From: a virus
Taxonomy: Duplodnaviria > Heunggongvirae > Uroviricota > Caudoviricetes
Virus record (IMG/VR): IMGVR_UViG_2728369181_000005
DNA length: 55,128 nucleotides
Reading direction: 5' to 3' (one strand)
Part shown: positions 1-55,128 of the stretch, piece by piece
How positions within the stretch are numbered: the stretch's first letter is position 1
Layout of the letters: each line of letters begins with the position of its first letter
Made by a program: the position numbers and the translations under genes
Notes under the pieces: model-generated
Seen by the model: only the letters and a program-made list of their open reading frames with translations
What the model was told of the DNA's origin: nothing
The model's database searches: none

Positions 1-1143
1 CTATGCTGTTTTGATATCTACGATAATCCAGTCTTTACCACGATCATCATTGTATCGGTCGGTCATTTTTCTGGATTTATGGCCTAACAACTTTTGCGTA
101 TCCAGACCCTGTTCCCGATATAACCGTTCTGACAGAGATCGCTGCTCATGAAATGTGGGCGCAGTTCCTTGCTCCCATTTTATGCCACATTTTTCCCGGG
201 CCTTTTTAAAAGCCGTTGTCAGAGTATTTGCAGAAACCTGGTCTCCTCTGTTTGCTTGAGAGGTAGTGTGACGGTAATGGACCAGATATTTACTAACAAC
301 AGCATCCCTGCACTGAGATATAACTTCACGAAGGGTAATATTCAGAGCATCGCATTTCAGGTTAAGCGGAATAGCAAGTTTTGAACCGGTTTTTTCCTGA
401 GTAATGTGCAACATGTCGTCCCATATATCAGAGAATTTCAAATTGCAGATATCGCCTAAACGTTGTCCAGTAACAAGAGCAAGTAGCATGCCGCATTTTA
501 AATAGGGCTGCCGTCTGCTTACGCTGTCAAATATTGCCTGCCATTCGGGCAGTGACAATCTTTGGCGGTTTACTCGATTTCGCGGTTGTTTTGTTGCCTG
601 CGCTGGGTTAAATCCTGGCGGAACATGTCCTGCGTGTTGTGCTTCTTTGAAGACGTCGATCAACACCATTCTCACGACTTGCGCCATCCTGTTATGACCT
701 TCAGCCTTTACAGCATCAATTATTTCGGCAATATCAAGTGCGGTAATATCCTTGAGGTGTTGCATTCCACAATGCTCACGGAAAAGACGAATGGGTTTGC
801 CTTTTTGCCGATAGGAGTTGGGTCTTAGTTCATTATGTTGCAGCCTGTCCTCTTGGATAGAAATATATTTATCAAGCCATTCTGTCACCGTAATGTCTGA
901 GCGCCTGCCTTTCATTCTTTCCAGACGCTCATTGACGCTTAATATTTGTCTGGTACGTTGTTCAGCAATAATGGTATTTGCTTCAGTAGCAACTTGTTTT
1001 GCTTCATTCTCATCAGTTCCTAAGCTATGAAAACGACCGGATAGTGGATGTTTGTATTGCCAATATACCTTTCCGGTTCGCTTATCTAATTTGCAATATA
1101 AATTGGGTATAGAGATTTTGTGAGATCGGGGTCTAGCAGCCAT
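1..1143 (-). CDS. int: Tyrosine recombinase, lambda Int-like prophage integrase
   Basis: 380-codon ORF aligning along its length with lambda Int, including the C-terminal HELRSLSARLY...LLGHKS catalytic region; stop codon at window positions 1-3. Confidence 0.93.
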   Translation of the reverse strand: MAARPRSHKISIPNLYCKLDKRTGKVYWQYKHPLSGRFHSLGTDENEAKQVATEANTIIAEQRTRQILSVNERLERMKGRRSDITVTEWLDKYISIQEDRLQHNELRPNSYRQKGKPIRLFREHCGMQHLKDITALDIAEIIDAVKAEGHNRMAQVVRMVLIDVFKEAQHAGHVPPGFNPAQATKQPRNRVNRQRLSLPEWQAIFDSVSRRQPYLKCGMLLALVTGQRLGDICNLKFSDIWDDMLHITQEKTGSKLAIPLNLKCDALNITLREVISQCRDAVVSKYLVHYRHTTSQANRGDQVSANTLTTAFKKAREKCGIKWEQGTAPTFHEQRSLSERLYREQGLDTQKLLGHKSRKMTDRYNDDRGKDWIIVDIKTA

Positions 1144-1369
1144 CAGCGATTATCCTTTGGAGTTTTGGGTTTGCGTTTATTGGGAGTTGCGGTTCTGCAA
1201 GCGTTCCTACAAAACGGGAATTTCGGTCAATCATCCAGTAGCGACCAACTTTTATAGCGGGTGGGGCCATCATTTTCCCTTGCGCGTATTTTTTCAGAAC
1301 TCGCTCACTTGGTGCTAAGTCCCCAAATTCTTCTTTAGCCCAGTCCTGTAAAGTGATTAGTCGAGACAT
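1133..1369 (-). CDS. xis: Excisionase (Xis-like)
   Basis: 78-aa ORF immediately upstream of and overlapping int; LTLQ(D/E)W ... PPA.KVGR motif resembles the lambda Xis DNA-binding fold. Confidence 0.75.
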   Translation of the reverse strand: MSRLITLQDWAKEEFGDLAPSERVLKKYAQGKMMAPPAIKVGRYWMIDRNSRFVGTLAEPQLPINANPKLQRIIADGC

Positions 1370-1508
1370 TTGTCCTCCTCTTAGCTGCTGAGGGAGTTTG
1401 TGACCGATATATCTGACATGATATTAAGCTCATGGCAGGTACATCTCTTGACTGGTCATAGAGATAAATTTAATGCTGAGAAATGCAGTATTGAATTTAT
1501 CAATTTTT

Positions 1509-1748
1509 CTATTTCCTGCGCATGTCACGTAACTTCTTAATGTGTTCTGCCGTTTCGATCTCTTCTGCTATCCGATCTGCATCAGCTTTATTCACAGGTT
1601 CAAAGTCATGATTAAAGCGGAACATGCTGGCGATACATGTTCTGCCTTTTCGGATGTAGTGAACTTTGTTGTGGGTAGAACGCAGGATTTTGCAGGGAGT
1701 GCCGTGGTGGTCGACGTACCAGGTGTTAGGGTCAATCACTCTGAACAT
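1509..1748 (-). CDS. Hypothetical protein (int-exo accessory region)
   Basis: 79-codon ORF co-oriented with the early-left operon; no family recognised. Confidence 0.4.
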   Translation of the reverse strand: MFRVIDPNTWYVDHHGTPCKILRSTHNKVHYIRKGRTCIASMFRFNHDFEPVNKADADRIAEEIETAEHIKKLRDMRRK

Positions 1749-2061
1749 TCTTGACCTTGTGTTGTGCGGATTGATATTCAGTGCTGATATTCACCTTTAT
1801 AGCGAACACCTTTACCGGTTTATCGCCAAAGTGCGGATGTGTGATTGTCTTCACTTCATATCCGTCATACGGAACATCAATTCTGCGACTGGAATCGTCG
1901 CGCTTCGGATATCCCTTTGTGATAATCAGGCGGTCATATTCCCGGAACATAATTCGCTTATTCCAGTAGTCATTACACAAGCGATACTCTTCCGTTTTCT
2001 CTCCGCGAATCATGGCATCGAAGTATTCACTTTTAACAGCAAGTTGCAGGTTAGCCATCAC
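1732..2061 (-). CDS. Hypothetical protein
   Basis: 109-codon ORF, co-oriented, overlapping neighbours by a few codons (operon-like packing); possible ASCH/PUA-like fold is a guess. Confidence 0.4.
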   Translation of the reverse strand: MMANLQLAVKSEYFDAMIRGEKTEEYRLCNDYWNKRIMFREYDRLIITKGYPKRDDSSRRIDVPYDGYEVKTITHPHFGDKPVKVFAIKVNISTEYQSAQHKVKNVQSD

Positions 2062-2279
2062 TTAATCCCCCTTTGTTTGCGGATAAGCTCCAGATCTTGC
2101 TGGCAACTGGCGCAAGTCCGACAACCCTGAACGGCCAGGCGTCTTCGTTCATCTATCGGATCGCCACACTCACAACAATGAGTGGCAGATACAGCCAGGT
2201 AGTTCAGGCGGCGCATTTTTATTGCTGTGTTGCGCTGTAATTCTTCTATTTCTGATGCTGAATCAATGATGTCTGCCAT
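2058..2279 (-). CDS. DksA/TraR-family C4-type zinc-finger protein
   Basis: 73 aa with CxxC...17 residues...CxxC (CCECGD...CRTCASC), typical of phage TraR/DksA-like proteins. Confidence 0.65.
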   Translation of the reverse strand: MADIIDSASEIEELQRNTAIKMRRLNYLAVSATHCCECGDPIDERRRLAVQGCRTCASCQQDLELIRKQRGIK

Positions 2280-2377
2280 CTTTCATTAATCCCTGAACTG
2301 TTGGTTAATACGCTTGAGGGTGAATGCGAACAATAAAAAAGGAGCCTGTAGCTCCCTGATAATTTTGCTTTTCATGT

Positions 2378-2659
2378 TCATCGTTCCTTAAAGACGCCGT
2401 TTAACATGCCGATTGCCAGGCTTAAATGAGTCGGTGTGAATCCCTTCAGCGTTACCGTTTCGCGGTGCTTCTTCAGTACGCTACGGCAAATGTCATTGAC
2501 GTTTTTATCCGGAAACTGCTGTCTGACTTTTTTGATTTCAGAATTAGCCTGACGGGCAATGCTGCGAAGGGCGTTTTCTTGCTGAGGTGTCACTGAACAA
2601 GCCCCATGTCGGCAAGCATAAGCACACAGAATATGAAGCCCGCTGCCAGAAAAATGCAT
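2378..2659 (-). CDS. Hypothetical protein
   Basis: 93-codon ORF co-oriented with the early-left operon; start uncertain. Confidence 0.35.
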   Translation of the reverse strand: MHFSGSGLHILCAYACRHGACSVTPQQENALRSIARQANSEIKKVRQQFPDKNVNDICRSVLKKHRETVTLKGFTPTHLSLAIGMLNGVFKER

Positions 2660-2669
2660 TCAGTGGTTG

Positions 2670-2861
2670 TCATACCTGGTCTCTCTCATCTGCTTCTGCT
2701 TTCGCCACCATCATTTCCAGCTTTTGTGAAAGGGATGTGGCTAACGTATGAAATTCTTCGTCTGTTTCTGCTGGTATTGGCACAAACCTGACTCCAATTT
2801 GAGCAAGGCTATGTGCCAAATCAATACTCGTTCTTAACTCAACAGGAGATGCTTTGTGCAT
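2670..2861 (-). CDS. Hypothetical small protein
   Basis: 63-codon acidic ORF, co-oriented. Confidence 0.3.
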   Translation of the reverse strand: MHKASPVELRTSIDLAHSLAQIGVRFVPIPAETDEEFHTLATSLSQKLEMMVAKAEADERDQV

Positions 2862-3012
2862 ACCGCCCCCCGTTTATTATTTATCTCCTCAGCCAGCCGC
2901 TGGGCTTTCAGCGGATTTCGGATAACAGAAAGACCGTGAAATACCCAGCCTCGCTTTGTAACGGAGTAGACGAAAGTGATCGCGCCTACCCGGATATTAT
3001 CGTGAGGATGGG

Positions 3013-3693
3013 TCATCGCCATTGCTCTCCAAATACAAAACCAATTTCAGCCAGTGCTTCGTCCATTTTTTCGATGAACTCCGGCACCATCTCGTCAAAA
3101 CTCGCCATGTACTTTTCATCCCGCTCAACCACGACATAATGCAGGCCTTCACGCTTCATTCGTGGGTCATAGTTGGCAAAGTACCAGGCATCTTTTCGTG
3201 TCACCCACATGCTGTACTGCACCTGGGCCATGTAAGCCGACTTTATGGCCTCGAAACCACCGAGCCGGAACTTCATGAAATCCCGGGAGGTAAACGGGCA
3301 TTTCAGCTCAAGGCCATTGCCGTCACTGCATAAACCATCGGGAGAGCAGGCGGTGCGCATACTTTCGTCGCGATAGATGATCGGGGATTCAGTAACATTC
3401 ACGCCGGAAGTGAATTCAAACAGGGTTCTGGCGTCGTTCTCGTACTGTTTTCCCCAGGCCAGCGCCTTAGCATTAACTTCCGGAGCCACACCGGTGCAAA
3501 CCTCAGCCAGCAGGGTGTGGAAGTAGGACATTTTCATGTCAGGCCACTTCTTTCCTGAGCGGGGCTTTGCTATCACGTTGTGAACTTCTGAAGCGGTGAT
3601 GACGCCGAGCCGTAATTTGTGCCATGCATCATCCCCCTGTTCGACAGCTCTCACGTCGATCCCGGTACGCTGCAGGATAATGTCCGGTGTCAT
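3013..3693 (-). CDS. exo: Lambda exonuclease (Red-alpha)
   Basis: 226 aa, essentially identical to lambda Exo as recalled ([40 protein letters not shown]...). Confidence 0.97.
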
Positions 3694-4475
3694 GCTGCCA
3701 CCTTCTGCTCAGTGGCTTTCTGTTTCAGGAATCCAAGAGCTTTCACTGCTTCGGCCTGTGTCAGTTCTGACGATGCGCGAATGTCGCGGCGAAATATCTG
3801 GGAACAGAGCGGCAATAAGTCGTCATCCCATGTTTTATCCAGGGCGATCAGCAGAGTGTTAATCTCCTGCATGGTTTCATCGTTAACCGGAGTGATGTCG
3901 CGTTCTGGCTGACGTTCTGCAGTGTATGCAGTATTTTCGACAATGCGCTCGGCTTCATCCTTGTCATAGATACCAGCAAATCCGAAGGCCAGACGGGCAC
4001 ACTGAATCATGGCTTTATGCCGTAACATCCGTTTGGGATGCGACTGCCACGGCCCCGTGATTTCTCTGCCTTCGCGAGTTTTGAATGGTTCGCGGCGGCA
4101 TTCATCCATCCATTCGGTAACGCAGATCGGATGATTACGGTCCTTGCGGTAAATCCGGCATGTACAGGATTCATTGTCCTGCTCAAAGTCCATGCCATCA
4201 AACTGCTGGTTTTCATTGATGATGCGGGACCAGCCATCAACGCCCACCACCGGAACGATGCCGTTCTGCTTATCAGGGAAGGCGTAAATTTCTTTCGTCC
4301 ACGGATTAAGGCCGTACTGGTTGGCGACGATCAACAATGCGATGAACTGCGCATCGCTGGCATCGCCTTTAAATGCTGTCTGGCGAAGAGTGGTGATCAG
4401 TTCCTGTGGGTCGACAGAATCCATGCCGACACGTTCAGCCAGCTTCCCAGCCAGCGTTGCGAGTGCTGTACTCAT
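3690..4475 (-). CDS. bet: Recombination protein Bet (Red-beta, single-strand annealing)
   Basis: 261 aa matching lambda Bet ([37 protein letters not shown]...); ATGA overlap with exo. Confidence 0.97.
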
Positions 4476-4480
4476 CCGTT

Positions 4481-4777
4481 TTATACCTCTGAATCAATAT
4501 CAACCTGGTGGTGAGCAATGGTTTCAACCATGTACCGGATGTGTTCTGCCATGCGCTCCTGAAACTCAACATCGTCATCAAACGCACGGGTAATGGCTTT
4601 TTTGCTGGCCCCGTGACGTTGCAAATGATCGATGCAGAGTGATTCAAACAGGTGCTGTGGAAGACCTTTTTCCATGTCGTCTGCCAGTTCTGCCTCTTTC
4701 TCTTCACGGGCGATCTGCTGGTAGTGACGTGCCCAGCTCTGAGCCTCAAGACGATCCTGAATGTAATAAGCGTTCAT
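4481..4777 (-). CDS. gam: Gam (RecBCD inhibitor), short form
   Basis: 98 aa matching lambda GamS ([21 protein letters not shown]...VDIDSEV). The upstream extension seen in lambda long Gam is not open here. Confidence 0.93.
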
Positions 4778-4840
4778 GGCTGAACTCCTGAAAATATCGC
4801 CCGCGAAATGCCAGGCTGATTAGGAAAACAGGAAAGGGGA

Positions 4841-5251
4841 TTAGTGATTCAGGCCGTTACCGCGTCCGTCGAGAAAAACTTCCACGAGCAAATCACGGGT
4901 ATAAGTGCGCTCGATGCCGCGATGCAGATATAGCCGTCCGCGTAAATTAGCTGATGCAGTCCAGGTACCATCTTTGTGTTTGACCAGCATTCCTGGCATG
5001 ACCGCACCTCGATTAACGGTCTGCGTTCCGTAATGTTGATGAACCATAAAAACTCCTGCCCGTAAGCTGGGCTGCTGAACATATAGAGACTTCTGCGCGT
5101 ATTCAGGCGGTGGATGGCCGCCGGTTGTCATAACTAAGTCGCCTCGTTGAAGCGACTGAGGTATGAAGTGTTGAGTTGATTCCAGCTGGTCACACCGACG
5201 TTCACGCGTCCGCTTCACCCCTCGCACTCCCCGGAGCCTGCTGAAATTCAA
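4841..5251 (-). CDS. Hypothetical protein at the N-gene position, Arg-rich N-terminus
   Basis: 136-codon ORF between the putative pL and gam; N-terminus RLRGVRGVKRTRERR is arginine-rich like N-type antiterminators, but no alignment to lambda N recognised. Confidence 0.35.
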   Translation of the reverse strand: MNFSRLRGVRGVKRTRERRCDQLESTQHFIPQSLQRGDLVMTTGGHPPPEYAQKSLYVQQPSLRAGVFMVHQHYGTQTVNRGAVMPGMLVKHKDGTWTASANLRGRLYLHRGIERTYTRDLLVEVFLDGRGNGLNH

Positions 5252-5299
5252 GCTGCGGATCTAAGCGGTCATCGCAACGGTGAATCAGGTGATTGCCGT

Positions 5300-5450
5300 A
5301 TCGTTGTGTTGTTGCGATGAATTCATTTAAAACTATAGTTGTTTTATCGTCAACAACAAAAGTTGTTTTGTTGGTTGTTTTAGATATAACTGGTTGTATT
5401 TAAGATGGATTTATTTTGTGACTTGCATCGCATAGCGATAACTGAAGCGA
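5300..5450 (-). promoter_or_regulatory. Putative oL/pL region
   Basis: Contains AACTATAGTTGTTTT and TGGTTGTTTT motifs resembling the AACAACCATAGTTTT / ATGGTTGTT operator-like palindromes between cI and cro; position equals lambda oL/pL. Confidence 0.35.
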
Positions 5451-5492
5451 GGTCGTGGTGGTTTTTTGAACGGTTTGTGTGATGAGGGGAGG

Positions 5493-5528
5493 CAAAAGAA
5501 AACCCGGCACGGTGGCCGGGTTATTAAT
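5493..5528 (-). terminator. Rho-independent terminator after the rex-slot operon
   Basis: CCCGGC-ACGGTG-GCCGGG hairpin (5503-5520) followed on the minus strand by TTTTCTTTT; about 28 nt beyond the stop at 5556. Confidence 0.6.
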
Positions 5529-5555
5529 AAGGAATATCACATACAAAAATAAATT

Positions 5556-6383
5556 TTAAACTTGGGGAAGTATTTTTTTTGCAAAATCAATAGTTTCTTT
5601 GTGGTTGGATGCAGGTATATGATTTATTTTCTTAGCATCCATAGTTCTCTTTATGATGTCAATAACTTTGCTTTGGCCTGCGTTTGGTGTTTCAGGAGTT
5701 TCAATTGTGAATAAAATGTCATCAAGTGAAAGCAGGTTTTCTTCTGCTGCTCGAGTTATTCTCATCACCCAAGTATCACTATGCTCCATCATTTTTCCTG
5801 GTTCAGCTTGAGTGAATGCCAGAGGTTTGATGGCACATTGGATCCTGTCATGCTTCTTGGCGACCAATGGCATTGAGAACTTTGCGAAATACCCATCAAT
5901 GGTTGCTTGTTTGAAGACGTTCTTCAATCCATCTATTCTATCGATACTTCGTTTTAGCTCTCTGGCTAGAACATCTTCACGGCGCTCTTTTGTATAGTCA
6001 GAGTGGTTTACATATTTATTGTAAATGCGGGCCAGCTCTTCTTTTGGGTTTTCGCTGAGAATCACTCTCGTAGAACTGAACTGAAAAATTGATTCTTTTT
6101 TGTTTGTAAAATATCTGAAGAATTGTGCAAGTTGTTGATGTCCAACAATCTGGGTCGCATGCATTTTTGCGAACTGTAGTTCTCTTTGTATTGAGTCTTT
6201 TGCTACAGGGAAAATACAATCATCATGGAAAAAATTCTTTACACGAGAGTCATTTCGCTTTGTGAGCTGGAAATCAAAGTAATTTTCTTTTGGCGCGCAC
6301 AGAAGTACGCCTATGTTTGCGAACTCTTCAGTCTCCGCATAAGGCGCATAGCGAACGATGCTATATAGGCATGGAGTTGTCAT
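5556..6383 (-). CDS. Hypothetical protein, second gene of the rex-slot operon
   Basis: AT-rich ORF; ATG at 6383 overlaps the upstream stop as ATGA. N-terminus YSIVRYAPYAETEEFANIGVLL is reminiscent of DUF3037-type proteins (from memory, unverified). Confidence 0.6.
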   Translation of the reverse strand: MTTPCLYSIVRYAPYAETEEFANIGVLLCAPKENYFDFQLTKRNDSRVKNFFHDDCIFPVAKDSIQRELQFAKMHATQIVGHQQLAQFFRYFTNKKESIFQFSSTRVILSENPKEELARIYNKYVNHSDYTKERREDVLARELKRSIDRIDGLKNVFKQATIDGYFAKFSMPLVAKKHDRIQCAIKPLAFTQAEPGKMMEHSDTWVMRITRAAEENLLSLDDILFTIETPETPNAGQSKVIDIIKRTMDAKKINHIPASNHKETIDFAKKILPQV

Positions 6384-7132
6384 TCTATTGCGCTCCAAAA
6401 TTCATCACAATCACCTTTGTCTAGCGTAGTGCAGACAAAAGGTAAAAACTCCTCATCTACTATCCACTCTTCTGGAATTTCGTCAAGGATAGCAGGAAGC
6501 TTGTGTAAACTGTTAACGACCCTCTGGCGGTACTCTACGCGATCCACTAAATCATATTGCCATTTGCGGTTACCAGGGCCGTACACGTGCACAGAAAAAT
6601 CTTCAGGTCCAGCATTCTGATCAAATGAGAGATTATGGTCAATCAGATAATACTTATCGTTACTGATGTCATAAAGGATGTTAACGTTTCCACCTTTGTC
6701 AGTAAGCGTTCTGTCTGCATTTAATATCCATTTATCAAAAACATAGATTAATTTTTGCTGTTCGACTGGGATGATCGTTTCGTTTCTTGACTGCGTAAAC
6801 GTTAACGCTATTGCACCGTCAATGAACAATGAAGCAAAGGCATATCCTGTACAAATTTGTTGCTGCAGATCAGGTGAGTACTCTATAAGTTCCTCTGGCA
6901 CAAATACGATTTTAAAGTCAGGTAAAGGAAGGCCGATATCATTAGCCAAACACGCCGAAATGAACTCAGCTAAGAGATTTTTCGGGGGCATTGATGGTTT
7001 TGACTTCAAAACATACAACTGCCCATCATCACATTTGCAAAGAAATGGCTGAGTGGAACCTTCATTGATGCGACGTATTACCTCAACGACATTAGGTATT
7101 GCACTATTGCTGCTCGCTACGCACTCCATCAC
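6380..7132 (-). CDS. Hypothetical kinase-like protein, first gene of the rex-slot operon
   Basis: 250-aa ORF 119 bp downstream of cI, same strand. Motifs suggest a protein-kinase-like fold: YVLK (beta-3 Lys), NADRTLTDKGGN (catalytic-loop-like D...N), LIDHN (DFG-like Asp). Confidence 0.6.
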   Translation of the reverse strand: MMECVASSNSAIPNVVEVIRRINEGSTQPFLCKCDDGQLYVLKSKPSMPPKNLLAEFISACLANDIGLPLPDFKIVFVPEELIEYSPDLQQQICTGYAFASLFIDGAIALTFTQSRNETIIPVEQQKLIYVFDKWILNADRTLTDKGGNVNILYDISNDKYYLIDHNLSFDQNAGPEDFSVHVYGPGNRKWQYDLVDRVEYRQRVVNSLHKLPAILDEIPEEWIVDEEFLPFVCTTLDKGDCDEFWSAIE

Positions 7133-7251
7133 TAACCCTTATGTGATTCAAGTCTTCCATCTCATTACTCCGCATCTCAAAGAGCGGTTTAACACTGCGT
7201 GTTTAAAGAAAAACAACAGGCCTATTGCTGTAACTGTTTTTTAGCCTCACT

Positions 7252-7941
7252 TTAACCATGCTTCCTATATGTCTGCGGCATGCTCCCAATAACCTTACCG
7301 AAGATAAACACCCGGTTCATCTCGTCTTTCTCGATCGGGTCCCACGGTGAGTAGCTCTTGTTATCAGAGATAACCAGCAGCTTATCCTTCATCATTTGCA
7401 GGCGCTTTACATGGGCTGTGTCGTCGTACAGAAACGCATAGATGCCATCACCGTCGAAAGATTTAACCGTGATATCAACGAACAGAAGATCACCTGGTTC
7501 GATCGTTCCTGACATGCTGTCACCGCGTACGTTAATGATGCGGATATTTTCTGCCTTCCTACCATCGAACATGTGACGAGCATCGTCAAACGAGTACTCA
7601 ACCGAGCGTAGAACTTCTACAAACTCACGGTTGATGACTCCCGGCCCGGCACTCACTTCTATATCAAGAACGTCAATTTTAAAGTATTTGGAATAGCTGA
7701 CAGTTGATGGTATTGGTTGCACTGTACTGTCTGACATATTTCCAACGCCAGAAGATAACCATTCTGCGCGCACACCCAAAGCGTTCGCGATCTCCACGAT
7801 TTTAGTTGTTTGGTTAGCTTTCCCTGTTTCGATTTTCTGAATAGCAGCTTGGCTAACCCCGACCAAATCCCCAAGCGCCTTTTGTGTAAGGCCTCGCGCT
7901 AATCTGGCTTCTTTAAGTCTTTCTGAGAGTGTTGTTTTCAT
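7252..7941 (-). CDS. cI: CI-type prophage repressor (HTH-XRE plus S24 LexA-like peptidase domain)
   Basis: N-terminal HTH (LTQKALGDLVGVSQAAIQKIETG) and C-terminal RGDSMSG...K autocleavage motifs; start at ATG 7941; divergent from cro across a 104-bp operator region. Not lambda immunity. Confidence 0.9.
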   Translation of the reverse strand: MKTTLSERLKEARLARGLTQKALGDLVGVSQAAIQKIETGKANQTTKIVEIANALGVRAEWLSSGVGNMSDSTVQPIPSTVSYSKYFKIDVLDIEVSAGPGVINREFVEVLRSVEYSFDDARHMFDGRKAENIRIINVRGDSMSGTIEPGDLLFVDITVKSFDGDGIYAFLYDDTAHVKRLQMMKDKLLVISDNKSYSPWDPIEKDEMNRVFIFGKVIGSMPQTYRKHG

Positions 7942-8045
7942 AGTCCAAATGTACAACCAAGGTTTTATTCCATCAAACGAAAATGGTTGTTGACTAAAAA
8001 CAACCATAGTTTTAATCTTGATTCAAATTAACCACGGAGGTTGTT
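7942..8045. promoter_or_regulatory. oR/pRM/pR immunity switch region
   Basis: Palindrome ATGGTTGTT-8 bp-AACAACCAT overlapping a TTGACT (-35, 7990-7995) / 17-bp spacer / TAATCT (-10, 8013-8018) promoter facing cro; related half-sites further left. Confidence 0.6.
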
Positions 8046-8276
8046 ATGAACCCAGCTATCAAAACAGCGATCAATATCGTTGGTTCACAAAAGAAACTGG
8101 GCGCTGCCTGCGAAGTTTCACAGCAGGCCGTCTATAAGTGGCTTCACAACAAAGCAAAGGTATCCCCTGAACATGTCGGCAGCATTGTTACGGCTACTGG
8201 TGGAGTAGTGAAGGCATACCAGATTCGCCCGGATCTTCCGAAGTTGTTTCCACACACCGAAAAGAACGCAGCTTAA
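8046..8276 (+). CDS. cro: Cro-like HTH regulator (YdaS/Cro family)
   Basis: 76-aa ORF divergent from cI with GGAGG SD at 8036-8040; HTH segment QKKLGAACEVSQQAVYKW. Confidence 0.8.
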   Translation: MNPAIKTAINIVGSQKKLGAACEVSQQAVYKWLHNKAKVSPEHVGSIVTATGGVVKAYQIRPDLPKLFPHTEKNAA

Positions 8277-8345
8277 ATTTCCATTTCACGCTCTTTAACA
8301 ATAAGCAATCAACTTAACAGTCAATTCAAACTAAAGGAGTCAATT

Positions 8346-8885
8346 ATGCAACCACTTACATACCAACAGACTAGCGGATTTAGCCCGACTGCGGTGATAA
8401 ATCGTTCTCAAACAAAACAGGTGCCAGGCCACGAAAAAATCCGTGATGCCGTCCGCGCCTGGTCGGCTGAAGATAATCAGGATGTTGTTGCCGCACTCAT
8501 TGTGAATGAGTATCGGGAGCAGGGCGGCGGCACCATCGATTTCCCTGATGATGTCAGCCGTGCACGCCAGAAGCTGTTCCGCTTCCTCGATAACAAATTC
8601 GATTCTGAAAAATACCGAAATAACGTGCGTGAACTGACCCCGGCAATTCTGGCGGTACTACCGCTGGACTATCGCGGCCACCTGGTTGAGCAGGATAGCT
8701 TCATGGCTCGGCTGGCTGAAATGGAAAAGGAACTCAGTGAGGCAAAGCAGGCGGTCATTCTCAACGCACCACGCCACCAGAAACTGAAGGAGATGAGTGA
8801 AGGCATTGTGTCGATGTTTCGAGTGGACCCGGATCTGGCTGGTCCATTGATGGCGATGGTCACCACCATGCTGGGGGCAATATGA
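8346..8885 (+). CDS. YdaT-like protein (occupies the cII position)
   Basis: 179 aa; EYREQGGG ... PAILAVLP motifs resemble Rac YdaT as recalled; immediately follows cro. Confidence 0.55.
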   Translation: MQPLTYQQTSGFSPTAVINRSQTKQVPGHEKIRDAVRAWSAEDNQDVVAALIVNEYREQGGGTIDFPDDVSRARQKLFRFLDNKFDSEKYRNNVRELTPAILAVLPLDYRGHLVEQDSFMARLAEMEKELSEAKQAVILNAPRHQKLKEMSEGIVSMFRVDPDLAGPLMAMVTTMLGAI

Positions 8886-8971
8886 CAGGTTCAAAAATGG
8901 TGAAAGTCGGTCTGCGGGAACAGAACCGACTTTCAGGTGCAAATCGTAACACACTCATTGCGGGAGGAATT

Positions 8972-9901
8972 ATGGCAAACACTGCTGAGATATTCAATTT
9001 TCCAGTGCCGGATGCGGCACAAAAGGAGCCGCGCGTGTCAGATCTCGATGATGGTTATACGCGCATTGCAAATGAGTTGCTGGAAGCTGTAATGCTGGCC
9101 GGATTAACACAGCACCAGCTTCTGGTCTTCCTGGCTGTCATGCGCAAAACATATGGCTTTAATAAAAAAATGGATTGGGTGAGCAACGAGCAACTTTCCG
9201 AGTTAACCGGGATATTGCCGCACAAGTGTTCTGCTGCAAAAAGTGTTCTGGTAAAGCGTGGGATTTTGATTCAGAGCGGGCGGAATATCGGCATTAATAA
9301 TGTGGTCAGTGAATGGTCAACATTACCCGAATCAGGTAAGAAAAATAAAGTTTACCTGAAAGAGGTAAAATTACCTGAATCAGGTAAGAAAAGTTTACCC
9401 AAATCAGGTAAAGGCGTTTACCCGAATCAGGTAAACACAAAAGACAAACTAACAAAAGACAATATAAAACCTTTTTCGTCCGAGAATTCTGACGAATCCT
9501 CTGACCAGCCAGAAAACGATCTTCCTGTGGTGAAACCGGATGCTGCAATTCAGAGCGGCAGCAAGTGGGGGACAGCAGAAGACCTGACCGCCGCAGAGTG
9601 GATGTTTGACATGGTGAAGACCATCGCGCCATCAGCCAGAAAACCGAATTTTGCAGGGTGGGCTAACGATATCCGCCTGATGCGTGAACGTGACGGACGT
9701 AACCACCGCGACATGTGTGTACTGTTCCGCTGGGCATGCCAGGACAACTTCTGGTCCGGTAACGTGCTGAGTCCGGCCAAACTCCGCGACAAGTGGACCC
9801 AGCTCGAAATCAACCGAAACAAGCAACAGGCTGGCGTGACAGCCGGCAAACCAAAACTCGACCTGACGAACACTGACTGGATTTACGGGGTGGAGCTATG
9901 A
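8972..9901 (+). CDS. O: Replication initiator O (hybrid: divergent N-terminus, lambda-identical C-terminus)
   Basis: GGGAGG SD before ATG 8972; N-terminus MANTAEIFNF parallels lambda O MTNTAKILNF; C-terminal ~110 aa match lambda O; iterons lie inside the gene. Confidence 0.9.
   Translation: MANTAEIFNFPVPDAAQKEPRVSDLDDGYTRIANELLEAVMLAGLTQHQLLVFLAVMRKTYGFNKKMDWVSNEQLSELTGILPHKCSAAKSVLVKRGILIQSGRNIGINNVVSEWSTLPESGKKNKVYLKEVKLPESGKKSLPKSGKGVYPNQVNTKDKLTKDNIKPFSSENSDESSDQPENDLPVVKPDAAIQSGSKWGTAEDLTAAEWMFDMVKTIAPSARKPNFAGWANDIRLMRERDGRNHRDMCVLFRWACQDNFWSGNVLSPAKLRDKWTQLEINRNKQQAGVTAGKPKLDLTNTDWIYGVEL
9320..9480. repeat. Replication origin iterons plus AT-rich flank inside O
   Basis: Four copies of TTACC(C/T)(G/A)AATCAGGTAA (9323-9340, 9371-9388, 9394-9411, 9417-9435) followed by an A-rich stretch; same architecture as ori-lambda. 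Confidence 0.85.
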
Positions 9902-10599
9902 AAAACATCGCCGCACAGATGGTTAACTTTGACCGTGAGCAGATGCGTCGGATCGCCAACAACATGCCGGAACAGTACGACGAAAAGCCGCAGGTACAAC
10001 AGGTAGCGCAGATCATCAATGGTGTGTTCAGCCAGTTACTGGCAACTTTCCCGGCGAGCCTGGCTAACCGGGACCAGAACGAACTGAACGAAATCCGCCG
10101 CCAGTGGGTGCTGGCTTTCCGGGAAAACGGGATCACCACAATGGAACAGGTTAACGCAGGAATGCGCGTAGCCCGTCGGCAGAATCGACCATTCCTGCCA
10201 TCACCCGGGCAGTTTGTTGCCTGGTGCCGGGAAGAAGCATCCGTTACCGCCGGGCTGCCAAACGCCAGCGAGCTGGTTGATATGGTTTACGAGTATTGCC
10301 GGAAGCGTGGCCTGTATCCGGACGCAGAGTCTTATCCATGGAAATCGAACGCGCACTACTGGCTGGTTACCAACCTGTACCAGAACATGCGAGCCAATGC
10401 GCTGACTGACGCGGAATTACGGCGCAAGGCTGCCGATGAACTGACCTGTATGACAGCGCGAATTAACCGTGGTGAGGCTATACCTGAACCAGTAAAACAA
10501 CTTCCTGTCATGGGCGGTAGACCTCTAAATCGTGCACAGGCTCTGGCGAAGATCGCAGAAATCAAAGCTAAGTTTGGGCTGAAAGGAGCAAGTGTATGA
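9898..10599 (+). CDS. P: Replication protein P (DnaB helicase loader)
   Basis: 233 aa, near-identical to lambda P (MKNIAAQMVNFDREQMRRIANNMPEQYDEKPQ...); ATGA overlap with O. Confidence 0.97.
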   Translation: MKNIAAQMVNFDREQMRRIANNMPEQYDEKPQVQQVAQIINGVFSQLLATFPASLANRDQNELNEIRRQWVLAFRENGITTMEQVNAGMRVARRQNRPFLPSPGQFVAWCREEASVTAGLPNASELVDMVYEYCRKRGLYPDAESYPWKSNAHYWLVTNLYQNMRANALTDAELRRKAADELTCMTARINRGEAIPEPVKQLPVMGGRPLNRAQALAKIAEIKAKFGLKGASV

Positions 10600-10883
10600 C
10601 GGGCAAAGAGGCAATTATTCATTACCTGGGGACTCATAAGAACTTCTGTGCGCAGGACGTTGCCGCGGTAACAGGCGCAACCGTAACCAGCATAAATCAG
10701 GCTGCGGCTAAAATGGCGCGGGCAGGAATCCTGGTCGTTGATGGTAAGGTCTGGCGAACGGTGTATTATCGGTTCGCTACCAGAGAAGAACGGGAAGGAA
10801 AGATGAGCACGAACCTGATTTTTAAGGAGTGTCGCCAGAGTGCCGCGATGAAGCGAGTGTTGGCGATGTATGGGCGAGGATGA
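10596..10883 (+). CDS. ren: Ren (Rex exclusion relief protein)
   Basis: 95 aa matching lambda Ren (MTGKEAIIHYLGTH...). Confidence 0.9.
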   Translation: MTGKEAIIHYLGTHKNFCAQDVAAVTGATVTSINQAAAKMARAGILVVDGKVWRTVYYRFATREEREGKMSTNLIFKECRQSAAMKRVLAMYGRG

Positions 10884-11168
10884 GTGATGGAACGGGGCTT
10901 GACCTGTATGCTGTCCGTGTACTTGCAAGGAAATTTAGATGCAGTACGAGATGAGTCCATCAAAAATAAACTCAAAAATCAAAGTGAGTAGGTACATCGT
11001 TTGCAATCGACAATGCCCTATAATAGATGTTGAATAATTGCATAAAATGATGCTATACCTCTTTTGCCTTATTCATATTGAGTTTAATTCTTCTCAACAG
11101 AAAGGACTTATCGACGCACGATAAGTGTCATATATGCAATTGTTTATCAACACAAAATCTGAGGAATT

Positions 11169-11435
11169 ATGATTACTAGAAATCTTGGCGAAGAAACAAT
11201 CAATAGTATTATCGAAGAAGATAATCTGCTGTCAGAGCAGGTTCAAGTCATTGATGGTTGCATCGTTATAAATATTGAATATGAGTACCCCATTCCCTTG
11301 AATACATGCTCAACTTATCAACAAATTTTGCATTGGGTATGGCACTTGGCGGAAAAAACATGGATGACGCAAATTGTCACTCGTCGTTTCATCGAAATTG
11401 CCTGCCAACATCATAATTTAGAATATAATTATTAA
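11169..11435 (+). CDS. Hypothetical protein (AT-rich, first gene of nin-region cassette)
   Basis: 88-codon ORF in strongly AT-rich DNA right after ren; no family recognised. Confidence 0.4.
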   Translation: MITRNLGEETINSIIEEDNLLSEQVQVIDGCIVINIEYEYPIPLNTCSTYQQILHWVWHLAEKTWMTQIVTRRFIEIACQHHNLEYNY

Positions 11436-11466
11436 TTATCAGATTCATTTTTTGAATCAAACAACT

Positions 11467-11582
11467 ATAATTAAGTCATCGAAGCCTGAACAACTCTGGT
11501 GACTTCTGCGCTAAACGGGGCATTTATGCGCGTATACAACCTAAACTCTCTCCTCCTGTCACAGATGCAGAAATGCACCTGT
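11467..11582. repeat. Left copy of a ~115-bp imperfect direct repeat
   Basis: Shares GAGCCTGAACAACT..GGTGACTTCTGCGCTAAACGGGG...TCACAGATGCAGAAATGCACCTG with 13947-14062 (roughly 85-90 percent identical by eye). Confidence 0.85.
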
Positions 11583-11655
11583 GTTTTTTGTATTCGGTGT
11601 TTTACCTCAACAGCCAGAACTGAGAGTATCTATTCGTCTGGCGGCTAATGGTGAT

Positions 11656-11745
11656 ATGGAAATCGTTATGTCTTGGCCTGAAGCAATTGTAACTGTTGTA
11701 GTCACTATGGCTATGATCATCGTGGTGTCCATTTACTGGGGTTGA
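11656..11745 (+). CDS. Possible 29-codon hydrophobic micro-ORF
   Basis: ATG GAA ATC ... TGA encodes MEIVMSWPEAIVTVVVTMAMIIVVSIYWG, a single predicted TM helix; weak hairpin plus T7 tract at 11834-11853 downstream. Confidence 0.2.
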   Translation: MEIVMSWPEAIVTVVVTMAMIIVVSIYWG

Positions 11746-12009
11746 CGACATGATTTATCTGGGGATATATTCTTACGAGTTGCCGGAAAATCGGCACACG
11801 GGATTGGCGTCCCGGAATACTACTCAACGCATGCCGCGTTAAGCGGTTTTTTTATGCGCTAAGCACGGCTACGCCCAAATTATGGTGGGCTGTGTGAGGG
11901 CTTCTTCGGGAGCGCCGGGTTTGAGTAGCCGGTTACGCCAACCTTGCACAGTTCACCACCAGTCGATTGGCGTCGTTGGTGGTGATGGTTAACCTGATGA
12001 GGTGATACT

Positions 12010-12618
12010 ATGACTACTCAATTAGCATTCCACAAAACGACGTTTACCCCGATTTGCCACAATAACAGAATTTGGCTTACTGCCACTGAAGTTGGTTTAG
12101 CTCTGGAATATGCGGACGATAAAGCAGTTCAGCGTATTTACTCTCGTCACTCAGATGAATTTACAGATATGATGACAAGGGTGGTCAAAGTGACCACCCC
12201 TCGTGGAATGCAGGAGTCTCGAGTATTTAGCCTTCGCGGAGCCCATCTGATCGCCATGTTTGCTCGTACTCCTGTGGCCAAAGAATTCCGCCGCTGGGTG
12301 CTGGATATTCTCGATCGAGAAATTCAACAATCCCCAATCACAAAACAATTCACTGATAACGAACTTTGCACACTTGCTTGGTTATGGCGAGCAGGGGATA
12401 TGATGTTAACTGCCTGCCAGAACGTTACTCCACTTCTTCAGGTTGCGGAGCACCGCGAAGCTGGTCGCTTTACTTCTATCGGGCAAGAATATCCCCAGAT
12501 ACTACATAAGGCGCGCGAAATCCTTGCCAGAGAAACGGCACATGTGAAACTCCAGCCTTGGCAGGATAATAAGTGGAGCAGGGTGTTGCCACATTTGCGT
12601 CAGGATAGATTGCAATAG
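12010..12618 (+). CDS. BRO-N-like / antirepressor-like protein
   Basis: 202 aa; the N-terminal FHKTTFTPI...IWLTATEVGLALEY pattern resembles the BRO-N DNA-binding domain of phage antirepressors. Confidence 0.5.
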   Translation: MTTQLAFHKTTFTPICHNNRIWLTATEVGLALEYADDKAVQRIYSRHSDEFTDMMTRVVKVTTPRGMQESRVFSLRGAHLIAMFARTPVAKEFRRWVLDILDREIQQSPITKQFTDNELCTLAWLWRAGDMMLTACQNVTPLLQVAEHREAGRFTSIGQEYPQILHKAREILARETAHVKLQPWQDNKWSRVLPHLRQDRLQ

Positions 12619-12780
12619 TTTTACATATTAGGCGCTGAATGGATGCAATCAGATAGCGCACTGGGCGGCAATGATTAAGGCTTCAGATAAGCCAAGTAAG
12701 CACTGAAAAAGTTCAATGTAATCAAATTCTCTTTATGGTATTTTCGTTAGACATCTCATACGCTTAGATGGAAATTTGAA

Positions 12781-12981
12781 ATGATGTATTCAGTAACTTT
12801 CGATGAAACTGGACGAGTAGAAGATATTGAACTAGAGCGTGAGGTTAGAGCCGGAGATAGACTCTCGCTTAATATTGATGGTCTTGATGGTATTTATATA
12901 GTCATGACTGTTAGCGGCCCTATCTATGAAAATGTTTGTGTGCCAATGAATATCCGGGTTCAAAAGTATTGGAAGCAATGA
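12781..12981 (+). CDS. Hypothetical small protein
   Basis: 66-codon ORF in the AT-rich cassette. Confidence 0.3.
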   Translation: MMYSVTFDETGRVEDIELEREVRAGDRLSLNIDGLDGIYIVMTVSGPIYENVCVPMNIRVQKYWKQ

Positions 12982-13015
12982 TGTATAATCCCCTCAGATG
13001 ATCGAGGGGATTTTT

Positions 13016-13189
13016 ATGTCAGATTGGAACATTGCAGCAAAACCGCAAGAGGAACGTGACAATGTTAACTTTGACCTTGCTGCGTCTGGTGTTGCATATA
13101 AAGAACGCTCCAAAATTCTCGTCATAGCCGAAGTGGTGATGTGCCAGCAACCAGAGCATCTTTGTGATTACTTCATGGAGCGCGTCTGA
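13016..13189 (+). CDS. Hypothetical small protein
   Basis: ORF with candidate start MSDWNIAAKP; AT-rich cassette. Confidence 0.25.
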   Translation: MSDWNIAAKPQEERDNVNFDLAASGVAYKERSKILVIAEVVMCQQPEHLCDYFMERV

Positions 13190-13261
13190 CTTCTCCATTG
13201 AGCATAGCATCACCCAGCCTAAAACATCTGACCCTAGATATATGAAACAGGAGGAAGATAA

Positions 13262-13894
13262 ATGAAATTCTCTCGAATTGAACAAAGCCCAACAACGGAT
13301 GAGGGTAATTACGTGAAAATCGATCATGACTTTGGCTATTTTCTAGATCCTAATAAAATGGCCTCGATAGCTAACTATGAGGATGAGTCTGCCGCGCTAT
13401 TAAAATTGATGCTAATTCATGAGGACTTTCTTCGGGTTGTTATTGAAAACTTACGACCTGATGGCTCTGAAAAATACAATTCGATAAGAAGCTATAAGTA
13501 TTTTGCGTCAAAGCTGTCTGCCGCAGTTCTGTTAGGGCTGCCTGTCTCGCTTGCAGACGCTATGGCTGAGCTCAACACAATACGTAACAAGTACGCTCAT
13601 AAAATTGAATATGTAATTACAAATGAAGAGGTTGATAAACTCGCAGAATCGATTAAAAACATAAAGTTAGAAGAGATTAACCATGGTGGCTACGTGCATC
13701 AAGTTGTTGAGCCAATTCTCAAGGATGGAATCTACGCTATAGCGTTGATGAAAGAGCTACCTCCTGATCTTGAAGAAAATCGCATTCGTATTTGTAAGTT
13801 AGTCACTAGCGCGCATTGTATGTGTTTGCTCGGGGCCTTCTGGTTAATTAACACTCTGCACGTAAAGGGTAAGCTCAAGCTTTCCAAGGCCTGA
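13262..13894 (+). CDS. Hypothetical protein with HEPN-like R-x4-H motif (candidate defence gene)
   Basis: 210 aa with strong AGGAGG SD; AT-rich; contains NTIRNKYAHK (R-N-K-Y-A-H), comparable to RNKLGDAHG in the island protein at 37096-37857. Confidence 0.55.
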   Translation: MKFSRIEQSPTTDEGNYVKIDHDFGYFLDPNKMASIANYEDESAALLKLMLIHEDFLRVVIENLRPDGSEKYNSIRSYKYFASKLSAAVLLGLPVSLADAMAELNTIRNKYAHKIEYVITNEEVDKLAESIKNIKLEEINHGGYVHQVVEPILKDGIYAIALMKELPPDLEENRIRICKLVTSAHCMCLLGAFWLINTLHVKGKLKLSKA

Positions 13895-13946
13895 GTAGAT
13901 CAATCGTGTCATTTTCGCAAAATTGATTCTCCGTAATCAATTCGCC

Positions 13947-14062
13947 ATAATTGTATCACCGGAGCCTGAACAACTTCGGTGACTTCTGCGCTAAACGGGG
14001 ACGTTTATGCGCACACACAATCCAAACTCTCTTCTCCCTTCACAGATGCAGAAATGCACCTG
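13947..14062. repeat. Right copy of the ~115-bp imperfect direct repeat
   Basis: See 11467-11582; ends just before the ninB ribosome-binding site. Confidence 0.85.
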
Positions 14063-14104
14063 CAATTCTTTGCATCTAACGTTTGACCTCTGCGGAGGTG
14101 AAGC

Positions 14105-14560
14105 GTGAACCTCTCACAAGACGGCATCAAATTACATCGCGGCAACTTCACCGCTATCGGCCAGCAGATCCAGCCTTATCTGGAGGAAGGCAAATGCTTT
14201 CGCATGGTGCTTAAACCGTGGCGTGAGAAACGCAGTCTTTCCCAGAATGCACTCAGCCACATGTGGTACAGCGAAATCAGTGAATACCTCATCAGCAGGG
14301 GGAAATCGTTCGCTACCGCAGCATGGGTAAAAGATGCTCTCAAACACACATACCTCGGTTATGAAACCAAGGACCTGGTTGATGTCGTAACCGGCGAAAT
14401 CACTACTATCCAGTCGTTACGCCATACCTCCGATCTCGATACCGGAGAGATGTATGTCTTCCTGTGTAAGGTTGAAGCCTGGGCGGTGAATATTGGCTGC
14501 CACCTGACTATTCCGCAGAGCTGCGAGTTCCAGCTGCTGCGCGACAAGCAGGAGGCGTAA
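14105..14560 (+). CDS. ninB: NinB-family recombination protein
   Basis: GTG start with GGAGG SD; [13 protein letters not shown] parallels the NRSLDQNRKLWA segment of lambda NinB; nin-region position. Confidence 0.75.
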
Positions 14561-14722
14561 TGGCTACACCGCTTATTCGTGTCATGAACGGACACATCTA
14601 CAGAGTACCAAATCGTCGTAAGCGTAAGCCTGAGCTGAAACCATCCGAAATACCAACACTGCTCGGATATACCGCCAGCCTGGTTGATAAAAAATGGTTG
14701 CGACTGGCAGCAAGGAGGAATC

Positions 14723-15013
14723 ATGGCTGATTTGAGAAAAGCAGCGCGTGGTCGGGAATGCCAGGTAAGAATCCCTGGCGTATGTAATGGCAACCCTGAA
14801 ACGTCTGTACTGGCACATATCCGGCTGGCTGGATTGTGCGGCACCGGTATTAAACCGCCAGACCTGATTGCCACCATTGCATGTTCTGCCTGTCACGATG
14901 AGATCGACCGTCGCACGAATTTTGTTGACGCTGGATATGCAAAAGAATGCGCGCTGGAAGGTATGGCGAGAACGCAGGTTATCTGGCTGAAAGAGGGGGT
15001 AATTAAGGCGTGA
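14723..15013 (+). CDS. YbcO-like protein (DUF1364, Cys/His-rich putative nuclease)
   Basis: Start [23 protein letters not shown]...; CxxC/H pattern; closely matches DLP12 YbcO as recalled. Confidence 0.75.
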
Positions 15014-15372
15014 ATACTTACAGCATCACATTACCCTGGCCTCCGAGCAATAATCGCTATTACCGCCATAATCGCGGGCGCACGCACATCAGCGCAGAGG
15101 GGCAGGCATACCGCGATAACGTCGCCCGAATCATCAAAGGCTCCATGCTGGATATCGGCCTGGCTATGTCAGTGAAAATCCGTATTGAGTGCCACATGCC
15201 GGATCGCCGTCGCCGTGACCTGGATAATCTGCAAAAAGCCGCTTTTGACGCACTCACCAAAGCAGGTTTCTGGCTGGATGATGTTCAGGTCGTTGATTAC
15301 CGTGTTGTGAAGATGCCCGTTACCAAAGGTGGGAAGCTGGAGCTGACCATCACCGAAATGGGGAATGAATGA
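15010..15372 (+). CDS. rusA: Holliday-junction resolvase RusA
   Basis: 120 aa ([18 protein letters not shown]...) matching the RusA family; ATGA-style overlap with upstream gene. Confidence 0.9.
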
Positions 15373-15509
15373 TGTTTGAGTTTTATATGGCAGAACGTCT
15401 TCGCCACCGCTGGATGCGCCTGCGCTTATATCGTTTTCCTGGTTCTGTTTTGGCCGATTACCGGATACTGAAGAATTACGCCAAAACACTGAAAGGAGCA
15501 TGTGTATGA
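15369..15509 (+). CDS. Small ORF (YlcG-like, 46 aa)
   Basis: ATG overlapping the rusA stop; [23 protein letters not shown]...; resembles the DLP12 small protein between rusA and Q as recalled. Confidence 0.35.
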
Positions 15510-15594
15510 AGTCAGAGATAACAATCGACTAATACTGTTTTGTTGTTTTTTGCTTTTAATTGGAGTTCTGGCCTGATTTTTGTGGAGTAAGTTG

Positions 15595-15978
15595 ATGCGT
15601 GATGTTCAGATGGTTCTTGAGCGTTGGGGGGCGTGGGCAGCTAATAATCATGAAGATGTGACCTGGTCGTCCATTGCTGCCGGTTTTAAGGGATTAATTC
15701 CTTCAAAAGTAAAATCTCGCCCGCAATGTTGTGACGATGACGCGATGATCATTTGCGGGTGCATGGCCCGTCTGAAAAAGAACAACAGCGATTTACACGA
15801 TTTATTAGTAGATTATTATGTATGTGGTATGACATTCATGTCACTGGCAAGTAAGCATTGCTGCTCGGATGGTTATATCGGGAAAAGGTTACAGAAGGCT
15901 GAGGGCATAATTGAAGGGATGTTAATGGCATTAGATATCCGGTTAGATATGGATATCGTTGCTAATAATTCTAATTGA
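15595..15978 (+). CDS. Q: Late-gene antiterminator Q (DLP12 QuuD / phage 82-type)
   Basis: [26 protein letters not shown]... with a Cys-rich zinc-binding region; position before the lysis cassette. Confidence 0.85.
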
Positions 15979-16010
15979 TATGCAATTGTTTACTAAAAGT
16001 TATTAAAAAT

Positions 16011-16028
16011 GGGGCGTGGAAACGCCCC
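16011..16028 (-). terminator. Rho-independent terminator downstream of the porin gene
   Basis: GGGGCG-TGGAAA-CGCCCC hairpin followed on the minus strand by ATTTTTAAT. Confidence 0.5.
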
Positions 16029-16115
16029 CAAAATAAAGGGTAATATATAACAGAAGGTTTATATAGTAAGAAGCAAGGTAGTGCTTCTAAAGGAAGTGGC
16101 TTGAGGGCTCCACTT

Positions 16116-16156
16116 ATATGTTGCGGAGGCAAAGCCTCCCGCAACATATCTTTTTC
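16116..16156 (+). terminator. Rho-independent terminator after Q
   Basis: 15-16-bp stem ATATGTTGCGGAGGC / GCCTCCCGCAACATAT with AAA loop, followed by CTTTTTC. Confidence 0.55.
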
Positions 16157-16166
16157 GTAAGTCAGA

Positions 16167-17249
16167 TTAGAACTGATAAACCAGACCTACAGCGACGATG
16201 TCGTCGGTATCAATACCAGCTGTTTTGGTAAACTTACTATCGTCAATTAAGTTGATTTTGTAATCAACAAAAGTGGACATGTTTTTATTAAAGTAGTAAG
16301 TAGCACCGACATCGACATACTTGACTAAGTCTCGGTCACCATGAACACCAAGGTCTTTACCTTTTGACTGAAGGTAAGCAACAGATGGGCGCAGACCGAA
16401 GTCAAACTGATATTGTGCTACTGCTTCAAAGTTTTGTGCTTTGTTTGCAATATGGTTATTACCAAAAACGGTCATATTCTGAGTTTCAGAATATGTGGTA
16501 GCCAGATAGATATTGTTCGCATCATATTTCAGGCCTGCAGCCCATACTTCCGCATTTTTGCCGGAGGCATTGAATTTGCTCTTACCATAGGCGACCTGAC
16601 CGTCAGTGCGATCTGATTTAGCATAGGTTGCACCCACGCCGAATCCTTCATACTCATAAGTAGTGGAGAAACCGAAACCATCACCATTGGCTTCAGTTAC
16701 GTCAGTGCGGTCATTTTTACCCTGATACTGAGCAGCAAAGTTCAGGCCATCGACCAGACCAAAGAAGTCGTTGTTACGATAAGTTGCAACACCAGTAGTG
16801 CGACCAGTCATGAACACATCTGTTTGGGTCCAGGTATCACCACCGAATTCTGGCAGAACGTCAGTCCACGCACCGATGTCGTATGCTACACCGTAGTTAC
16901 GGCCGTAATCGATTGAGCCGTAATCACCAAATTTCAGGCCTGCAAATGCAAGACGGGTTTTGTCTTTGGAAGAACCTTGAGATTCAGCACGGTTGCCTTT
17001 GAATTCATATTCCCACTGACCGAAACCAGTCAGTTGATCGTTGATTTGGGTTTCACCTTTGAAGCCAAGACGGGCATAAGTAGTATCACCATCATCTGCA
17101 TCATTAGAGGAGAAGTAGTGCTTGGCATTAACTTTCCCGTATAGATCCAGCTTGTTACTGTCTTTATTATAAATTTCAGCTGCCTGAGCAGACATCGCCA
17201 TCAGTACTGATGCAGCTACAGCAGAAATTGCCACTGTTAATTTTTTCAT
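16167..17249 (-). CDS. nmpC: OmpC-family general porin (NmpC/Lc-type prophage porin)
   Basis: Signal peptide [23 protein letters not shown], porin hallmarks (AEIYNKD..., C-terminal ...VAVGLVYQF); opposite strand to flanking phage genes. Confidence 0.9.
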
Positions 17250-17675
17250 TGTACGCCCTTTTTTTGAACTATTATAAAAAAATGATGTCACTGCGCGATA
17301 AATATTCATCTAATCAATGTGATTATTTCAAGATGTAAGTTTTAGTTTCTCATTTAATTTGTGAAGTAGATCTCTATTTTTATCTGAACCTTTTCTATCT
17401 AATCCTATTCATAGCTCTTGTCTGAACAAAAATAAATCTATTAGCTAATTTATATTAATGGCACTTATTTATAAGTGCTCTATAATTCTTTAGCTTAATT
17501 TAAACAAACTAAAAATAACATCGGAAATTATTGACTGGTTATTTGTTGAAGTTTTCTTATGCATTTGTGGTGGTGTTTTGAACACTCGGTGGCATTCTCA
17601 CAAATATCATTTAGTAGTTTACGTACGTAAAAAATTGGTTATGCTGTTAAGAGTGGTTACTTCGTCACACAGCTT

Positions 17676-17708
17676 AAACCCGCCGTCGAGCGGGTTTTTC
17701 CATTTTTT
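17676..17708 (+). terminator. tR'-like rho-independent terminator upstream of the lysis genes
   Basis: AAACCCGC-CGTCGA-GCGGGTTT hairpin followed by TTCCATTTTTT; about 130 bp before the holin start. Confidence 0.6.
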
Positions 17709-17837
17709 GAGTCTCGATATTAGCTGATAACCCAATACCTGAGTTATTCACTGACTCCGAATCTGTTACGTTTCTGCCTTTATTGCGATACGTAGTATCC
17801 CCTTAATTTACACCCGCTTTGTCTGCGAGGTGGGGTT

Positions 17838-18053
17838 ATGAAATCCATGGATAAGTTAACAACGGGTGTCGCCTATGGTACCTCAGCAGGTAGTGCCGGG
17901 TACTGGTTTTTACAGTTGCTCGATAAAGTCACGCCCTCACAGTGGGCGGCAATAGGTGTGCTGGGTAGCCTGGTATTTGGCCTGCTGACGTACCTGACAA
18001 ACCTTTATTTCAAGATTAAAGAAGATAAGCGCAAGGCTGCGAGAGGTGAATAA
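17838..18053 (+). CDS. S: Holin (phage 21 S / EssD type)
   Basis: 71 aa, [26 protein letters not shown]... with TM segments and charged C-terminus. Confidence 0.9.
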
Positions 18054-18550
18054 TGCCTCCATCATTACGAAAAGCCGTTGCTGCTGCTATTGGTGGCGGA
18101 GCAATTGCTATAGCATCAGTGTTAATCACTGGCCCAAGTGGTAACGATGGTCTGGAAGGTGTCAGCTACATACCATACAAAGATATTGTTGGTGTATGGA
18201 CTGTATGTCACGGGCATACAGGAAAAGACATCATGCTCGGTAAAACGTATACCAAAGCAGAATGCAAAGCACTCTTGAATAAAGACCTTGCCACTGTCGC
18301 CAGACAAATTAACCCGCACATCACAGTCGATATACCGGAAACAACGCGCGGCGCTCTTTACTCATTCGTTTACAACGTGGGTGCTGGTAATTTCAGAACA
18401 TCGACGCTTCTTCGCAAAATAAACCAGGGCGATATCAAAGGCTCATGTGATCAGCTACGTCGCTGGACATATGCTGGCGGTAAGCAATGGAAAGGTCTCA
18501 TGACTCGTCGTGAGATTGAGCGTGAAATCTGTTTGTGGGGTCAGCAATGA
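18053..18550 (+). CDS. R: SAR endolysin (lysozyme, R21/RrrD type)
   Basis: 165 aa; N-terminal Gly/Ala-rich signal-anchor-release segment then lysozyme domain; ATGA overlap with holin. Confidence 0.9.
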
Positions 18551-19008
18551 ACAGAGTAACCGCGATTATCTCCGCTCTGGTTATCTGCATCATCGTCTGC
18601 CTGTCATGGGCTGTTAATCATTACCGTGATAACGCCATTACCTACAAAGCCCAGCGCGACAAAAATGCCAGAGAACTGAAGCTGGCGAACGCGGCAATTA
18701 CTGACATGCAGATGCGTCAGCGTGATGTTGCTGCGCTCGATGCAAAATACACGAAGGAGTTAGCTGATGCGAAAGCTGAAAATGATGCTCTGCGTGATGA
18801 TGTTGCCGCTGGTCGTCGTCGGTTGCACATCAAAGCAGTCTGTCAGTCAGTGCGTGAAGCCACCACCGCCTCCGGCGTGGATAATGCAGCCTCCCCCCGA
18901 CTGGCAGACACCGCTGAACGGGATTATTTCACCCTCAGAGAGAGGCTGATCACTATGCAAAAACAACTGGAAGGAACCCAGAAGTATATTAATGAGCAGT
19001 GCAGATAG
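18547..19008 (+). CDS. Rz: Rz i-spanin
   Basis: Start [17 protein letters not shown] (TM anchor) followed by coiled-coil; downstream of endolysin. Confidence 0.85.
18767..18949 (+). CDS. Rz1: Rz1 o-spanin (embedded lipoprotein)
   Basis: 60-aa +1-frame ORF inside Rz with lipobox LVVVGC and proline-rich tract [15 protein letters not shown]. Confidence 0.8.
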
Positions 19009-19039
19009 AGCTGCCCATATCGATGGGCAACTCATGCAA

Positions 19040-19333
19040 TTATTGTGAGCAATACACACGCGCTTCCAGCGGAGTATAAATGCCTAAAGTAATAAAACCG
19101 AGCAATCCATTTACGAATGTTTGCTGGGTTTCTGTTTTAACAACATTTTCTGCGCTGCCACAAATTTTGGCTGCATCAACAGTTTTCTCCTGTCCAATTC
19201 CCGAAACGAAGAAGTGATGGGTGATGGTTTCCTTTGGTGTTACTGCTGTCGGTTTGTTTCCAACAGTAAACGTCTGTTGAGCACATCCTGTAATAAGCAT
19301 TGCCAGAGCGGCAGAAAACAACATTTTTTTCAT
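19040..19333 (-). CDS. bor: Bor lipoprotein (serum-resistance moron)
   Basis: MKKMLFSAALAMLITGCAQQTFTV... lipobox; matches lambda Bor; opposite strand. Confidence 0.9.
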   Translation of the reverse strand: MKKMLFSAALAMLITGCAQQTFTVGNKPTAVTPKETITHHFFVSGIGQEKTVDAAKICGSAENVVKTETQQTFVNGLLGFITLGIYTPLEARVYCSQ

Positions 19334-19815
19334 CTTATTATCCTGCATTGTTAAAAACGGCAGAATCCTATGTGACAACAATTAAACGATAGTTAAATGG
19401 ATTGATGAAAATTAAAACTATATAGGTGTACGCTCAGACTATTGGAGGAAGTTGGGGACACTCAGAATCCTGTGGAATGAAATAAACCGGTCTATCCGTC
19501 CATTACCCTTTTAGCTGCGCTGTATCGTCGCCGTATTCCCGCATTAACCATGACCGTAGCCCGACGGGGAATTCCTTCTGCGTGAGTGTGCGGGAATAAT
19601 CAAAAACGATGCACACCGAGTTTTTACCGCGTTAATGATTCGCGGGTTTATCCCGGTGCGATGGTGGAAGAAACCGGAAGCTGTATTACAGAAAGTGCTA
19701 CTACTGTATCCCGATGCGATGTATGTAATGTGAGTCAGATAATGGCACAGGATGTGGTGATGTGGCAGTCTGGAACACAGGATATATTGTCAGAATAAGA
19801 CCCGTAGGAATAAAA

Positions 19816-20142
19816 ATGAAAAGACGCCTTTTACTACTTTTTCTGTTATCTGTCCTGGCAGTGGGATGCTCGCAGCAAAAAGCTGATGAGCCCCGGCAAT
19901 TAGTGACGGTGTATCCACGATATCCGGAATATGCTGCAGCAAATTATATCAAGGGACTGGTTGAGGTTAAGTTCGATATTGGTGCTGATGGGACTGTGAC
20001 ACGGATCGTTTTTCTCCGCTCAGAGCCTCATAATTTGTTTCGTGATGAAGTGGTGAAGGCCATGGCGAAATGGCGATTTGAAAAGAATCGTCCCTGTCAG
20101 GGAGTGAAGAGACAATTTATCTTTACGCCGTCACGTCCCTGA
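19816..20142 (+). CDS. Putative lipoprotein with TonB-C-like domain
   Basis: MKRRLLLLFLLSVLAVGCSQ lipobox; GLVEVKFDIGADGTV resembles TonB C-terminal fold. Confidence 0.45.
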   Translation: MKRRLLLLFLLSVLAVGCSQQKADEPRQLVTVYPRYPEYAAANYIKGLVEVKFDIGADGTVTRIVFLRSEPHNLFRDEVVKAMAKWRFEKNRPCQGVKRQFIFTPSRP

Positions 20143-20264
20143 TGCTTCCAGGTAGAGAGGGGCTGGAAGCAGGAGAAAAATGAAAGAGCCAGCGGTTATA
20201 TTTTTGTCATGGCTGACGAGGAATGATGGAAGAAGGCGTTGTATGCCACACAACGCCTCACTGT

Positions 20265-20618
20265 TCATTTCTTCTTTTTCTCTGGTGGAACCCGATGAAT
20301 AAGAGTTGCACTGGTTTCCGATGAGATGGCGATATACTCGGGCAAAGTATGCTGGCAGTTTTCCAACTGCTCAAAAATACCTGCTCTCGTCTGTTGCAAT
20401 GCCTGCAGCATGCGGCGGCAATGCGCCTTGTTTTTACTAACCATCTTTCCTTCCTCTATCAGTCGCTGCGTGAACTCATCATGGAATACCAGGTAAATGC
20501 GGATGTTATCGGTTTTGGCTACGCAGCATAGTACAAAACGGACAGGTGCATCCCGGGACGGGGGAGGCGTCACATGTCCCTGTGATGGTTGTTCCGGGTA
20601 ATGCACTGTGTGGGGCAT
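20265..20618 (-). CDS. Hypothetical protein between bor and cos
   Basis: 117-codon ORF; start and reality uncertain. Confidence 0.2.
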   Translation of the reverse strand: MPHTVHYPEQPSQGHVTPPPSRDAPVRFVLCCVAKTDNIRIYLVFHDEFTQRLIEEGKMVSKNKAHCRRMLQALQQTRAGIFEQLENCQHTLPEYIAISSETSATLIHRVPPEKKKK

Positions 20619-20889
20619 AAAAATGTCCGATAATTTTACTTTCTACCGCAGTTAGTTGATTCGTTGGTCCTGGTAGCACATTGGGCGAGGATTTAAATGC
20701 CAGGCAACTGAAGGATGATGTTGCAAGGGAGATAGCGAGAATATTTCTGATTTTCATTTGATGATGCCTCTGTGTGAAATGACGGTAAACGACGCACTTG
20801 TGCCGGCACATAATAGCAAGCACCATAATAGATCAGATTCGATTCTTGCTGTAAGTGATAATCATTCTCGTTTTTGGGTCCTTTCCGTC

Positions 20890-20960
20890 GATCCAACAGG
20901 TTACGGGGCGGCGACCTCGCGGGTTTTCGCTATTTATGAAAATTTTCCGGTTTAAGGCGT
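20890..20960. other. Prophage cos site (cosN 12-nt cohesive end at 20906-20917)
   Basis: CAGGTTACG|GGGCGGCGACCT|CGCGGGTTTTCGCTATTTATGAAAATTTTCCGG matches the lambda cohesive-end region, directly upstream of nu1. Confidence 0.9.
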
Positions 20961-21094
20961 TTCCGTTCTTCTTCGTCGTAACTTAATGTTTTTATTTAAA
21001 ATACCCCCTGAAAAGAAAGGAAACGACAGGTGCTGAAAGCGAGCTTTTTGGCCTCTGTCGTTTCCTTTCTCTGTTTTTGTCCGTGGAATGAACA

Positions 21095-21614
21095 ATGGAA
21101 GTCAACAAAAAGCAGCTGGCTGACATTTTCGGTGCGAGTATCCGTACCATTCAGAACTGGCAGGAACAGGGAATGCCCGTTCTGCGAGGCGGTGGCAAGG
21201 GTAATGAGGTGCTTTATGACTCTGCCGCCGTCATAAAATGGTATGCCGAAAGGGATGCTGAAATTGAGAACGAAAAGCTGCGCCGGGAGGTTGAAGAACT
21301 GCGGCAGGCCAGCGAGACAGATCTCCAGCCAGGGACTATTGAGTACGAACGCCATCGACTTACGCGTGCGCAGGCCGACGCACAGGAGCTGAAAAATGCC
21401 AGAGACTCCGCTGAAGTGGTGGAAACCGCATTCTGTACTTTCGTGCTTTCGCGGATCGCAGGTGAAATTGCCAGTATTCTCGACGGGATCCCCCTGTCGG
21501 TGCAGCGGCGTTTTCCGGAACTGGAAAACCGACATGTTGATTTCCTGAAACGGGATATCATCAAAGCCATGAACAAAGCAGCCGCGCTGGATGAACTGAT
21601 ACCGGGGTTGCTGA

Positions 21615-21640
<26 letters not shown>
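21095..21640 (+). CDS. nu1: Terminase small subunit Nu1
   Basis: 181 aa near-identical to lambda Nu1 (MEVNKKQLADIFGASIRTIQNWQEQGMPVLRGGGKGNEV...). Confidence 0.97.
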
Positions 21641-25332
<3,692 letters not shown>

Positions 25333-25352
<20 letters not shown>

Positions 25353-26650
25353 TCTCCCGCATATTGCCAGCATGGCCTTTAATGAGCCGCTGATGCTTGA
25401 ACCCGCCTATGCGCGGGTTTTCTTTTGTGCGCTTGCAGGCCAGCTTGGGATCAGCCGCCTGACGGATGCGGTGTCCGGCGACAGCCTGACTGCCCAGGAG
25501 GCACCCGCGACGCTGGCATTATCCGGTGATGATGACGGACCACGACAGGCCCGCAGTTATCAGGTCATGAACGGCATCGCCGTGCTGCCGGTGTCCGGCA
25601 CGCTGGTCAGCCGGACGCGGGCGCTGCAGCCGTACTCGGGGATGACCGGTTACAACGGCATTATCGCCCGTCTGCAACAGGCTGCCAGCGACCCGATGGT
25701 GGACGGCATTCTGCTCGATATGGACACACCGGGCGGAATGGTGGCGGGAGCATTTGACTGCGCTGACATCATCGCCCGTGTGCGTGACATAAAGCCGGTA
25801 TGGGCGCTGGCCAACGACATGAACTGCAGTGCAGGTCAGCTGCTTGCCAGTGCCGCCTCCCGACGTCTGGTCACGCAGACCGCCCGGACAGGCTCCATCG
25901 GCGTCATGATGGCTCACAGTAATTACGGCGCTGCGCTGGAGAAACAGGGCGTGGAAATCACGCTGATTTACAGCGGCAGCCATAAGGTGGATGGCAACCC
26001 CTACAGCCATCTACCGGATGATGTCCGGGAAACACTGCAGTCCCGGATGGATGCAACCCGCCGGATGTTTGCACAGAAGGTGTCGGCATATACCGGCCTG
26101 TCCGTGCAGGCTGTGCTGGATACCGAGGCTGCAGTGTACCGCGGTCAGGAGGCCATTAATGCCGGACTGGCTGATGAACTTGTTAACAGCACCGATGCGA
26201 TCACCGTCATGCGTGATGCGCTGGATGCACGTAAATCCCGTCTCTCAGGAGGGCGAATGACCAAAGAGACTCAATCAACAACTGTTTCAGCCACTGCTTT
26301 GCAGGCTGACGTTACTGACGTGGTGCCAGCGACGGAGGGTGAAAACGCCAGCGCGGCGCAGCCGGACGTGAACGCGCAGATCACCGCAGCGGTTGCGGCA
26401 GAAAACAGCCGCATTATGGGGATCCTCAACTGTGAGGAGGCTCACGGACGCGAAGAACAGGCTCGCGTGCTGGCAGAAACTCCCGGTATGACCGTGGAAA
26501 CGGCCCGNNNNNNNNNNNNNNNNNNNNNNNNNNNNNNNNNNNNNNNNGTGACACTGCGCTGGATCGTCTGATGCAGGGGGCACCGGCACCGCTGGCTGCA
26601 GGTAACCCGGCATCTGATGCCGTTAACGATTTGCTGAACACACCAGTGTA
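25333..26650 (+). CDS. C: Head protease/scaffold protein C (Nu3 nested in frame)
   Basis: GTG start at 25333 (VTAELRNLPHIASMAF...) as in lambda C; N-run 26508-26547 inside; true stop TAA 26648-26650. Confidence 0.9.
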
Positions 26651-26660
26651 AGGGATGTTT

Positions 26661-26993
26661 ATGACGAGCAAAGAAACCTTTACCCATTACCAGCCGCTGG
26701 GCAACAGTGACCCGGCTCATACCGCAACCGCGCCCGGCGGATTGAGTGCGAAAGCGCCTGCAATGACCCCGCTGATGCTGGACACCGCCACCCGTAAGCT
26801 GGTTGCGTGGGATGGCACCACCGACGGTGCTGCCGTTGGCATTCTGGCGGTTACTGCTGACCAGACCAGCACTACGCTGACGTTCTACAAGTCCGGCACG
26901 TTCCGTTATGAGGATGTGCTCTGGCCGGAGGCTGCCAGCGACGAGACGAAAAAACGGACCGCGTTTGCCGGAACGGCAATCAGCATCGTTTAA
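26661..26993 (+). CDS. D: Head decoration protein D
   Basis: [27 protein letters not shown]... matches lambda gpD. Confidence 0.95.
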
Positions 26994-27013
26994 CCTTACC
27001 CTTCATCACTAAA

Positions 27014-27035
27014 GGCCGCCTGTGCGGCTTTTTTT
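27014..27035 (+). terminator. Rho-independent terminator between D and E
   Basis: GCCGC-CTGT-GCGGC hairpin followed by a T7-8 tract. Confidence 0.7.
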
Positions 27036-27048
27036 ACGGGATTTTTTT

Positions 27049-27293
27049 ATGTCGATGTTCACAACCGCCCAGCTGCTGGCGGCAAATGAGCAGAAATTTA
27101 AGTTTGATCCGCTGTTTCTGCGTCTCTTTTTCCGTGAAAGCTATCCCTTCACCACGGAGAAAGTCTATCTCTCACAAATTCCGGGACTGGTAAACATGGC
27201 GCTGTACGTTTCGCCGATTGTTTCCGGTGAGGTTATCCGCTCCCGTGGCGGCTCTACCTCCGAATTTACGCCGGGATATGTCAAGCCGAAGCA
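27049..27293 (+). pseudogene. E: Major capsid protein E, N-terminal fragment (gene split by island insertion)
   Basis: MSMFTTAQLLAANEQKFKFD...GYVKPKH matches the lambda gpE N-terminus, then reads into island DNA and stops at 27324. Confidence 0.9.
27284..27293. repeat. Left copy of 10-bp insertion core AGCCGAAGCA (attL core)
   Basis: Identical 10-mer at 38017-38026; the flanking bases differ, and joining the outer flanks restores a continuous E reading frame (VKPKHEVN). Confidence 0.8.
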
Positions 27294-27402
27294 CTTAGCA
27301 TGGCTTTCTGAGGCTTTCGTGTAGTTGCTGGTTTTTACACTTAATCTTTTGATAATAAAGAGTAAGTTTATCTGGCGCTTTCACTGGATTTTCCTCGTTA
27401 TC

Positions 27403-27441
27403 TGTGTGTTGCAATCATCTCTGTATTGCAGCTTGTATTGC
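27403..27441. repeat. TGT(A/G)TTGCA direct repeats at island left end (candidate integrase arm sites)
   Basis: TGTGTTGCAA, TGTATTGCAG, TGTATTGC within 39 bp just upstream of the island int start; same motif at 37920-37940. Confidence 0.5.
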
Positions 27442-27456
27442 TTTTTGGGGCTAAAA

Positions 27457-28692
27457 ATGGCTGGCGAGAACAAACTGAGCGACAAAGCACTTAAAGGATA
27501 TCTGGGGAAACCTAGAGAAAAGCAGATCACCATTGCTGATGGAAAGGGGCTTTCTATTCGTGTGAGTACCAAGGGGGCTGTGAGCTTTGTTTTCTTCTAC
27601 AGGTTAGCAGGTGGCCGGGCTGCTCCGGTCTGGCTAACGTTGGGTAAATATCCTGATATGTCACTCAAACAGGCAAGGGAAAAGCGCGACGAGTGCCGTG
27701 GTTGGTTGGCTGACAAACGTGATCCGCGTATTCAGATTAAGATTCAGGCTGAAGAACGCTTAAAGCCGGTCACAGTGGAGGATGCACTAAATTACTGGTA
27801 TGAAAATTACTGTAAGGTGCGTCGTAAAACTCATGCTGTAACGCTTGGCAGATTTCGAAAGCATATCTTTCCCTATATCGGTCATTTGCCCGTAAATGAC
27901 ACTCACCTATATGAATGGCTGGACTGTTTTGACCGAATTAAACGTAATGCACCAGTTATGGCGGCGTATGTTTTTTCTGACACTAAATTAGCTCTTCGTT
28001 TTTGTCGGGTACGCCAGTACGCGACGTGTGATGCTTTAAAGGATTTGCGCATGAGTGATGTGGGGCAGATTGCAGGTAAGCGGGATCGGGTTCTGGATGA
28101 AGCCGAACTGGGCCAGCTCTGGAAGGCAATTTTTGTCGAGCCTGATTTAAAACTAATGTCTGAATACACGCGAAAAATGTTTGTGCTTTGTACAGTATTT
28201 GGATGTCGAATGAGTGAAGCCCGATTATCAGAATGGAGCGAATGGGATCTAGAAAGTTGGGTTTGGACTGTACCGAAAGATCACTCAAAAACTGGTGTTG
28301 AAATTGTCAGGCCAGTACCTGAAATTCTACGGCAGTGGGTAACGGATGTTCACGAAGAGACAAAACATACTGGTTATGTGCTGGGAAGTCTGCGAATTAG
28401 AGAAAGCGTAAGCAAGATTGGGGGGAAAATCGGTAAACGTTTGGGCCATGAAAAACAATGGTCACTACACGACCTTAGAAGAACGCTATCTACTCATCTA
28501 AGTGATCTCGGTGTTGAATTTTATGTAGTAGAACAACTGTTAGGCCATGCGCTACCTGGCGTGGCAGGTGTTTACAACCGGAGTAAGTTTATGGCTAAAA
28601 AACTGGATGCTCTGGAACTCTGGACTACATATCTCAATAGCATCGCAGCTGCTGATTCAAAAGTGACAATCCTCAAACAAAAGGCTGGTTAG
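27457..28692 (+). CDS. int: Tyrosine integrase (P4-like family) of the island
   Basis: Start MAGENKLSDKALKGYLGKP...; C-terminal catalytic region with HDLRRT...LGH...Y; first gene at island left end. Confidence 0.88.
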   Translation: MAGENKLSDKALKGYLGKPREKQITIADGKGLSIRVSTKGAVSFVFFYRLAGGRAAPVWLTLGKYPDMSLKQAREKRDECRGWLADKRDPRIQIKIQAEERLKPVTVEDALNYWYENYCKVRRKTHAVTLGRFRKHIFPYIGHLPVNDTHLYEWLDCFDRIKRNAPVMAAYVFSDTKLALRFCRVRQYATCDALKDLRMSDVGQIAGKRDRVLDEAELGQLWKAIFVEPDLKLMSEYTRKMFVLCTVFGCRMSEARLSEWSEWDLESWVWTVPKDHSKTGVEIVRPVPEILRQWVTDVHEETKHTGYVLGSLRIRESVSKIGGKIGKRLGHEKQWSLHDLRRTLSTHLSDLGVEFYVVEQLLGHALPGVAGVYNRSKFMAKKLDALELWTTYLNSIAAADSKVTILKQKAG

Positions 28693-28693
28693 C

Positions 28694-28915
28694 ATGAAAA
28701 AAATGGCAATTGTTGATAAAAAGGGGCTGGAGTACATTCCTAACATTGACCGAATGATCCGTGAGAAAGAATGTCGGGAGCTAACCACTCTTGCGAACAG
28801 CACACGCTGGAAGCTTGAAAAGGAGGGGAAATTCCCCAAGCGAATCAAAATCGGATCTACGGCGGTGGCTTATAGACTCTCTGAGATTCAAGCTTGGATA
28901 AGAGGTGAATGGTAA
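28694..28915 (+). CDS. AlpA-family transcriptional regulator / excisionase-like
   Basis: 73 aa with AlpA-type HTH; directly follows the integrase. Confidence 0.7.
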   Translation: MKKMAIVDKKGLEYIPNIDRMIREKECRELTTLANSTRWKLEKEGKFPKRIKIGSTAVAYRLSEIQAWIRGEW

Positions 28916-28941
28916 GTTAGGGAGGTATTCCTCCCTATATC

Positions 28942-29625
28942 TTACAGGAAATTTTTTAAATCAGGGTTTTTTCCAAATGCGCTCTTATAATATACTGTTG
29001 CAATCTCGTTAAAAATAGTTTTTATATCATCGGTAACCACTATTGTTGCTACGCGCAAATCTTTTTGATATTCATTTAAATCTGGAGGGGTATAGTCCAA
29101 TAGCGTTGATTTATCCAAGATTAAATGTTCTAACATGGCATAGCGCTCAATCAATGTTTTATAAAAATGATATTGATTTTCACTGTTAGCATGTGCACAG
29201 TTTATTGCAAGTAAATACGTTATTTCATTATCTAGATGTGCACGGACAAGGCTTGTATAGGTTTTTTTACGATCTAGATCAAAGGGATGGTATCCAGCAT
29301 TTTCATCAATGAACTTCAATAGATGATATAATATTCTGAAGTAGCTTCCAAAAACAGCATCATGATTGTGCATCAGTGTATTAGTGTCTTTTAAAGAAAC
29401 CAATCCATTCATCATTTTATTAATTAACTCTGAGTAATTTGATTTTTTTCTAAGATCATTTAGAGCATTGTTATGTTGAGATAACATGAGAGAAAATGTT
29501 GATTCAAAAGATGATTGCTTTTTAGCAATTAATGCAACTAACACTGCTGTGCAAGTCCCGAGTGCCACGAAGAAATTTATAATGTTTGATGCAGTGAATA
29601 CAGCATCGTCAGGAGTTGGAGTCAT
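28942..29625 (-). CDS. Hypothetical AT-rich membrane-anchored protein (candidate accessory/defence gene)
   Basis: 227 aa; N-terminal hydrophobic helix FFVALGTCTAVLVALIA; very AT-rich; follows the small regulator at 29658-29852 on the same strand. Confidence 0.45.
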   Translation of the reverse strand: MTPTPDDAVFTASNIINFFVALGTCTAVLVALIAKKQSSFESTFSLMLSQHNNALNDLRKKSNYSELINKMMNGLVSLKDTNTLMHNHDAVFGSYFRILYHLLKFIDENAGYHPFDLDRKKTYTSLVRAHLDNEITYLLAINCAHANSENQYHFYKTLIERYAMLEHLILDKSTLLDYTPPDLNEYQKDLRVATIVVTDDIKTIFNEIATVYYKSAFGKNPDLKNFL

Positions 29626-29657
29626 TTGAATATCCTATTCAATAAAAATTAAAAAAA

Positions 29658-29852
29658 TTAGCCTTTAGGTTCTATACCTTTACGGCGAAGCTCAGCACGA
29701 ACTAATTCTTTAATCCAATTGGCCAAGCTCATTCCTTCCTGAGCTGCTGATTCAGCCATCTGTTCTTTGAGTTCAGGATTGATTCGGATCTGAAACGCAG
29801 GGGCTTTGCCGGCTCCTTTTGGCTGCTTATCTCTTTGAATTGTAGTTGACAT
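29658..29852 (-). CDS. Small ribbon-helix-helix-like DNA-binding protein
   Basis: 64 aa; FQIRINPELKEQMAESAAQEGMSLANWIKELV fits an RHH (Arc/CopG-like) pattern. Confidence 0.45.
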   Translation of the reverse strand: MSTTIQRDKQPKGAGKAPAFQIRINPELKEQMAESAAQEGMSLANWIKELVRAELRRKGIEPKG

Positions 29853-29988
29853 GTGTGTACCTATTGCTTAGCATCAGTGTTGAATAGGTACACACATTAA
29901 CATGATGTTATACCTATAAACAACGCCCTAGGGTGCTCGCAACACACCTAGGGCGTCTAACCACAAACCGTTAACTGGAGTAACGACT

Positions 29989-30354
29989 ATGGCTGGAACA
30001 CAGCATACCCAAACTCACCCTAAATTTATATACATCTTTCTGGCGCTACATCGCGATCGCATAGCAGATGGAGCAACTACGGTACATGTAGCCGCTGACA
30101 CGCTGGTTGATGCGCGCAAGATGGTTAAGGAGATGGGCTATACTGCGGCTTTCTGGAAAGGGCGGGAAGAAAACACGCTGTTTATTCAGAAATGTGAAAA
30201 CAATTTCATCTGGCGTTTTATCGCCCTGAGTACGGCACAACCGCGCGTGATTACCATCGAGGCCACCAGCGAACAGGAAGCCCGCCAGCAATCCCCAACT
30301 GGCTGCGTGATGATATTCGCCGCCCGTATTCGTCAGGAGGTGTGCCATGAATGA
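29989..30354 (+). CDS. Hypothetical protein (possibly Icd-like)
   Basis: 121-codon ORF at the start of the island rightward operon; Icd-like assignment is from memory and weak. Confidence 0.3.
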   Translation: MAGTQHTQTHPKFIYIFLALHRDRIADGATTVHVAADTLVDARKMVKEMGYTAAFWKGREENTLFIQKCENNFIWRFIALSTAQPRVITIEATSEQEARQQSPTGCVMIFAARIRQEVCHE

Positions 30355-30571
30355 TCTTTATTTTAAAGTGCTGACACATGCTGAAAACGCGCTCGTTTGT
30401 GGCAAAAATATGCGAGAAATCTTATCAACCTGGCTTGATGGGACAACAAATGCGGAACACGATGAACGGGATGCTAATTTAGCTGGAGCGTTAATTACGT
30501 TACTTGATCCTGTCATCAAAGAGTTGGATGAAGCTATAAAAATACACGACCAGAGCTATACCGGAGAATAA
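30347..30571 (+). CDS. Hypothetical protein
   Basis: 74-codon ORF overlapping neighbours. Confidence 0.35.
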   Translation: MNDLYFKVLTHAENALVCGKNMREILSTWLDGTTNAEHDERDANLAGALITLLDPVIKELDEAIKIHDQSYTGE

Positions 30572-30574
30572 AAA

Positions 30575-30862
30575 ATGAAAAATAAATTTTCTGGCTTTAT
30601 TGCCAGCGGTCAAACTCATTCAAAAATCAGCCTTGGGGATATTTTCAAAGACAGCTATGGCTATCGGGTAAAGATTATTTCGGTTGATGATCGTCGTGTC
30701 TCTTATTTGCGTGATGGTTATGATTTTGAATGTGTTATGCCGCGTCAGCAGTTCGAAAGAGATTTCATTCTGGTAAAAAATTGCAAGACAGATAATCAGA
30801 GGCGTGCCGCAGGCTATATCCGTAAAATTCGGGCAATGTTAGTTGCCGGAGGTAACAAATGA
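30575..30862 (+). CDS. Hypothetical protein
   Basis: 95-codon ORF; ATGA overlap with the primase gene. Confidence 0.35.
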   Translation: MKNKFSGFIASGQTHSKISLGDIFKDSYGYRVKIISVDDRRVSYLRDGYDFECVMPRQQFERDFILVKNCKTDNQRRAAGYIRKIRAMLVAGGNK

Positions 30863-32679
30863 AACGTGCTCCGAACTTAAAATACCAACCGCGCGACAAA
30901 ATGACGGAAGTCATCATTTTTGCTGGCAGTGATGCCTGGAGCCATGCAAAAGAATGGAATGAATGGGCAGGTAAGCATATTGCAGCAGATGATACACCAC
31001 CAGTCATTCTGGGTACGGAACAACTGGAAAACCTGGATGATATGCAAATTATCGATGAAGGCCGTCATTATGTGCGTGTTTATCGTGCCGGAAAGATTGC
31101 AGAGAAAAGTCTGACGAAGGTTGCGACATTACTTGCTATTGCAGGCGTAAAGGAAGCACGTTGTTACCGTAGCTTTGTTGATCGAGAGCCTGAAGACTGG
31201 ACTCCGCGCCTTGTCGGCCTAAAAGCTGAAGCGGAGCATGGGGAAAGTCTGGTGATTGAACTGCCAGTGAAGAAGGCAGAGCGCAAAAATGACGAGCGTG
31301 CTTCATCTTTGGCGTTGAATCAGATGGGGGCCAGCCAGCGCGGTGAAGTTCTCCTTGCACATTACGGCGGCGAACTGGCAATCAATGCCGACTCTGACAC
31401 CGTTCATCATTACAACGGCGTTGTATGGGAGCCGGTTCAGGATAAAGAGTTACAGCGTGCTATGGCGCAGATTTTCATTGATGCGGAGATCAGCTATTCG
31501 CAGAACGCTATTAAATCGGCGGTAGATACCATGAAGTTAAGTTTGCCTGTAATGGGGAATACAGCCCGTAACCTGATTGGATTCAGTAACGGGGTATTTG
31601 ATACCAGAACTGGTAATTTTCGGGAGCATAACAAAAACGACTGGTTGTTAATTGCCAGTGAATTACCTTTCAGCCCACCAGCAGAGGGGGAAACGCTGGC
31701 AACACATGCGCCGAATTTCTGGAAGTGGTTGCGCCGTTCGGTGGCTGATAATGACCGCAAGGCAGATCGCGTACTGGCGGCATTATTCATGGTGCTGGCG
31801 AACCGGTACGACTGGCAGTTATTCATTGAGGTAACAGGGCCGGGGGGAAGTGGTAAAAGTGTGATGGCGGAGATTTGCACCATGCTGGCGGGTAAGGCGA
31901 ATACAGTATCAGCAAGCATGAAGGCGCTGGAAGATGCAAGGGAACGTGCGTTAGTGGTTGGCTTTTCGCTGATTATCATGCCGGATATGACCCGCTACGC
32001 TGGTGATGGGGCAGGGATTAAGGCCATTACAGGCGGTGACAAGGTGGCAATTGACCCGAAACACAAAGCCCCCTATTCAACGCGTATTCCGGCAGTAGTG
32101 CTGGCGGTTAACAATAACGCCATGTCATTCAGTGACCGCAGCGGGGGGATCTCACGTCGTCGGGTGATATTCAATTTTTCGGAAGTTGTACCGGAGAACG
32201 AACGCGATTCGATGCTGGCGGAAAAAATAGAAGGTGAGCTGGCGGTAGTGATTCGCCATCTGCTTACACGGTTTGCTGATCAGGACGAAGCCAGACGCCT
32301 GTTATATGAGCAGCAGAAATCTGAAGAAGCACTGGCGATAAAGCGAGAGGGGGATTCGCTGGTGGACTTCTGCGGCTATCTCATGGCATCGGTAATGTGT
32401 GATGGCCTGTTAGTGGGTAATGCTGAAATTGTGCCATTCAGCCCACGCAGGTATCTCTATCATGCCTATCTGGCTTATATGAGGGCACATGGGTTTGGTA
32501 AACCTGTAACACTGACGCGCTTCGGTAAAGATATGCCGGGGGCAATGGCGGAATATGGCAGGGAGTATATGAAACGGAAAACGAAGCACGGTTTGCGTTC
32601 AAACGTGACACTGACGGAGGAATCAGAAGACTGGATGCCATCATGTGTATCGGTCACTAATGACGATAGCAAAAATTAA
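30859..32679 (+). CDS. Primase-helicase (P4 alpha-like replication protein)
   Basis: 606 aa; Walker A GPGGSGKS and Walker B-like FSLIIMPDM in the C-terminal half; followed by an iteron array. Confidence 0.85.
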   Translation: MKRAPNLKYQPRDKMTEVIIFAGSDAWSHAKEWNEWAGKHIAADDTPPVILGTEQLENLDDMQIIDEGRHYVRVYRAGKIAEKSLTKVATLLAIAGVKEARCYRSFVDREPEDWTPRLVGLKAEAEHGESLVIELPVKKAERKNDERASSLALNQMGASQRGEVLLAHYGGELAINADSDTVHHYNGVVWEPVQDKELQRAMAQIFIDAEISYSQNAIKSAVDTMKLSLPVMGNTARNLIGFSNGVFDTRTGNFREHNKNDWLLIASELPFSPPAEGETLATHAPNFWKWLRRSVADNDRKADRVLAALFMVLANRYDWQLFIEVTGPGGSGKSVMAEICTMLAGKANTVSASMKALEDARERALVVGFSLIIMPDMTRYAGDGAGIKAITGGDKVAIDPKHKAPYSTRIPAVVLAVNNNAMSFSDRSGGISRRRVIFNFSEVVPENERDSMLAEKIEGELAVVIRHLLTRFADQDEARRLLYEQQKSEEALAIKREGDSLVDFCGYLMASVMCDGLLVGNAEIVPFSPRRYLYHAYLAYMRAHGFGKPVTLTRFGKDMPGAMAEYGREYMKRKTKHGLRSNVTLTEESEDWMPSCVSVTNDDSKN

Positions 32680-32690
32680 ACTTATGGAAT

Positions 32691-32916
32691 AACTGTTCAC
32701 CACTGTTCACCCTGTCATAAATATCTTTTATATCAGTATATTATAGGGTGAACAGTTATTTATGAACTGTTCACCAAACTATTCACTGTTCACCTTTTTG
32801 ATTGTTTATTGAGCTTCAAGGGTGAACAGTGGTGAACAGTTGGTGAATAGTTTTTGTGAAACTGTTCACCCATTAACATTATGAATTAAAAGAGAAAATA
32901 TCAAAAGGTGAACAGG
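32691..32916. repeat. Island replication-origin iterons
   Basis: About ten copies of ACTGTTCACC / GGTGAACAGT in both orientations immediately after the primase stop. Confidence 0.8.
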
Positions 32917-32966
32917 TGAAGGGTTAAAACGCAAAAATTTTAATTTACTGCTGTGAGATAAAGCCT

Positions 32967-33212
32967 ATGACAGCGAAGCACACAAAAAAATCACAATCGC
33001 ACGCCCTTGATTTGACGGAACACTGGTTAAGGGTGTCGATAAAAATCATCGACCGCAACGCCGGGGAAGGATACGCGAAAGCACATCCCGAACTGATTAG
33101 CGCATTCATGACAACGGCGGCTGCAAACTTTGCCACTCTGACCGAACGGGAGATTGCTGAAGCGGAGGAAGTGACAACAATCAATATTAAGTCCGGAGAG
33201 CAGGCAGCATGA
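32967..33212 (+). CDS. Hypothetical protein
   Basis: 81-codon ORF after the iteron array. Confidence 0.35.
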   Translation: MTAKHTKKSQSHALDLTEHWLRVSIKIIDRNAGEGYAKAHPELISAFMTTAAANFATLTEREIAEAEEVTTINIKSGEQAA

Positions 33213-33658
33213 CGGCGCAAATATCAGTTTACGGGCGGTTGGTGGACGACCCGCAGACAAAACAGACCAGCAAGGGCACCCCCATGACGCTGGCGCGTAT
33301 GGCGGTATCACTGCCCTGCAGTCAGTCGGATGACGGTCAGGCGACGATGTGGTTATCTGTCCTGGCGTTTGGCAGACAAGCCGACGCACTGGCAAAGCAT
33401 CACAAAGGCGAACTCCTGAGCGTGGCGGGTAACATGCAGATGAGCCAGTGGACTGGACAGAACGGCGAAACGCGGCAGGGCTGGCAGGTTATCGCAGACA
33501 GCGTAATCAGTGCGCGATCGGTGCGACCGGGCGGCAAAAAAGGCCAACAGGGGCAGGCTACTGACGCACTGAACAGAGCAAAACAACAGGCAGATCAGCA
33601 AGGAAGCCAGCCACCAGTGGGAGATAATGAGCAATGGGGAGATGATATCCCGTTTTAA
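33209..33658 (+). CDS. Single-stranded DNA-binding protein (SSB-like)
   Basis: N-terminal OB-fold pattern ISVYGRLVDDP...ARMAVSL...WLSVLAFG; Gln/Gly-rich tail ending DDIPF. Confidence 0.7.
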   Translation: MTAQISVYGRLVDDPQTKQTSKGTPMTLARMAVSLPCSQSDDGQATMWLSVLAFGRQADALAKHHKGELLSVAGNMQMSQWTGQNGETRQGWQVIADSVISARSVRPGGKKGQQGQATDALNRAKQQADQQGSQPPVGDNEQWGDDIPF

Positions 33659-33875
33659 ATATTGCCAATAAAAAAAGGCCGGAAAAAATAAATTTTCCGG
33701 CATGCTACATAAATCCCGACCAAAGGGAGTGAAGATATTAACACTAATTGTCCGCACTGAAGTTGTCACCCCAAAACTTTATACAACATTGCACTTGGTT
33801 GCATGTGTTCGCATGACAAATATCGGTGGTAGCATATATCCACAATTATTTTTAATGAATGCAAAGAGGATGCGT

Positions 33876-34916
33876 ATGGTTGATTTATATTCGCCTACTC
33901 AGCTTGTACAGGTGGTTAATGCTGTAGATGTACAAAAACAACTAAATGCGTTGTTTACCAGTTTGTTTTTTACTCGCTCGGTAATGTTTGAATCGCGCGA
34001 TATTATTCTTGATACAATCGACGATCCAAATATCCCAATTGCAGCGTTTTGTTCTCCTATGGTGGGTAGTAAAGTTTCACGTGACGAAGGGTACGAATCA
34101 AAAACAATTCGTCCAGGCTATATGAAGCCGAAAAGCAGCATTGATCCAAATAAGTTAGCTGTGCGCCCTGCTGGTGTATCACCTGAGCAATACAATGCTT
34201 TTGGGGCGCGTAATATTAAAGTTAAACAGGCGATTGTAAATCAAGCTAAAGCTATTCGTGCACGTATTGAATGGCTTGCTGTTCAGGCAATCACAACGGG
34301 GAAAAATATCATTGAGGGCGATGGTATTGAACGTTATGAGCTGGACTGGAATATTAAACCACAAAATATCATCACTCAGTCTGGCGGTGCTGAGTGGTCA
34401 GGTAAGGATAAAGAAACTTTTGATCCAAATGATTATATTGAGAGCTACGCAGAATTTAGTGAGGGCGTCACTAATATTATCATTATGGGCGGTAATGTAT
34501 GGAAGAAATACCGTTCATTCAGAGCAATAAAAGAGGCTCTGGATACCCGTCGTGGTTCTAATTCCGAACTGGAAACGGCCCTTAAAGACCTTGGTGATTC
34601 GGTGAGTTTTAAAGGGTATATGGGCGATGTTGCGATTGTTGTTTACAGCGGGCGTTATACCGACGAGGACGGAACAGAAAAACATTTCCTTGATCCTGAT
34701 TTGATGGTGCTTGGCAATACGGCTCTTCAGGGGATTGTCGCCTATGGCGGTGTTCAGGATCCGGAGCTAATCCGAATGGGGCTGACTAAAGCCGAACTTG
34801 CACCGAAAAACTATATTGTGCCTGGTGATCCGGCTATTGAATATGTGCAGACACATTCAGCACCACAGCCAATACCGGCCCGCATCAATCGTTTTGTTAC
34901 CGTTCGCATTGGCTAA
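33876..34916 (+). CDS. Island-encoded major capsid protein (lambda gpE-like)
   Basis: AAGAGGA SD before ATG 33876; aligns with lambda E (GYMKPK vs GYVKPK; ITQSGGAEWSGKDKETFDPNDYIESYA; DTRRGSNSELETA; GDVAIVVYSG). Confidence 0.8.
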   Translation: MVDLYSPTQLVQVVNAVDVQKQLNALFTSLFFTRSVMFESRDIILDTIDDPNIPIAAFCSPMVGSKVSRDEGYESKTIRPGYMKPKSSIDPNKLAVRPAGVSPEQYNAFGARNIKVKQAIVNQAKAIRARIEWLAVQAITTGKNIIEGDGIERYELDWNIKPQNIITQSGGAEWSGKDKETFDPNDYIESYAEFSEGVTNIIIMGGNVWKKYRSFRAIKEALDTRRGSNSELETALKDLGDSVSFKGYMGDVAIVVYSGRYTDEDGTEKHFLDPDLMVLGNTALQGIVAYGGVQDPELIRMGLTKAELAPKNYIVPGDPAIEYVQTHSAPQPIPARINRFVTVRIG

Positions 34917-34925
34917 GGGGGAGCA

Positions 34926-35267
34926 ATGGCTACTCATTACACTGAACTCATGGCTGGCACTGAAGCACTGGTGACTACGCTGGGGATATTTTCAGCTAAT
35001 AAAGGGGTAATTCCTGCATTTACGCCACTGATGCAGGAAGATGCAACAGGTGCACTGGTGGTATGGGATGGTTCGAGCGTAGGTAAAGCGGTTTATGTTT
35101 CCGCTGTACAAATCGACACCGCGAAAAAAACACAGGCTCAGGTCTATAAGACAGGTGTCTTAAATGTTGATGCTCTGAACTGGCCTGAGTCTGTTAAAGA
35201 ACTGTCAGTAAAGGTTGCAGCGTTTGTTGGCTCAGGTATTTCTGTTCAGCCGCTGGCTCGTGTGTAA
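34926..35267 (+). CDS. Island-encoded decoration protein (lambda gpD-like)
   Basis: 113 aa; LVVWDGSSVGKAV parallels lambda [14 protein letters not shown]; same length class. Confidence 0.6.
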   Translation: MATHYTELMAGTEALVTTLGIFSANKGVIPAFTPLMQEDATGALVVWDGSSVGKAVYVSAVQIDTAKKTQAQVYKTGVLNVDALNWPESVKELSVKVAAFVGSGISVQPLARV

Positions 35268-35278
35268 AGGGGGATACA

Positions 35279-35662
35279 ATGCAGAATGATTACAATGACC
35301 TTAAGCCAATTGCCGAAATGATGTACCCGAATCCAGCTGTAGAGGAATTAAAAGCTATCGCTGACAAAATGTGTTTAAGCGAGCGCCTTGTTGATATGAA
35401 TCAGGTGATGGAAATTACAACCCTGAGTCGTCGTACACTGCTAAACCTTGAGGCTAGTGGAGAGTTCCCGGAGCGTGTGCAGGTTACGGAAGGGCGTAAG
35501 GCCTGGTATTTAAGTGAAGTGATCGACTGGATAAATAATATTCCTCGCGCTTCTGAATATTGCCGCGTACCTGTCCCAAAAAAGCCAGATGCGGCGCTAT
35601 GCCTCAAGATTGAGCGTGTACGCCGCAATGCACGGGATGGTCGCTATAAGCTGATTGGTTGA
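35279..35662 (+). CDS. AlpA-type HTH domain protein (possible packaging/regulatory factor)
   Basis: 127 aa; C-terminal half carries an AlpA-like HTH (MNQVMEITTLSRRTLLNLEASGEFPERV). Confidence 0.5.
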   Translation: MQNDYNDLKPIAEMMYPNPAVEELKAIADKMCLSERLVDMNQVMEITTLSRRTLLNLEASGEFPERVQVTEGRKAWYLSEVIDWINNIPRASEYCRVPVPKKPDAALCLKIERVRRNARDGRYKLIG

Positions 35663-35689
35663 TGAAATTAGGGCCCGCTCTGGCTGGCG

Positions 35690-35770
35690 GGTCCTTTCCG
35701 GTGATCCAGAACGTTACGGGGCGTCAGGCGCGCGGGTTTTCGCTATTTATGAGCATTTTAAGGGGACTGG
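35690..35770. other. Island cos-like site with divergent cosN core (35718-35729)
   Basis: GGTCCTTTCCGGTGATCCAGAACGTTACG|GGGCGTCAGGCG|CGCGGGTTTTCGCTATTTATGA: flanks match the prophage cos, the 12-nt core differs at about five positions. Confidence 0.7.
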
Positions 35771-35878
35771 TGGTGGTTTTGTTGTTCGCTATATCTGTAT
35801 GAATAATAAGAGAAAAATACAATCAATACACCAACCTGAAACAGTAATTAAGTTGTGGTATCAATGAAATTACACCTG

Positions 35879-36406
35879 ATGAACAAAAAAAACATGGCAA
35901 AAAGTTGCCGTGTAAGCGCCACTGCGTTCGATAAGTGGGGAGTGATTCCCGTCGAGCGTAAGGGCCGTGAGGCGTTCTATGATGTTGCCAGTGTAATAGA
36001 TAATCGGGTTAACAATGCAATCAGCCAGATTACAAACGAAACGGGCGATATTGATGACGATGAACTTTTACGCGTCAGGATCAGATTACTGACAGCACAG
36101 GCAGAGGCGCAGGAGCTTAAAAACGAGCGCGAACGCGGCGACGTTATTGATACAGAGTTTTGTATGTATGTTCTTTCCAAACTGGCGAGTCAGATTTCAT
36201 CTATCATGGACAGCCTGCCGCTTACCATGCAAAGGCGCTTCCCACAGATGACTCCGGCTATGCTGGATGGACTTAAAAAGGAAGTGGCTAAAGCCTGTAA
36301 TGCCAGTGCCGGCGTTGCTGACAACCTCCCACAGATACTGGCTGATTATCTGATGGAAAGTACAGGAAACGTACCGGATAAGTTGCAGCTGAATAAGGAT
36401 AAGTAA
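35879..36406 (+). CDS. Island small terminase (Nu1-like, diverged)
   Basis: Aligns with lambda Nu1 (VIPVERKGREAFYDV vs MPVLRGGGKGNEVLYD; AQAEAQELKNERERGDVIDTEFC vs AQADAQELKNARDSAEVVETAFC); start codon choice (35864/35879/35894) uncertain. Confidence 0.7.
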   Translation: MNKKNMAKSCRVSATAFDKWGVIPVERKGREAFYDVASVIDNRVNNAISQITNETGDIDDDELLRVRIRLLTAQAEAQELKNERERGDVIDTEFCMYVLSKLASQISSIMDSLPLTMQRRFPQMTPAMLDGLKKEVAKACNASAGVADNLPQILADYLMESTGNVPDKLQLNKDK

Positions 36407-36417
36407 CGTAGTACGCT

Positions 36418-36693
36418 ATGACTGAATCCGAACTACTGAAAGTAATCTGCCATGCTGGTGGAGTCAGCCACCAGCATGACGAACAGGCCACGCAGCCGGG
36501 CAGTGTCACCGCTGAAAATTACGCTCGTGTGGTTGCTGAGGTTATGTGGCGTGACGGTATAGAACTGAACGGACAGGATTGCTTAGTCATCCGCACCAAA
36601 GTGCTGGCTATACTGGCAGCTAGGCGGAGGCAGGGACAACGCCAGAACGTTGCATCGTACCAGTGGAAGAAGCCTGACAGACTGCGGCGATAA
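36418..36693 (+). CDS. Hypothetical protein
   Basis: 91-codon ORF following the TerS-like gene. Confidence 0.35.
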   Translation: MTESELLKVICHAGGVSHQHDEQATQPGSVTAENYARVVAEVMWRDGIELNGQDCLVIRTKVLAILAARRRQGQRQNVASYQWKKPDRLRR

Positions 36694-37095
36694 CTCTTTG
36701 ATTTTCTCGACGGCCCCAAAATGGGCCTTACCATAGCCAGCTAATAAATGAGCAAGCCTCAAAAGTGAGGTTTGTGGCCGTTTGGCCTATTCATATGCTA
36801 ACTCGTTGATATTCCTGACGACGCAAATTTACGCCTTGTGGCTGGTAGTCGAATTGCAAATTTGCAACTCGACTATGAAACTACAGGTAGTTTGGGTAGT
36901 AAAAGCAACACACTGATTTTGGGGCTTCTTCGCGATACCTAATATTATGGTATCGGTGGAAGAGATATCGTTTCTCATAGGTTAGCACCGAGGGCGGAGT
37001 TCCGCCCTCATCGAAAAATTGCTTACGAGTCGTCAAAATAAATTAATCGACTGAGTATAATGATTAACTAATTGCTCGTGTTACTTCATTATACG

Positions 37096-37857
37096 TTATT
37101 TCCCATCTTTAAGGTTTAACCAAGTGTTAATTAAAAAAAGAGCCATTGAGCCTGATAAATTTACTGCAAGTTCGGCATGCCTTGGGGATGGCTTAATTGA
37201 TGAGCTGTTCGTTCCATGTGCATCACCGAGTTTATTACGAAGAGTACCTAACCCATTTACAACTGCAGAACAACCGCCGAGAATTTGTTTGAAGATATTT
37301 TCAGTATGTTGGTCGGCAGATAGGTTAAGTTCTTTTGAAAGAGTTTTATAAAGCTCTGACATTTCAATATTTTTATTATTATACTGAATGCCCATATCAT
37401 CAAGAATGTGTTTGCAAACTGTTTCAAGAAGTGTTCTTGCGGAGGTTATCGCACCATCCGGATCTGTATGGCGCCGTTCAAGTGCTTTTATCCAAACGGC
37501 GTGGACTCCATCCTCGTTAAACTTTCTTAATACATCAGATATGTCTTCATCCGCTGGAGCTTTATTTTTCCCTTCTAGATAGTCCAGCATCGGCTGAAAT
37601 GCCTTATAAATCAAATCTCTCCGGGGGGCATACTTTTCAGTCTTTTTTATAAATCCCCAAAATTCTTTTAGTGAGCGATTAGTTCTCACAAACTCTGGTA
37701 ATAGCTGATGTAAAGGAGGATTTTGTAAGAAATATGTTCTTAGAAGCAAATAATCATTATTAGCTTCATCCTGGGCTCCTGTAGCTCTTGCAATTAGTAT
37801 GTTTTGAAGCGCTACTGCGCGCTCTAGGTCATTTTGAAGGGTATCTATAATATTCAT
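37096..37857 (-). CDS. Abortive-infection-like protein (Abi_C/HEPN-type motif)
   Basis: 253 aa, AT-rich, opposite strand at the island right end; C-terminal GTLRNKLGDAHG (R-x6-H) matches the Abi_C/HEPN signature as recalled. Confidence 0.6.
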   Translation of the reverse strand: MNIIDTLQNDLERAVALQNILIARATGAQDEANNDYLLLRTYFLQNPPLHQLLPEFVRTNRSLKEFWGFIKKTEKYAPRRDLIYKAFQPMLDYLEGKNKAPADEDISDVLRKFNEDGVHAVWIKALERRHTDPDGAITSARTLLETVCKHILDDMGIQYNNKNIEMSELYKTLSKELNLSADQHTENIFKQILGGCSAVVNGLGTLRNKLGDAHGTNSSSIKPSPRHAELAVNLSGSMALFLINTWLNLKDGK

Positions 37858-37919
37858 AACAAATCTTTATTCACTTCATTTGTGGGTTGATAATTGAATG
37901 GTTTGTACATTGATTTCTG

Positions 37920-37940
37920 TGTATTGCAGTGTGTATTGCA
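37920..37940. repeat. TGTATTGCA direct repeats at island right end
   Basis: TGTATTGCAG and TGTATTGCA, same orientation as the left-end copies. Confidence 0.5.
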
Positions 37941-38016
37941 ACATAGCCATTCAGGTAGAGATTATGCTCTATTTTTCCTCTTATATCATTCACATACTTA
38001 CACCATTGACTCATGT

Positions 38017-38026
38017 AGCCGAAGCA
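38017..38026. repeat. Right copy of 10-bp insertion core AGCCGAAGCA (attR core)
   Basis: Identical to 27284-27293. Confidence 0.8.
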
Positions 38027-38807
38027 TGAGGTGAATCCGCAGATGACCCTGCGTCGCCTGCCGGATGAAGATCCACAGAATCTGGCGGATCCGGCTTACC
38101 GTCGCCGTCGCATCATCATGCAGAACATGCGTGACGAAGAGCTGGCCATTGCCCAGGTCGAAGAGATGCAGGCAGTTTCTGCCGTGCTTAAGGGCAAATA
38201 CACCATGACCGGTGAAGCCTTCGATCCGGTTGAGGTGGATATGGGCCGCAGTGCGGCGAACAACATCACGCAGTCCGGCGGTACGGAGTGGAGCAAGCGT
38301 GACAAGTCCACGTATGACCCGACCGACGATATCGAAGCCTACGCGCTGAACGCCAGCGGTGTGGTGAATATCATCGTGTTCGATCCGAAAGGCTGGGCGC
38401 TGTTCCGTTCCTTCAAAGCCGTCAGGGAGAAGCTGGATACCCGTCGCGGCTCTCATTCTGAGCTGGAGACAGCGGTGAAAGACCTGGGTAAAGCGGTGTC
38501 CTATAAGGGGATGTATGGCGATGTGGCCATCGTCGTGTATTCCGGACAGTACGTGGAAAACGGTGTCAAAAAGAACTTCCTGCCGGACAACACGATGGTG
38601 CTTGGGAACACTCAGGCACGCGGTCTGCGCACCTATGGCTGTATTCAGGATGCGGATGCATTGAGTGAGGGTATTAATGCGTCTCCCCGTTATCCGAAAA
38701 ACTGGAAGACATCCGGCGATCCGGCGCGTGAGTTCACCATGATTCAGTCAGCACCGCTGATGCTGCTGGCTGATCCTGATGAGTTCGTGTCCGTACAACT
38801 GGCGTAA
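38020..38807 (+). pseudogene. E: Major capsid protein E, C-terminal fragment
   Basis: PKHEVNPQMTLRRLPDEDPQNL... to ...DEFVSVQLA matches lambda gpE from residue ~83 onward; no start of its own. Confidence 0.9.
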
Positions 38808-38848
38808 TCATGGCCCTTCGGGGCCATTTTCTCTCTGTGGAGGAGTCC

Positions 38849-39244
38849 ATGACGAAAGATGAACTGATTGCCCGTCTCCGCTCGCTGGGTGAACAACTGA
38901 ACCGTGATGTCAGCCTGACGGGGACGAAAGAAGAACTGGCGCTCCGTGTGGCAGAGCTGGAAGAGGAGCTTGATGACACGGATGACGCTGCCGGTCAGGA
39001 CACATCTGTCAGCCCGGAAAATGCGCTGACCGGACATGAAAATGAGGTGGTATCAGCGCAGCCGGATACCGTGACTGATACGGCTGATCTGGTCACGGTT
39101 GTGGCACTGGTGACGCTGCATACTGATGCACTTCACGCCACGCGGGATGAACCTGTGGCATTTGTGCTGCCGGGAACGGCGTTCCGTGTCTCTGCCGGTG
39201 TGGCAGCCGAAATGACAGAGCGCGGCCTGGCCAGAATGCAATAA
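38849..39244 (+). CDS. FI: DNA packaging protein FI
   Basis: MTKDELIARLRSLGEQLNRDVSLTG... matches lambda gpFI. Confidence 0.9.
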   Translation: MTKDELIARLRSLGEQLNRDVSLTGTKEELALRVAELEEELDDTDDAAGQDTSVSPENALTGHENEVVSAQPDTVTDTADLVTVVALVTLHTDALHATRDEPVAFVLPGTAFRVSAGVAAEMTERGLARMQ

Positions 39245-39255
39245 CGGGAGGCGCT

Positions 39256-39609
39256 GTGGCTGATTTCGATAACCTGTTCGATGCTGCCATTGCCCGCGCC
39301 GATGAAACGATACGCGGGTACATGGGAACGTCAGCCACCATGACATCCGGTGAGCAGTCCGGTGCTGTGATACGTGGTGTTTTTGATGACCCTGAAAATA
39401 TCAGCTATGCCGGACCGGGCGTGCGCGTTGAAGGCTCCAGCCCGTCCCTGTTTGTCCGGACTGATGATGTGCGGCAGCTGCGGCGCGGCGACACGCTGAC
39501 CATCGGTGAGGAAAACTTCTGGATAGACCGGATTTCGCCGGATGATGGCGGAAGCTGTCATCTCTGGCTTGGGCGGGGCGTACCGCCTGCCGTTAACCGT
39601 CGCCGCTGA
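39256..39609 (+). CDS. FII: Head-tail joining protein FII
   Basis: 117 aa matching lambda gpFII. Confidence 0.9.
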   Translation: MADFDNLFDAAIARADETIRGYMGTSATMTSGEQSGAVIRGVFDDPENISYAGPGVRVEGSSPSLFVRTDDVRQLRRGDTLTIGEENFWIDRISPDDGGSCHLWLGRGVPPAVNRRR

Positions 39610-39620
39610 AAGGGGGATGT

Positions 39621-40199
39621 ATGGTCATAAAAGGTCTTGAGCAGGCCGTTGAAAACCTCAGCCGTATCAGCAGAACGGCGGTGCCCGGTGCTGCCGCAAT
39701 GGCCATTAACCGCGTTGCTTCATCCGCGATATCGCAGTCGGCGTCACAGGTTGCCCGTGAGACAAAGGTACGCCGGAAACTGGTAAAGGAAAGGGCCAGG
39801 CTGAAAAGGGCTACGGTCAAAAATCCGCAGGCCAGAATCAAGGTTAACCGGGGGGATTTGCCCGTAATAAAGCTGGGTAACGCGCGGATTGTCCTGTCCC
39901 GACGCAGGCGTCGTAAAAAGGGGCAGCGTTCAGCCCTGAAAGGTGGCGGCAGCGTGCTTGTGGTGGGTAACCGTCGTATTCCCGGCGCGTTTATTCAGCA
40001 ACTGAAAAATGGCCGGTGGCATGTCATGCAGCGTGTGGCCGGGAAAAACCGTTACCCCATTGATGTGGTGAAAATCCCGATGGCGGTGCCGCTGACCACG
40101 GCGTTTAAACAAAATATTGAGCGGATACGGCGTGAACGTCTTCCGAAAGAGCTGGGCTATGCGCTGCAGCATCAACTGAGGATGGTAATAAAGCGATGA
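39621..40199 (+). CDS. Z: Tail completion protein Z
   Basis: 192 aa matching lambda gpZ. Confidence 0.9.
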   Translation: MVIKGLEQAVENLSRISRTAVPGAAAMAINRVASSAISQSASQVARETKVRRKLVKERARLKRATVKNPQARIKVNRGDLPVIKLGNARIVLSRRRRRKKGQRSALKGGGSVLVVGNRRIPGAFIQQLKNGRWHVMQRVAGKNRYPIDVVKIPMAVPLTTAFKQNIERIRRERLPKELGYALQHQLRMVIKR

Positions 40200-40591
40200 A
40201 ACATACTGAACTCCGTGCAGCCGTACTGGATGCACTGGAGAAGCATGACACCGGGGCGACGTTTTTTGATGGTCGCCCCGCTGTTTTTGATGAGGCGGAT
40301 TTTCCGGCAGTTGCCGTTTATCTCACCGGCGCTGAATACACGGGCGAAGAGCTGGACAGCGATACCTGGCAGGCGGAGCTGCATATCGAAGTTTTCCTGC
40401 CTGCTCAGGTGCCGGATTCAGAGCTGGATGCGTGGATGGAGTCCCGGATTTATCCGGTGATGAGTGATATCCCGGCACTGTCAGATTTGATCACCAGTAT
40501 GGTGGCCAGCGGCTATGACTACCGGCGCGACGATGATGCGGGCCTGTGGAGTTCAGCCGATCTGACTTATGTCATTACCTATGAAATGTGA
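40196..40591 (+). CDS. U: Tail terminator protein U
   Basis: 131 aa matching lambda gpU; ATGA overlap with Z. Confidence 0.9.
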
Positions 40592-40598
40592 GGACGCT

Positions 40599-41339
40599 AT
40601 GCCTGTACCAAATCCTACAATGCCGGTGAAAGGTGCCGGGACCACACTGTGGGTTTATAAGGGGAACGGTGACCCTTATGCGAACCCGCTTTCAGACGTT
40701 GACTGGTCGCGTCTGGCTAAAGTTAAAGACCTGACGCCCGGCGAACTGACCGCTGAGTCCTATGACGACAGCTATCTCGATGATGAAGATGCGGACTGGA
40801 CTGCGACCGGGCAGGGGCAGAAATCTGCCGGAGATACCAGCTTCACGCTGGCGTGGATGCCCGGAGAGCAGGGGCAGCAGGCGCTGCTGGCGTGGTTTAA
40901 TGAAGGGGATACCCGTGCCTATAAAATCCGCTTCCCGAACGGCACGGTCGATGTGTTCCGCGGCTGGGTCAGCAGTATCGGTAAGGCGGTGACGGCGAAG
41001 GAAGTGATCACCCGCACGGTGAAAGTCACCAACGTGGGACGTCCGTCGATGGCAGAAGATCGCAGCATGGTAACAGCGGCAACCGGCATGACCGTGACGC
41101 CTGCCAGCACTTCGGTGGTGAAAGGGCAGAGCACCACGCTGACCGTGGCATTCCAGCCGGAAGGCGCAACCGACAAGAGCTTCCGTGCGGTGTCAGCGGA
41201 TAAAACAAAAGCCACCGTGTCGGTCAGTGGTATGACCATCACCGTGAAAGGTGTTGCTGCAGGCAAGGTCAACATTCCGGTTGTATCCGGTAATGGTGAA
41301 CTTGCTGTGGTTGCAGAAATCACCGTCACCGACAGTTAA
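40599..41339 (+). CDS. V: Major tail protein V
   Basis: [22 protein letters not shown]... matches lambda gpV including the C-terminal Ig-like region. Confidence 0.95.
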
Positions 41340-41354
41340 TCCGGAGAGTCAGCG

Positions 41355-41777
41355 ATGTTCCTGAAAACCGAATCATTTGAATATAACGGTGTGAGCGTCA
41401 CGCTTTCTGAACTGTCAGCCCTGCAGCGAATTGAGCATCTCGCCCTGCTGAAACGACAGGCAGAACAGGCGGGATCCAGTCTCAATCGACAGGTGAGCGT
41501 GGAAGATCTCGTCAGAACCGGTGCTTTTCTGGTGGCGATGTCCCTGTGGCATAGCCATCCGCAGAAGACAAAGATGCCGTCCATGAATGAAGCCGTTAAA
41601 CAAATTGAGCAGGAAGTGCTTACCACCTGGCCCACAGAGGCAATTGCTCAGGCTGAAAATGTGGTAATGCGTCTGTCCGGTATGTCTGAGTTTGTTGTGA
41701 ATGATGCCCCTGACCAGGCAGAGGACGCCGGGCCCGCAGAGCCTGTTTCTGCGGGAAAGTGTTCGACGGTGAGCTGA
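41355..41777 (+). CDS. G: Tail assembly chaperone G
   Basis: 140 aa matching lambda gpG; slippery heptamer GGGAAAG at 41753-41759 near its end. Confidence 0.9.
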   Translation: MFLKTESFEYNGVSVTLSELSALQRIEHLALLKRQAEQAGSSLNRQVSVEDLVRTGAFLVAMSLWHSHPQKTKMPSMNEAVKQIEQEVLTTWPTEAIAQAENVVMRLSGMSEFVVNDAPDQAEDAGPAEPVSAGKCSTVS

Positions 41778-42193
41778 GTTTTGCCCTGAAACTGGCGCGT
41801 GAGATGGGGCGACCCGACTGGCGCGCCATGCTTGCCGGGATGTCATCCACGGAGTATGCCGACTGGCACCGCTTTTACAGTACCCATTATTTTCATGATG
41901 TTCTGCTGGATATGCACTTTTCCGGGCTGACGTACACCGTGCTCAGCCTGTTTTTCAGCGATCCGGATATGCATCCGCTGGATTTCAGTCTGCTGAACCG
42001 GCGCGAGGCTGACGAAGAGCCTGAAGATGATGTGCTGATGCAGAAAGCGGCAGGGCTTGCCGGAGGCGTTCGTTTTGTCCCGGACGGGAATGAAGTTATC
42101 CCCGCTTCCCCGGATGTGGCGGACATGACGGAGGATGACGTAATGCTGATGACAGTATCAGAAGGGATCGCAGGAGGAGTCCGGTATGGCTGA
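41759..42193 (+). CDS. T: T segment of the G-T tail assembly chaperone (via -1 frameshift)
   Basis: Overlapping -1 frame ORF matching lambda gpT; no independent start expected (established G-T frameshift mechanism). Confidence 0.85.
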   Translation: MFDGELSFALKLAREMGRPDWRAMLAGMSSTEYADWHRFYSTHYFHDVLLDMHFSGLTYTVLSLFFSDPDMHPLDFSLLNRREADEEPEDDVLMQKAAGLAGGVRFVPDGNEVIPASPDVADMTEDDVMLMTVSEGIAGGVRYG

Positions 42194-44776
42194 ACCGGTA
42201 GGCGATCTGGTCGTTGATTTGAGTCTGGATGCGGCCAGATTTGACGAGCAGATGGCCAGAGTCAGGCGTCATTTTTCCGGTACGGAAAGTGATGCGAAAA
42301 AAACAGCGGCAGTCGTTGAACAGTCGCTGAGCCGACAGGCGCTGGCTGCACAGAAAGCGGGGATTTCCGTCGGGCAGTATAAAGCCGCCATGCGTATGCT
42401 GCCTGCACAGTTCACCGACGTGGCCACGCAGCTTGCAGGCGGGCAAAGTCCGTGGCTGATCCTGCTGCAACAGGGTGGTCAGGTTAAGGACTCCTTCGGC
42501 GGGATGATCCCCATGTTCCGGGGGCTTGCCGGTGCGATCACCCTGCCGATGGTGGGGGCCACCTCGCTGGCGGTGGCGACCGGTGCGCTGGCGTATGCCT
42601 GGTATCAGGGCAACTCAACCCTGTCCGATTTCAACAAAACGCTGGTCCTTTCCGGCAATCAGGCGGGACTGACGGCAGATCGTATGCTGGTCCTGTCCAG
42701 AGCCGGGCAGGCGGCAGGGCTGACGTTTAACCAGACCAGCGAGTCACTCAGCGCACTGGTCAAGGCGGGGGTAAGCGGTGAGGCTCAGATTGCGTCCATC
42801 AGCCAGAGTGTGGCGCGTTTCTCCTCTGTATCCGGCGTGGAGGTGGACAAGGTCGCTGAAGCCTTCGGGAAGCTGACCACAGACCCGACGTCGGGGCTGA
42901 CGGCGATGGCACGCCAGTTCCATAACGTGACGGCGGAGCAGATTGCGTATGTTGCTCAGTTGCAGCGTTCCGGCGATGAAGCCGGGGCATTGCAGGCGGC
43001 GAACGAGGCCGCAACGAAGGGGTTTGATGACCAGACCCGCCGCCTGAAAGAGAACATGGGCACGCTGGAGACCTGGGCAGAGAGGACAGCGCGGGCATTC
43101 AAATCCATGTGGGATGCGGTGCTGGATATTGGTCGTCCTGATACCGCGCAGGAGATGCTGATTAAGGCAGAGGCTGCGTTTAAGAAAGCAGACGACATCT
43201 GGAATCTGCGCAAGGATGATTATTTTGTTAACGATGAAGCGCGGGCGCGTTACTGGGATGATCGTGAAAAGGCCCGTCTTGCGCTTGAAGCCGCCCGAAA
43301 GAAGGCTGAGCAGCAGACTCAACAGGACAAAAATGCGCAGCAGCAGAGCGATACCGAAGCGTCACGGCTGAAATATACCGAAGAGGCGCAGAAGGCTTAC
43401 GAACGGCTGCAGACGCCGCTGGAGAAATATACCGCCCGTCAGGAAGAACTGAACAAGGCACTGAAAGACGGGAAAATCCTGCAGGCGGATTACAACACGC
43501 TGATGGCGGCGGCGAAAAAGGATTATGAAGCGACGCTGAAAAAGCCGAAACAGTCCGGCGTGAAGGTGTCTGCGGGCGATCGTCAGGAAGACAGTGCTCA
43601 TGCTGCCCTGCTGACGCTTCAGGCAGAACTCCGGACGCTGGAGAAGCATGCCGGAGCGAATGAGAAAATCAGCCAGCAGCGCCGGGATTTGTGGAAGGCG
43701 GAGAGTCAGTTCGCGGTACTGGAGGAGGCGGCGCAACGTCGCCAGCTGTCTGCACAGGAGAAATCCCTGCTGGCGCATAAAGATGAGACGCTGGAGTACA
43801 AACGCCAGCTGGCTGCACTTGGCGACAAGGTCACCTATCAGGAGCGCCTGAACGCGCTGGCGCAGCAGGCGGATAAATTCGCACAGCAGCAACAGGCAAA
43901 ACGGGCCGCCATTGATGCGAAAAGCCGGGGGCTGACTGACCGGCAGGCAGAACGGGAAGCCACGGAACAGCGCCTGAAGGAACAGTATGGCGATAATCCG
44001 CTGGCGCTGAATAACGTCATGTCAGAGCAGAAAAAGACCTGGGCGGCTGAAGACCAGCTTCGCGGGAGCTGGATGGCAGGCCTGAAGTCCGGCTGGAGTG
44101 AGTGGGAAGAGAGCGCCACGGACAGTATGTCGCAGGTTAAAAGTGCAGCCACGCAGACCTTTGATGGTATTGCACAGAATATGGCGGCGATGCTGACCGG
44201 CAGTGAGCAGAACTGGCGCAGCTTCACCCGTTCCGTACTGTCCATGATGACAGAAATTCTGCTTAAGCAGGCAATGGTGGGGATTGTCGGGAGTATCGGC
44301 AGCGCCATTGGCGGGGCTGTTGGTGGCGGCGCATCCGCGTCAGGCGGAACAGCCATTCAGGCAACTGCGGCGNNNNNNNNNNNNNNNNNNNNNNNNNNNN
44401 NNNNNNNNNNTTTGCGACCGGGGGATTTACGGGAACCGGCGGCAAATATGAGCCAGCGGGGATTGTTCACCGTGGTGAGTTTGTCTTCACGAAGGAGGCA
44501 ACCAGCCGGATTGGCGTGGGGAATCTCTACCGGCTGATGCGCGGCTATGCCACCGGTGGTTATGTCGGTACACCGGGCAGTCTGGCTGACAGCCGGTCGC
44601 AGGCGTCCGGGACGTTTGAGCAGAATAACCATGTGGTGATTAACAACGACGGCACGAACGGGCAGATAGGTCCGGCTGCTCTGAAGGCGGTGTATGACAT
44701 GGCCCGCAAGGGTGCCCGTGATGAAATTCAGACACAGATGCGTGATGGTGGCCTGTTCTCCGGAGGTGGACGATGA
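42186..44776 (+). CDS. H: Tape measure protein H (interrupted by an assembly gap)
   Basis: Long coiled-coil protein matching lambda gpH; N-run 44373-44410 breaks the apparent frame; C-terminus continues to 44776. Confidence 0.9.
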
Positions 44777-45102
44777 AAACCTTCCGCTGGAAAGTGAAAC
44801 CCGGTATGGATGTGGCTTCGTCCCCTTCTGTAAGAAAGGTGCGCTTTGGTGATGGCTATTCCCAGCGAGCGCCTGCCGGGCTGAATGCCAACCTGAAAAC
44901 GTACAGCGTGACGCTGTCTGTCCCCCGTGAGGAGGCCACGGTACTGGAGTCGTTTCTGGAAGAGCACGGGGGCTGGAAAGCCTTTCTGTGGACGCCGCCT
45001 TATGAGTGGCGGCAGATAAAGGTGACCTGCGCAAAATGGTCGTCGCGGGTCAGTATGCTGCGTGTTGAGTTCAGCGCAGAGTTTGAACAGGTGGTGAACT
45101 GA
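44773..45102 (+). CDS. M: Tail tip protein M
   Basis: 109 aa matching lambda gpM. Confidence 0.9.
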   Translation: MKTFRWKVKPGMDVASSPSVRKVRFGDGYSQRAPAGLNANLKTYSVTLSVPREEATVLESFLEEHGGWKAFLWTPPYEWRQIKVTCAKWSSRVSMLRVEFSAEFEQVVN

Positions 45103-45800
45103 TGCAGGATATCCGGCAGGAAACACTGAATGAATGCACCCGTGCGGAGCAGTCGGCCAGCGTGGTGCTCTGGGAAATCGACCTGACAGAGGTCGGTGGA
45201 GAACGTTATTTTTTCTGTAATGAGCAGAACGAAAAAGGTGAGCCGGTCACCTGGCAGGGGCGACAGTATCAGCCGTATCCCATTCAGGGGAGTGGTTTTG
45301 AACTGAATGGCAAAGGCACCAGTACGCGCCCCACGCTGACGGTTTCTAACCTGTACGGTATGGTCACCGGGATGGCGGAAGATATGCAGAGTCTGGTCGG
45401 CGGAACGGTGGTCCGGCGTAAGGTTTACGCCCGTTTTCTGGATGCGGTGAACTTCGTCAACGGAAACAGTGACGCCGATCCGGAGCAGGAGGTGATCAGC
45501 CGCTGGCGCATCGAGCAGTGCAGCGAACTGAGCGCGGTGAGTGCCTCCTTTGTACTGTCCACGCCGACGGAAACGGATGGCGCTGTTTTTCCGGGACGTA
45601 TCATGCTGGCCAACACCTGCACCTGGACCTATCGCGGTGACGAGTGCGGTTATCACGGTCCGGCTGTCGCGGATGAATATGACCAGCCGACGTCCGATAT
45701 CACGAAAGATAAATGCAGCAAATGCCTGAGTGGCTGTAAGTTTCGCAATAACGTCGGCAACTTTGGCGGCTTCCTTTCCATTAACAAACTTTCGCAGTAA
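45102..45800 (+). CDS. L: Tail tip protein L
   Basis: 232 aa matching lambda gpL, with a Cys cluster near the C-terminus. Confidence 0.9.
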   Translation: MQDIRQETLNECTRAEQSASVVLWEIDLTEVGGERYFFCNEQNEKGEPVTWQGRQYQPYPIQGSGFELNGKGTSTRPTLTVSNLYGMVTGMAEDMQSLVGGTVVRRKVYARFLDAVNFVNGNSDADPEQEVISRWRIEQCSELSAVSASFVLSTPTETDGAVFPGRIMLANTCTWTYRGDECGYHGPAVADEYDQPTSDITKDKCSKCLSGCKFRNNVGNFGGFLSINKLSQ

Positions 45801-45804
45801 TCCC

Positions 45805-46548
45805 ATGACAGAGACAGAATCAGCGATTCTGGCGCACGCCCGGCGATGTGCGCCAGCGGAGTCGTGCGGCTTCGTGGTAAGCACGCCGGAGGGGGAAAGA
45901 TATTTTCCCTGCGTGAATATTTCCGGTGAGCCGGAGGATTATTTCCGGATGGCTCCGGAGGACTGGCTGCAGGCCAAAATGCAGGGTGAGATTGTGGCGC
46001 TGGTCCACAGTCACCCCGGTGGTCTGCCCTGGCTGAGTGAGGCCGACCGGCGGCTGCAGGTGCAGAGTGATTTGCCGTGGTGGCTGGTCTGCCGGGGGAC
46101 GATTCATAAGTTCCGCTGTGTGCCGCATCTCACCGGGCGGCGCTTTGAGCACGGGGTGACGGACTGTTACACGCTGTTCCGGGATGCTTATCATCTGGCG
46201 GGGATTGAGATGCCGGATTTTCATCGCGAGGATGACTGGTGGCGTCACGGTCAGAATCTCTATCTGGATAATCTGGAGGCCACAGGGCTGTATCAGGTGC
46301 CGTTGTCATCAGCACAACCGGGCGATGTGCTGCTGTGCTGTTTTGGTTCATCGGTGCCGAATCATGCCGCCATTTACTGTGGTGATGGCGAGCTGCTGCA
46401 CCATATTCCTGAACAACTGAGCAAACGAGAGAGGTATACCGACAAATGGCAGCGACGCACACACTCCCTCTGGCGTCACCGGGCATGGCGCGCATCTGCC
46501 TTTACGGGGATTTGCAACGATTTGGCCGCCGCATCGACCTTCGTGTGA
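45805..46548 (+). CDS. K: Tail assembly protein K (JAB/NlpC-P60 type)
   Basis: MTETESAILAHARRCAPAESCGFVV... matches lambda gpK. Confidence 0.9.
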   Translation: MTETESAILAHARRCAPAESCGFVVSTPEGERYFPCVNISGEPEDYFRMAPEDWLQAKMQGEIVALVHSHPGGLPWLSEADRRLQVQSDLPWWLVCRGTIHKFRCVPHLTGRRFEHGVTDCYTLFRDAYHLAGIEMPDFHREDDWWRHGQNLYLDNLEATGLYQVPLSSAQPGDVLLCCFGSSVPNHAAIYCGDGELLHHIPEQLSKRERYTDKWQRRTHSLWRHRAWRASAFTGICNDLAAASTFV

Positions 46549-46814
46549 AAACGGGGGCTGAAGCCATCCGCGCACTGGCCACACAGCTCCCGGTGTTTCG
46601 TCAGAAACTGAGCGACGGCTGGTATCAGGTACGGATTGCCGGGCGGGACGTCAGCACGTCCGGGTTAACGGCGCAGTTACATGAGACTCTGCCTGATGGC
46701 GCTGTGATTCATATTGTTCCCAGAGTCGCCGGGGCCAAGTCAGGTGGCGTATTCCAGATTGTCCTGGGGGCTGCCGCCATTGCCGGATCATTCTTTACCG
46801 CCGGAGGGATTTGA
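46446..46814 (+). pseudogene. I: Tail assembly protein I, truncated after ~121 residues
   Basis: Matches lambda gpI up to ...AIAGSFFTAG, then reads GI-stop where J-homologous sequence begins in another frame. Confidence 0.6.
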
Positions 46815-49800
46815 ATCCTCCGGCTCCGAGACGGTGCTGGGTACGGAAGTGAAATATGACACGCCGATCACCCGGACCATCACGTCGGCAAACATCGACC
46901 GTCTGCGCTTTACCTTCGGTGTACAGGCACTGGNNNNNNNNNNNNNNNNNNNNNNNNNNNNNNNNNNNNNNNNNNNNNNNNNNNNNNNNNNNNNNNNAGA
47001 CAGGAATCCGTCGGAAGTTCGCCTGCTGGTTCAGATACAGCGTAACGGTGGCTGGGTGACGGAAAAAGACATCACCATTAAGGGCAAAACCACCTCGCAG
47101 TATCTGGCCTCGGTGGTGGTGGATAACCTGCCGCCGCGCCCGTTTAATATCCGGATGCGCAGGATGACGCCGGACAGCACCACAGACCAGCTGCTGAACA
47201 AAACGCTCTGGTCGTCATACACCGAAATCATCGATGTGAAACAGTGCTACCCGAACACGGCACTGGTTGGCGTGCAGGTGGACTCGGAGCAGTTCGGCAG
47301 CCAGCAGGTGAGCCGTAATTATCATCTTCGCGGGCGCATTCTGCAGGTGCCGTCGAACTATAACCCGCAGACGCGGCAATACAGCGGTATCTGGGACGGA
47401 ACGTTAAAACCGGCATACAGCAACAACATGGCCTGGTGTCTGTGGGATATGCTGACCCATCCGCGCTACGGCATGGGGAAACGTCTTGGTGCGGCGGATG
47501 TGGATAAATGGGCGCTGTATGTCATCGGCCAGTACTGCGACCAGTCGGTGCCGGACGGCTTTGGCGGCACGGAGCCGCGCATTACCTGTAATGCGTACCT
47601 GACCACACAGCGCAAGGCGTGGGATGTGCTCAGTGATTTCTGCTCGGCGATGCGCTGTATGCCGGTATGGAACGGGCAGACGCTGACGTTCGTGCAGGAC
47701 CGACCATCAGATAAGGTGTGGACCTATAACCGCAGTAATGTGGTGATGCCGGATGATGGCGCGCCGTTCCGCTACAGCTTCAGCGCCCTGAAGGACCGCC
47801 ATAATGCCGTTGAGGTGAACTGGATTGACCCGGATAACGGCTGGGAGACGGCGACAGAGCTCGTGGAGGATACGCAGGCCATTGCCCGTTACGGCCGTAA
47901 CGTCACGAAGATGGATGCCTTTGGCTGTACCAGCCGGGGGCAGGCACACCGCGCCGGGCTGTGGCTGATTAAAACGGAGCTGCTGGAAACGCAGACCGTG
48001 GACTTCAGCGTGGGTGCTGAAGGGCTTCGCCATGTACCGGGGGATGTCATTGAAATCTGCGATGATGACTATGCCGGTATCAGCACCGGTGGTCGTGTGC
48101 TGGCGGTGAACAGCCAGACCCGGACGCTGACGCTCGACCGTGAAATCACGCTGCCATCCTCCGGTACCACGCTGATAAGCCTGGTTGACGGAAGTGGCAA
48201 TCCGGTCAGCGTGGAGGTTCAGTCCGTCACCGACGGCGTGAAGGTGAAAGTGAGCCGTGTTCCTGACGGTGTTGCTGAATACAGCGTATGGGGGCTGAAG
48301 CTGCCGACGCTGCGCCAGCGACTGTTCCGCTGCGTGAGTATCCGTGAAAACGACGACGGCACGTATGCCATCACCGCCGTGCAGCATGTGCCGGAAAAAG
48401 AGACCATCGTGGATAACGGGGCGCACTTTGACGGCGAACAGAGTGGCACGGTGAATGGTGTCACGCCGCCCGCGGTGCAGCACCTGACCGCAGAAGTCAC
48501 CGCAGACAGCGGGGAATATCAGGTGCTGGCGCGATGGGACACACCGAAGGTGGTGAAGGGGGTGAGCTTTATGCTTCGCCTGACCGTGGCAGCGGATGAC
48601 GGCAGTGAGCGGCTGGTCAGCACGGCCAGGACGACGGAAACCACATACCGCTTCAGGCAACTGGCGCTGGGGAACTACAGGCTGACAGTCCGGGCGGTAA
48701 ATGCGTGGGGGCAGCAGGGGGATCCGGCGTCGGTATCGTTCCGGATTGCCGCACCGGCAGCGCCATCGCGGATTGAGCTGACGCCGGGCTATTTTCAGAT
48801 AACCGCCACGCCGCATCTTGCCGTTTATGATCCGACGGTACAGTTTGAGTTCTGGTTCTCGGAAAAGCGGATTGCGGATATCAGGCAGGTTGAAGCCAGC
48901 GCGCGTTATCTTGGTACGGCGCTGTACTGGATAGCCGCCAGTATCAATATCAAACCGGGCCATGATTATTATTTTTACATTCGCAGTGTGAACACCGTTG
49001 GCAAATCGGCATTTGTGGAGGCTGTTGGCCAGCCGAGTGATGATGCATCCGGCTATCTGGATTTTTTCAAAGGAGAGATAGGGAAAACCCATCTGGCTCA
49101 GGAGTTGTGGACGCAGATTGATAACGGTCAGCTTGCGCCTGACCTGGCTGAAATCAGGACGTCCATTACGGATGTCAGCAATGAAATCACGCAGACCGTC
49201 AATAAGAAACTGGAAGACCAGAGTGCAGCGATCCAGCAGATACAGAAGGTTCAGGTTGATACAAATAATAACCTGAACAGCATGTGGGCTGTGAAGCTGC
49301 AGCAGATGCAGGACGGACGCCTTTATATCGCGGGTATTGGTGCCGGTATTGAGAATACCCCTGACGGTATGCAGAGTCAGGTGCTGCTGGCGGCGGACAG
49401 GATTGCGATGATTAATCCTGCGAATGGCAATACAAAGCCGATGTTTGTTGGGCAGGGCGATCAGATATTCATGAACGAAGTGTTCCTGAAATATCTGACG
49501 GCTCCCACCATTACCAGCGGTGGCAATCCCCCAACGTTTTCACTGACACCTGATGGTCGACTTTCTGCGAGAAATGCGGATATCAGCGGTAACGTGAATG
49601 CGAACTCCGGGACGCTCAATAATGTCACGATTAACCAGAACTGTCGGATTCTGGGAAAACTGTCAGCTAACCAGATTGAAGGTGATATTGTCAAAACGGT
49701 GGGAAAAGCCTTTCCGAGAAATGGCAGTTATGCCAGCGGTACAATAACGGTCACTGTGTACGATGACCAGGCTTTTGACCGTCAGATAGTCGTCCCCCCC

Positions 49801-50069
49801 GTTCTGTTTCGCGGTGGTAAGCATGAAAACTTCAACAGCAACAACCAACAGTCATACTGGTATTCAACCTGTAAGCTGCANNNNNNNNNNNNNNNNNNNN
49901 NNNNNNNNNNNNNNNNNNNNNNNNNNNNNNNNNNNNNNNNNNNNNNNNNNNNNNNNNNNNNNNNNNNNNNNNNNNNNNNNNNNNAAATAACTGGACGCCA
50001 ACGACCAGTATCAGCGACCTTCTTGTTGTCGTGATGAAGAAATCAACAGCCGGCATCAGTATCAGTTGA
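46801..50069 (+). pseudogene. J: Central tail fibre / host-specificity protein J, 5'-truncated, with two assembly gaps
   Basis: Homology to lambda gpJ begins at PEGFESSGSETVLGTEVKYD (about 85 residues into J as recalled) with no start codon nearby; N-runs at 46924-46997 and 49881-49984; C-terminal receptor-binding region diverges from lambda. Confidence 0.7.
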
Positions 50070-50127
50070 ATTTTAAAACCCAAATTCGGGCACCAGAAAT
50101 GGTGCCTTTTTTATTTGTGGAGTGAAT

Positions 50128-52188
50128 ATGGCAGTACAGATTTCAGGTGTGCTGAAAGACGGTGCAGGAAAACCGATACAGAACTGCACCATTCAGCTCA
50201 AAGCAAAACGTAACAGCACCACAGTTGTGGTGAACACGGTGGCCTCAGAAAATCCGGATGAAGCCGGACGTTACAGCATGGATGTTGAGTATGGCCAGTA
50301 CAGCGTCGCCCTGCTGGTTGAAGGTTTTCCGCCTTCACATGCCGGGACCATCACCGTGTATGAGGATTCTAAGCCGGGGACATTGAATGATTTTCTGGGC
50401 GCTGCAACAGAAGATGATGTTTGTCCGGAGGCACTGTATCGTTTTGAAAAGATGGTGGAAGAGGCGGCACGCAACGCTGAAGCCGCCTCTCAGAGCGCAG
50501 CGGCAGCAAAGAAATCAGAAACAGCAGCGGCATCGTCCAGGAACGCGGCGAAAACATCAGAGACGAATGCAGGTAACAGCGCGAAAGCGGCAGCTTCTTC
50601 AAAAACAGCCGCACAAAACGCAGCAACAGCGGCAGAACGTTCAGAGACAAATGCCCGTGCGTCAGAAGAAGCCTCCGCAGACAGTGAAGAGGCTTCCCGC
50701 CGTAATGCAGAGTCAGCCGCTGAAAATGCCGGAGTCGCCACCACAAAAGCGCGGGAGGCCGCAGCAGACGCAACAAAGGCCGGGCAGAAAAAGGATGAGG
50801 CTCTGTCGGCAGCGACACGGGCTGAAAAGGCGGCAGACCGTGCAGAAGCCGCAGCGGAAGTGACGGCAGAGCCTTATGCGAATATAGTGCCGCCGCTGCC
50901 TGATGTGTGGATACCGTTTAACGATTCACTGGATATGATTGCGGGTTTTTCTCCGGGCTATAAAAAAATAGCTATTGGTGACGATGTGGTTCAGGTCGCC
51001 AGTGATAAACAGGTTAGTTTCACGCGCGCATCAACGGCAACCTATATCAACAAATCTGGTGAACTGAAAACAGCGGAAATTAATGAGCCGCGATTTGAGC
51101 GCGAAGGTCTGCTGATTGAGGGGCAAAGAACTAATTACATGCTGAATTCGGAAACTCCGGCCAGTTGGGGCAAGTCGGTAAATATGGATGTTCCCGAAAC
51201 CGGGAAGGATAGTTTTGGTTTTACCTATGGAAAGTTCGTCTGTAACGATTCTCTGATTGGGCAAACCTCAGCTATTAATATGGCATCAATTGCTGCAACA
51301 AAGTCAGTTGATGTCTCAGGCGATAATAAGTACGTGACAACCTCATGCCGTTTTAAAACAGAACGACAGGTAAGGTTACGTATACGGTTTGATAAGTATG
51401 ATGGTAGTGCAACAACTTTTCTTGGCGATGCGTACATTGATACGCAAACGCTTGAAATTAATATGACAGGTGGTGCTGCCGGCAGAATTACGGCACGAGT
51501 CAGGAAGGATAAGACCACAGGCTGGATTTTTGCAGAGGCAACGATTCAGGCAATTGATGGTGAGTTAAAAATAGGCTCTCAGATACAGTATTCTCCTGAG
51601 CGGGGTGGGGCAACAGTATCTGGTGACTATATTTATCTTGCCACCCCACAAGTAGAGAATGGGCCGTGTGTATCATCATTTATTATTTCAGGAGGCAGCG
51701 CAACGACAAGAGCCAGTGATTTGGTTAGTATCCCCACCAGAAATAATCTTTATAAGTTACCATTTACTTTTTCACTTGAGATTCATAAAAACTGGGATAT
51801 TGCACCAAACGCCGCACCCCGCGTGTGGGATATAGCAGCAGCCAATACCGGGCAATCAGCAATTGCAGCAATCAACAGAGGTAGTGGTAAGTTATATATG
51901 AGTCTGTCAAACCCTTCAGGCTCGTATGTTAATAGCGCAGCGACAGATGTATTTGCAGAGAAAACCACATTTGGATGTATTGCAAAAGCTGATGGTTACT
52001 TTCATGTGGTGACAAATGGTAAAGCGGTTAATGAAGTTTATTGTGAATATAATGGCGTGACCGCTGATAAAAATATCCGATTTGGAGGGCAGACGAATAC
52101 TGGAGAACGACATCTGTTTGGCCATATTCGCAATTTCCGCATATGGCATAAAGAATTAAATGACAGGCAATTAAAAGAGGTCGTATGA
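50128..52188 (+). CDS. stf: Side tail fibre protein (Stf-like)
   Basis: N-terminus MAVQISGVLKDGAGKPIQNCTIQLKAKRNSTTVVVNT... matches the conserved Stf N-terminal domain; Ala/Ser-rich repeat shaft; divergent C-terminus. Confidence 0.8.
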   Translation: MAVQISGVLKDGAGKPIQNCTIQLKAKRNSTTVVVNTVASENPDEAGRYSMDVEYGQYSVALLVEGFPPSHAGTITVYEDSKPGTLNDFLGAATEDDVCPEALYRFEKMVEEAARNAEAASQSAAAAKKSETAAASSRNAAKTSETNAGNSAKAAASSKTAAQNAATAAERSETNARASEEASADSEEASRRNAESAAENAGVATTKAREAAADATKAGQKKDEALSAATRAEKAADRAEAAAEVTAEPYANIVPPLPDVWIPFNDSLDMIAGFSPGYKKIAIGDDVVQVASDKQVSFTRASTATYINKSGELKTAEINEPRFEREGLLIEGQRTNYMLNSETPASWGKSVNMDVPETGKDSFGFTYGKFVCNDSLIGQTSAINMASIAATKSVDVSGDNKYVTTSCRFKTERQVRLRIRFDKYDGSATTFLGDAYIDTQTLEINMTGGAAGRITARVRKDKTTGWIFAEATIQAIDGELKIGSQIQYSPERGGATVSGDYIYLATPQVENGPCVSSFIISGGSATTRASDLVSIPTRNNLYKLPFTFSLEIHKNWDIAPNAAPRVWDIAAANTGQSAIAAINRGSGKLYMSLSNPSGSYVNSAATDVFAEKTTFGCIAKADGYFHVVTNGKAVNEVYCEYNGVTADKNIRFGGQTNTGERHLFGHIRNFRIWHKELNDRQLKEVV

Positions 52189-52463
52189 AAGATTTAACTT
52201 TGAAGTTTCATGACAAACTGCAGTTTAAGGCCTTCCTGTCATCTCTTGGCTGGGCGGAAGATGAAGACCTCCAGAATAAACTGTTAGTTGATGAAATTGG
52301 TTTCACCTACACAGAAACAGGGGTAACAGAAGAGGGAGAACCTGTCTGTATCCGGAATGATGGTTATTTTGTCAACATTCGCATTCTTGATGACTTGTTT
52401 GATGTTTCTGTATTCTCTGATTATGTCGTGGAGCTGGAAACACCGCTTCGGGAATGGAGCTGA
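52185..52463 (+). CDS. Hypothetical protein (in the tail-fibre assembly chaperone position, not Tfa-like)
   Basis: 92-codon acidic ORF overlapping the stf stop (ATGA). Confidence 0.4.
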   Translation: MKDLTLKFHDKLQFKAFLSSLGWAEDEDLQNKLLVDEIGFTYTETGVTEEGEPVCIRNDGYFVNIRILDDLFDVSVFSDYVVELETPLREWS

Positions 52464-52475
52464 AAGGAGGAAATA

Positions 52476-52769
52476 ATGGATATAAGCCCCTTACTTCATG
52501 CACTTTGTGCTGTGGCTGCGCAGATACTGGTTGGTCTTTTTACCGGAAACTGGGCTTACGGAGCGATAGCCGGTTGTACGTTCTTCATTGCGCGTGAACA
52601 TACCCAGGCAGAATATCGCTGGATTGAAATGTTCGGGCATGGCAAGCGAATGAATATGCCGTGGTGGGGCGGTTTTGATCCGCGTGCTTGGGATGTGGCA
52701 AGCCTGATGGATTTTGCTGTGCCGGTGGTGGCGTGTCTGCTGGTCTGGGTATTTATCCGTTCAACATAA
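52476..52769 (+). CDS. Hypothetical small membrane protein
   Basis: 97 aa with two hydrophobic segments (LCAVAAQILVGLF..., FAVPVVACLLVWVFI); SD AGGAGG upstream. Confidence 0.4.
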   Translation: MDISPLLHALCAVAAQILVGLFTGNWAYGAIAGCTFFIAREHTQAEYRWIEMFGHGKRMNMPWWGGFDPRAWDVASLMDFAVPVVACLLVWVFIRST

Positions 52770-53110
52770 AAAGTCGCAGCAACTTGTCATGGCGGAATAC
52801 TGCGGCTTGCTGGCGAACCTTTGATAGTTCGGGTATTGAATAATTTCCAGCCATTACTGATTTTATGTATTTTTTGCATGAGAGGATTTGCTCCTCCTTA
52901 CACCGAGCTTACATGATTACACGCTACTGTTTTAGGTGTGCTATGTGCCAGAAGTAGACATAGTTTTATCTTACTTTATGTACAATAAGCTAAGAACTTA
53001 CTTGCGCACTATTTCTGTTAGGTAGTATGAAAAAAATGGGAGTATATTCAATTAGGTATAAACAGGAGTTTCTGATGCATCAGACATATCTTGGATAATT
53101 GGATGTTGAT

Positions 53111-53137
53111 TGATCAGGGTTGCAGCAACCCTGATCA
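53111..53137. promoter_or_regulatory. Perfect 27-bp palindrome (candidate operator)
   Basis: TGATCAGGGTTGC-A-GCAACCCTGATCA, 13-bp arms, in the AT-rich region about 110 bp beyond the OLD-like gene stop; no adjacent U-tract. Confidence 0.4.
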
Positions 53138-53244
53138 GAAATTTCATATTGCTAAATTTAACTCTTATTAATTAATGGAACCATATCACTAATATCCAAT
53201 ATAATTGTAACTTTAAAAGTTACGATAATATAGATTTTAAATTT

Positions 53245-55128
53245 TTACTCCTGAATTCCTGGTAATACTTCCGGTATAATGGTAATTGGGTTTTGGGATG
53301 GGGAGATTTCAAATGGGAAAGTCGTACGCTCAAACAATGGTGAGACTATATCAACTTTAAGCTTAAGCTGTTGCTCAGTAGATTTATTCGTTAATTTGAA
53401 TACTGTTGCATCAACCCCGATGGTAGATCTAGCTAGTGTATCAAGTTCTTGATCGCTACTGTTCAATGTCATTTCAAGCATCACTGGTGTCAACATAGCA
53501 CCGAGCTTCATACGAAGGAGACGATCTTCATCGACAAACTGATTTGGAGCCGTATGATTTAAGGCATCATAAATATCATTATAACACATTGCAAGTTCTT
53601 TCTGAGTTTTAGCATCAAATCCAGCAGCTTCTAGTGCAGCACGATCTGGTTTTCCAGTTCCAATTTCTTCTATCGCCCCGTAATAGTTTTCAATTGCTCC
53701 TCGACGTAAAAAAAAGCACCCAAGATTACTTAATGCCTTCAAAAGCACATTGTATTTTCTACAAAGACTTTCGGCTCGAGAAGATGCTTCTGTACCAAAG
53801 CTTGTTGGATCAGTAAGAATACGAGCTAACGTCACGCGACGTTTGCTATCAGCCCCAGAATCTTTACTTGACCAATTAGGATAACTTTCAGCTGCTATCT
53901 CAACCTCTTCCTTAAAGTCAGTCATGAAGGTTGTAATTTCTGCACGCAAATCTCTGTCAAGATCAGCGAGACTTGTTCTTCCGACTTGGTCTGCAATCGC
54001 CCTAGCTTCTGTTAATCCACTGAAATAGTTGACTAAATTATTATCGTCAGCTAAGGCGTCGAGATCTGCAAGCAAACTAACTCGTTTATTCATCAAGCGA
54101 AACAGTTTGGCAGCTTCGATAAACTCTCCCTTACCAGTAACTGGAAGTATCTGAGCATTACGTGCAAGGAGACGGAGACCGAACTTTCTTGCAAGTTGTG
54201 TTACTATTATTTCATCACTAGGACCTTCGACTAATAAAACATGCTCAGCGAACATAGCTGTTCGATGGGTAGCGCTAAGGCGTGCTATTAATGCGGCCAG
54301 TTTTGTGCTGCAAAGAATATCTGCATTTTTTGGTATCTGAACTGGAGGTTGCTGTGCGGAGTTGAAAAAGATTATTTTTGATAACTCTTCAATTCGTCGC
54401 AGCGGTAGTATTGAAGGTGAATGTGTCGCTATGATTATCATTTTTTTCTTTGGATTTTGAGGATCACCGGCTACCAGTTCCATCTCTTCGAGCAGAAATG
54501 CTTGATGCTGTGGGTGTAGGGAGATTTCTGGCTCATCGATAATCAATGCACCTATTTCGTCATTATGAATTGCAGTTAGTAACGAGACAACCTGCAGTAT
54601 ACCGCTGGCTTCGTGATTAGCTGCGTAGCCATCGCCGCCAGTGACGGATGTTATTCTAATAGTCATTCCATTTTGAGACCACTTGAGCTCAACGCTTCGA
54701 TCAAACAACTGCTGTAGGCGTGCTTCAATCTTTAGTTTGAGGTCTGGTCTCTGGTCTAAGATCATTAAGTCACCAGTAACACTTTCATAATTCCACCATT
54801 GCTCAACGTAACTCGCGTTTCCAATAGCAGCATCGCTAGAATTGATGCCATAAGGAGAATCTGAGCTAGATCTATAGGATTCAAATGGACTACACCGTCC
54901 TGCCGAAAGAAAATGTACTTTTCTATTTTGTCCAATTATTCGGTTTTCACTCAATAATTTTGATTTTATTGCACGCAGTGCTCGGGTTTTACCACTACCA
55001 TTTGGCCCGACCATCGTTGTAATACCTGGTCCGACTTGTATTATCGCTTTTGTGGATGAATTATCGACTAATGAATATTCAACGTCCATCGGCCACATAA
55101 GGTCTTGATCTGCAGTATCTAAGCTCAT
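53245..55128 (-). CDS. OLD-family ATPase-Toprim nuclease (P2 Old / Gabija GajA / PARIS-like)
   Basis: 627 aa; Walker A GPNGSGKT near the N-terminus, LIIDEPEISLHPQ Walker B-like, then Toprim-like VLLVEGPSDE and DLDALADD; AT-rich; start codon sits exactly at the window edge. Confidence 0.7.
   Translation of the reverse strand: MSLDTADQDLMWPMDVEYSLVDNSSTKAIIQVGPGITTMVGPNGSGKTRALRAIKSKLLSENRIIGQNRKVHFLSAGRCSPFESYRSSSDSPYGINSSDAAIGNASYVEQWWNYESVTGDLMILDQRPDLKLKIEARLQQLFDRSVELKWSQNGMTIRITSVTGGDGYAANHEASGILQVVSLLTAIHNDEIGALIIDEPEISLHPQHQAFLLEEMELVAGDPQNPKKKMIIIATHSPSILPLRRIEELSKIIFFNSAQQPPVQIPKNADILCSTKLAALIARLSATHRTAMFAEHVLLVEGPSDEIIVTQLARKFGLRLLARNAQILPVTGKGEFIEAAKLFRLMNKRVSLLADLDALADDNNLVNYFSGLTEARAIADQVGRTSLADLDRDLRAEITTFMTDFKEEVEIAAESYPNWSSKDSGADSKRRVTLARILTDPTSFGTEASSRAESLCRKYNVLLKALSNLGCFFLRRGAIENYYGAIEEIGTGKPDRAALEAAGFDAKTQKELAMCYNDIYDALNHTAPNQFVDEDRLLRMKLGAMLTPVMLEMTLNSSDQELDTLARSTIGVDATVFKLTNKSTEQQLKLKVDIVSPLFERTTFPFEISPSQNPITIIPEVLPGIQE

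Follow-up and report, generated by a model that had tools for sequence, protein, structure and literature searches.

A probable HipAD (DS-6, PDC-M66) kinase–antitoxin defence module between cI and pL of a lambdoid Escherichia coli prophage

The window is the whole stretch of DNA analysed here, 55,128 nucleotides from a virus of the Caudoviricetes (IMG/VR record IMGVR_UViG_2728369181_000005). The ORF map and the raw sequence give the following order on its minus strand: a cI-type repressor gene, a spacer of 119 bp, a kinase gene, hipD, a terminator, and a putative oL/pL. The features are listed in this order.

7252..7941, minus strand: cI-type prophage repressor (Pfam HTH_3 and Peptidase_S24), flanking context
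7133..7251, minus strand: spacer from the cI stop to the kinase start, 119 bp, with an AAGGG Shine-Dalgarno sequence ahead of ATG 7129
6380..7129, minus strand: hipA-like kinase gene (DS-6A, PDC-M66A), 249 aa from ATG, predicted toxin and effector
6380..6383, minus strand: ATGA stop/start overlap of the kinase TGA and the hipD ATG, coupling both genes
5556..6383, minus strand: hipD (DS-6B, PDC-M66B), 275 aa, predicted antitoxin or regulator
5493..5522, minus strand: intrinsic terminator at the module end, stem 5522..5501 followed by a T-tract
5320..5395, minus strand: putative oL/pL, GTTGTT/AACAAC half-sites as in oR and a leftward TTGACG -35-like hexamer, flanking context

The repressor ORF is open up to 8007; its RefSeq homologues begin with MKTTLSERL, at about 7941, and the gene is annotated likewise at identical RefSeq and GenBank loci. 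Translation of the kinase gene from GTG at 7132 gives 250 aa, and translation from the ATG one codon on (7129), as RefSeq annotates, gives 249 aa; the Shine-Dalgarno sequence lies 6 nt upstream of this ATG. On the minus strand the terminator reads AACCCGGCC-ACCG-TGCCGGGTT, then TTCTTTTG, with a stem of eight pairs, six of them G-C, that sets in 33 nt past the hipD stop codon. A preliminary description of this DNA had reported two AT-rich, foreign genes on the cI strand with a 119-bp gap, an ATGA overlap, and a strong terminator. This layout is borne out, except that the terminator was placed 28 nt after the second gene, which is not the distance in the sequence, and that the 250 aa given for the first protein is right from the GTG whereas the RefSeq product is one residue shorter. 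The composition agrees as well: G+C is 0.40 over 5556-7132, compared with 0.487 for the whole window and about 0.51 for the flanking recombination genes exo, bet, and gam. An Rfam scan detects no RNA element within the module.

No terminator-like or promoter-like site is seen on the minus strand of the spacer, which weakly suggests that cI and hipA may be co-transcribed from pRM, in keeping with the lysogen-expressed position proposed in the preliminary description. A HipB-like operator or promoter was sought in the spacer and upstream of the Salmonella and Pseudomonas homologues, and neither a conserved palindrome nor a consensus promoter was found there.

The GTTGTT/AACAAC half-sites at 5328-5395 recur as the palindromes of the cI-cro intergenic region (7952-8006). 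Therefore, oL/pL probably lies directly past the terminator, and the module takes the position of rexAB in lambda, as the preliminary description had proposed. Lambda carries its exclusion genes rexAB between cI and oL/pL. The segment from the terminator to pL (5400-5526) is conserved among sibling lambdoid phages of ECOR strains that carry other cargo. The same slot holds GevT/GevA, an overlapping pair annotated as toxin and antitoxin, in PhiR47_2, and an unnamed overlapping gene pair in PhiR68_2. Like the present pair, each consists of overlapping genes flanked by cI on one side and by the conserved terminator/pL segment on the other; the proteins are unrelated to HipAD. Because the segment is conserved and the cargo differs, the slot is a cargo hotspot.

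Both gene products have clear Pfam matches. The kinase matches HipA_2 (PF20613, 'HipA-like kinase') with E 9.9e-77 over profile positions 1-239 of 240, and residues 7-125 of HipD match DUF3037 (PF11236) with E 7.5e-24; these values rule out chance ORFs. The kinase contains the motifs YVLK (K42), NADRT (D139), DKGGN, and LIDHN (D164). Residues K42, D132, N137, D139, R140, G146-G147-N148, and D164-H165-N166 are invariant in 45 homologues and, by analogy with HipA, would fit the ATP-binding lysine, the catalytic loop, and the metal-binding aspartate of a kinase. An AlphaFold2 model computed from the 45-sequence alignment has a pLDDT of 89.3 and a pTM of 0.88. In a Foldseek search of the PDB, the model matches the atypical kinases PI4KII-alpha (E 1.6e-6), H. 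pylori CtkA, Golgi casein kinase/Fam20, HipT, HipA, and CotH. At the level of the predicted structure, an atypical kinase fold is thus confirmed for the first protein.

Canonical HipA is no closer to the kinase model than the other atypical kinases are (Foldseek E 7e-4 to 5e-3, TM about 0.4), and sequence and profile searches of the PDB with the kinase return no match, HipA included. HipA targets GltX, and HipT targets TrpS. Since the structural kinship with canonical HipA is only distant, the analogy with HipA, namely phosphorylation of GltX and persistence, may not transfer to this kinase.

The HipD model, computed from 58 sequences, has a pLDDT of 91.1 and a pTM of 0.56, and is composed of two domains with the junction near residue 128. 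The N-terminal domain carries an invariant DUF3037 motif, YSIVRY-P-AETEEFANIG, and has no confident structural relative in the PDB according to Foldseek. The C-terminal domain (about residues 132-275) looks restriction-endonuclease-like in the model, with weak Foldseek support, the search of the PDB with HipD giving nothing at E<=1e-3. Sequence and profile searches of the PDB with HipD give no match, and Pfam gives no match to an HTH family. The PD-(D/E)xK positions, placed by motif and by secondary structure and strand order rather than by superposition, read P172-L/F173 and A184-I185-K186 in 58 of 58 homologues. Residues E136, K186, Q192, H201, and W205 are conserved. A nuclease-like fold lacking the two metal-binding acids would fit a binding role, with DNA or the kinase as partner, better than cleavage. 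This picture of a dead nuclease agrees with a published DUF1829 match and a published prediction of DNA contact (PMC13092281).

The profile searches and structure prediction that the preliminary description had put forward as a check therefore bring out the kinase-like fold of the first protein and the DUF3037-type N-terminus of the second, both of which it had read from the letters.

The system is already known: it bears a name, PADLOC lists it as a candidate, and a copy cloned from ECOR E. coli with the same or nearly the same protein sequences has been shown to act against phages. In PADLOC-DB v2, the two proteins match the two members of a single candidate, PDC-M66A (kinase, E 5.8e-15) and PDC-M66B (HipD, E 4.3e-16). 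The DefensePredictor paper (Science 2026) describes DS-6, composed of the HipA-related kinase DS-6A and the DUF3037/DUF1829 protein DS-6B, as a validated anti-phage system (PMC13092281). The reference sequences (249 aa and 275 aa, from an ECOR assembly) are given in Table S8 of that paper. Translated from ATG 7129, the window kinase agrees with DS-6A (WP_000389051.1) at 249 of 249 residues, and the window HipD is identical to DS-6B (WP_000210934.1) at 273 of 275 (99.3%), with T232 and A235 each replacing a serine. Its authors state that they had found the system independently and gave it the new name HipAD, with reference to Brenes & Laub (Cell Host Microbe 2025), where it was also reported (PMC13092281).

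A megablast search of phage records gives one full-length match, Escherichia phage PhiR5_1 (PV340545.1), with 99.5% identical DNA, in which the depositors labelled the genes 'HipA toxin', 'HipD antitoxin', and 'cI'. Two megablast searches indicate that the prophage around the module in the window is a different mosaic from PhiR5_1. NCBIfam gives no meaningful match for either protein, and the PHROGs families are 3162 and 5137, both 'unknown function'. The pairing, which the preliminary description took to be undescribed and nameless, therefore has three names, PDC-M66, DS-6, and HipAD. Nothing that we found contradicts the identification with HipAD.

Experiments on DS-6 bear directly on the proteins of the window. 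A low-copy clone of DS-6 in MG1655 protects about 10^5-fold against phage Bas1, and an earlier screen value is 3.9 (-log10 EOP, Bas1; PMC13092281). In one replicate listed in Table S7 of that paper, the -log10 EOP for Bas1 is 5.18 with wild type and 0.88 with D139A. D139 is the NADRT aspartate that the preliminary description had proposed for mutation, and D139A is reported to abolish defence (PMC13092281). The same replicate in Table S7 leaves D139A with a residual protection of about 0.9 log. The defence role suggested earlier for the locus is in accordance with this published activity, measured with the same kinase sequence and with a HipD of 99.3% identity. AlphaFold3 predictions in the same paper give an ipTM of 0.76-0.79 for the DS-6A/DS-6B complex and a weaker contact with DNA, at 0.67 (PMC13092281).

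A distant pair of HipA-like and DUF3037 genes, labelled PDC-M66 by PADLOC, is held in the Retron-Sda1 operon (PMC12548924). There, deletion of the HipA-like kinase abolishes defence against Bas51, deletion of the DUF3037 gene is toxic, and the retron reverse transcriptase and ncRNA are both dispensable for defence (PMC12548924).

The whole module is present at no less than 99% identity in 284 of 5,426 complete E. coli genomes, and all copies are chromosomal. PGAP names the products 'HipA family kinase' and 'DUF3037 domain-containing protein'. Of the E. coli loci, two were inspected; both are lambdoid prophages, integrated at different att sites, one at tRNA-Thr next to proA and one at tRNA-Arg with intD. 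They carry different repressor alleles and share the order kil - hipD - hipA - repressor. A Salmonella pair, 43% identical, follows a cI-like repressor in the equivalent position, and no recognisable lambdoid context surrounds the pairs of Pseudomonas and Sphingomonas. The homologues in all three genera keep the order of kinase then DUF3037 gene and the 4-nt overlap.

Taken together, the pair is very probably a copy of HipAD, a moron that sits between cI and pL in a lambdoid E. coli prophage and acts in defence as a kinase and its antitoxin. The first gene would encode the toxin and effector, a small atypical HipA_2 kinase of Ser/Thr type. The translationally coupled HipD, with its DUF3037 domain and its degenerate restriction-endonuclease-like domain, would bind the kinase and hold it inactive. 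Infection by a sensitive phage would lift this inhibition, and the freed kinase would phosphorylate an essential target and stop phage production, probably by abortive infection. Others have demonstrated the anti-phage activity and its dependence on D139 with proteins that are the same as these or nearly so. The requirement for the kinase and the toxicity on loss of the DUF3037 gene have been shown on the distant homologue and would apply here by analogy. Our model goes beyond those experiments in what it says of the target of the kinase, of the trigger, of abortion of the infected cell, of binding of DNA by HipD, and of co-transcription with cI. One version of this model, which we hold tentatively and think rather unlikely to be correct, gives the C-terminal domain of HipD the role of a dead restriction-endonuclease fold that senses phage nucleic acid (injected DNA, ends, or a modified base); the DUF3037 motif would clamp the kinase, and the ligand would free it. 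If so, HipAD would be a nucleic-acid-sensing kinase switch.

Other divisions of labour between the two proteins are conceivable. The kinase could inactivate a phage protein directly and confer non-abortive immunity, with HipD as a specificity or sensor subunit and not an antitoxin. To our knowledge, HipA_2 kinases have no known host target; the kinase fold is as near to PI4KII-alpha and CtkA as to HipA; and the loss of defence in D139A fits direct action as well as it fits a toxin. The toxicity that follows deletion of the DUF3037 gene in the homologous operon, however, arises without phage, which points to a host target and to toxin-antitoxin behaviour (PMC12548924), and the DS-6 authors favour a toxin-antitoxin or Abi model (PMC13092281). 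We consider direct action on the phage improbable. The roles could also be exchanged, HipD being the effector as an active PD-(D/E)xK nuclease and the kinase its sensor or regulator. Against this, the two metal-binding acidic positions of the D ... (D/E)xK motif are hydrophobic or alanine in every one of the 58 homologues, the structural support from Foldseek is weak, and removal of the DUF3037 gene is toxic, not harmless (PMC12548924). We reject an active nuclease, to which we give hardly any credence.

A different reading concerns the function of the module and not its parts: it may serve mainly prophage maintenance or persistence as an addiction pair like hipBA, with defence as a laboratory side effect. 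The toxin-antitoxin architecture would suit such a role, and so would the conservation of at least 99% over 284 E. coli genomes, which would fit a recent horizontal spread by prophages. Against it, the slot in sibling phages holds other annotated toxin-antitoxin modules (GevT/GevA), the equivalent slot of lambda holds the exclusion genes rexAB, and the protection reported for the low-copy clone is of the order of 10^5-fold (PMC13092281). We judge this reading very unlikely, and we retain HipAD as a defence module of the prophage.

The locus is not a discovery but an ordinary copy of a known and tested system. What is added here is small: a high-confidence kinase model, a nuclease-like HipD domain without the catalytic acids, and the cargo of the slot in sibling phages. 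The case has value for calibration, since a reading of the raw sequence alone found the defence moron in the cI-pL hotspot and the kinase motifs.

Among known systems, canonical HipBA and HipBST are similar in that a kinase toxin of the HipA or PI3-4K-like atypical fold is neutralised by a co-encoded protein, and in the conserved catalytic-loop aspartate and Mg-binding aspartate. However, the kinase here has about 250 aa instead of about 440 and is devoid of the HipA N-terminal domain; HipA_2 is its sole Pfam match at E<=0.1, with neither HipA_C nor HipA_N. Its partner is a downstream DUF3037/restriction-endonuclease-like protein, whereas HipBA has an upstream Xre-HTH protein, HipB. No Xre-type HipB gene lies upstream, where the gene is that of the prophage cI repressor. 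With no HipA_C or HipA_N, no HipB, and a reversed gene order, membership in canonical HipBA is rejected.

The tyrosine kinase Stk of the lambdoid prophage 933W excludes HK97; it is of eukaryotic type and acts alone. Stk is likewise a kinase beside a lambdoid prophage repressor that aborts infection by a heterologous phage, but it would belong to a family other than HipA_2.

Lambda RexAB is likewise a prophage-expressed phage exclusion system of two genes, on the cI strand between cI and oL/pL with a terminator at the end. Rex acts via a membrane channel (RexB), whereas HipAD would be a soluble kinase with its inhibitor. No Rex family is found among the Pfam, PADLOC, NCBIfam, and PHROG matches; homology with RexAB is rejected, as there is no sequence or fold relationship and the position alone is shared. 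The published HipAD/DS-6 shares with the module of the window the gene order, the overlap, the domains (HipA_2; DUF3037 and a DUF1829-like domain), the prophage origin in ECOR-type E. coli, and Asp139, and differs from it by two conservative substitutions in HipD.

The cargo of the cI-to-pL slot, which in the window is the HipAD module, differs among closely related ECOR phages, and in each case is an overlapping two-gene pair. Two sibling phages illustrate the variation.

PhiR47_2, 3629-5057, cI-to-pL slot: GevT/GevA, overlapping two-gene cargo
PhiR68_2, 3612-5067, cI-to-pL slot: unannotated overlapping pair encoding proteins of 341 and 149 aa

Every cargo is bounded by one conserved terminator/pL segment (5400-5526 in the window). 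The conserved segment bounding differing cargo indicates that the slot in ECOR phages is a recombination-delimited defence hotspot.

Downstream of the putative pL, the early leftward region of the window contains neither an N nor a cIII gene between the promoter and kil, gam, bet, and exo; a leader alone is present.

5132-5320, minus strand: leader of ~190 nt, between putative pL (~5320-5357) and kil (4841-5131)

The same pL-to-kil layout, with N and cIII both missing, recurs in sibling ECOR phages and in RefSeq prophages. An Rfam scan of 5132-5320 returned no match. Early leftward antitermination in this phage may depend on a cis-acting RNA, as it does in HK022, or may be absent.

On the other side of the slot, the cI open reading frame can be extended upstream.

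7942-8007, minus strand: 22-codon extension of the cI ORF, to an ATG at 8007

The longer form is the version annotated in PhiR5_1, an Escherichia phage carrying the same module, while RefSeq homologues correspond to a start at 7941. The added codons overlap the operator palindrome (7983-8007), and an annotation artefact probably accounts for the longer version.

Two further genes lie elsewhere in the window.

16167-17309, minus strand: prophage-borne general porin (Pfam Porin_1, E = 2e-151)
53245-55128, minus strand: OLD-family ATPase + TOPRIM protein, 627 aa (Pfam AAA_21 / OLD-like_TOPRIM)

The porin gene, annotated as 'OmpD' in sibling phages, is flanked by the Q region on one side and the lysis genes on the other, and runs opposite to the late genes. 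The OLD-family gene forms the right end of the window, past the tail-fibre gene. Its product matches GajA (E = 5e-22), AriA (6e-19), and Old (7e-18) in PADLOC, and no helicase partner of at least 100 aa was found immediately 3' of the gene. The locus probably adds a second defence gene to the prophage or to the adjacent island.

Two gathering-level Rfam matches are positioned directly 5' of an antirepressor-like ORF.

11781-11853, plus strand: isrK Hfq-binding RNA (55.9 bits)
11878-11963, plus strand: C4 antisense RNA (72.7 bits)
12010-12618, plus strand: antirepressor-like ORF (Bro-N / P22_AR_C)

Together, the isrK/C4 matches and the ORF resemble a P1/P7-style c4-ant immunity cassette residing within a lambdoid prophage.

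Follow-up and report, generated by a model that had tools for sequence, protein, structure and literature searches.

What is the roughly 3-kb block that separates ren from ninB in this lambda-like E. coli prophage, and what are the direct repeats that bracket most of it? The first-pass annotation regarded the block as an AT-rich accessory module, acquired or exchanged by recombination at a conserved element in the manner of a defence island. The accessory and defence hotspots of lambdoid prophages include the rexAB-type genes beside cI. We examined the block within the whole stretch of DNA that was analysed (the window, 55,128 nucleotides), for which an identical, RefSeq-annotated E. coli chromosome exists. 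The block is a composite insert at a known variable site of lambdoid prophages, reaching from the replication genes (P/ren) to the nin-Q operon.

The variable site between ren and ybcN

The borders of the site and the gene next to its left border are as follows.

10596..10883, + strand: ren, left flank of the variable region (ORF; 'protein ren' in the RefSeq annotation of the identical E. coli chromosome)
11169..11435, + strand: orf88 (88 aa), cargo of slot 1, from ren to copy A of the repeat; phrog_12459 and phrog_2559, neither with an assigned function
14105..14560, + strand: ybcN (NinB family), right flank; NCBIfam PRK09741, 5e-83; phrog_72 NinB/Orf; Pfam NinB at threshold

No matches to orf88 were found in Pfam, NCBIfam or PADLOC, and its position is occupied in relatives by PD-lambda-1 or another gene. 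The gene content listed earlier was borne out in full: the 88-aa ORF, a Bro-N antirepressor, two small ORFs (66 aa and 63 aa) and a 210-aa gene. A 54-aa ORF (phrog_4612), the IsrK and C4 RNAs, and ylcH/orf33 within copy B were found in addition. The label 'AT-rich' holds for the region overall (42.9% GC vs 48.7% for the 55-kb window), but not for the antirepressor module (47.5-49.8%); the composition is patchy, with 35.6% at 10884-11442 and ~40.6% at 12619-13894.

The complete cassette was present in only 2 of the 5426 complete E. coli genomes, its flanks in thousands, and the same content is thus not found at this site in most lambdoid phages. Comparison of the ren-ninB interval in other lambdoid prophages showed variable cargo upstream of the repeat, as had been predicted: emrE-ybcK-ybcL-ybcM in K-12 DLP12, PD-lambda-1 in PhiR26_1 and many E. 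coli, an HEPN pair in an O157:H7 Stx-type prophage, and, in one IMG/VR contig, a toxin of the colicin-E3 type together with its immunity gene. Relatives fill the same slots with other toxin or defence cargo. At one further locus (L072), the opening codons of ybcN persist after a first repeat, ahead of foreign cargo and another repeat. Of the proposed exchange of modules at a conserved element, both the element and the variable cargo were observed, and recombination itself is deduced from comparative anatomy.

Element E, the repeated leader

The direct repeats share a core at 11455-11581 and 13935-14062 with 82-85% identity. The repeat search returned it as two pairs offset by one indel, 11455-11520/13935-14000 (82%) and 11517-11581/13998-14062 (85%); chance cannot account for a match of ~84% across 127 nt in a window of 55 kb. 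The earlier coordinates, 11467-11582 and 13947-14062, described the core correctly, but homology begins at a -35 hexamer ~24 nt to the left of them. Mean column identity in the MAFFT alignment is 86% (~190 columns); it drops to 76% when all of the homologous sequence (11443-11605 vs 13923-14086) is compared. The second repeat does end at the ninB ribosome-binding site, where homology fades. A covariance model of the repeat, which we call E, found exactly two matches in the window, copies A and B (129 and 132 bits).

11444..11605, + strand: copy A (E_A); covariance-model match 11471-11602, 129.3 bits
11444-11449 and 11466-11471, + strand: predicted E_A promoter, -35 TTCATT and -10 TATAAT
11476-11502, + strand: E_A hairpin SL1, loop CCUGAACAA at 11485-11493
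11501-11511, + strand: E_A linker GACUUCUGCGC
11508-11531, + strand: E_A hairpin SL2
11526, + strand: ATG of the E_A upstream ORF, which extends to 11648
11560-11583, + strand: E_A hairpin SL3, followed by T6 at 11584-11589
13923..14108, + strand: copy B (E_B), native ninB leader; covariance-model match 13951-14084, 132 bits
13923-13928 and 13946-13951, + strand: predicted E_B promoter, -35 TTGATT and -10 CATAAT
13956-13982, + strand: E_B SL1, loop at 13965-13973
13981-13991, + strand: E_B linker
13988-14012, + strand: E_B SL2
14042-14061, + strand: E_B SL3
14007-14108, + strand: ylcH/orf33, the upstream ORF (uORF) within E_B

E is a module of ~165-180 bp, normally single and located immediately 5' of ninB/ybcN. 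It combines a sigma-70-type promoter (TTGATT-17-CATAAT), three hairpins supported by covariation and a uORF of ~32 codons (ylcH/orf33). BLAST with copy B gave 6311 places in 4255 of the 5426 complete E. coli genomes; E is also present in phages 82, phi80, HK639, HK225, CobraSix and Klebsiella/Enterobacter phages, in at least 120 IMG/VR contigs (exact-pattern scan), and, according to a genome scan, in Escherichia, Enterobacter, Citrobacter, Lelliottia, Trabulsiella and others. A NinB-family gene lay directly 3' of E in every case inspected, and an overlap between the uORF stop and the ATGA/GTGA start of a 145-151-aa gene was seen in 115 of 129 instances; here, ybcN starts with GTG and overlaps the ylcH stop (GTGA). 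The comparison with other phages thus confirmed that the repeat is a conserved, normally single-copy element preceding ninB/ybcN-type genes in lambdoid phages of Enterobacteriaceae. No Rfam 15 family matched either copy, although filters were permissive and matches up to E<=10 were considered; in the whole window, isrK and C4 alone pass.

Taken together, these features suggest that E is a functional promoter with a structured leader and a uORF, and more than just a place for recombination. Promoter activity, attenuation and coupling are predicted from sequence and from two public datasets obtained with other strains. That E is transcribed is evident from public data: in uninduced K-12, curated Term-seq 3' ends at 572349/572350 (+) (PMC7815308) map just 3' of SL1 of E, and ylcH RNA is detected in K-12. 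In Gifsy-1, a reduced E consisting of SL1 and the linker (30.2 bits, E=6.7e-7 with the covariance model) coincides exactly with the start site of the antQ operon, mapped 1.6 kb upstream of antQ (PMC4825925). The K-12 end could also reflect read-through transcripts trimmed to SL1, and not a transcript from E's own promoter.

The transcript data bear on another reading, in which E is chiefly an sRNA gene: it would release a trans-acting RNA of ~30-115 nt (SL1 with the linker, or SL1-SL3), the two copies would double its dose, and one candidate target would be the leader of the leftward (pL) operon, which bears the complement of the invariant linker. The order of promoter, hairpins and U-run fits such a gene, as do the K-12 3' end directly after GACUUCUG and the invariant, single-stranded loop and linker. 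Moreover, the 11-mer, in antisense orientation, is conserved as an island 40 nt before the kil-like start, and it recurs in HK639, in CobraSix and in three IMG/VR leader types that differ in flanks and spacing. However, the conserved uORF and its coupling to ninB favour a role in cis, phi80 breaks the 11-mer with no compensation, and chance alone should give ~0.8 such 11-mers in the window, where four sites of at least 11 nt were observed, one of them 14 nt long and inside the tail gene. Duplex-energy scans were implausible and carry no weight. On balance, we regard an sRNA gene as unlikely. That E also encodes a short trans RNA, made of SL1 and the invariant GACUUCUGCGC tail, that would pair with the independently conserved island of the leftward early operon is a rather doubtful proposition as well; the K-12 3' end may mark such a species. 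If it exists, it would link the nin-Q and kil-gam-bet-exo operons or keep leaky kil silent in the lysogen, and the second copy of E in the cassette would raise its dose. The island complementary to the linker lies just past a tL1-type hairpin, ~40 nt before kil.

The repeats might instead be passive homology patches, i.e. functionless joints or scars of mosaic exchange, conserved only because they spread recently through related phages. Short conserved sequences do occur at the boundaries of lambdoid mosaics, many copies of E are near-identical (copies with 100% identity to copy B exist in other phages), and copy A is partly degenerate: its SL1 and SL2 are weaker than those of typical copies in per-hairpin folds, and its nearest other copies are 87.5% identical. 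Copy A, the more degenerate of the two, may represent decay instead of function. Against a passive patch, conservation begins abruptly at the -35 hexamer. Among 108 distinct upstream flanks, information content is ~0 up to TTGATT, which is found in 93 of them, exactly 17 bp 5' of CATAAT (96/108); the spacer motif AATCAA occurs in 70, and the inverted repeat TTGATT-N6-AATCAA covers the -35 hexamer and spacer of the promoter.

The stems of E vary with compensation and the loops stay fixed, which also speaks against a functionless patch. In per-hairpin folds, the invariant SL1 loop CCUGAACAA is carried by ~10 unrelated stems, and SL2 occurs with five stem types and a constant GGGA loop; the linker 3' of SL1 is invariant and single-stranded. 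In the covariance-model alignment, 90.3% of cells pair compared with 83.0% in shuffles (0 of 500 shuffles reach the observed value), double changes affect 17 of 25 pairs vs 7.4±1.5 in shuffles, and slid controls reach only 25-36% pairing. Folding gave z-scores of -4.0 (copy B) and -5.4 (phage 82). The SL2 loop displays GGGA as a Shine-Dalgarno sequence, with the uORF start codon buried in SL2, and SL3, with a GNRA-type loop and U-rich tail, is situated inside the uORF. Exactly where the SL3 loop differs between copies, with its stem kept, the peptide reads QMLNGTC in place of QMQKCTC, which argues that the RNA, and not the peptide, is under constraint. The uORF frame and the stop/start overlap persist through indels and three different 3' ends. 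Since transcript ends, in addition, fall on E in two species, a passive patch appears very unlikely.

The position of E is also that of a known terminator: in lambda, tR2 lies between ren and the nin genes. E could accordingly be only a tR2-type terminator region of the rightward early operon, with incidental promoter-like hexamers, which antiterminated polymerase reads through in lytic growth. SL3 and a U-run are present in all copies, and the phi80 record annotates an inverted repeat here. In copy A, SL3 consists of a 10-bp stem with one mismatch, a GAAA loop and a perfect U6/T6; in most copies it would be a modest terminator, with a 2-nt spacer before an interrupted U run. The terminator scan left the copy A hairpin unflagged and flagged copy B for an alternative hairpin only. 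Such a reading leaves unexplained the conserved -35/-10 at fixed spacing, SL1 at the predicted +1, the uORF coupling, and the start site that maps, in Gifsy-1, to a reduced E with no SL3 at all, and we consider it highly improbable. It is scarcely credible that the cassette is a single transposon or integrative cassette with terminal or target-site repeats: direct repeats do bracket ~2.4 kb of lower-GC DNA, but no transposase, integrase or recombinase was found among the ORFs (Pfam, PHROG, NCBIfam), the repeats (~127-165 nt, ~84% identity, direct) do not resemble the short and exact duplications of a target site, either copy makes up a complete regulatory module that is single in thousands of genomes, and the intervening parts occur separately in other genomes.

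The putative antirepressor module and the downstream cargo

With E regarded as a leader, the two copies have different positions: copy B is the native ninB leader, and copy A heads an orf54-IsrK-C4-antirepressor module. This module and the genes that follow it are listed below.

11581..11745, + strand: orf54; phrog_4612, E=6e-28 over the full length; hydrophobic C-terminus; start within the 3' arm of SL3
11742-11771, + strand: predicted isrK promoter, TTGACG-18-TATATT (promoter scan)
11781-11853, + strand: IsrK sRNA; Rfam RF01394, 55.9 bits vs gathering score 50
11878-11963, + strand: C4 antisense-type RNA; Rfam RF01695, 72.7 bits vs gathering score 45
11882-11992, + strand: 36-codon ORF (orf36), overlapping C4; positional analogue of Gifsy-1 orf45
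12010..12618, + strand: antirepressor (ant); Bro-N PF02498 4.8e-10, P22_AR_C PF10548 2.2e-16; PHROG anti-repressor Ant families
12781-12981, + strand: orf66; phrog_38858; the same orf66 is present at locus L029
12987-13012 and a T run, + strand: predicted intrinsic terminator after orf66 (terminator scan: strong, 9-bp stem, 5 GC pairs)
13016..13265, + strand: DNA polymerase III theta (HolE-like) homologue, frameshifted; PF06440 5.9e-20 on the 63-aa front part
13262..13894, + strand: HepS homologue (210 aa); single HEPN domain, R108-x4-H113

Homologues of orf54 follow A-type copies elsewhere, with amino acids conserved despite nucleotide changes; orf54 is truncated in O157:H7. The predicted IsrK terminator is a hairpin at 11833-11847 followed by a T run (hairpin and T7 span 11833-11853 in the scan). 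A sub-threshold c4-a1b1 match was seen at 11767-11818. The unit E_A-orf54-isrK-C4 was found in 309 genomes. A-type copies form no tight clade, so E need not travel together with the ant module. From these homologies, the core of the cassette is best described as a putative IsrK/C4-controlled antirepressor module, regulatory rather than defensive.

Defence is represented by the 210-aa gene, and the defence-island reading is supported to that extent, as the predicted protein is a homologue of an experimentally shown defence protein. HepS of Salmonella Gifsy-1, whose structure has been solved, is an HEPN nuclease that acts in abortive infection as a single protein (Sargen et al., Nature 2026, PMC13043305). 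The 210-aa protein is 51% identical to it over the full length (BLASTP) and matches PDB 9oij (9oij_A) in phmmer with E=6.9e-62, residues 1-208 aligning with 3-203. The R-x4-6-H catalytic motif reads IRNKYAH, R108 and H113 align with R100 and H105 of HepS, and R108, N109 and H113 are invariant across 44 homologues. Pfam HEPN matches were weak, and an AlphaFold model (8 sequences, pLDDT 36.8) was discarded. The theta homologue, labelled 'frameshifted' in RefSeq, is intact (81 aa) at L029 and lies upstream of E in HK639 and CobraSix. At L029, orf66 and theta also precede a different HEPN-like gene; orf66 may be a partner of the HepS homologue.

A proposed three-layer account and its parallels

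An account in three layers, comprising E modules, a captured antirepressor switch, and a cargo slot with a HepS-type nuclease, appears to us quite probable in view of what was observed directly, namely the anatomy of the region, its conservation and covariation, the homologies, and transcript ends in public data. The repeats would be diverged copies of one regulatory module, E, which is single in almost all phages and heads the ninB...Q operon, most likely giving it a transcription start of its own, independent of pR. We infer that most E transcripts would end early, after SL1 or at SL3, and that ninB translation would be coupled to the uORF. Copy A probably captured another downstream unit, orf54-PisrK-IsrK-C4/orf36-ant, a putative RNA-controlled antirepressor switch of the P1 immI / Gifsy-1 isrK-anrP type. 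The stretch from ant to copy B would be a cargo slot, holding orf66, the dead theta gene and the HepS-type abortive-infection nuclease. For Ant and HepS, activity in this phage is extrapolated from relatives: by homology, the HepS homologue would be inactive in the lysogen until a foreign siphovirus tail-tip protein triggers cleavage of tRNA anticodon loops. As for the recombination history, tandem placement of two E-headed modules would have produced the bracketing repeats, and E probably serves as a homology patch for unit swapping, because phages that are otherwise unrelated share it in near-identical form and its ends coincide exactly with gene boundaries.

In its proposed mode of action, E resembles lambda pR'-6S RNA-tR' and leader-peptide attenuators: a constitutive-looking promoter is followed by a short structured leader and a terminator-like hairpin, and, here, a small and putatively translated ORF precedes the operon. 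The sequences are unrelated, and neither a Q-binding element nor an amino-acid-sensing codon run was identified in E.

The antirepressor module has the same order as Gifsy-1 isrK-orf45-anrP and P1/P7 immI c4-icd-ant, namely a predicted promoter of its own, IsrK with a predicted terminator, a C4/STnc1160-type RNA overlapping a small ORF, and antirepressor. Unlike those modules, it is headed by E_A and orf54. Further, Ant carries Bro-N and P22_AR_C whereas Gifsy-1 AnrP carries ORF6N, and the module lies upstream of the nin-Q operon, the Gifsy-1 one downstream of Q. In Gifsy-1, orf45 overlaps the antirepressor start (AUGA) (PMC4825925); such coupling by overlap is absent here, as orf36 stops at 11992 and the ATG of ant follows 18 nt later, at 12010.

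Like HepS, the 210-aa protein is a prophage-borne, single HEPN protein of ~210 aa, encoded in a slot between replication genes and the nin/Q operon. Host and phage differ, however, and the genes that precede it are those of an antirepressor module and the dead theta gene, in place of which Gifsy-1 HepS has a dNTP pyrophosphohydrolase. Tetramer formation, the trigger (tail-tip variant), the tRNA targets and self-immunity of this prophage's own J protein may differ as well.

As at other lambdoid accessory and defence hotspots, PD-lambda-1 at this site among them, variable, often toxic or defensive, lower-GC cargo occupies a fixed position between conserved flanks; here, each slot is bounded on its right by a defined regulatory element, and the site is split into two slots by the E-headed antirepressor module. 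The cassette belongs to a known hotspot, and the undescribed leader element E is its more interesting part. GenBank X92588, the phage 82/DLP12 orf33(ylcH)-orf151(ybcN) upstream region accompanying the 1996 rusA work, marks the same element with a putative -35, a putative -10, an inverted repeat ('possible regulator-binding site'), an RBS and orf33, as unverified annotations of one sequence. To these marks, the present analysis adds the distribution of E, its sharp boundaries, three covarying hairpins, the uORF coupling and transcript evidence, as well as the reduced Gifsy-1 form and the role of E as a duplicated joint.

Setting of the repeats in the nin region

The window is a lambdoid prophage of E. 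coli, carried by strains 09A19CPO009 and 95-3322, with a nin region of the phage-82/DLP12 type. The cassette is preceded, in this order, by genes for a cI-like repressor, cro/YdaS, YdaT, O, P and ren, and is followed by a ybcN/NinB-family gene, ninE, ybcO, rusA, ylcG, quuD and an ompC-like porin gene. The queried 4-kb stretch, 10600-14600, is 100% identical to the chromosome of E. coli 09A19CPO009. The features that frame the cassette are as follows:

8882-9901: O
9898-10599: P
10596-10883: ren
11444-11605: copy A of the repeat, termed E_A
13923-14108: copy B of the repeat, termed E_B
14105-14560: ybcN/NinB-family gene

The first-pass annotation had placed an AT-rich accessory block here, most of it between two direct repeats of ~115 bp. 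A repeat search recovered the repeats as two adjoining matches with a one-indel shift, 11455-11520/13935-14000 (82%) and 11517-11581/13998-14062 (85%), and the column identity of the two repeats in a MAFFT alignment was 86%. The homology is longer than that, starting at 11444/13923 and fading at about 11605/14086, with 76% identity over the whole. All of the named ORFs were present in an ORF scan. The description as AT-rich was only partly correct: the GC content is 42.9% compared with 48.7% in the window, and that of the antirepressor part is normal.

Two further loci of the window were recorded. Directly 3' of the cI-like repressor gene, at 5556-7132 (-), a terminator closes a gene pair whose products are a 250-aa HipA_2-type kinase (PF20613, 1e-76) and a 280-aa DUF3037 protein; this site is a rexAB-like slot expressed in the lysogen, and the pair is thus a candidate toxin or defence system. 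The porin gene, ompC/nmpC-like, lies 3' of quuD at 16167-17309 (-), as in DLP12, and Rfam reported no IpeX-type RNA in the window at the gathering threshold.

Anatomy, spread and expression of element E

The under-described item of the region is the repeated element itself, here called E: a promoter, a leader with three hairpins (SL1-SL3) and a small ORF. Of 5426 complete E. coli genomes, 4255 (~78%) carry E, at 6311 places in all and a median of one per genome, and it was also found in phages 82, phi80, HK639, HK225 and CobraSix, in Klebsiella and Enterobacter phages, in at least 120 IMG/VR contigs and, by genome scan, in many genera of Enterobacteriaceae. Wherever the neighbourhood is annotated, E occupies the space immediately 5' of a NinB-family gene. 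The phage 82 equivalent of copy B (GenBank X92588) carries annotations of putative -35 and -10 sites, an RBS, 'orf33' and an inverted repeat labelled 'possible regulator-binding site'; the 33-codon ORF of copy B is annotated by RefSeq in 09A19CPO009 and corresponds to ylcH in K-12. Rfam gave no match to E even at E<=10, the only earlier descriptions found were unverified annotations from 1996, and a literature search for 'ylcH' returned a single transcriptomics table.

Among 108 distinct upstream flanks, conservation begins at TTGATT (93/108), located exactly 17 bp 5' of CATAAT (96/108). In 70 of the 108 flanks the spacer contains AATCAA, which forms an inverted repeat with the -35 hexamer; judged by eye, TTGATT-N6-AATCAA does not appear to fit the FNR, CRP, Fur, IHF or LexA consensus in spacing or sequence. 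The predicted transcript opens with SL1, in which about ten unrelated stem sequences surround the 9-nt loop (C/A)CUGAACA(A/C), and 3' of SL1 follows the invariant GACUUCUGCGC. SL2 has five stem types round a GGGA loop that serves as the Shine-Dalgarno sequence; the 3' arm of SL2 contains the start codon of the small ORF, ATG or GTG. SL3, CAGAUGCA-GAAA-UGCACCUG, lies within the small ORF, precedes a U-rich tract and shows compensated changes (A-U to C-G, and the loop-closing A-U to U·G).

MAFFT mis-registers SL2 across stem types, so that RNAalifold detects only its outer pairs; instead, the hairpins were folded one by one, and covariation was tested after 108 hits (89 distinct) had been realigned with a covariance model. 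Pairing was found in 90.3% of the cells compared with 83.0% in shuffles, and none of 500 shuffles reached the observed value; this realignment still scores the bulged 82-type SL2 as unpaired in ~40 cells. Double changes occurred in 17 of 25 pairs (7.4±1.5 in shuffles), and slid controls paired at 25-36%. The small ORF stays open despite indels, three N-terminal and three C-terminal types, and for 115 of 129 instances its stop overlaps the start codon (ATGA or GTGA) of a gene of 145-151 aa. Since the peptide varies where the SL3 loop varies, the act of translation and the shape of the RNA, rather than the peptide sequence, seem to be what is constrained.

The linker after SL1 also occurs elsewhere in the window. 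This invariant 11-mer (GACTTCTGCGC) recurs on the same DNA strand at 5088-5098 (+) in the leftward operon, where it would be antisense in the pL transcript; it lies between a tL1-type hairpin (5106-5122), which it adjoins, and the start codon of the kil-like gene (5048), 40 nt before the latter. Further positions recorded for the 11-mer are L168 2587, L169 4072 and L167 4884; as an island it has been kept in HK639, CobraSix and three further leader types whose flanks differ, but it is broken or degenerate in phi80. ViennaRNA duplexfold scans yielded energies too low to be plausible, for shuffled sequences too, and were replaced by exact k-mer counts; by these, an 11-mer match by chance is no rarity in 55 kb. 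We regard an action of the E RNA in trans as unlikely. A stretch at 48489-48502 (+), within the 1106-aa tail gene J (46714-50034), is perfectly complementary over 14 nt to the SL1 3' arm and linker of copy B (CGGUGACUUCUGCG). Chance expectation for this match is ~0.01, yet E copies differ in the stem part, and the match is therefore probably a coincidence. The EHEC EcOnc/AgvB/AsxR and Pas sRNAs were rejected as counterparts, being encoded downstream of Q and not at the site of E.

The leftward operon itself has a pL-like promoter, TTGACG-17-TTAAAT, at 5320-5350 (-) amid AACAAC-type operator repeats, and a leader of ~260 nt (5048-5312), followed by the kil-like gene and gam. No N gene was recognisable in this stretch, and the leader gave no alignment with the annotated HK639 putL RNA.

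According to two public datasets, from K-12 and Gifsy-1, E is expressed. In uninduced K-12, curated Term-seq 3' ends map to 572349/572350 (+), 19 nt 5' of the ylcH ATG, just past SL1 and in the linker (PMC7815308), and a ylcH RNA is listed in a K-12 transcriptome. Salmonella Gifsy-1 has a reduced E (contig L165, 7804-7865; 30.2 bits, E=6.7e-7 with the covariance model) consisting of a -10-like GATAAT, SL1 with the same loop and ACCUUCUGCGCC, directly followed by the first nin gene (DUF1367), with no SL2, small ORF or SL3. As this form keeps both the loop and the linker, these look like the functional core of E. The reduced E coincides with the mapped start site of the antQ operon, 1.6 kb 5' of antQ, and the Gifsy-1 operon that it heads is upregulated on AnrP expression and on induction (PMC4825925). 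The most fitting interpretation of E is thus as promoter and leader of the nin-Q operon. The early transcript ends, the occluded start of the small ORF and the terminator-like SL3 suggest that most E transcripts would stop prematurely. E is the likely source of pR-independent nin/Q transcription; it precedes an operon ending in the late-gene antiterminator Q, and such transcription underlies AntQ toxicity in Gifsy-1. Knowledge of its control would be relevant to spontaneous induction and to the expression of genes of cryptic prophages, among them rusA and the lysis genes of DLP12.

Two cargo slots bordered by E

The ren-ninB site shows two cargo slots, each with the same regulatory element as its right border: slot 1 extends from ren to E_A, and slot 2 from the antirepressor gene ant to E_B. 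The whole cassette occurs in 2 of 5426 genomes, and the unit E_A-orf54-IsrK-C4 in 309, including an O157:H7 Stx-type prophage. In slot 1 the window has orf88, PhiR26_1 and many strains have PD-lambda-1, and O157 has another gene. Slot 2 holds orf66, a theta homologue (theta') and a HepS-like gene in the window; orf66, theta and another R-x4-H protein in contig L029; a HEPN protein with a partner in O157; and a 169-aa protein in PhiR26_1. Where a phage has a single E, the cargo lies 5' of it: emrE-ybcK-ybcL-ybcM in K-12, and theta with small genes in HK639 and CobraSix. A tblastn search of the phage collection with orf88 found nothing.

Another contig with two E copies, L072 (IMG/VR 2609459941_000002, 6846-11083), has between them a tail-fibre-like gene, the gene of a 620-aa protein with a C-terminal colicin-E3/cloacin cytotoxic rRNase domain (PF09000, 1.7e-34) and an immunity gene of the cloacin type (PF03513, 2.2e-39); here the nin hotspot houses a bacteriocin-like module. 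The first ybcN codons are still present 3' of its first E, which appears to be a direct trace of duplication by recombination. A recent tandem duplication of copies A and B in the window was ruled out, since other phages have copies that match copy B at 100% identity, whereas copy A has at most 87.5% identity to any other copy and weakened SL1 and SL2. The cassette combines known parts in a new way at a hotspot already known, and its initial reading as an accessory, partly defensive block at a recombination-prone conserved element was upheld.

The E model offers a simple sequence handle for harvesting cargo from thousands of prophages; a handful of examples already gave PD-lambda-1, HEPN pairs, HepS-like genes and a colicin-E3-type toxin with its immunity gene. 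The O157:H7 Z1811 Stx-type prophage (L164, 1-318), which has the E_A-ant-E_B layout, carries a SIR2-family gene beside the repressor in addition to its slot-2 HEPN pair, that is, several defence-like genes on one prophage. An exact 15-mer, ATATGCAATTGTTTA, is present just 5' of orf88 (11132-11146) and immediately after the quuD stop codon (15978-15992). Its flanks are loosely similar (76% mean column identity, 51 of 97 columns identical), and the 15-mer may be part of a promoter or operator common to both sites.

The HepS homologue and the antirepressor module

The 210-aa protein (13262-13894) matched PDB 9oij 'HepS' with an E-value of 6.9e-62 and 51% identity, the R-x4-H motif being aligned; its homologue profile gave 4.8e-44. 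For defence biology the gain is an E. coli HepS-type gene. An AlphaFold model from eight sequences was unusable (pLDDT 36.8), and the PDB sequence search made a fold search unnecessary. PADLOC-DB 2023 had no real match for any cassette protein, HepS having been described after that database build, and tblastn of Salmonella HepS against the phage collection found nothing. The HepS of Gifsy-1 is a single-protein HEPN abortive-infection tetramer; siphovirus tail-tip proteins activate it, and it cuts tRNAs in the anticodon loop (PMC13043305). It occupies the same map slot as the 210-aa gene, between P and the nin operon.

The first gene after copy A is orf54, whose small, conserved product has a hydrophobic tail (phrog_4612). 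Next come a promoter-like site, IsrK (RF01394, 55.9 bits), the IsrK terminator and, overlapping a 36-codon ORF, a C4-type RNA (RF01695, 72.7 bits). The Bro-N/P22_AR_C antirepressor gene lies 3' of C4, and after it come orf66 with a strong terminator, the theta homologue, which is frameshifted, and the 210-aa gene. The logic of this IsrK-C4-ant module matches that of Gifsy-1 isrK-orf45-anrP and of P1 immI. However, the small ORF of the window does not overlap ant as in Gifsy-1, and the antirepressor is of another domain type than AnrP.

Follow-up and report, generated by a model that had tools for sequence, protein, structure and literature searches.

A satellite, very probably an HE-PICI of the 11capE family, in the capsid gene of an icd-type lambdoid prophage

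What has become of E, the gene that encodes the major capsid protein of the lambdoid prophage, in this 55,128-nucleotide stretch of viral DNA (IMG/VR record IMGVR_UViG_2728369181_000005; the window hereafter), where the gene breaks off and resumes only on the far side of 10.7 kb of other DNA? A first-pass annotation had read the arrangement as E split by an insert whose removal would restore the gene, and both the junctions and the joined frame bear this out. The lambda-type E of the prophage, read at the coordinates, is interrupted at 27293/38027, with a 5' fragment of codons 1 to 82 at 27049 to 27293 and a 3' fragment of codons 83 to 341 plus the stop at 38027 to 38807 (all features are on the + strand unless stated otherwise). 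In tblastn searches, residues 1 to 82 of lambda E match 27049 to 27294 at 98.8% identity and residues 80 to 341 match 38019 to 38804 at 96.6%, while in the list of open reading frames (ORFs) the 5' fragment continues through nine codons of the island to a stop at 27324. In silico removal of the insert, fusing 27293 to 38027, gives a single unbroken E reading frame, which supports the prediction that precise excision would restore the helper gene.

The left junction reads ...GGATATGTCA-AGCCGAAGCA-CTTAGCATGG... and the right junction ...CTCATGT-AGCCGAAGCA-TGAGGTGAATCCG..., and the 10-bp core that had been noted at both ends is indeed confined to them, since AGCCGAAGCA occurs exactly twice in the window, at 27284 to 27293 (attL) and 38017 to 38026 (attR), against 0.14 copies expected from a shuffle control in which none of 100 shuffles reached two. 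The core spans codons 79 to 82 of helper E, and the lambda genome itself has it, at 6370. This repeat represents the block of identity that a tyrosine recombinase leaves between attL and attR, not a target-site duplication. The att cores are flanked by four half-sites, all intact, arranged as two doubled motifs of the form TGTATTGC-N4-TGTATTGC: tcTGTATTGCagctTGTATTGCt, presumably the arm-type site of the P' side (27420 to 27442), begins 131.5 bp past the core centre, and tgTGTATTGCagtgTGTATTGCa, on the P side (37918 to 37940), ends 81.5 bp before it.

A comparison with empty sites in other genomes had been set beforehand as a test, and it came out in favor of integration. Using as query an 800-bp reconstruction of E without the insert, we recovered the empty site as one unbroken match in no fewer than 3158 of 5426 complete E. 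coli genomes, at 95 to 99.8% identity, and in 86 phage records, lambda-like phages among them; a single E. coli genome may hold up to five lambda-type E copies. The occupied site is also widespread, as the attL junction of E and island is present in 173 of the same 5426 genomes, from unrelated strains and hosts, and 40 genomes give full-length co-linear matches. These counts settle an objection that the first-pass annotation had itself raised, namely that the junctions might be an assembly chimera uniting two contigs, one from a prophage and one from an island. The five N runs of the window do indicate imperfect or masked sequence, but none lies inside or beside the island, 201 instances have been catalogued in the literature (Tommasini, Mageeney, and Williams 2023, NAR Genom Bioinform, PMC10111431), and the recurrence of the junction in 173 independent complete genomes, together with the 40 full-length matches, refutes a chimera, to which we assign a negligible probability.

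The prophage integrase in the window is 100% identical to the integrases of icd-site prophages, and the helper is an icd-type lambdoid prophage. In strain AST216, the same island genotype (99.6%) lies within an argU-site prophage, meaning that one island genotype is found in prophages with different chromosomal sites. The present analysis also adds one natural attP junction: on a human-gut metagenome contig, sequence corresponding to island positions 31385 to 38026 is joined to that of 27286 to 28912, in an element that is 96 to 97% identical to the window island and has the same doubled-motif spacing. Coverage of this contig is low (about 2.9x), and it may represent a tandem array or concatemer instead of a circle.

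The insert is ordered in four zones, int-alpA, small regulators, pri-ori-ssb, and a late zone, and its int, alpA, pri, major capsid, and terS genes all point in the direction of the helper late operon. Pfam confirmed its gene content, which includes a P4-type-arm integrase, AlpA, a primase-helicase of the D5 type, SSB, a small terminase of the Nu1 family, and a pair of Abi-like genes. The tyrosine integrase (Arm-DNA-bind_3 and Phage_integrase; 27457 to 28692) is followed by an AlpA-family regulator or excisionase (28694 to 28915; Phage_AlpA, 1.4e-15), and a terminator scan predicted none on the + strand from E' to int. A first variable cargo slot on the - strand (28942 to 29852) holds an AbiC/AbiP-like gene (28942 to 29625; Pfam putAbiC, 2.8e-16, with weak PADLOC AbiC/AbiP matches at 3e-4) and a small RHH/HicB-like gene (29658 to 29852). 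The "Bro zone" position of GN-PICIs is taken up by three genes (29989 to 30862), coding for an Icd-like protein, a hypothetical protein of 74 aa, and a protein with DUF4222. The primase-helicase gene (D5_N, DUF5906, and Pox_D5; 30859 to 32679) is directly followed by a putative replication origin of 10 iterons CTGTTCACC in both orientations (32693 to 32915), a sequence with just one further exact copy elsewhere in the window, and then by genes for an 81-aa hypothetical protein and SSB (32967 to 33658). Together with the iterons, these Pfam families make up, within 10.7 kb, the gene set of a Gram-negative PICI, a unidirectional element of 10 to 20 kb with int, alpA, and pri beside an ori (Fillol-Salom et al. 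2018); in keeping with that class, Pfam and PHROGs detected neither tail nor lysis families in the insert.

The late zone contains relatives of helper head genes. A satellite major capsid protein of the lambda E family (33876 to 34916; Phage_cap_E, 6.7e-40) is 41% identical to helper E by BLASTP, its best match in 50,697 phage genomes likewise reaching just 41%, and a head decoration protein of the lambda D family (34926 to 35267; HDPD, 5e-15) is 39% identical to helper D. The proposal that the prophage is capsid-defective until excision needs qualifying, as the satellite has these E and D homologues. A second wHTH gene, assigned by Pfam to the AlpA family (35279 to 35662; 127 aa), leads to a satellite cos site (35689 to 35752) whose cosQ/cosN-like stretch is 84% identical to helper cos and whose cosB is of a non-lambda type. 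Its cohesive-end positions (35719 to 35730) read GGGCGTCAGGCG and differ at 5 of 12 bases from the lambda-type helper cosN end GGGCGGCGACCT at 20906 to 20917. After cos, in the position of Nu1 in lambda, comes a 180-aa Nu1-family small terminase gene (35864 to 36406; Phage_Nu1, 1e-24), its product 36% identical to helper Nu1; as a query against PDB chains, this protein sequence returned zero matches. A 91-aa hypothetical protein (36418 to 36693; phrog_1561) and, on the - strand, a second variable cargo slot with an Abi_C/AbiJ-like gene (37096 to 37857; Pfam Abi_C, 1.3e-23; PADLOC AbiJ, 2.2e-21) complete the zone. The terS-bearing sub-lineage occurs in about 73 of the 5426 E. coli genomes. The island's own E and D homologues and its own cos site had been missed in the first-pass annotation.

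This shared gene content could also be taken to mean that two capsid modules recombined, homologously or illegitimately, leaving a mosaic prophage with a second E/D/Nu1 set in place of a site-specific integration. Lambdoid prophages are strongly mosaic, and the E, D, and Nu1 homologues and cos of the island do give it homology with the helper late region, but with 41% protein identity between the two E proteins, 7 of 10 att-core bases matched, and divergence on the 3' side, the likeness is too small for homologous exchange. Moreover, an exact 10-bp block at the ends, an integrase gene beside attL, scarless removal, arm motifs at fixed distances from the core, and an attP junction that exists in nature all speak against such an event, which we consider highly improbable.

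We consider it very likely that the insert is a helper-embedded phage-inducible chromosomal island (HE-PICI) belonging to site group E:Phage_cap_E:80 and the 11capE family and residing in an icd-type lambdoid prophage, and we extend this judgment to the mechanism proposed below. The HE-PICI class and its type element, Eco567.11capE of E. coli NRG857c, were described by Tommasini, Mageeney, and Williams (PMC10111431), who gave the block AGCCGAAGCA for dozens of E_Phage_cap_E_80 elements (Supplementary File 1) and a doubled motif tgTGTATTGCantgTGTATTGCa placed, relative to the attP centre, 81 ± 2 bp upstream on one side and 132 ± 2 bp downstream on the other, distances that include those of the window island. 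Because the island integrase is 99.5% identical to that of 11capE over 411 residues, no integrase tree is needed to place it in the HE-PICI clade and its E subclade. The backbones share 96.9 to 98.9% nucleotide identity, Pri is 99.7%, the major capsid protein 99.4%, and the 127-aa wHTH protein 100% identical, and both elements have the same E integration codon and orientation, near-identical stretches over int-alpA and from icd-like through cos, the same TGTATTGC motif distances, the same satellite cosN variant, and their own E and D homologues. Both the near-identity and the arm-motif spacing support the earlier view that a satellite was placed site-specifically in the helper capsid gene.

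The two elements differ in the att core, AGCCGAAGCA in the window and AACCCAAGCA in 11capE, which are synonymous target-codon variants both present in the supplement of PMC10111431, and in both cargo slots. Where the window island has AbiC-like and RHH genes, a region absent from 11capE, and TerS, 91-aa, and AbiJ-like genes, 11capE has hypothetical and YlcI genes and a 64-aa Nu1 stub with HEPN and DUF262 genes; 11capE also has a lambda-like cosB and lacks terS, whereas the window island has a non-lambda cosB and terS. While the presence of a satellite in a prophage capsid gene had been correctly recognized, the arrangement is not new, and E is the most frequent HE-PICI site in the published class, accounting for the 201 instances mentioned above. 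It has been known since 2023, and the window is a well-preserved further instance. The own E, D, and Nu1 homologues, the private cohesive end, the two Abi-like cargo genes, and the helper I-J deletion described below are minor details that may go beyond that study.

In the window, the tyrosine integrase recombined attP with the 10-bp core in codons 79 to 82 of helper E and so left one block in both attL and attR. For 11capE, qPCR and deep sequencing demonstrated excision, with formation of attP and attB, in response to mitomycin C (PMC10111431): once SOS induction sets in, the composite first leaves as a whole and replicates, and the satellite excises precisely later, at about 2 h, restoring E. 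In the window copy, Q-antiterminated late transcription from D/E' may run into int-alpA, which we infer would time satellite excision by the helper late phase and delay helper capsid production. With its primase and iteron origin, the satellite would provide additional replication, and its DNA would be packaged from its own cos with a private cohesive end and non-lambda cosB. As the island has no TerL, its Nu1-family small terminase, recognizing the satellite cos, would recruit the helper large terminase, and its E and D homologues may add to, or replace, the helper shell. Gene order and homology are what suggest these roles for TerS, the cosN variant, and the E and D homologues. The two Abi-like genes in variable slots might serve as defense cargo that repays the host for carriage.

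It could be argued that the family assignment is right but that this copy is a stranded passenger in a decaying, tail-defective prophage, kept for Abi-like and prophage defense genes that benefit the host. The helper has a real 608-bp deletion, at a 9-bp microhomology, that takes the I C-terminus and the J N-terminus, while the top complete E. coli genome matches all keep the undeleted span; the helper is therefore probably tail-defective, and with four other late-gene stretches N-masked, the composite may not make infectious particles alone. Defense-type cargo is found on island and prophage alike. The published work yielded no particles from 11capE or its helper (PMC10111431), and the island is without a match in 50,697 records of deposited phage genomes, so transfer is still hypothetical throughout the 11capE family. 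However, Int, AlpA, the att cores, and the four arm half-sites are intact and near-identical to those of an element shown to excise, all island ORFs are full length compared with AST216 and NRG857c, tails are unnecessary for excision, and a co-resident lambdoid prophage could supply them. We therefore regard a stranded copy as quite unlikely.

A bolder, and in our view doubtful, extension is that the terS sub-lineage forms a functional intermediate between Rpp-type and capsid-forming PICIs, in which embedding in E serves capsid replacement and not just timing. If so, the embedded satellite would hold the helper shell protein off, shells would be built from the satellite E and D homologues on the helper portal and scaffold, and packaging would proceed via its own Nu1-type TerS and helper TerL at a cos with a private 12-nt end, GGGCGTCAGGCG, so that satellite and helper genomes would be unable to anneal together.

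HE-PICIs show a satellite regulating its helper in cis, interrupting an essential late gene and restoring it by excision, a point made in 2023, while borrowing helper induction, replication, and late transcription. The window instance raises no new question, but it offers leads on packaging: the private cohesive end, the own small terminase, and E and D lineages without a close phage relative.

Among known satellites, capsid-forming PICIs carry a complete head and packaging set of portal, protease/scaffold, TerL, and head-tail connectors. They resemble the window island in that the satellite encodes a major capsid protein and a small terminase of its own and would need helper tails (preprint 10.1101/2022.09.08.507074), whereas Pfam and PHROGs find just E, D, and Nu1 homologues among the island ORFs and no portal, protease/scaffold, TerL, or connectors, and the island was not assigned to this class.

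EcCICFT073 and other Rpp-type Gram-negative PICIs (Fillol-Salom et al. 2018; 2019, PMC6739421; Feiss-lab review, PMC9026076) share with the island a size of about 10 to 15 kb, the int-alpA-pri-ori order, a capsid-gene homologue, which in EcCICFT073 is reported to be dispensable for transfer, cos-type packaging by a lambdoid helper (for the island, judging from its genes), and a wHTH packaging-specificity gene placed after cos. They occupy chromosomal sites and contact the helper just in trans, whereas the island is embedded in it; descriptions of their cosN make it nearly identical to that of the helper, whereas that of the island differs as given above. Rpp, which defines the class by its place downstream of cos (PMC6739421), has 135 to 154 aa, lacks a TerL-binding tail, and heterodimerises with helper TerS, whereas the post-cos gene of the island encodes the full-length Nu1 homologue, and phmmer searches of the 127-aa AlpA-like, 91-aa, and 81-aa proteins against PDB chains gave no Rpp homologue, so this class was rejected as well.

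A P4-like satellite was likewise rejected, as Pfam and PHROGs found no homologues of Psu, Sid, Delta, or Epsilon among the island ORFs and Rfam, even at E ≤ 1, gave no CI/C4-type (CI/seqA) immunity RNA and nothing in the island beyond sub-threshold noise; P4 integrates in tRNA genes and uses P2-type helpers, whereas the island sits in the capsid gene of a lambdoid prophage, yet the two share a P4-type-clade integrase (Arm-DNA-bind_3), a regulator resembling AlpA/Vis, and a D5-type primase next to an iteron origin. SaPIs of the TerS-hijacking type package by the pac (headful) route and their proteins are unrelated, whereas the genes of the island point to cos, and the likeness lies in the proposed logic alone, by which a satellite small terminase redirects the helper large terminase.

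The 10.7-kb island lies inside major capsid gene E of a lambda-like prophage, its helper, and both parts of the gene can be recognized beside it. When the lambda late proteins were used as tblastn queries, residues 1-82 of helper E fell at 27049-27294 and residues 80-341 at 38019-38804, and joining 27293 to 38027 gives a single open E frame. At the left junction the sequence is ...CCGGGATATGTCA-AGCCGAAGCA-CTTAGCATGGC... and at the right junction ...GACTCATGT-AGCCGAAGCA-TGAGGTGAATCCGCAG...; the shared 10-mer, the att core, was found in the whole window only at 27284-27293 and 38017-38026, with 0.14 copies expected by shuffling and none of 100 shuffles holding two. These results bear out the first-pass annotation, which had proposed that the insert splits E, that a 10-bp core marks both ends, and that its removal would restore the gene. 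The predicted products are an island attP, TTGACTCATGT-AGCCGAAGCA-CTTAGCATGGC, and a restored attB in E, GGATATGTCA-AGCCGAAGCA-TGAGGTGAATCC. Empty counterparts in other lambda-like prophages, an expectation of the same proposal, are abundant: when the site was rebuilt without the insert, the 800-bp sequence aligned without a break, at 95-99.8% identity, to at least 3158 of the 5426 complete E. coli genomes, and it is likewise unbroken in 86 phage records. The lambda genome carries the core at nt 6370, and matches of a junction-spanning query to the empty-site genomes end precisely at window 27293. With empty E sites this common, we reject a fixed rearrangement that lacks them. The island is integrated site-specifically, by a tyrosine integrase.

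This arrangement is already known: it is the commonest member of the helper-embedded PICIs (HE-PICIs), a class that was described, named, and partly characterized experimentally in 2023 (PMC10111431). In that paper, the type element Eco567.11capE (11capE) is an 11-kb island of E. coli NRG857c, where it occupies capsid gene E of a lambdoid prophage integrated at icd; its attL and attR share a 10-bp identity block, and it carries a capsid gene of its own. After mitomycin C, qPCR and deep sequencing showed that the composite was excised and replicated first, with precise satellite excision at a later stage, at about 2 h (PMC10111431). Its site, E:Phage_cap_E:80, accounts for 201 catalogued instances, and the accessible supplementary material gives the identity block 'agccgaagca' for many of them, places their helpers at icd, tRNA-Arg, proP, ybhC, and other loci, names E. 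coli, Salmonella, Enterobacter, Citrobacter, and Pluralibacter as hosts, and lists one element, Eco2071.11, with the same length as the island (10,733 bp); the terms Phage_Nu1, Abi_C, and HDPD had no text match in those supplements (PMC10111431).

For direct comparison, the type element was taken from NC_017634.1:1199333-1210409. At the nucleotide level, the island is 96.9% identical to it over int-alpA and 98.9% identical from the icd-like gene through cos, and at the protein level Int, Pri, the major capsid protein (MCP), and the decoration protein are 99.5%, 99.7%, 99.4%, and 99.1% identical, respectively. For tgTGTATTGCantgTGTATTGCa, a motif confined to HE-PICIs, PMC10111431 gives one copy upstream of the attP center, at 81 +/- 2 bp, and another downstream, at 132 +/- 2 bp; in the window, one doubled motif (37918-37940) ends 81.5 bp ahead of the core center and the other (27420-27442) starts 131.5 bp past it, and TGTATTGC is over-represented window-wide (10 copies versus 2.25 expected). 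The island has all sequence-level defining features of the class, which supports the earlier interpretation of the insert as a satellite or PICI, and the membership test led us to reject both a P4-like satellite and a cf-PICI.

Gene order was derived from Pfam, PHROGs, and PADLOC together with RefSeq's annotation for a 99.6% identical copy. On the plus strand, the island opens with a tyrosine integrase with a P4-type arm domain (27457-28692) and AlpA (28694-28915), followed on the minus strand by an AbiC/AbiP-like gene (28942-29625) and a small RHH gene (29658-29852). The plus strand then carries an Icd-like protein (29989-30354), two small proteins, one of them DUF4222 (30347-30862), and a D5-type primase-helicase (30859-32679), and ten CTGTTCACC iterons on both strands (32693-32915) precede plus-strand genes for an 81-aa protein (32967-33212), SSB (33209-33658), a lambda-E-family MCP (33876-34916), and a lambda-D-family decoration protein (34926-35267). 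A second AlpA-family protein (wHTH, 127 aa; 35279-35662, plus strand) lies directly upstream of the satellite cos site (35689-35752, plus strand), after which come a Nu1-family small terminase, TerS (35864-36406), and a 91-aa protein (36418-36693), both on the plus strand, and an Abi_C/AbiJ-like gene on the minus strand (37096-37857). The genes that the first-pass annotation had listed were right, and it had overlooked the island's own cos site and its own E and D homologues, which are 41% and 39% identical to helper E and D. The second AlpA-family protein, whose sole credible PDB sequence match is the AlpA structure 8c3t (2e-9), is 100% identical in 11capE, an element without terS, and might act in late activation or confer packaging specificity. 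Cargo slots vary among copies, with AbiC-like and AbiJ-like genes in the window, HEPN and DUF262 in the NRG857c copy, and a TIR-domain protein in other E. coli copies, which is the usual picture of defense cargo on satellites. An Rfam scan at E<=1 gave nothing credible within the island, so the CI/C4-type immunity RNA that has been reported in some HE-PICIs is absent here.

Of the 5426 complete E. coli genomes, 173 match 80% or more of a 300-bp query spanning attL. In 40 genomes, 80% or more of the island is present, and an assembly chimera is rejected. The closest copies (99.6%) include that of E. coli AST216, whose host prophage sits at the argU tRNA-Arg (DLP12) site, while the first gene of the window prophage encodes an integrase 100% identical to integrases adjoining icd; the two prophages are also different mosaics, so that one island genotype occupies the E genes of different prophages. 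The predicted attP junction had no match in public viral or genome contigs and one match among metagenome contigs, in the 8651-bp human-gut contig ORSG01002381, where core AACCCAAGCA connects island 31385-38026 with island 27286-28912 (96-97% identity). The shared stretch takes in terS and the AbiJ-like cargo, contig positions 6511-6770 hold the attP junction of this 11capE-type, terS-bearing element with both doubled motifs at their canonical distances, and the contig departs from the window past alpA (from 8238), so that cargo slot 1 is different again. The junction, at low coverage, is as expected of an excised circle or concatemer, and a tandem array is another possible source. The island was found in no record of the phage collection, whose only record similar to island DNA, through a primase at 78%, is LR881103.1 (Escherichia phage vB_KppS-Ant, 16.5 kb, 'induced prophage'); the size and source of that record suggest a PICI-like satellite deposited as a phage.

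The helper has a lambda-type int, exo/bet/gam, an S24-type repressor, O/P-type replication genes, Q, lysis genes, lambda cos, and a lambda-like late operon. Between its recombination genes and repressor, two overlapping genes encode a HipA_2-type kinase of 250 aa and a DUF3037 protein of 280 aa (5556-7132, minus strand), possibly a toxin or defense pair. At the Rfam gathering threshold, isrK (55.9 bits) and C4 antisense RNA (72.7 bits) were matched only in the early-right region, directly upstream of a Bro-N/P22AR-C antirepressor-like gene (11781-11963 and 12010-12618); this is a P1/P7-style RNA-controlled antirepressor module belonging to the helper and not to the satellite. A general porin gene (Porin_1, 2e-151; 16167-17309, minus strand) is flanked by Q and the lysis genes, where lambdoid phages classically carry a moron, and the right end encodes an OLD-family ATPase with TOPRIM nuclease (627 aa; 53245-55128, minus strand), whose start codon is the window end, so that a partner gene would fall outside.

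Five N runs totaling 305 bases (23001-23059, 26508-26547, 44373-44410, 46934-46997, and 49881-49984) fall in late genes A, C/Nu3, H, and J (J has two). Three of the five are not of the same length as the lambda stretch in their place. In ORF lists the runs mimic frameshifts, and frameshift lesions in A, C/Nu3, and H were rejected as products of these runs. The sole lesion in real sequence is an I-J deletion of 608 bp relative to lambda (15125 to 15733) between two copies of a 9-bp microhomology, CCGCCGGAG (junction 46798-46806, within 46446-50034), which takes the C-terminal 103 codons of I (truncated after codon 120) and the first 76 codons of J; every one of the top-matching complete E. coli genomes retains this span. 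A tail defect in the helper is therefore probable, and the composite would need the tails of another lambdoid phage to spread. The deletion also counts toward the main rival explanation, in which the satellite is stranded in the window's lineage.

The att sites and arm motifs are intact, the island is co-oriented with the late operon, and no plus-strand terminator was predicted between int and E', the 5' fragment of helper E left of the island. We infer that helper late transcription would run into int-alpA and so set the timing of excision, that helper E production would be impossible until the satellite had excised, and that the satellite would be replicated passively at first and then from its own origin. 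The island MCP has no phage relative above 41% among 50,697 phage genomes, so the island E homologue represents an old satellite lineage and not a recent capture; PMC10111431 cites evidence that a PICI capsid gene is dispensable in EcCICFT073. At the att-core position, the island capsid gene has only 7 of the 10 core bases, with divergence on the 3' side, consistent with avoidance of self-integration, on which the same paper remarks.

The only match to lambda cosN in the island (at most 2 mismatches) lies inside pri and is due to chance; an alignment of the helper cos region to the island revealed the real satellite cos, which has 84% identity to the helper cosQ/cosN region over 64 bp. Its cohesive end, GGGCGTCAGGCG (35719-35730), differs at 5 of 12 positions from the helper and lambda end, GGGCGGCGACCT (20906-20917). 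The variant is kept in four independent island copies, those of the window, AST216, NRG857c (11capE), and the metagenome contig (window 35719-35730; L007, the metagenome contig, 4312-4323; for the other two copies, records L001 27436-27447 and L003 11090-11101), and the lambda sequence is present in all three helpers examined. Positions 2 and 11 are the same in both ends; as a lead, these positions of lambda cosN matter for nicking in mutational studies. Among complete genomes, 73 have the cos+terS module and about 228 the satellite cos alone. Island TerS is 36% identical to helper Nu1 (20/60 in the N-terminal DNA-binding part and 43/95 in the remainder); its nearest relative in a protein search of the phage collection is N15 gp1 (47%), and it had no PDB match.

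The accessible parts of PMC10111431 contain no mention of the private cohesive end, the full terS variant, the lack of close phage relatives for satellite E and Nu1, a natural attP contig, or the helper tail lesion, and these are modest additions to a known class, in an island whose backbone is 97-99% identical to the type element. PMC10111431 reports the type element without terS, and after cos it has a lambda-like cosB and just a Nu1 stub of 64 aa, whereas in the window the cosB is unrelated and the Nu1-family protein is full-length. A large terminase (TerL) is missing from the island, and on the simplest reading its TerS would recruit helper TerL to the satellite cos. When the 127-aa, 91-aa, and 81-aa island proteins were compared with PDB sequences by phmmer, the matches were the AlpA structure 8c3t and noise, and no Rpp homologue was found. 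By analogy, the proposed recruitment would follow the logic of the Rpp-type PICIs (PMC6739421, PMC9026076), with a complete TerS in place of Rpp.

Follow-up and report, generated by a model that had tools for sequence, protein, structure and literature searches.

An HE-PICI satellite in a lambdoid prophage's major capsid gene E: a conserved target site, and an island capsid gene with probably no role in site choice

The arrangement that comes closest to the locus considered here, a satellite lodged inside the capsid gene of its own helper and delaying production of the helper capsid until the satellite has left, was described, surveyed and partly tested in 2023 (Tommasini, Mageeney & Williams 2023, PMC10111431). 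The type element 11capE (Eco567.11capE) is an 11-kb PICI in capsid gene E of the prophage 50icd of E. coli NRG857c; the insertion site, of which 201 instances are given, is named E:Phage_cap_E:80 and is marked by a 10-bp block of identity between attL and attR. On either side of the attP centre lies a doubled motif, tgTGTATTGCantgTGTATTGCa, at a distance of 81 +/- 2 bp on the upstream side and 132 +/- 2 bp on the downstream side. The supplement gives 'agccgaagca' as the identity block of many members of the group, with aacccaagca also occurring, and places helpers at icd, ybhC, thrS and proP; a segment of the cos region is reported to be common to satellite and helper. Upon induction of the type element, as followed by qPCR and sequencing, excision of the composite is succeeded by its replication and then by excision of the satellite. 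The same paper sets the att site against both lambda E and the capsid homologue of the island (its Figure 1A), and comments that the sequence differences in that homologue would probably prevent self-integration (PMC10111431).

EcCICFT073 and other Gram-negative PICIs share with the island described below an int-alpA-pri layout, a size of about 10-20 kb and lambdoid helpers, and they often carry a capsid homologue (PMC10111431). Elements of the EcCICFT073 type, however, occupy chromosomal sites, interact with their helpers only in trans and are without the doubled TGTATTGC motif. The Ccm protein of SaPIbov5 offers a further parallel, being a satellite homologue of the helper major capsid protein; Ccm redirects the size and shape of the capsid, and SaPIbov5, unlike the island in question, is not inserted in its helper (PMC8569155).

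The DNA analysed (the window) is the whole stretch of 55,128 nucleotides of the IMG/VR virus record IMGVR_UViG_2728369181_000005. The DNA surrounding the island is that of a lambdoid prophage, with a lambda-type Int at the start of the window followed by O, Nu1, portal, C protease and D; C and D lie just upstream of E, and tail genes lie downstream of it. Over its full length the helper E can be aligned with lambda-type E sequences, to which it is 96-98% identical, and its RefSeq matches are annotated as major capsid protein. The features of the interrupted gene and of the island are as follows, in window positions.

27049-27293, + strand: 5' fragment of E, the major capsid gene of the helper (codons 1-82, with GYVKPK(H) at its end); fusion with the 3' fragment restores a 341-aa E
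27284-27293, + strand: attL copy of the 10-bp identity block AGCCGAAGCA, which has two copies only and appears in the published supplement as 'agccgaagca'
27294-38016, + strand: body of the HE-PICI satellite, between the repeats; the island side of attL matches 11capE at 94/96 positions
27420-27442, + strand: doubled motif TGTATTGCnnnnTGTATTGC of the P' arm, starting 131.5 bp downstream of the core centre
27457-28692, + strand: tyrosine integrase, by domain matches to Arm-DNA-bind_3 and Phage_integrase
28694-28915, + strand: AlpA-family regulator/excisionase
28942-30354: putAbiC/RHH/repressor-like zone of the island; putAbiC and the RHH protein, like Abi_C near the right end, are encoded on the - strand, opposite to E
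30859-32679, + strand: D5-type primase/helicase (PICI pri)
33209-33658, + strand: SSB
33876-34916, + strand: Phage_cap_E capsid homologue (Pfam E = 6.7e-40), likely start at 33876 (MVDLYS...); its segment equivalent to the att site is GGCTATATGAAGCCGAAAAGCAGC
34926-35267, + strand: homologue of the gpD head-decoration protein (HDPD, E = 4.5e-15)
35279-35662, + strand: second AlpA-like protein
35689-35759, + strand: 71-nt stretch, candidate cos region, 83% identical to helper 20876-20946, upstream of the helper Nu1
35855-36406, + strand: Nu1-like small-terminase homologue (Pfam E = 1e-24; PHROG terminase small subunit E = 3e-53)
37918-37940, + strand: doubled motif TGTATTGCnnnnTGTATTGC of the P arm, ending 81.5 bp upstream of the core centre
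38017-38026, + strand: attR copy of AGCCGAAGCA, within the near-palindrome CTCATGT-AGCCGAA-GCATGAG
38027-38807, + strand: 3' fragment of helper gene E, codons 83-341; fusion restores E
Predicted junctions after excision: restored attB in E, GTCAAGCCGAAGCATGAG; attP, CATGTAGCCGAAGCACTTAG

The ATG of the lambda-type gene E lies at 27049, and its frame runs through GGA TAT GTC AAG CCG AAG CAC (G-Y-V-K-P-K-H, 27274-27294) and on into island sequence, ending at a stop codon at 27322-27324. The open reading frame at 27049-27324 is made up, in essence, of the 5' part of E, nine foreign codons and the stop. The direct repeat AGCCGAAGCA has exactly two copies in the 55-kb window, 10,733 bp apart, and when the island is removed in silico by fusing 27049-27293 to 38027-38807, an uninterrupted E of 341 residues results. 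A sequence-only reading of this DNA had placed the cut in E at the GYVKPKH codons and the GYMKPK of the island capsid gene at the aligned position; the reading frame, the repeat and a global alignment bear out both statements.

The island is a member of the published group E:Phage_cap_E:80 of helper-embedded phage-inducible chromosomal islands (HE-PICIs) and is in that sense already known; among the published sites of the family, the one it occupies is the commonest (PMC10111431). E is split at about codon 80, and int, alpA, pri and the capsid gene lie on the + strand, as does E itself; the identity block, in both copies, falls at the K-P-K-H codons of E; and the doubled motif has exactly two matches, against 0.04 expected, at 81.5 bp from the core centre on its upstream side and 131.5 bp on its downstream side. 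The 94 identities to Eco567.11capE are found within the 96 nt of island sequence that reach from attL up to the int gene. With that element the window island shares the target codon in E, doubled TGTATTGC motifs at -81/+132, the int-alpA-pri-capsid layout over about 11 kb and possession of its own Phage_cap_E gene. The two differ in the core allele, which is AGCCGAAGCA in the window and AACCCAAGCA in Eco567.11capE, both being present in the supplement of PMC10111431; in the right-end cargo, which is Abi_C in the window island, with sequence left of attR unlike that of Eco567.11capE; and in the Nu1-like gene of the window island, 11capE being without terS according to PMC10111431.

Over its 10.7 kb, the island follows the order of zones of a Gram-negative PICI, in which int and alpA are succeeded by the regulatory, pri and late zones, and its genes for Int, AlpA, primase, capsid protein, gpD-like protein and Nu1-like protein are all co-oriented with E. 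The Nu1-like protein may be an Rpp-like packaging-redirection factor. The 71-nt stretch resembling helper DNA sits just upstream of the Nu1-like gene and is likely to be a cos region. Two abortive-infection-like genes are located one near each end of the island, putAbiC at 28942-29625 and Abi_C at 37096-37857, both on the - strand. A simple and rather crude scan, to which little weight should be attached, found no + strand terminator between the 5' fragment of E and int.

Phage lambda integrates by means of an arm-binding tyrosine integrase at an att site in which arm-type sites flank the core, with an overlap of about 7 bp where the strands are exchanged. The window island resembles lambda in its arm-binding integrase, its flanking arm sites and a putative overlap of roughly the same length, whereas its arm motif differs and it targets a late gene of a phage, not an intergenic site on the chromosome. 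Also unlike the lambda situation, the attP of the window island carries no replacement sequence, and the target gene is therefore disrupted. A vestigial fragment of E in the left arm of attP was considered and attributed to chance; by eye, about 6 of 19 positions match the stretch of E to the left of the core, and the region is unconserved among islands.

Several other features of the window deserve mention. A full-length Gram-negative porin gene (Porin_1, E = 2e-151) occupies 16167-17309 on the - strand, between the early/lysis region and cos. At the right end, 53245-55128 (- strand) encodes 627 residues of an OLD-family protein, with an AAA_21/AAA_15 ATPase and an OLD-like TOPRIM, before running off the window; it is a defence-type gene located at the tail end of the prophage or in its flank. 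Five runs of N, of 40-104 bases (23001-23059, 26508-26547, 44373-44410, 46934-46997 and 49881-49984), interrupt the helper terminase A region, the C protease and tail genes, and look masked rather than biological. Sequences 95-100% identical to E also occur on short, low-coverage contigs under the names of Chromatium, Neobacillus, Kitasatospora, Bradyrhizobium, Akkermansia and others (loci L004-L020 and L035-L073 of genome_contigs); contamination of public assemblies with lambda control DNA is the most likely reason for the presence of E on contigs of such unrelated organisms.

Of 5,426 complete E. coli genomes, 173 contain the junction between the 5' fragment of E and int. The sequence-only reading had suggested a search for the island family in other E genes, with the prospect that it might be found solely at unrelated insertion sites; the search instead located it at the same site in these 173 genomes, and in Kosakonia and Raoultella, too, E genes have related islands at that site. 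Many of the E. coli junctions are 98-99% identical, as would be seen had a single chance insertion into E, with no site specificity, been inherited vertically with the prophage. Taken as a whole, however, the junctions span E alleles that are 68-96% identical in nucleotides, several genera, varied cargo and different core variants, and the helpers have been mapped at several chromosomal sites (PMC10111431). The Abi_C right end of the window island is found in only 46 of the 173 junction-positive genomes, and the spacing of the arm motifs is precisely conserved. Descent from one such accident is, in our judgement, so improbable that it can almost be dismissed. At least 80% of the window island is present in 40 of the 173 genomes, and together with the count for the right end this leads us to conclude that the cargo is variable and the site is fixed. 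Same-site variants covering 83% of the window island have an annotated TIR-domain gene, the cargo having been swapped.

A similar picture is obtained from IMG/VR. All 68 of the loci whose Int is at least 89% identical and whose left flank can be read are at the same E site, their left ends preceded by TPGYVKPKH or, in one instance, TPSYVKPKH. A scan of IMG/VR for the island left end returned 57 contigs, again all behind TPGYVKPKH but for one with TPSYVKPKH.

For the motif shared by E and the capsid gene of the island, the sequence-only reading had offered two accounts, shared ancestry and a choice of site guided by homology, of which the first is supported and the second is not. The island capsid protein passes the gathering threshold of Pfam Phage_cap_E (PF03864) with 137.6 bits against a cut-off of 22.9, and in a global alignment with E is identical at 141 of 349 positions, or about 40%. 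Its GYMKPK, encoded by GGC TAT ATG AAG CCG AAA at 34116-34133, occupies the same alignment columns as the GYVKPK of E. Among 18 E homologues of 68-96% nucleotide identity GYVKPKHE is invariant, and homologues only about 40% identical to E still have AYVKP. The coincidence of such a motif with the insertion point goes only weakly beyond chance, because some 21% of the columns in the alignment of E with the island capsid belong to blocks in which 5 or more of 6 residues are identical. Across the 18 homologues, GYVKPKHE ranks in the top 1.5% of 8-aa windows, and the core as nucleotides only in the top 15%, its conservation being modest because third codon positions vary. The idea of an attB unusually conserved as DNA was ruled out on this ground; the constraint is on the level of the protein.

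The second account supposes that the GY(V/M)KPK segment brings the island to E, whether by homologous recombination or by a pairing of sequences that steers the integrase. It could draw on an exact run of 8 nt, AAGCCGAA, common to both capsid genes at aligned codons, and on the presence in the island capsid gene of all seven bases of the putative overlap, AGCCGAA, although we estimate that conservation of K-P-K and E. coli codon usage would give such a 7/7 match roughly one time in eight. The attP that recombines is, however, formed by the int and Abi ends of the island, with the capsid motif some 6.8 kb away. When the island capsid gene is aligned with the core, as the sequence-only reading had advised, 7 of 10 positions match (AGCCGAA does and GCA does not) and none of the next 8 nt does so. 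This is unexceptional for two genes that are 48% identical in nucleotides by codon alignment: 240 of the 1,038 10-nt windows (23%) equal or beat the core window, and the longest exact runs, of 14, 12 and 10 nt, lie elsewhere, the best being in the DTRRGS and MVLGN regions. A BLASTN comparison of island and helper at word size 7 found no similarity at the core, matches being confined to a 136-nt segment in the C-terminal part of the capsid gene (34511-34645 in the island, 38405-38539 in the helper) and to the cos-like 71-mer. The junction itself does not have the form of a homology-directed insertion, since it lies at the island ends and not in the island's capsid gene, its identity is limited to 10 bp (effectively 7), and the island capsid gene bears no similarity to the flanks of the core.

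Evidence from islands at other sites points in the same direction. Islands whose integrases are only 53%, 42-44% and 25-27% identical to that of the window also have this capsid gene, with an aa identity of at least 97% and the same GYMKPKSS codons; one of them has portal gene B as its insertion site, and another (L219) is chromosomal, beside an rcnR-like gene. In addition, the K-P-K codons of island capsid genes do not covary with the att core. Guidance of the island to its site by homology with its capsid gene is thus extremely unlikely. The island in portal gene B (L196, positions 1-3200) has a capsid gene 98% identical in amino acids and an Int only 53% identical, and is inserted in a lambda-type B after ...QSAIVKA; with a doubled TGTATTGC motif upstream of its int, it is an HE-PICI at another late-gene site.

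The mismatch between the two capsid genes beside the core admits a converse interpretation, namely that the island gene has been selected to diverge from E at the att site and so to block insertion of the island into itself. The AAGCAGC to the right of AGCCGAA in the island gene is indeed unlike the conserved B' side GCATGAG of E, and the comment on self-integration in PMC10111431, cited above, is of this kind. Moreover, an attL within an island-type capsid gene (TAYATGAARCCNAAGCACTTAGCAT) gave 0 hits in the IMG/VR scan, compared with the 57 contigs having an E-type left end. Yet islands that rely on other integrases have this capsid allele too, with identical codons, and the divergence is therefore not specific to islands that target E; and with the genes only 48% identical overall, a mismatched flank is the default expectation. 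Selection for self-avoidance consequently appears highly unlikely to us.

The preferred reading, to which we assign a probability of about 0.9, is that the island is an HE-PICI of the group E:Phage_cap_E:80 inserted in the prophage E by its integrase at a K-P-K attB, with its own capsid gene playing no role in the choice of site. Some detail of that site can be gained from 48 related elements with both att sites (among IMG/VR loci L075-L141), in which the attL and attR cores are concordant in 34 cases and discordant in 14. At core position 8, attL has G without exception, and six attR have A, matching the AAA allele of E. This one-way discordance assigns positions 8-10 to the arms, and the base to the left of the core always differs, being A in E and T in the island; exchange would then fall within positions 1-7, A(G/A)CC(N)AA. 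Strand exchange is thus likely to occur in these 7 bp, AGCCGAA in the window, which correspond to the K-P-K codons. The cut reported by the sequence-only reading can be refined to match, as the six attR with the E allele at position 8 suggest that phage-derived sequence ends within AAG CCG AA and that the 'H' codon of attL is already island DNA.

At positions 2 and 5, in contrast to position 8, disagreement of attL with attR runs both ways (5 and 3 cases), and the core variants on the island side, AGCCGAA, AACCCAA, AGCCTAA, AGCCCAA and AGCCAAA, are synonymous alleles of E. Discordance may have arisen either by exchange across slightly mismatched overlaps or by later homologous recombination between composite prophages. 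The E genes of E. coli have either AAG CCG or AAA CCC here, as synonymous alleles, and both kinds have islands in them.

At the attR of the window (38008-38033), CTCATGT-AGCCGAA-GCATGAG makes up an almost perfect inverted repeat; the elements of Kosakonia and Raoultella retain this pattern, with CTCATGT ... ACATGAA and ACACGAG (L034 and L074, each at about 2990-3015). At attL the palindrome is much weaker, TATGTCA-AGCCGAA-GCACTTA. Speculatively, the arms of attR and attL may be strong and weak core-type half-sites for the integrase. A fuller model, in which exchange takes place over 7 bp in the K-P-K codons, attR possibly unites two strong half-sites, and the overlap follows the E allele of the host, is tentative, and we lean somewhat against its being right in all of its parts. 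The identity blocks concerned (aagca, agccgaa and others) are already given in the supplement of PMC10111431; the parts of that paper on which we draw do not include such an interpretation.

On the preferred reading, the island tyrosine integrase would recombine an attP made up of the island ends, with doubled TGTATTGC motifs at -81 and +132, site-specifically with the attB in E, where exchange would take place in the K-P-K codons within the 10-bp repeat. E would then stay split until the island is excised, which would delay synthesis of the helper capsid. Being co-oriented with E and located in late-gene DNA, the island would be placed downstream of helper late transcription, and could be carried along by helper replication and late transcription. 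Int, probably together with AlpA, would excise the island and restore E, as in the type element. Excision is a prediction for the window element, with the order of events and the dependence on the helper carried over by analogy from the published work on the type element.

The island capsid gene would be an old paralogue, about 40% identical to E and of the same Phage_cap_E family, that contains GYMKPK because the motif is a conserved feature of that family. The integrase would make use of a stretch of E that is constrained as protein and is therefore widely available as a target, a suggestion that agrees with the att-site logic in PMC10111431. At the level of sequence, there is support for shared ancestry, in combination with a conserved target, as the explanation of the motif coincidence.

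To the arrangement described in 2023, the present analysis adds a clear negative on homology-guided targeting, and narrows the likely region of exchange to the K-P-K codons. It also has a bearing on annotation: where a 'major capsid protein' gene of an E. coli prophage is split, with an integrase between the parts, it should be taken for an HE-PICI insertion and not for a pseudogene. If the discordant cores do stem from mismatched overlaps, the integrase tolerates overlap heterology and attP is rewritten by the helpers; were this so, a rewritten attP would help the satellite to follow capsid genes as they diverge.

Follow-up and report, generated by a model that had tools for sequence, protein, structure and literature searches.

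The two ends of a 10.7-kb island in the window (the whole 55,128-nt stretch of a Caudoviricetes virus that was analyzed, IMG/VR record IMGVR_UViG_2728369181_000005) carry one doublet each of the form TGTATTGC-N4-TGTATTGC, and we interpret these two doublets, with a probability of roughly 0.8, as the arm-type sites with which a helper-embedded PICI (HE-PICI) equips its attachment site. Such satellites were described by Tommasini, Mageeney and Williams, with the type element 11capE in capsid gene E of the icd prophage of E. coli NRG857c (NAR Genom Bioinform 5:lqad036; PMC10111431). They reported a doubled motif, tgTGTATTGCantgTGTATTGCa, present as two co-oriented copies per HE-PICI and stated to be unique to HE-PICIs and absent from fis PICIs, for which the integrase arm domains, AlpA or an unknown protein were proposed as the binder (Tommasini et al., 2023; PMC10111431). 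The repeats and their proposed function are, therefore, already known as a published hypothesis, and, the biology and the motif having both appeared in 2023, the finding itself adds little. Whereas that paper leaves the binder open, variant doublets in fis satellites are here seen to covary with the arm domain of the integrase (Int); this covariation is new and argues against AlpA as the binder. A literature search for later work testing binding to the HE-PICI doublet found none.

The island is of low GC content (31-56%, mostly below 50%, against 55-63% in its flanks) and splits the lambda-type major capsid gene E of a helper prophage after the residues ...GYVKPKH. The 5' fragment of the gene occupies 27049-27293 on the + strand; its translation matches the N-terminus of lambda gpE, and E. 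coli records carry the annotation 'major capsid protein' (x3) under the match. The 3' part (...EVNPQMTLRRLPDED...) lies at 38017-38807, also on the + strand. A 10-bp identity block, AGCCGAAGCA, stands on the + strand at both junctions, as the attL core at 27284-27293 and as the attR core at 38017-38026, and its first 7 bp, A[G/A]CC[G/A/C]AA, are common to relatives. Precise excision of the island would restore gene E; for the type element, such excision has been shown experimentally (Tommasini et al., 2023; PMC10111431). From its gene content and position we conclude that the island is a phage satellite of the PICI-like kind, seated inside its helper prophage.

The island encodes a P4-type tyrosine integrase of 411 aa at 27457-28692 on the + strand (Pfam PF13356, PF14659, PF22022 and PF00589), in which an arm-binding domain of approximately residues 1-95 is followed by SAM-like/central and catalytic domains. 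The Arm-DNA-bind_3 domain (PF13356) is recognized at residues 7-93 with an E-value of 3.6e-19, and residues 17-93 match, at low sequence identity, the PDB entries 3JU0 (E=3e-6) and 3JTZ (E=2e-5), in which the arm-type binding domains of two integrases, HAI7 and HPI, have been solved. A mechanical list of open reading frames starts int at a TTG at 27325, and the frame then spans all three of the left repeats. Judged by conservation, the true start is the ATG at 27457, because the N-terminus MAGENKLSDK that follows from it is conserved in relatives. Directly 3' of int, at 28694-28915 on the + strand, lies a gene for an AlpA-family protein (PF05930, E=1.4e-15), likely an excisionase or activator. 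Other genes of the island code for a DUF4222 protein, a D5-type primase/helicase, an SSB and a second AlpA-like protein; those for a putative AbiC and for an RHH protein are on the strand opposite to int.

The + strand sequence of the left end is atctgTGTGTTGCAatcatctcTGTATTGCAgctTGTATTGCTttttggggctaaaaATG and contains the left doublet at 27422-27442, 15 nt before the ATG of int; that of the right end is tctgTGTATTGCAgtgTGTATTGCAaca and contains the right doublet at 37920-37940 in the same orientation. The initial annotation had noted co-oriented repeats at both island ends, those on the left 5' of int, and the window sequence bears this out: all five copies are on the + strand. It had counted three copies on the left and two on the right, and five copies are indeed present, of which the conserved set is two plus two. 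The first left copy, TGTGTTGCA at 27405-27413, is degenerate, with one mismatch, and stands 17 bp 5' of the left doublet. The second, TGTATTGCA at 27422-27430, is exact; the third, TGTATTGCT at 27434-27442, has one mismatch; and the right copies, both exact TGTATTGCA, are at 37920-37928 and 37932-37940. The period within each doublet (left copies 2 and 3, right copies 1 and 2) is 12 bp.

A search allowing at most one mismatch in the 16 bases returns exactly two doublets TGTATTGC-N4-TGTATTGC in the whole window, one per island end. Three same-strand neighbor pairs no more than 30 bp apart are present in the window, against a mean of 0.08 in dinucleotide shuffles, and none of the 300 shuffles reached three. 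Chance is thereby excluded for the clustering of the repeats at the island ends. Single copies, by contrast, are at the chance level, since 21 with at most one mismatch are observed against 17.7 expected. The initial annotation had seen the motif nowhere else, which proved incorrect: the whole-window search gives four exact copies of TGTATTGCA (27422, 37920, 37932 and 51976), and outside the two clusters there are 16 scattered copies, 15 with one mismatch and the exact one at 51976-51984, in accord with the chance rate. The solitary exact copy at 51976-51984 falls within a 688-aa open reading frame of the helper prophage (50122-52188) and has no partner copy; it is consistent with chance.

The window agrees with the published element in the sequence of the motif, its copy number, its positions and the type of element, and we find no material difference. 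Relative to the attP center, the published motif copies of HE-PICIs are upstream by 81 +/- 2 bp and downstream by 132 +/- 2 bp (Tommasini et al., 2023; PMC10111431); in the window, the right motif end (37940) is 81 bp from the block center at 38021.5, and 131.5 bp separate the block center at 27288.5 from position 27420, where the left motif starts. As an identity block, agccgaagca is shared by many entries in site group E_Phage_cap_E_80 of the table in that paper (PMC10111431). The island thus combines the doubled motif, the published distances and an insertion in a phage late gene with an integrase of the HE-PICI clade.

The doublets are retained at different levels of divergence. An Int-based search of a species-genome collection gave three close relatives; two relatives recognized by their integrases, in Kosakonia (89% identical) and in Cedecea (83%), interrupt a capsid gene at the same codon and keep both doublets, while their right-arm flanks and cargo differ. 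More distant elements in E. coli, with integrases about 50% identical, have the same doublets at both ends. Their targets are a gene for the terminase large subunit (E. coli 042), a portal gene and, within another PICI, a protease/capsid fusion gene. In E. coli O114:H49 90-9280 (locus L006, 15349-27579), an HE-PICI interrupts the ClpP-protease/capsid fusion gene of a second PICI-like island, so that one satellite is nested in another, and an extra TATTGCA abuts the right core of the HE-PICI.

Measured from start to start, the distances from core to left doublet and from right doublet to core are 138/97 bp in the window, 139/95 bp in the terminase-gene element, 142/91 bp in the protease-gene element and 138/94 bp in the portal-gene element, such that the pair-to-pair distance in attP is 232-235 bp across four phage late-gene targets. 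Among loci collected by protein homology alone, a perfect left doublet is present in 35 of 35 distinct regions upstream of int, and a second, co-oriented doublet follows 8.6-11.2 kb downstream of the first in 52 of 57 distinct loci of this kind, the remaining five presumably extending beyond the flank that was retrieved. An alignment-based scan of viral sequences was dominated by near-identical capsid-group elements and served as a sample independent of the motif. About 35 of the doublet matches in IMG/VR were set aside as unrelated chance or tandem-repeat matches in other viruses. Throughout, the two 8-mers are invariant, and the N4 spacer (AGTG, ACAA, TACG, AGCA and others), the flanks and the cargo vary.

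The first left copy does not share this conservation. Kosakonia and Cedecea have the decayed forms TGCGTTGCA and CGCGTTGCG in its place; of the site groups, only the capsid and protease ones retain a GTTGCA at -17, which is absent from the terminase group; and the portal group has an exact third copy on the opposite, downstream side of the doublet. On these grounds the idea that elements of this family generally have a third arm site on the left was rejected, the copy being degenerate and lineage-specific. The conserved unit, as judged from these comparisons, is one doublet per arm, and the count of three plus two should read two plus two; TGTGTTGCA at 27405-27413 is a doubtful, lineage-specific third site, possibly a weak extra arm site.

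The satellites inserted at fis, which have integrases closely related to those of the HE-PICIs, show the same architecture with other sequences, a point that is new, as the variant doublets are not described in the 2023 paper (PMC10111431). The attL/attR sequences in its supplement end short of the motif, and we located the E. coli fis PICI through the fis junction. This element (L128, E. coli PE15) has its own doublet, cTGTATAAACAnnTGTATAAACA, in two co-oriented copies: copy 1 ends about 20 bp before int and is 143 bp from the core start, and copy 2, at the far end, is 90 bp before the core, the distances summing to 233 bp. The fis satellites share with the HE-PICIs this geometry (about 143/90 bp, with a 12-bp period) and differ in the doublet itself, which is TGTATAAACA in E. 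coli and S. marcescens, GTGTATCAC in S. plymuthica and Klebsiella, GTGGGGTAC in Pectobacterium and Xenorhabdus, and GTGTAGTCT in Yersinia. In full, the doublet reads GTGTATCACG on both arms in Serratia plymuthica (143/90 bp), G(T/A)GTATCACT on both arms in Klebsiella and GTGGGGTACA in Pectobacterium; the S. marcescens arm type resembles the E. coli fis one. In Sodalis a GAATAACAG pair precedes int of an element (L211) in a prophage-like region, and a search of that element for the fis core found none. The variant loci are L128, L204, L206, L207, L208, L209, L210 and L211, the last being the Sodalis element.

The integrase relatives sort into distinct arm-domain types. In Xenorhabdus, GTGGGGTAC was predicted from the arm type and then found. 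In IMG/VR, 8 of 12 GTGGGGTAC doublets are fis-PICI arms (four left and four right), two contigs having both arms, and all four integrases downstream of the GTGGGGTAC left-arm doublets are of the matching arm type.

These variants were used to compare the candidate binders by covariation. Between the E. coli and Pectobacterium fis satellites, AlpA is 83% and the rest of Int 81% identical, the arm domain is 59% identical and the doublets are unrelated; between E. coli and S. marcescens, which have the same doublet, the corresponding values are 78% for AlpA, 72% for the rest of Int and 77% for the arm domain. The DNA identity dips over the doublet and over the start of int, to about its nucleotide 170. 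Because AlpA and the rest of Int remain about 80% identical across a complete change of motif, the doublet sequence tracks the arm domain of Int, rather than AlpA or the rest of Int; host factors are constant, and therefore cannot explain a changing motif. There is one counter-case, S. plymuthica and Yersinia, where the motifs differ and the arm domains are still 72% identical. It is also possible that the covariation partly reflects linkage rather than contact, because in the circular form a stretch of about 600 bp contains both doublets, the core and the arm-coding region, which could be exchanged as a cassette. The HE-PICIs present the complementary case: among 13 representatives with the same doublet, mean pairwise identity is 69% over Int residues 1-95 and 51% over the rest of Int, with AlpA at a mean of 54% and a minimum of 33%.

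The reading in which AlpA binds the doublets, as an excisionase or directionality factor or as an activator of int, has in its favor that alpA is directly 3' of int and that Xis-type factors typically have tandem direct repeats spaced by about one helical turn. AlpA is also an alternative binder named in the HE-PICI paper (PMC10111431). It is, however, 78-83% identical among three fis satellites, one of which has a completely different doublet, and falls to 33-49% identity among HE-PICIs whose doublet is invariant. Moreover, sites of a directionality factor normally lie on one arm and would covary with that factor, whereas the doublets are found on both arms at fixed distances and vary independently of AlpA. 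We have rejected AlpA as the doublet binder on this covariation, and regard such a role as very unlikely. A regulatory reading, in which the doublets would be operators or promoter elements for int on the left and for the divergent Abi_C cargo gene on the right, instead of recombination sites, draws on the proximity of the left doublet to the int ATG and on the position of the right doublet, which has a weak promoter-like match (37989-37961, - strand) on one side and the start of Abi_C (37857) on the other. Against this, the right-flank cargo is wholly different among relatives in which the doublet and its distance to the core are fixed; no sigma-70-like promoter was detected over the left doublet or upstream of int, for which reason an int promoter overlapping that doublet was rejected; and a pure operator would not need a constant spacing of 232-235 bp across the crossover site. 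We hold it unlikely as an account of the doublets in its own right. A regulatory role can nonetheless coexist with recombination: in KplE1, the intS promoter is overlapped by the arm sites of attL, and IntS regulates its own expression.

There is still less to recommend the reading of the repeats as replication-origin iterons, packaging signals or chance repeats, to which we give hardly any credence, even though the repeats are short, tandem and located in AT-rich non-coding DNA at the ends of a mobile element. Chance is excluded by the shuffles and by conservation. An iteron-rich, origin-like region is found elsewhere, at 32678-32893, just 3' of the D5-type primase gene, where dense direct and inverted repeats of the GGTGAACAG type, with arms of 54 and 36 nt, are probably the replication origin of the satellite. 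The same doublet also accompanies different packaging modules, Nu1-type here and P27-type TerS/HNH/TerL in E. coli 042, which speaks against a packaging signal. Origin iterons and packaging sites were rejected on these two observations.

The reading as Int arm-type sites, which the initial annotation had proposed for the repeats at attL and attR, draws support from the arm domain, the geometry, the conservation, the covariation and the published hypothesis. There is a separate N-terminal arm domain, the repeats stand on both arms at a fixed distance from the core and are unlike it in sequence, and they covary with that domain. The computational evidence as a whole supports settling the published question of the binder for the arm domain of Int over AlpA, and leaves the arm-site reading well supported.

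The proposed mechanism would run as follows. On circularization, the right island end would join the left end to form attP, with the order doublet, about 75 bp, a crossover core of 7-10 bp, about 130 bp, doublet, int. As a heterobivalent protein, Int would bind and cut at the core in capsid gene E with its C-terminal domains, and each subunit of an Int tetramer would hold, with its N-terminal arm domain, one of the four half-sites in the two doublets: two arm domains would occupy the int-proximal left doublet (P'; ctTGTATTGCAgctTGTATTGCt, 27420-27442, + strand), and two further ones the int-distal right doublet (P; tgTGTATTGCAgtgTGTATTGCa, 37918-37940, + strand). The arm contacts would probably span a bend made by a host factor. 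A search with the IHF consensus WATCAANNNNTTR gave one exact match, TATCAAAAGATTA at 27342-27354 on the - strand, on the left (long) arm between the attL core and the left doublet, and none on the right; by eye, the match is only partly conserved in relatives. The stretch 27342-27354 is a candidate bending site. Two fis PICIs (L128 and L206) have similar strings of the form AATCAAnnnnTTR at about 60 bp from their core. The intasome so assembled would carry out integration into, and precise excision from, the helper capsid gene. More speculatively, occupancy of the left doublet may also damp the expression of int, because that doublet ends so close (15 nt) before its start codon. We infer the physical binding, its stoichiometry, the bending and the autoregulation from what is observed directly, namely the sites, their geometry and conservation, the arm domain and the covariation.

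One of the closest parallels is lambda attP (P1, P2 and P'1-P'3, bound by the Int N-terminal domain), which likewise serves a heterobivalent tyrosine integrase; each of its arms has short repeated sites at a distance from the core, and on the int-proximal side the tandem sites are adjacent. The lambda site for a host bending factor, between arm and core, has its possible counterpart in the candidate at 27342-27354. Unlike lambda, the island has an arm domain of the Arm-DNA-bind_3 family in Pfam (P4/CP4-57 type), four conserved half-sites instead of five, all co-oriented with a 12-bp period, and a phage late gene instead of a bacterial locus as its target. The P and P' sites of lambda are inverted relative to each other. 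The geometry of the island intasome may differ from that of lambda, because all half-sites of the island are co-oriented.

The KplE1, HPI and HAI7 systems are a further parallel, with P4-type integrases and a solved arm domain homologous to island Int residues 17-93. In the IntS/TorI system of KplE1 (CPS-53), int reads away from attL, so that the int promoter is overlapped by the arm sites of P' and IntS acts as its own repressor; the island differs in that no promoter was detected over its left doublet. The hypothesis of 2023 is that int is probably read from helper late transcription (Tommasini et al., 2023; PMC10111431).

If this reading is right, the repeats mark the attachment machinery of a satellite seated in the capsid gene of its helper prophage, and the sites would be part of a switch that times capsid production by the helper, because gene E is restored only when the satellite excises. 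The paired-doublet architecture extends to the sister fis satellites with other sequences, and the matched pairs of arm domain and doublet could be used in swap experiments and in the engineering of orthogonal integrases. An example of a designed point-mutant half-site is the change of TGTATTGC to TGTCGTGC.

At least four doublet variants occur among fis elements with one common core. Because of these variants, and of a mixed-type locus in Xenorhabdus, we tentatively raise the possibility that the arm domain and the doublets form an exchangeable specificity module, which diversifies among satellites that compete for one attachment site. If so, satellites that are in tandem or share a host might, through orthogonal arm specificities, avoid cross-reaction during integration and excision. 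PICIs would then show a kind of recombination incompatibility grouping that has not been described for them. The mixed-type locus (L210, Xenorhabdus nematophila; 9712-9731 and 9942-9965) has a TGTATAAACA-type doublet, a right arm, 88 bp to the left of the fis core, and the element to the right of the core uses GTGGGGTAC-type doublets; the former looks as if it came from a second fis satellite of different arm specificity, present as a tandem partner or as a remnant. In another locus, which adjoins holE and has arm type D (L205; 9751-9772 and 9956-9974), a GTGGGGCACG doublet is found 250 bp upstream of int, with a weak CTAGCCA pair nearer int; this arrangement is off the usual geometry, and the GTGGGGCACG doublet may be another remnant.

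Two further features of the island concern its cargo and its capsid genes. Two abortive-infection-type genes, identified by Pfam as putAbiC (28942-29625) and Abi_C (37096-37857), both on the - strand, occupy variable positions of the island. In some of the 40 complete E. coli genomes with the island in the same place, a TIR-domain gene replaces the AbiC gene. This suggests that the variable positions are a hotspot of defense genes, because the replacement occurs in an otherwise 96%-identical island. The satellite has, in addition, its own lambda E-like capsid gene (33702-34916), D-like decoration gene (34926-35267) and Nu1-like small terminase gene (35855-36406), and its capsid gene is 70% identical to that of the helper over 135 nt (34511-34645 against 38405-38539).

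What the first reader, a model, noticed from the sequence alone, without database searches (positions are those of the whole stretch)
28942..29852. Leftward pair beside the island integrase: small RHH-like regulator plus AT-rich membrane-anchored 227-aa protein
The two genes are co-oriented and closely spaced in the accessory position next to int/alpA. The larger has one N-terminal hydrophobic helix and an otherwise helical, Asn/Lys-rich sequence with no family I recognise. It could be an exclusion protein, a toxin with its regulator, or the island's repressor module.
Basis: inference. Interest (0 to 1): 0.45.

Follow-up and report, generated by a model that had tools for sequence, protein, structure and literature searches.

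The report
Phage-defence cargo behind a satellite's regulator
The two genes are a small DNA-binding regulator that belongs to the backbone of a phage satellite island, followed by a swapped-in, membrane-anchored member of a known abortive-infection (anti-phage) protein family; this is an ordinary example of satellites carrying defence genes.

Summary
Both ORFs are real. The 227-aa protein does have a family. It matches Pfam PF16872 (putAbiC) at 60 bits against a cutoff of 22. RefSeq already names it "putative phage abortive infection protein". It has one N-terminal membrane helix, as lactococcal AbiP does.

The 64-aa protein is a ribbon-helix-helix (RHH) protein of the YlcI/YnfO family. It is not the specific partner of the 227-aa protein. 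In related islands the same RHH type is followed, on the same strand and 6-32 nt away, by six unrelated cargo genes. The putAbiC gene also occurs elsewhere without an RHH gene.

The island (27294-38026) is a published type: a helper-embedded PICI, a phage-inducible satellite island inserted in the capsid gene of its helper prophage. PICIs are known to carry immune genes at this end.

My model is inferred from sequence only. The RHH binds a 15-bp inverted repeat that overlaps a divergent promoter. The repeat arms change together with the RHH's DNA-reading strand. The RHH represses the replication operon and, from its own promoter, also expresses the defence cargo. A conserved antisense RNA candidate lies beside it.

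Verdict: a new member of a known kind, of low to moderate interest. A toxin-antitoxin reading is not supported.

The parts
28942..29625 (-). 227-aa membrane-anchored protein of the AbiC/AbiP family (Pfam PF16872 putAbiC). It is the variable cargo of the slot.
   Evidence: Pfam putAbiC 60.2 bits against a cutoff of 22, residues 88-171. PADLOC AbiC 2.8e-4 and AbiP 3e-4. 25 of 27 close homologues hit AbiP, best 4.3e-9. The AF2 model is all-helical, pLDDT 88.5. One hydrophobic segment at about residues 14-34, and GC 0.323. RefSeq names it 'putative phage abortive infection protein'.
29626..29657 (-). 32-nt spacer between the RHH stop and the cargo start, with an AGGA ribosome-binding site and no terminator. 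The two genes are probably co-transcribed.
   Evidence: Sequence; no terminator-like site here. The same short same-strand spacing (6-32 nt) holds for six unrelated cargo genes behind this RHH type. Homology to the sister island L011 resumes at 29649.
29658..29852 (-). 64-aa ribbon-helix-helix protein (YlcI/YnfO family, Arc-like). It is the island's backbone regulator.
   Evidence: Family matches. An RHH-family ORF follows the conserved hairpin motif in nearly all of the 129 pattern hits, whatever the cargo. The model island EcCICFT073 has one at the same place.
29851..29897 (.). Perfect 15-bp inverted repeat (29851-29865 and 29883-29897, 17 nt between the arms) overlapping the RHH ATG. This is the proposed RHH operator.
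   Evidence: The arms change together, and in step with the RHH beta-strand motif, across islands, while the loops vary freely within a group. If transcribed it would also fold as an RNA hairpin: -20.1 kcal/mol, z -4.5.
29846..29874 (+). Rightward sigma-70-like promoter (TTGACA, 17 nt, TAGCAT) for the icd-like/primase operon. Its -35 lies in RHH codons 1-3, one repeat arm fills its spacer, and its -10 lies in the loop.
   Evidence: 10 of 12 matches. A -10-like hexamer (at least 4 of 6) lies 16-18 nt after the TTGACA in 28 of 32 distinct contexts; those contexts were picked by the motif ATGTCAAC, so the TTGACA itself is by construction there. In loci fetched in other ways the TGTCAAC after the start codon (GTG in L002, TTG in L017) recurs in 11 of 13 islands.
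29894..29902 (-). Candidate extended -10 (TGTTAATGT) of the leftward promoter for the RHH-cargo transcript.
   Evidence: A TGnTAAnGT-type element ends 40-41 nt before the RHH ATG in all window-type islands. Inference only.
28918..28937 (.). GC-rich hairpin (TAGGGAGG-TATT-CCTCCCTA) between the convergent stop codons of the cargo gene and alpA. It probably ends both transcripts.
   Evidence: Folds at about -17 kcal/mol on either strand. The simple terminator scan did not call it, because no clean T-run follows.
29915..30007 (-). Candidate antisense RNA of about 80 nt opposite the icd-like leader and start codon: -10 TATGCT at 30007-30002, stem-loop 1 with an anti-Shine-Dalgarno CUCC loop, and stem-loop 2 followed by a U-run.
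   Evidence: RNAalifold on 31 islands gives 22 pairs, 8 with compensatory changes. 97.2% of cells are paired; covariation score 0.267 against 0.149 shuffled (0 of 500), and at most 0.104 when partners are slid. MFE -36.3 kcal/mol, z -4.5 on the minus strand, against -27.3 on the plus strand. Rfam gives only sub-threshold symR and R1162-like matches.

Best explanation
The pair is not a dedicated two-component system.

The island. It spans 27294-38026 and is an 11capE-type helper-embedded PICI: a phage satellite inserted in the capsid gene E of a lambda-like prophage.

The RHH gene. The 64-aa RHH gene belongs to the island's conserved backbone. I propose (inferred) that an RHH oligomer binds the 15-bp inverted repeat at 29851-29897. 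One arm fills the spacer of a rightward promoter (TTGACA-17-TAGCAT) that drives the icd-like/primase replication operon. The other arm covers that promoter's start region and the start region of the RHH's own leftward promoter. The RHH would therefore hold the replication operon off and limit its own synthesis.

The cargo slot. The position just downstream of the RHH gene is a plug-in slot. It is transcribed from the RHH promoter while the island is quiescent, much as lambda rexAB rides behind cI.

The cargo here. In this island the slot holds a horizontally acquired gene of 32% GC. It encodes a single-pass membrane-anchored protein of the AbiC/AbiP family. By homology it most likely acts alone as an anti-phage abortive-infection protein. 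Its helical domain should face the cytoplasm (Lys-Lys follows the helix; the N-terminus is acidic). Infecting phages would trigger it. It would then block phage development at an early-to-middle step, as AbiP blocks phage DNA replication and the switch-off of early transcripts. That protects the host, the helper prophage and the island.

What is shown: gene structure, family membership, the backbone/cargo distinction, the covariation of the repeat arms, and the promoter-like elements. What is inferred: DNA binding, repression, co-transcription, membrane topology and the defence phenotype.
For: Family membership. Pfam putAbiC scores 60.2 bits against a cutoff of 22. PADLOC AbiC and AbiP each match at about 3e-4. 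25 of 27 close homologues hit AbiP and 18 hit AbiC. The architecture is one membrane helix plus a helical domain, matching the published description of AbiP (PMC13064643). RefSeq gives the same name.

Autonomy. Homologues stand without an RHH, alpA or int gene in Morganella and inside an Atlantibacter conjugative element.

Slot and backbone. In islands with 96-97% identical int/alpA, the cargo is replaced by a TIR protein on the other strand, by a 241-aa unknown, or by SWIM plus a 265-aa unknown. A further island with the same layout (L012) carries a 178-aa unknown. Among the IMG/VR loci, 79 distinct slot sequences range from 234 to 2317 nt and hold about 34 ORF families. Six unrelated cargo genes sit 6-32 nt downstream of the window-type RHH on the same strand. 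The breakpoints lie at the alpA stop (28914) and 9 nt beyond the RHH stop (29649). GC falls from 0.446 to 0.323 at that boundary.

Operator. The repeat is a perfect 15-bp inverted repeat. Its arms match the RHH beta-strand motif: PAFQIRI with GTGTGTACCTAT; PPFHMRI with GTGTACACCTAT, seen in both E. coli and Pantoea; P[IM]F[SN][VI]RL with TGTAT[GA]GACC; PPFQFRLD with TGTAATGTGT. The rightward promoter geometry is conserved.

Literature. PICIs carry immune systems at their 5' and 3' ends (PMC11364771). This island type and its dynamic zone between alpA and the replication genes are published (PMC10111431). A second Abi-type gene (Abi_C/AbiJ-like) sits at the island's 3' end.

Against: The inverted repeat could be an RNA hairpin that hides the RHH start codon rather than a protein operator. 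One group carries a G-U-compatible change. The repeat and the RHH N-terminus are adjacent, so their correlation could partly reflect shared descent. The loci used for the survey were chosen by a sequence motif, and many come from related Enterobacteriaceae.
Confidence: 0.6

Rival explanations
1. The pair is a type II toxin-antitoxin module. The RHH is the antitoxin and autorepressor, and the membrane protein is the toxin. The module would either stabilise the island or act as a defence that kills the cell when the antitoxin decays.
For: The gene order (small RHH first, larger gene 32 nt downstream on the same strand) is typical of such modules. The RHH matches HicB, RelB and VapB antitoxin-type RHH profiles, mostly below their thresholds. 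Some RefSeq records call the orthologue a 'HicB family antitoxin'.
Against: The pairing is not conserved. An RHH 84% identical, with the same operator, precedes an unrelated 241-aa gene. Five further unrelated genes follow this RHH type. Other islands keep an RHH next to an empty slot or next to cargo on the opposite strand. The putAbiC gene occurs without an RHH gene. The RHH fold takes residues 20-57 of 64, which leaves no toxin-binding tail. AbiP was not toxic to its host (PMC13064643).
Confidence: 0.06
2. The 227-aa protein is a superinfection-exclusion protein. It would act at the inner membrane to block DNA entry by incoming phages, so infected cells survive, rather than an abortive-infection protein acting after entry.
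For: It has a single membrane anchor and is probably expressed from a quiescent mobile element. Prophage exclusion proteins often look like this (own knowledge). The activity of this subfamily is unknown.
Against: Family membership points to AbiC/AbiP. These act after DNA entry: AbiP on replication and the transcript switch, AbiC on capsid protein production. The positive-inside rule places the large conserved domain in the cytoplasm, not the periplasm (inference).
Confidence: 0.12
3. The 227-aa protein serves the satellite's own life cycle and is not a general defence. It might interfere with the helper phage or time the release of the satellite.
For: In other islands the slot also holds Bro-N, AntA and Rha-type regulatory proteins. 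The published description calls this the 'Bro zone' and links it to regulation and immunity.
Against: The gene is dispensable for the island type: only 11 of 5426 complete E. coli genomes carry this version, while sister islands carry other genes or none. The same subfamily also sits in non-satellite contexts. Known PICI interference genes lie in the packaging module (own knowledge).
Confidence: 0.08
4. The inverted repeat at the RHH start is not an operator. It would be an RNA hairpin in the leftward 5' leader that hides the ribosome-binding site and AUG of the RHH gene. The RHH would then regulate elsewhere, or regulate only the cargo.
For: The hairpin is stable: -20.1 kcal/mol, z -4.5. The conserved core ATAGGT of the proximal arm could be the Shine-Dalgarno sequence, with ACCTAT as its complement. 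One group carries a change that keeps G-U pairing. The candidate leftward -10 would place the transcript start inside the distal arm.
Against: The arms line up with the -35/-10 spacer and the start region of a conserved rightward promoter. Arm sequence tracks the RHH beta-strand residues, including one motif shared between E. coli and Pantoea. If transcription starts inside the distal arm, the full stem cannot form. The two roles do not exclude each other.
Confidence: 0.2

Closest known systems
Lactococcal AbiP and AbiC (the 'AbiC/P' group; Pfam PF16872 putAbiC)
   Same: Same Pfam family and profile matches to both PADLOC models. It is a single-gene system carried on mobile DNA. It has an N-terminal membrane anchor followed by an all-helical domain. 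Like AbiP it has one membrane helix and is of similar size (227 aa; the review's AbiC/AbiP structural superposition cites 228 aa). As reported for AbiC and AbiP, structure comparison suggests no function.
   Different: It comes from Enterobacterales rather than Lactococcus and is only distantly related (18-19 bits to the PADLOC models). Typical family members are 280-340 aa with two membrane helices and a conserved WGxFGDFxGG segment that this protein lacks. Its soluble domain is near neutral (pI 6.5). No phenotype, trigger or nucleic-acid binding has been shown.
Immune-gene hot spots of phage-inducible chromosomal islands (Fillol-Salom et al. 2022, as cited in PMC11364771), and the 'Bro/dynamic zone' of Gram-negative and helper-embedded PICIs (Mageeney et al. 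2023, PMC10111431)
   Same: The location is the same: between the int-alpA module and the replication module. The content is very variable. The island has the published 11capE layout and a 10-bp att core in capsid gene E. A second Abi-type gene lies at the 3' end.
   Different: The papers I could read do not mention the RHH gene, its operator, or a putAbiC cargo. In PMC10111431 the words 'ribbon', 'RHH', 'HicB', 'putAbiC' and 'abortive' do not occur.
Lambda cI-rexA-rexB: a repressor operon that carries a defence gene expressed in the lysogen
   Same: This is how it would work. A regulator gene that is on in the quiescent state has a defence gene directly downstream in the same transcription unit. 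This is inferred from the 32-nt spacer, the ribosome-binding site and the absence of a terminator.
   Different: The regulator is an RHH protein, not a lambda-type helix-turn-helix repressor. The cargo is one gene of a different family. The second position is exchanged freely among islands. Co-transcription has not been shown.
Dual plasmid copy control by a small RHH repressor plus an antisense RNA (pMV158 CopG/RNAII; R1 CopB/CopA)
   Same: The resemblance is from my own knowledge of those systems. A small RHH protein with an operator at the promoter of the replication operon is combined with a short, structured antisense RNA. That RNA lies opposite the leader and start of the first gene of the operon.
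   Different: Here the RHH gene is divergent from the replication operon, not part of it. The element is an integrated satellite whose published master regulator is the activator AlpA. No Rfam family reaches its threshold.
P22 Arc/Mnt-type ribbon-helix-helix repressors
   Same: Arc is the nearest solved sequence relative, at a marginal E of 0.02. PHROG 'Arc-like repressor' matches at 9e-8. It is a small basic protein (pI 9.9) with a symmetric DNA repeat beside its gene.
   Different: Arc's operator half-sites are about 11 bp apart (own knowledge). Here the arm centres are about 32 bp apart. Binding has not been tested.

Membership tests
Pfam PF16872 putAbiC / AbiC-AbiP abortive-infection group | Match to the family profile above the curated threshold | tested here: met
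   60.2 bits against a cutoff of 22, E 2.8e-16, residues 88-171 on profile positions 2-78 of 80. All 33 homologues carry the same precomputed Pfam domain.
Pfam PF16872 putAbiC / AbiC-AbiP abortive-infection group | Similarity to the experimentally characterised members (AbiC, AbiP) | tested here: met
   PADLOC AbiC 2.8e-4 and AbiP 3e-4 for the window protein, which is weak. 25 of 27 close homologues hit AbiP (best 4.3e-9) and 18 hit AbiC (best 1.1e-5). I did not have the lactococcal sequences for a direct alignment.
Pfam PF16872 putAbiC / AbiC-AbiP abortive-infection group | N-terminal membrane anchor (one helix in AbiP, two in AbiC) followed by a helical soluble domain | tested here: met
   One hydrophobic segment at about residues 14-34. 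The AF2 model has a long helix at 12-59 and eleven further helices, pLDDT 88.5. The architecture is as described in PMC13064643.
Pfam PF16872 putAbiC / AbiC-AbiP abortive-infection group | Acts as a single gene | tested here: met
   Tested by context only. Homologues occur without an RHH, alpA or int gene in Morganella and in an Atlantibacter conjugative element.
Pfam PF16872 putAbiC / AbiC-AbiP abortive-infection group | Confers phage resistance with an abortive outcome; for AbiP, also nucleic-acid binding and dependence on the membrane anchor | not testable with these tools
   Needs plaque, burst and survival assays, and binding assays.
Type II toxin-antitoxin module (RHH antitoxin plus toxin) | Conserved pairing of the two genes | tested here: not met
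   The same RHH type precedes six unrelated genes. Other RHH types stand next to empty slots or next to cargo on the opposite strand. The cargo occurs without an RHH gene.
Type II toxin-antitoxin module (RHH antitoxin plus toxin) | The antitoxin has a toxin-binding extension beyond the DNA-binding fold | tested here: not met
   The RHH profile covers residues 20-57 of 64, so only 7 residues follow it.
Type II toxin-antitoxin module (RHH antitoxin plus toxin) | The downstream protein belongs to a known toxin family | tested here: not met
   No toxin family appears among the Pfam, NCBIfam or PADLOC matches; only putAbiC, AbiC and AbiP match.
Ribbon-helix-helix transcription factors (Arc/MetJ/CopG superfamily; YlcI/YnfO family) | Match to an RHH profile above threshold | tested here: met
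   NCBIfam YlcI_YnfO_N 37 bits against 30, and Pfam HicB 27.4 against 21. Pfam RHH_1 scores 16.8, below its cutoff of 20.5.
Ribbon-helix-helix transcription factors (Arc/MetJ/CopG superfamily; YlcI/YnfO family) | A repeated DNA element at a promoter next to the gene, whose sequence tracks the protein's beta-strand | tested here: met
   A perfect 15-bp inverted repeat. At least five beta-strand motif groups each have their own arm sequence. The repeat overlaps a conserved promoter-like site. Shared descent of adjacent sequences could contribute to this pattern.
Ribbon-helix-helix transcription factors (Arc/MetJ/CopG superfamily; YlcI/YnfO family) | Sequence-specific DNA binding and repression | not testable with these tools
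   Needs gel-shift or footprinting assays and reporter fusions.
Helper-embedded PICI of the 11capE type (Mageeney et al. 2023) | Gene order int, alpA, variable zone, replication genes, captured late genes; size about 11 kb | tested here: met
   Order: int, alpA, cargo, RHH, icd-like, DUF4222, primase, SSB, capsid, decoration protein, AlpA-like HTH, small terminase, Abi_C gene. The island spans 27294-38026, about 10.7 kb.
Helper-embedded PICI of the 11capE type (Mageeney et al. 2023) | Integration inside the capsid gene of a lambda-like prophage, with a 10-bp identity block at the ends | tested here: met
   AGCCGAAGCA occurs at 27284-27293 and 38017-38026. The reading frame of capsid gene E continues across the two ends. 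RefSeq marks both halves as partial 'major capsid protein'. The paper reports a 10-bp block.
Helper-embedded PICI of the 11capE type (Mageeney et al. 2023) | Excision and mobilisation on induction of the helper | not testable with these tools
   Shown for Eco567.11capE in the paper, not for this sequence.

The most novel reading that the evidence does not exclude
The most novel reading concerns the regulatory unit the cargo gene rides on, not the cargo gene itself. Gram-negative PICIs, including the model island EcCICFT073, would carry a conserved and so far undescribed switch of plasmid copy-control type. The switch would have two parts. One is a small RHH repressor with several operator specificities that shuts the icd-like/primase operon. 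The other is an antisense RNA of about 80 nt against that operon's leader. In one RHH lineage, the RHH's own transcript would serve as a plug-in expression slot for interchangeable defence genes. This would add a negative control layer to elements now described as governed by the activator AlpA.
Probability: 0.35. Interest if true: 0.5.

Novelty: new member of a known kind. Interest (0 to 1): 0.25.

Why it matters
If the model is right, this island adds an untested enterobacterial branch of the AbiC/AbiP family to the list of defence genes carried by phage satellites. No mechanism or structure is known for that family in any organism, so an E. coli member would be an easy system in which to study it.

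The comparative result may be more useful. The slot behind the RHH gene holds at least six unrelated genes, several of them without any family. It could therefore be mined for new defence candidates.

The RHH, its operator and the antisense RNA would also explain how these satellites keep their replication genes silent until the helper phage is induced. None of this changes current thinking. It fills in detail.

Tried and rejected
- Literature searches for 'putAbiC' and 'PF16872' found no paper. 'PICI' together with 'ribbon-helix-helix' found only an unrelated Macrococcus paper.
- Rfam gave no match above a gathering score anywhere in 27000-38500. In particular there was no C4 or isrK immunity RNA of the P4 type. 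There were only sub-threshold symR (27 bits, threshold 61) and R1162-like (26 bits, threshold 55) matches over the hairpins.
- Megablast of 28600-30400 against the phage collection gave no match.
With the single RHH protein in genome contigs it returned only 6 loci. I then used the conserved hairpin motif as a DNA pattern in IMG/VR, which gave 120 loci.
- I considered the toxin-antitoxin reading and rejected it on gene pairing and on the length of the RHH.
- I tried to compare the helper prophage's own ylcI/iss pair (seen in L001) as a parallel. The window's prophage differs there and no such ORF appeared at the expected place, so I dropped it.
- I looked for a metal site or catalytic motif among the conserved residues. 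Only F40, Y123, R128 and E166 are invariant across the wide family. K104, K121, N142 and H167 are nearly so. No known motif emerges, and I had no model coordinates to test whether these residues cluster.
Full report
**1. What is there**

Two minus-strand ORFs occupy exactly the stated interval: 29852..29658 (64 aa) and 29625..28942 (227 aa). They are 32 nt apart. An AGGA ribosome-binding site lies 9 nt before the second ATG, and no terminator-like site lies between them. They are convergent with alpA (28694-28915), which follows int (27457-28692). A 20-nt GC-rich hairpin (28918-28937) lies between the two stop codons.

The cargo gene has GC 0.323. The RHH gene and the whole island have 0.446, and the flanking prophage has about 0.55.

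**2. The large protein has a family**

Pfam PF16872 (putAbiC, 'putative phage abortive infection protein') matches at 60.2 bits against a cutoff of 22, E 2.8e-16. PADLOC's AbiC and AbiP models each match weakly, at about 3e-4. Of 27 close homologues, 25 hit AbiP (best 4.3e-9) and 18 hit AbiC. PHROG 38218 matches full length but has no annotated function. RefSeq already calls the identical protein (WP_001560451.1) 'putative phage abortive infection protein'.

Close relatives (48-83% identity) are confined to Enterobacterales. A profile search of 1.84 billion representatives found 2698 at E <= 1e-3. Most are 280-340 aa with a longer N-terminus.

The AlphaFold2 model is confident (pLDDT 88.5) and entirely helical, with a long first helix at residues 12-59. 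Only residues of about 14-34 are hydrophobic enough for a membrane helix. Lys-Lys follows that helix and the N-terminus is acidic, so the domain probably faces the cytoplasm. That topology is an inference.

Across the wide family only F40, Y123, R128 and E166 are invariant.

**3. The small protein is an RHH**

NCBIfam YlcI_YnfO_N scores 37 bits against a cutoff of 30. Pfam HicB scores 27.4 against 21. PHROG 'Arc-like repressor' matches at 9e-8. P22 Arc is the nearest solved sequence relative, at a marginal E of 0.02. The protein is basic (pI 9.9). The RHH fold takes residues 20-57 of 64.

**4. Where it sits**

The window is E. coli. The region is 100% identical to strain AST216.

The island runs from 27294 to 38026. 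Its gene order is int, alpA, cargo, RHH, icd-like, DUF4222, primase, SSB, capsid, decoration protein, an AlpA-like HTH protein, small terminase, and an Abi_C/AbiJ-like gene.

It interrupts capsid gene E of a lambda-like prophage. A 10-bp identity block, AGCCGAAGCA, lies at both ends. This is the published 11capE type of helper-embedded PICI (PMC10111431). That paper defines a 'dynamic' zone between alpA and the replication genes. A second paper states that PICIs carry immune systems at their 5' or 3' ends (PMC11364771).

**5. Partner or backbone?**

- *Sister islands in E. coli.* Sister islands with 96-97% identical int and alpA carry something else in the slot: a TIR protein on the other strand, a 241-aa unknown, or SWIM plus a 265-aa unknown. 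A further island with the same layout (L012) carries a 178-aa unknown. Every one keeps an RHH gene divergent from the icd-like gene.
- *Wider survey.* I scanned IMG/VR with a conserved hairpin motif from the intergenic region and obtained 120 loci. An RHH-family ORF follows the motif in nearly all of the 129 pattern hits (120 new loci plus loci already held). Next comes a slot of 234-2317 nt, with 79 distinct sequences and about 34 ORF families. Then alpA and int follow on the other strand.
- *Cargo behind this RHH type.* The window-type RHH (beta-strand motif PAFQIRINP) is followed on the same strand, 6-32 nt away, by six unrelated genes. They are putAbiC, the 241-aa unknown, SWIM, a DUF5677 protein, a 449-454-aa unknown and a 147-aa membrane protein.
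- *A near-identical RHH with other cargo.* An RHH 84% identical, with the same operator, precedes the 241-aa gene.
- *Cargo without an RHH.* The putAbiC subfamily sits in this slot in six genera. It stands alone in Morganella and inside an Atlantibacter conjugative element.
- *Breakpoints.* Compared with L011, homology breaks at the alpA stop (28914) and resumes 9 nt beyond the RHH stop (29649).

The RHH is therefore part of the backbone, and the gene behind it is exchangeable cargo. This, together with the RHH's lack of a C-terminal tail, argues against a toxin-antitoxin pair.

**6. What the RHH probably does (inference)**

A perfect 15-bp inverted repeat (29851-29865 and 29883-29897) overlaps the RHH start codon. 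Across islands the two arms change together, in step with the RHH beta-strand, which is the DNA-reading element of this fold:

| RHH beta-strand motif | Repeat arm |
|---|---|
| PAFQIRI | GTGTGTACCTAT |
| PPFHMRI (E. coli and Pantoea) | GTGTACACCTAT |
| P[IM]F[SN][VI]RL | TGTAT[GA]GACC |
| PTFQIRIT | GTACGTAC |
| PPFQFRLD | TGTAATGTGT |

Within a group the loops vary freely.

The first codons of the RHH gene read ATG-TCA-AC in the window. In loci fetched without reference to this sequence, the TGTCAAC that follows the start codon (GTG in L002, TTG in L017) recurs in 11 of 13 islands. On the other strand it reads TTGACA, a perfect -35 element. A -10-like hexamer (TAGCAT in the window) lies in the loop, 16-18 nt away, in 28 of 32 distinct contexts; those 32 were themselves picked by the ATGTCAAC motif. 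One arm therefore fills the spacer of a rightward promoter for the icd-like/primase operon, and the other arm covers its start region.

A conserved TGnTAAnGT element, a candidate extended -10, ends 40-41 nt before the RHH ATG. It would drive the leftward RHH-cargo transcript and would also be covered by bound RHH.

The repeat could instead, or also, act as an RNA hairpin that hides the RHH start codon. I cannot separate the two readings.

**7. A neighbouring RNA candidate**

Between the repeat and the icd-like gene lie two stem-loops on the minus strand. The first has the loop CUCC, complementary to the icd-like ribosome-binding site. The second is GC-rich and is followed by a U-run. A -10 element (TATGCT or TATGAT) lies 7-9 nt upstream of the reverse complement of the icd-like ATG.

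On 31 distinct sequences:
- 97.2% of cells are paired.
- 8 of 22 pairs show compensatory changes.
- The covariation score is 0.267, against 0.149 in shuffles (0 of 500) and at most 0.104 when partners are slid.
- About a fifth of the paired cells are G-U, so only the minus-strand RNA keeps the fold.
- MFE is -36.3 kcal/mol (z -4.5) on the minus strand, against -27.3 on the plus strand.

Rfam has nothing above threshold here.

One caveat applies. The loci were selected with a pattern that fixes the outer stem and the loop of the second hairpin. The first hairpin and the inner stem of the second were not constrained.

The model island EcCICFT073 has the same RHH, icd-like gene and hairpins. It carries direct repeats instead of the inverted repeat.

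**8. Comparison with what is known, and novelty**

The cargo is a new, untested enterobacterial member of a known family, sitting in a known kind of hot spot on a published island type. The way it would be expressed resembles lambda cI-rexAB. The RHH plus antisense RNA resembles plasmid copy control such as pMV158 CopG/RNAII. Both comparisons rest on my own knowledge of those systems.

The papers I could read describe AlpA as the master regulator of Gram-negative PICIs. They do not mention the RHH. The library does not cover all journals, so I cannot say the RHH is undescribed.

**9. Verdict**

- The toxin-antitoxin reading is not supported.
- 'No family' is wrong.

Interest is low to moderate (0.25). 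The most novel reading that remains open concerns the regulatory unit, not the gene pair itself.

Noticed in passing
window 27284-27293 and 38017-38026 (island 27294-38026): The whole island is inserted in capsid gene E of a lambda-like prophage, with a 10-bp identity block AGCCGAAGCA at both ends. The helper cannot make its capsid protein until the island excises. This matches the published 11capE helper-embedded PICI (PMC10111431).
   Followed up: yes
window 37096-37857 (minus strand): A second defence-type cargo gene lies at the island's 3' end: 253 aa, Pfam Abi_C 83 bits, PADLOC AbiJ 2e-21, GC 0.38. A sister island has a HEPN-domain gene at the same end (L002).
   Followed up: partly
window 29915-30007 (minus strand): A candidate antisense RNA of about 80 nt lies opposite the leader and start codon of the icd-like gene. 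It has a conserved -10, two covarying stem-loops (one with an anti-Shine-Dalgarno loop) and a U-run. It is conserved in more than 60 distinct island sequences, and no Rfam family reaches its threshold.
   Followed up: partly
L149 (E. coli CFT073, NC_004431 1377930-1386000), 7243-8053 in locus coordinates: The model island EcCICFT073 has the same layout: a YlcI/YnfO RHH gene divergent from an icd-like gene, and the same antisense hairpins. Two direct repeats GGTGTGGCCCAC replace the inverted repeat. The small ORFs carry late locus tags, so they were probably absent from the original annotation.
   Followed up: partly
L024, L037, L085, L123, L041, L054, L060, L091, L011 (slot downstream of the RHH gene): Several genes that occupy the same slot as putAbiC have no Pfam or PADLOC match: a 449-454-aa protein, a 241-aa protein and a 147-aa membrane protein. 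Another is a DUF5677 protein. By position they are candidate defence genes.
   Followed up: no
L004, L009 (Klebsiella, Pectobacterium) and L145 (Scandinavium): Related islands carrying putAbiC are inserted in other phage head genes: a Clp-protease/capsid fusion gene in L004 and L009, and a Phage_cap_E capsid gene in L145. L004 and L009 use a different replication gene (an AAA_25 helicase). One of them carries a GmrSD-type gene in a second slot.
   Followed up: no
window 35279-35662 (plus strand): A second AlpA-domain protein (127 aa, Pfam Phage_AlpA 35.8 bits) lies inside the island's late region, between the decoration-protein gene and the small-terminase gene. Its role is unknown.
   Followed up: no
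window 23001-23059, 26508-26547, 44373-44410, 46934-46997, 49881-49984: Runs of N (masked sequence) interrupt prophage genes. They appear as X runs in the translated ORFs near 26.5 kb.
   Followed up: no
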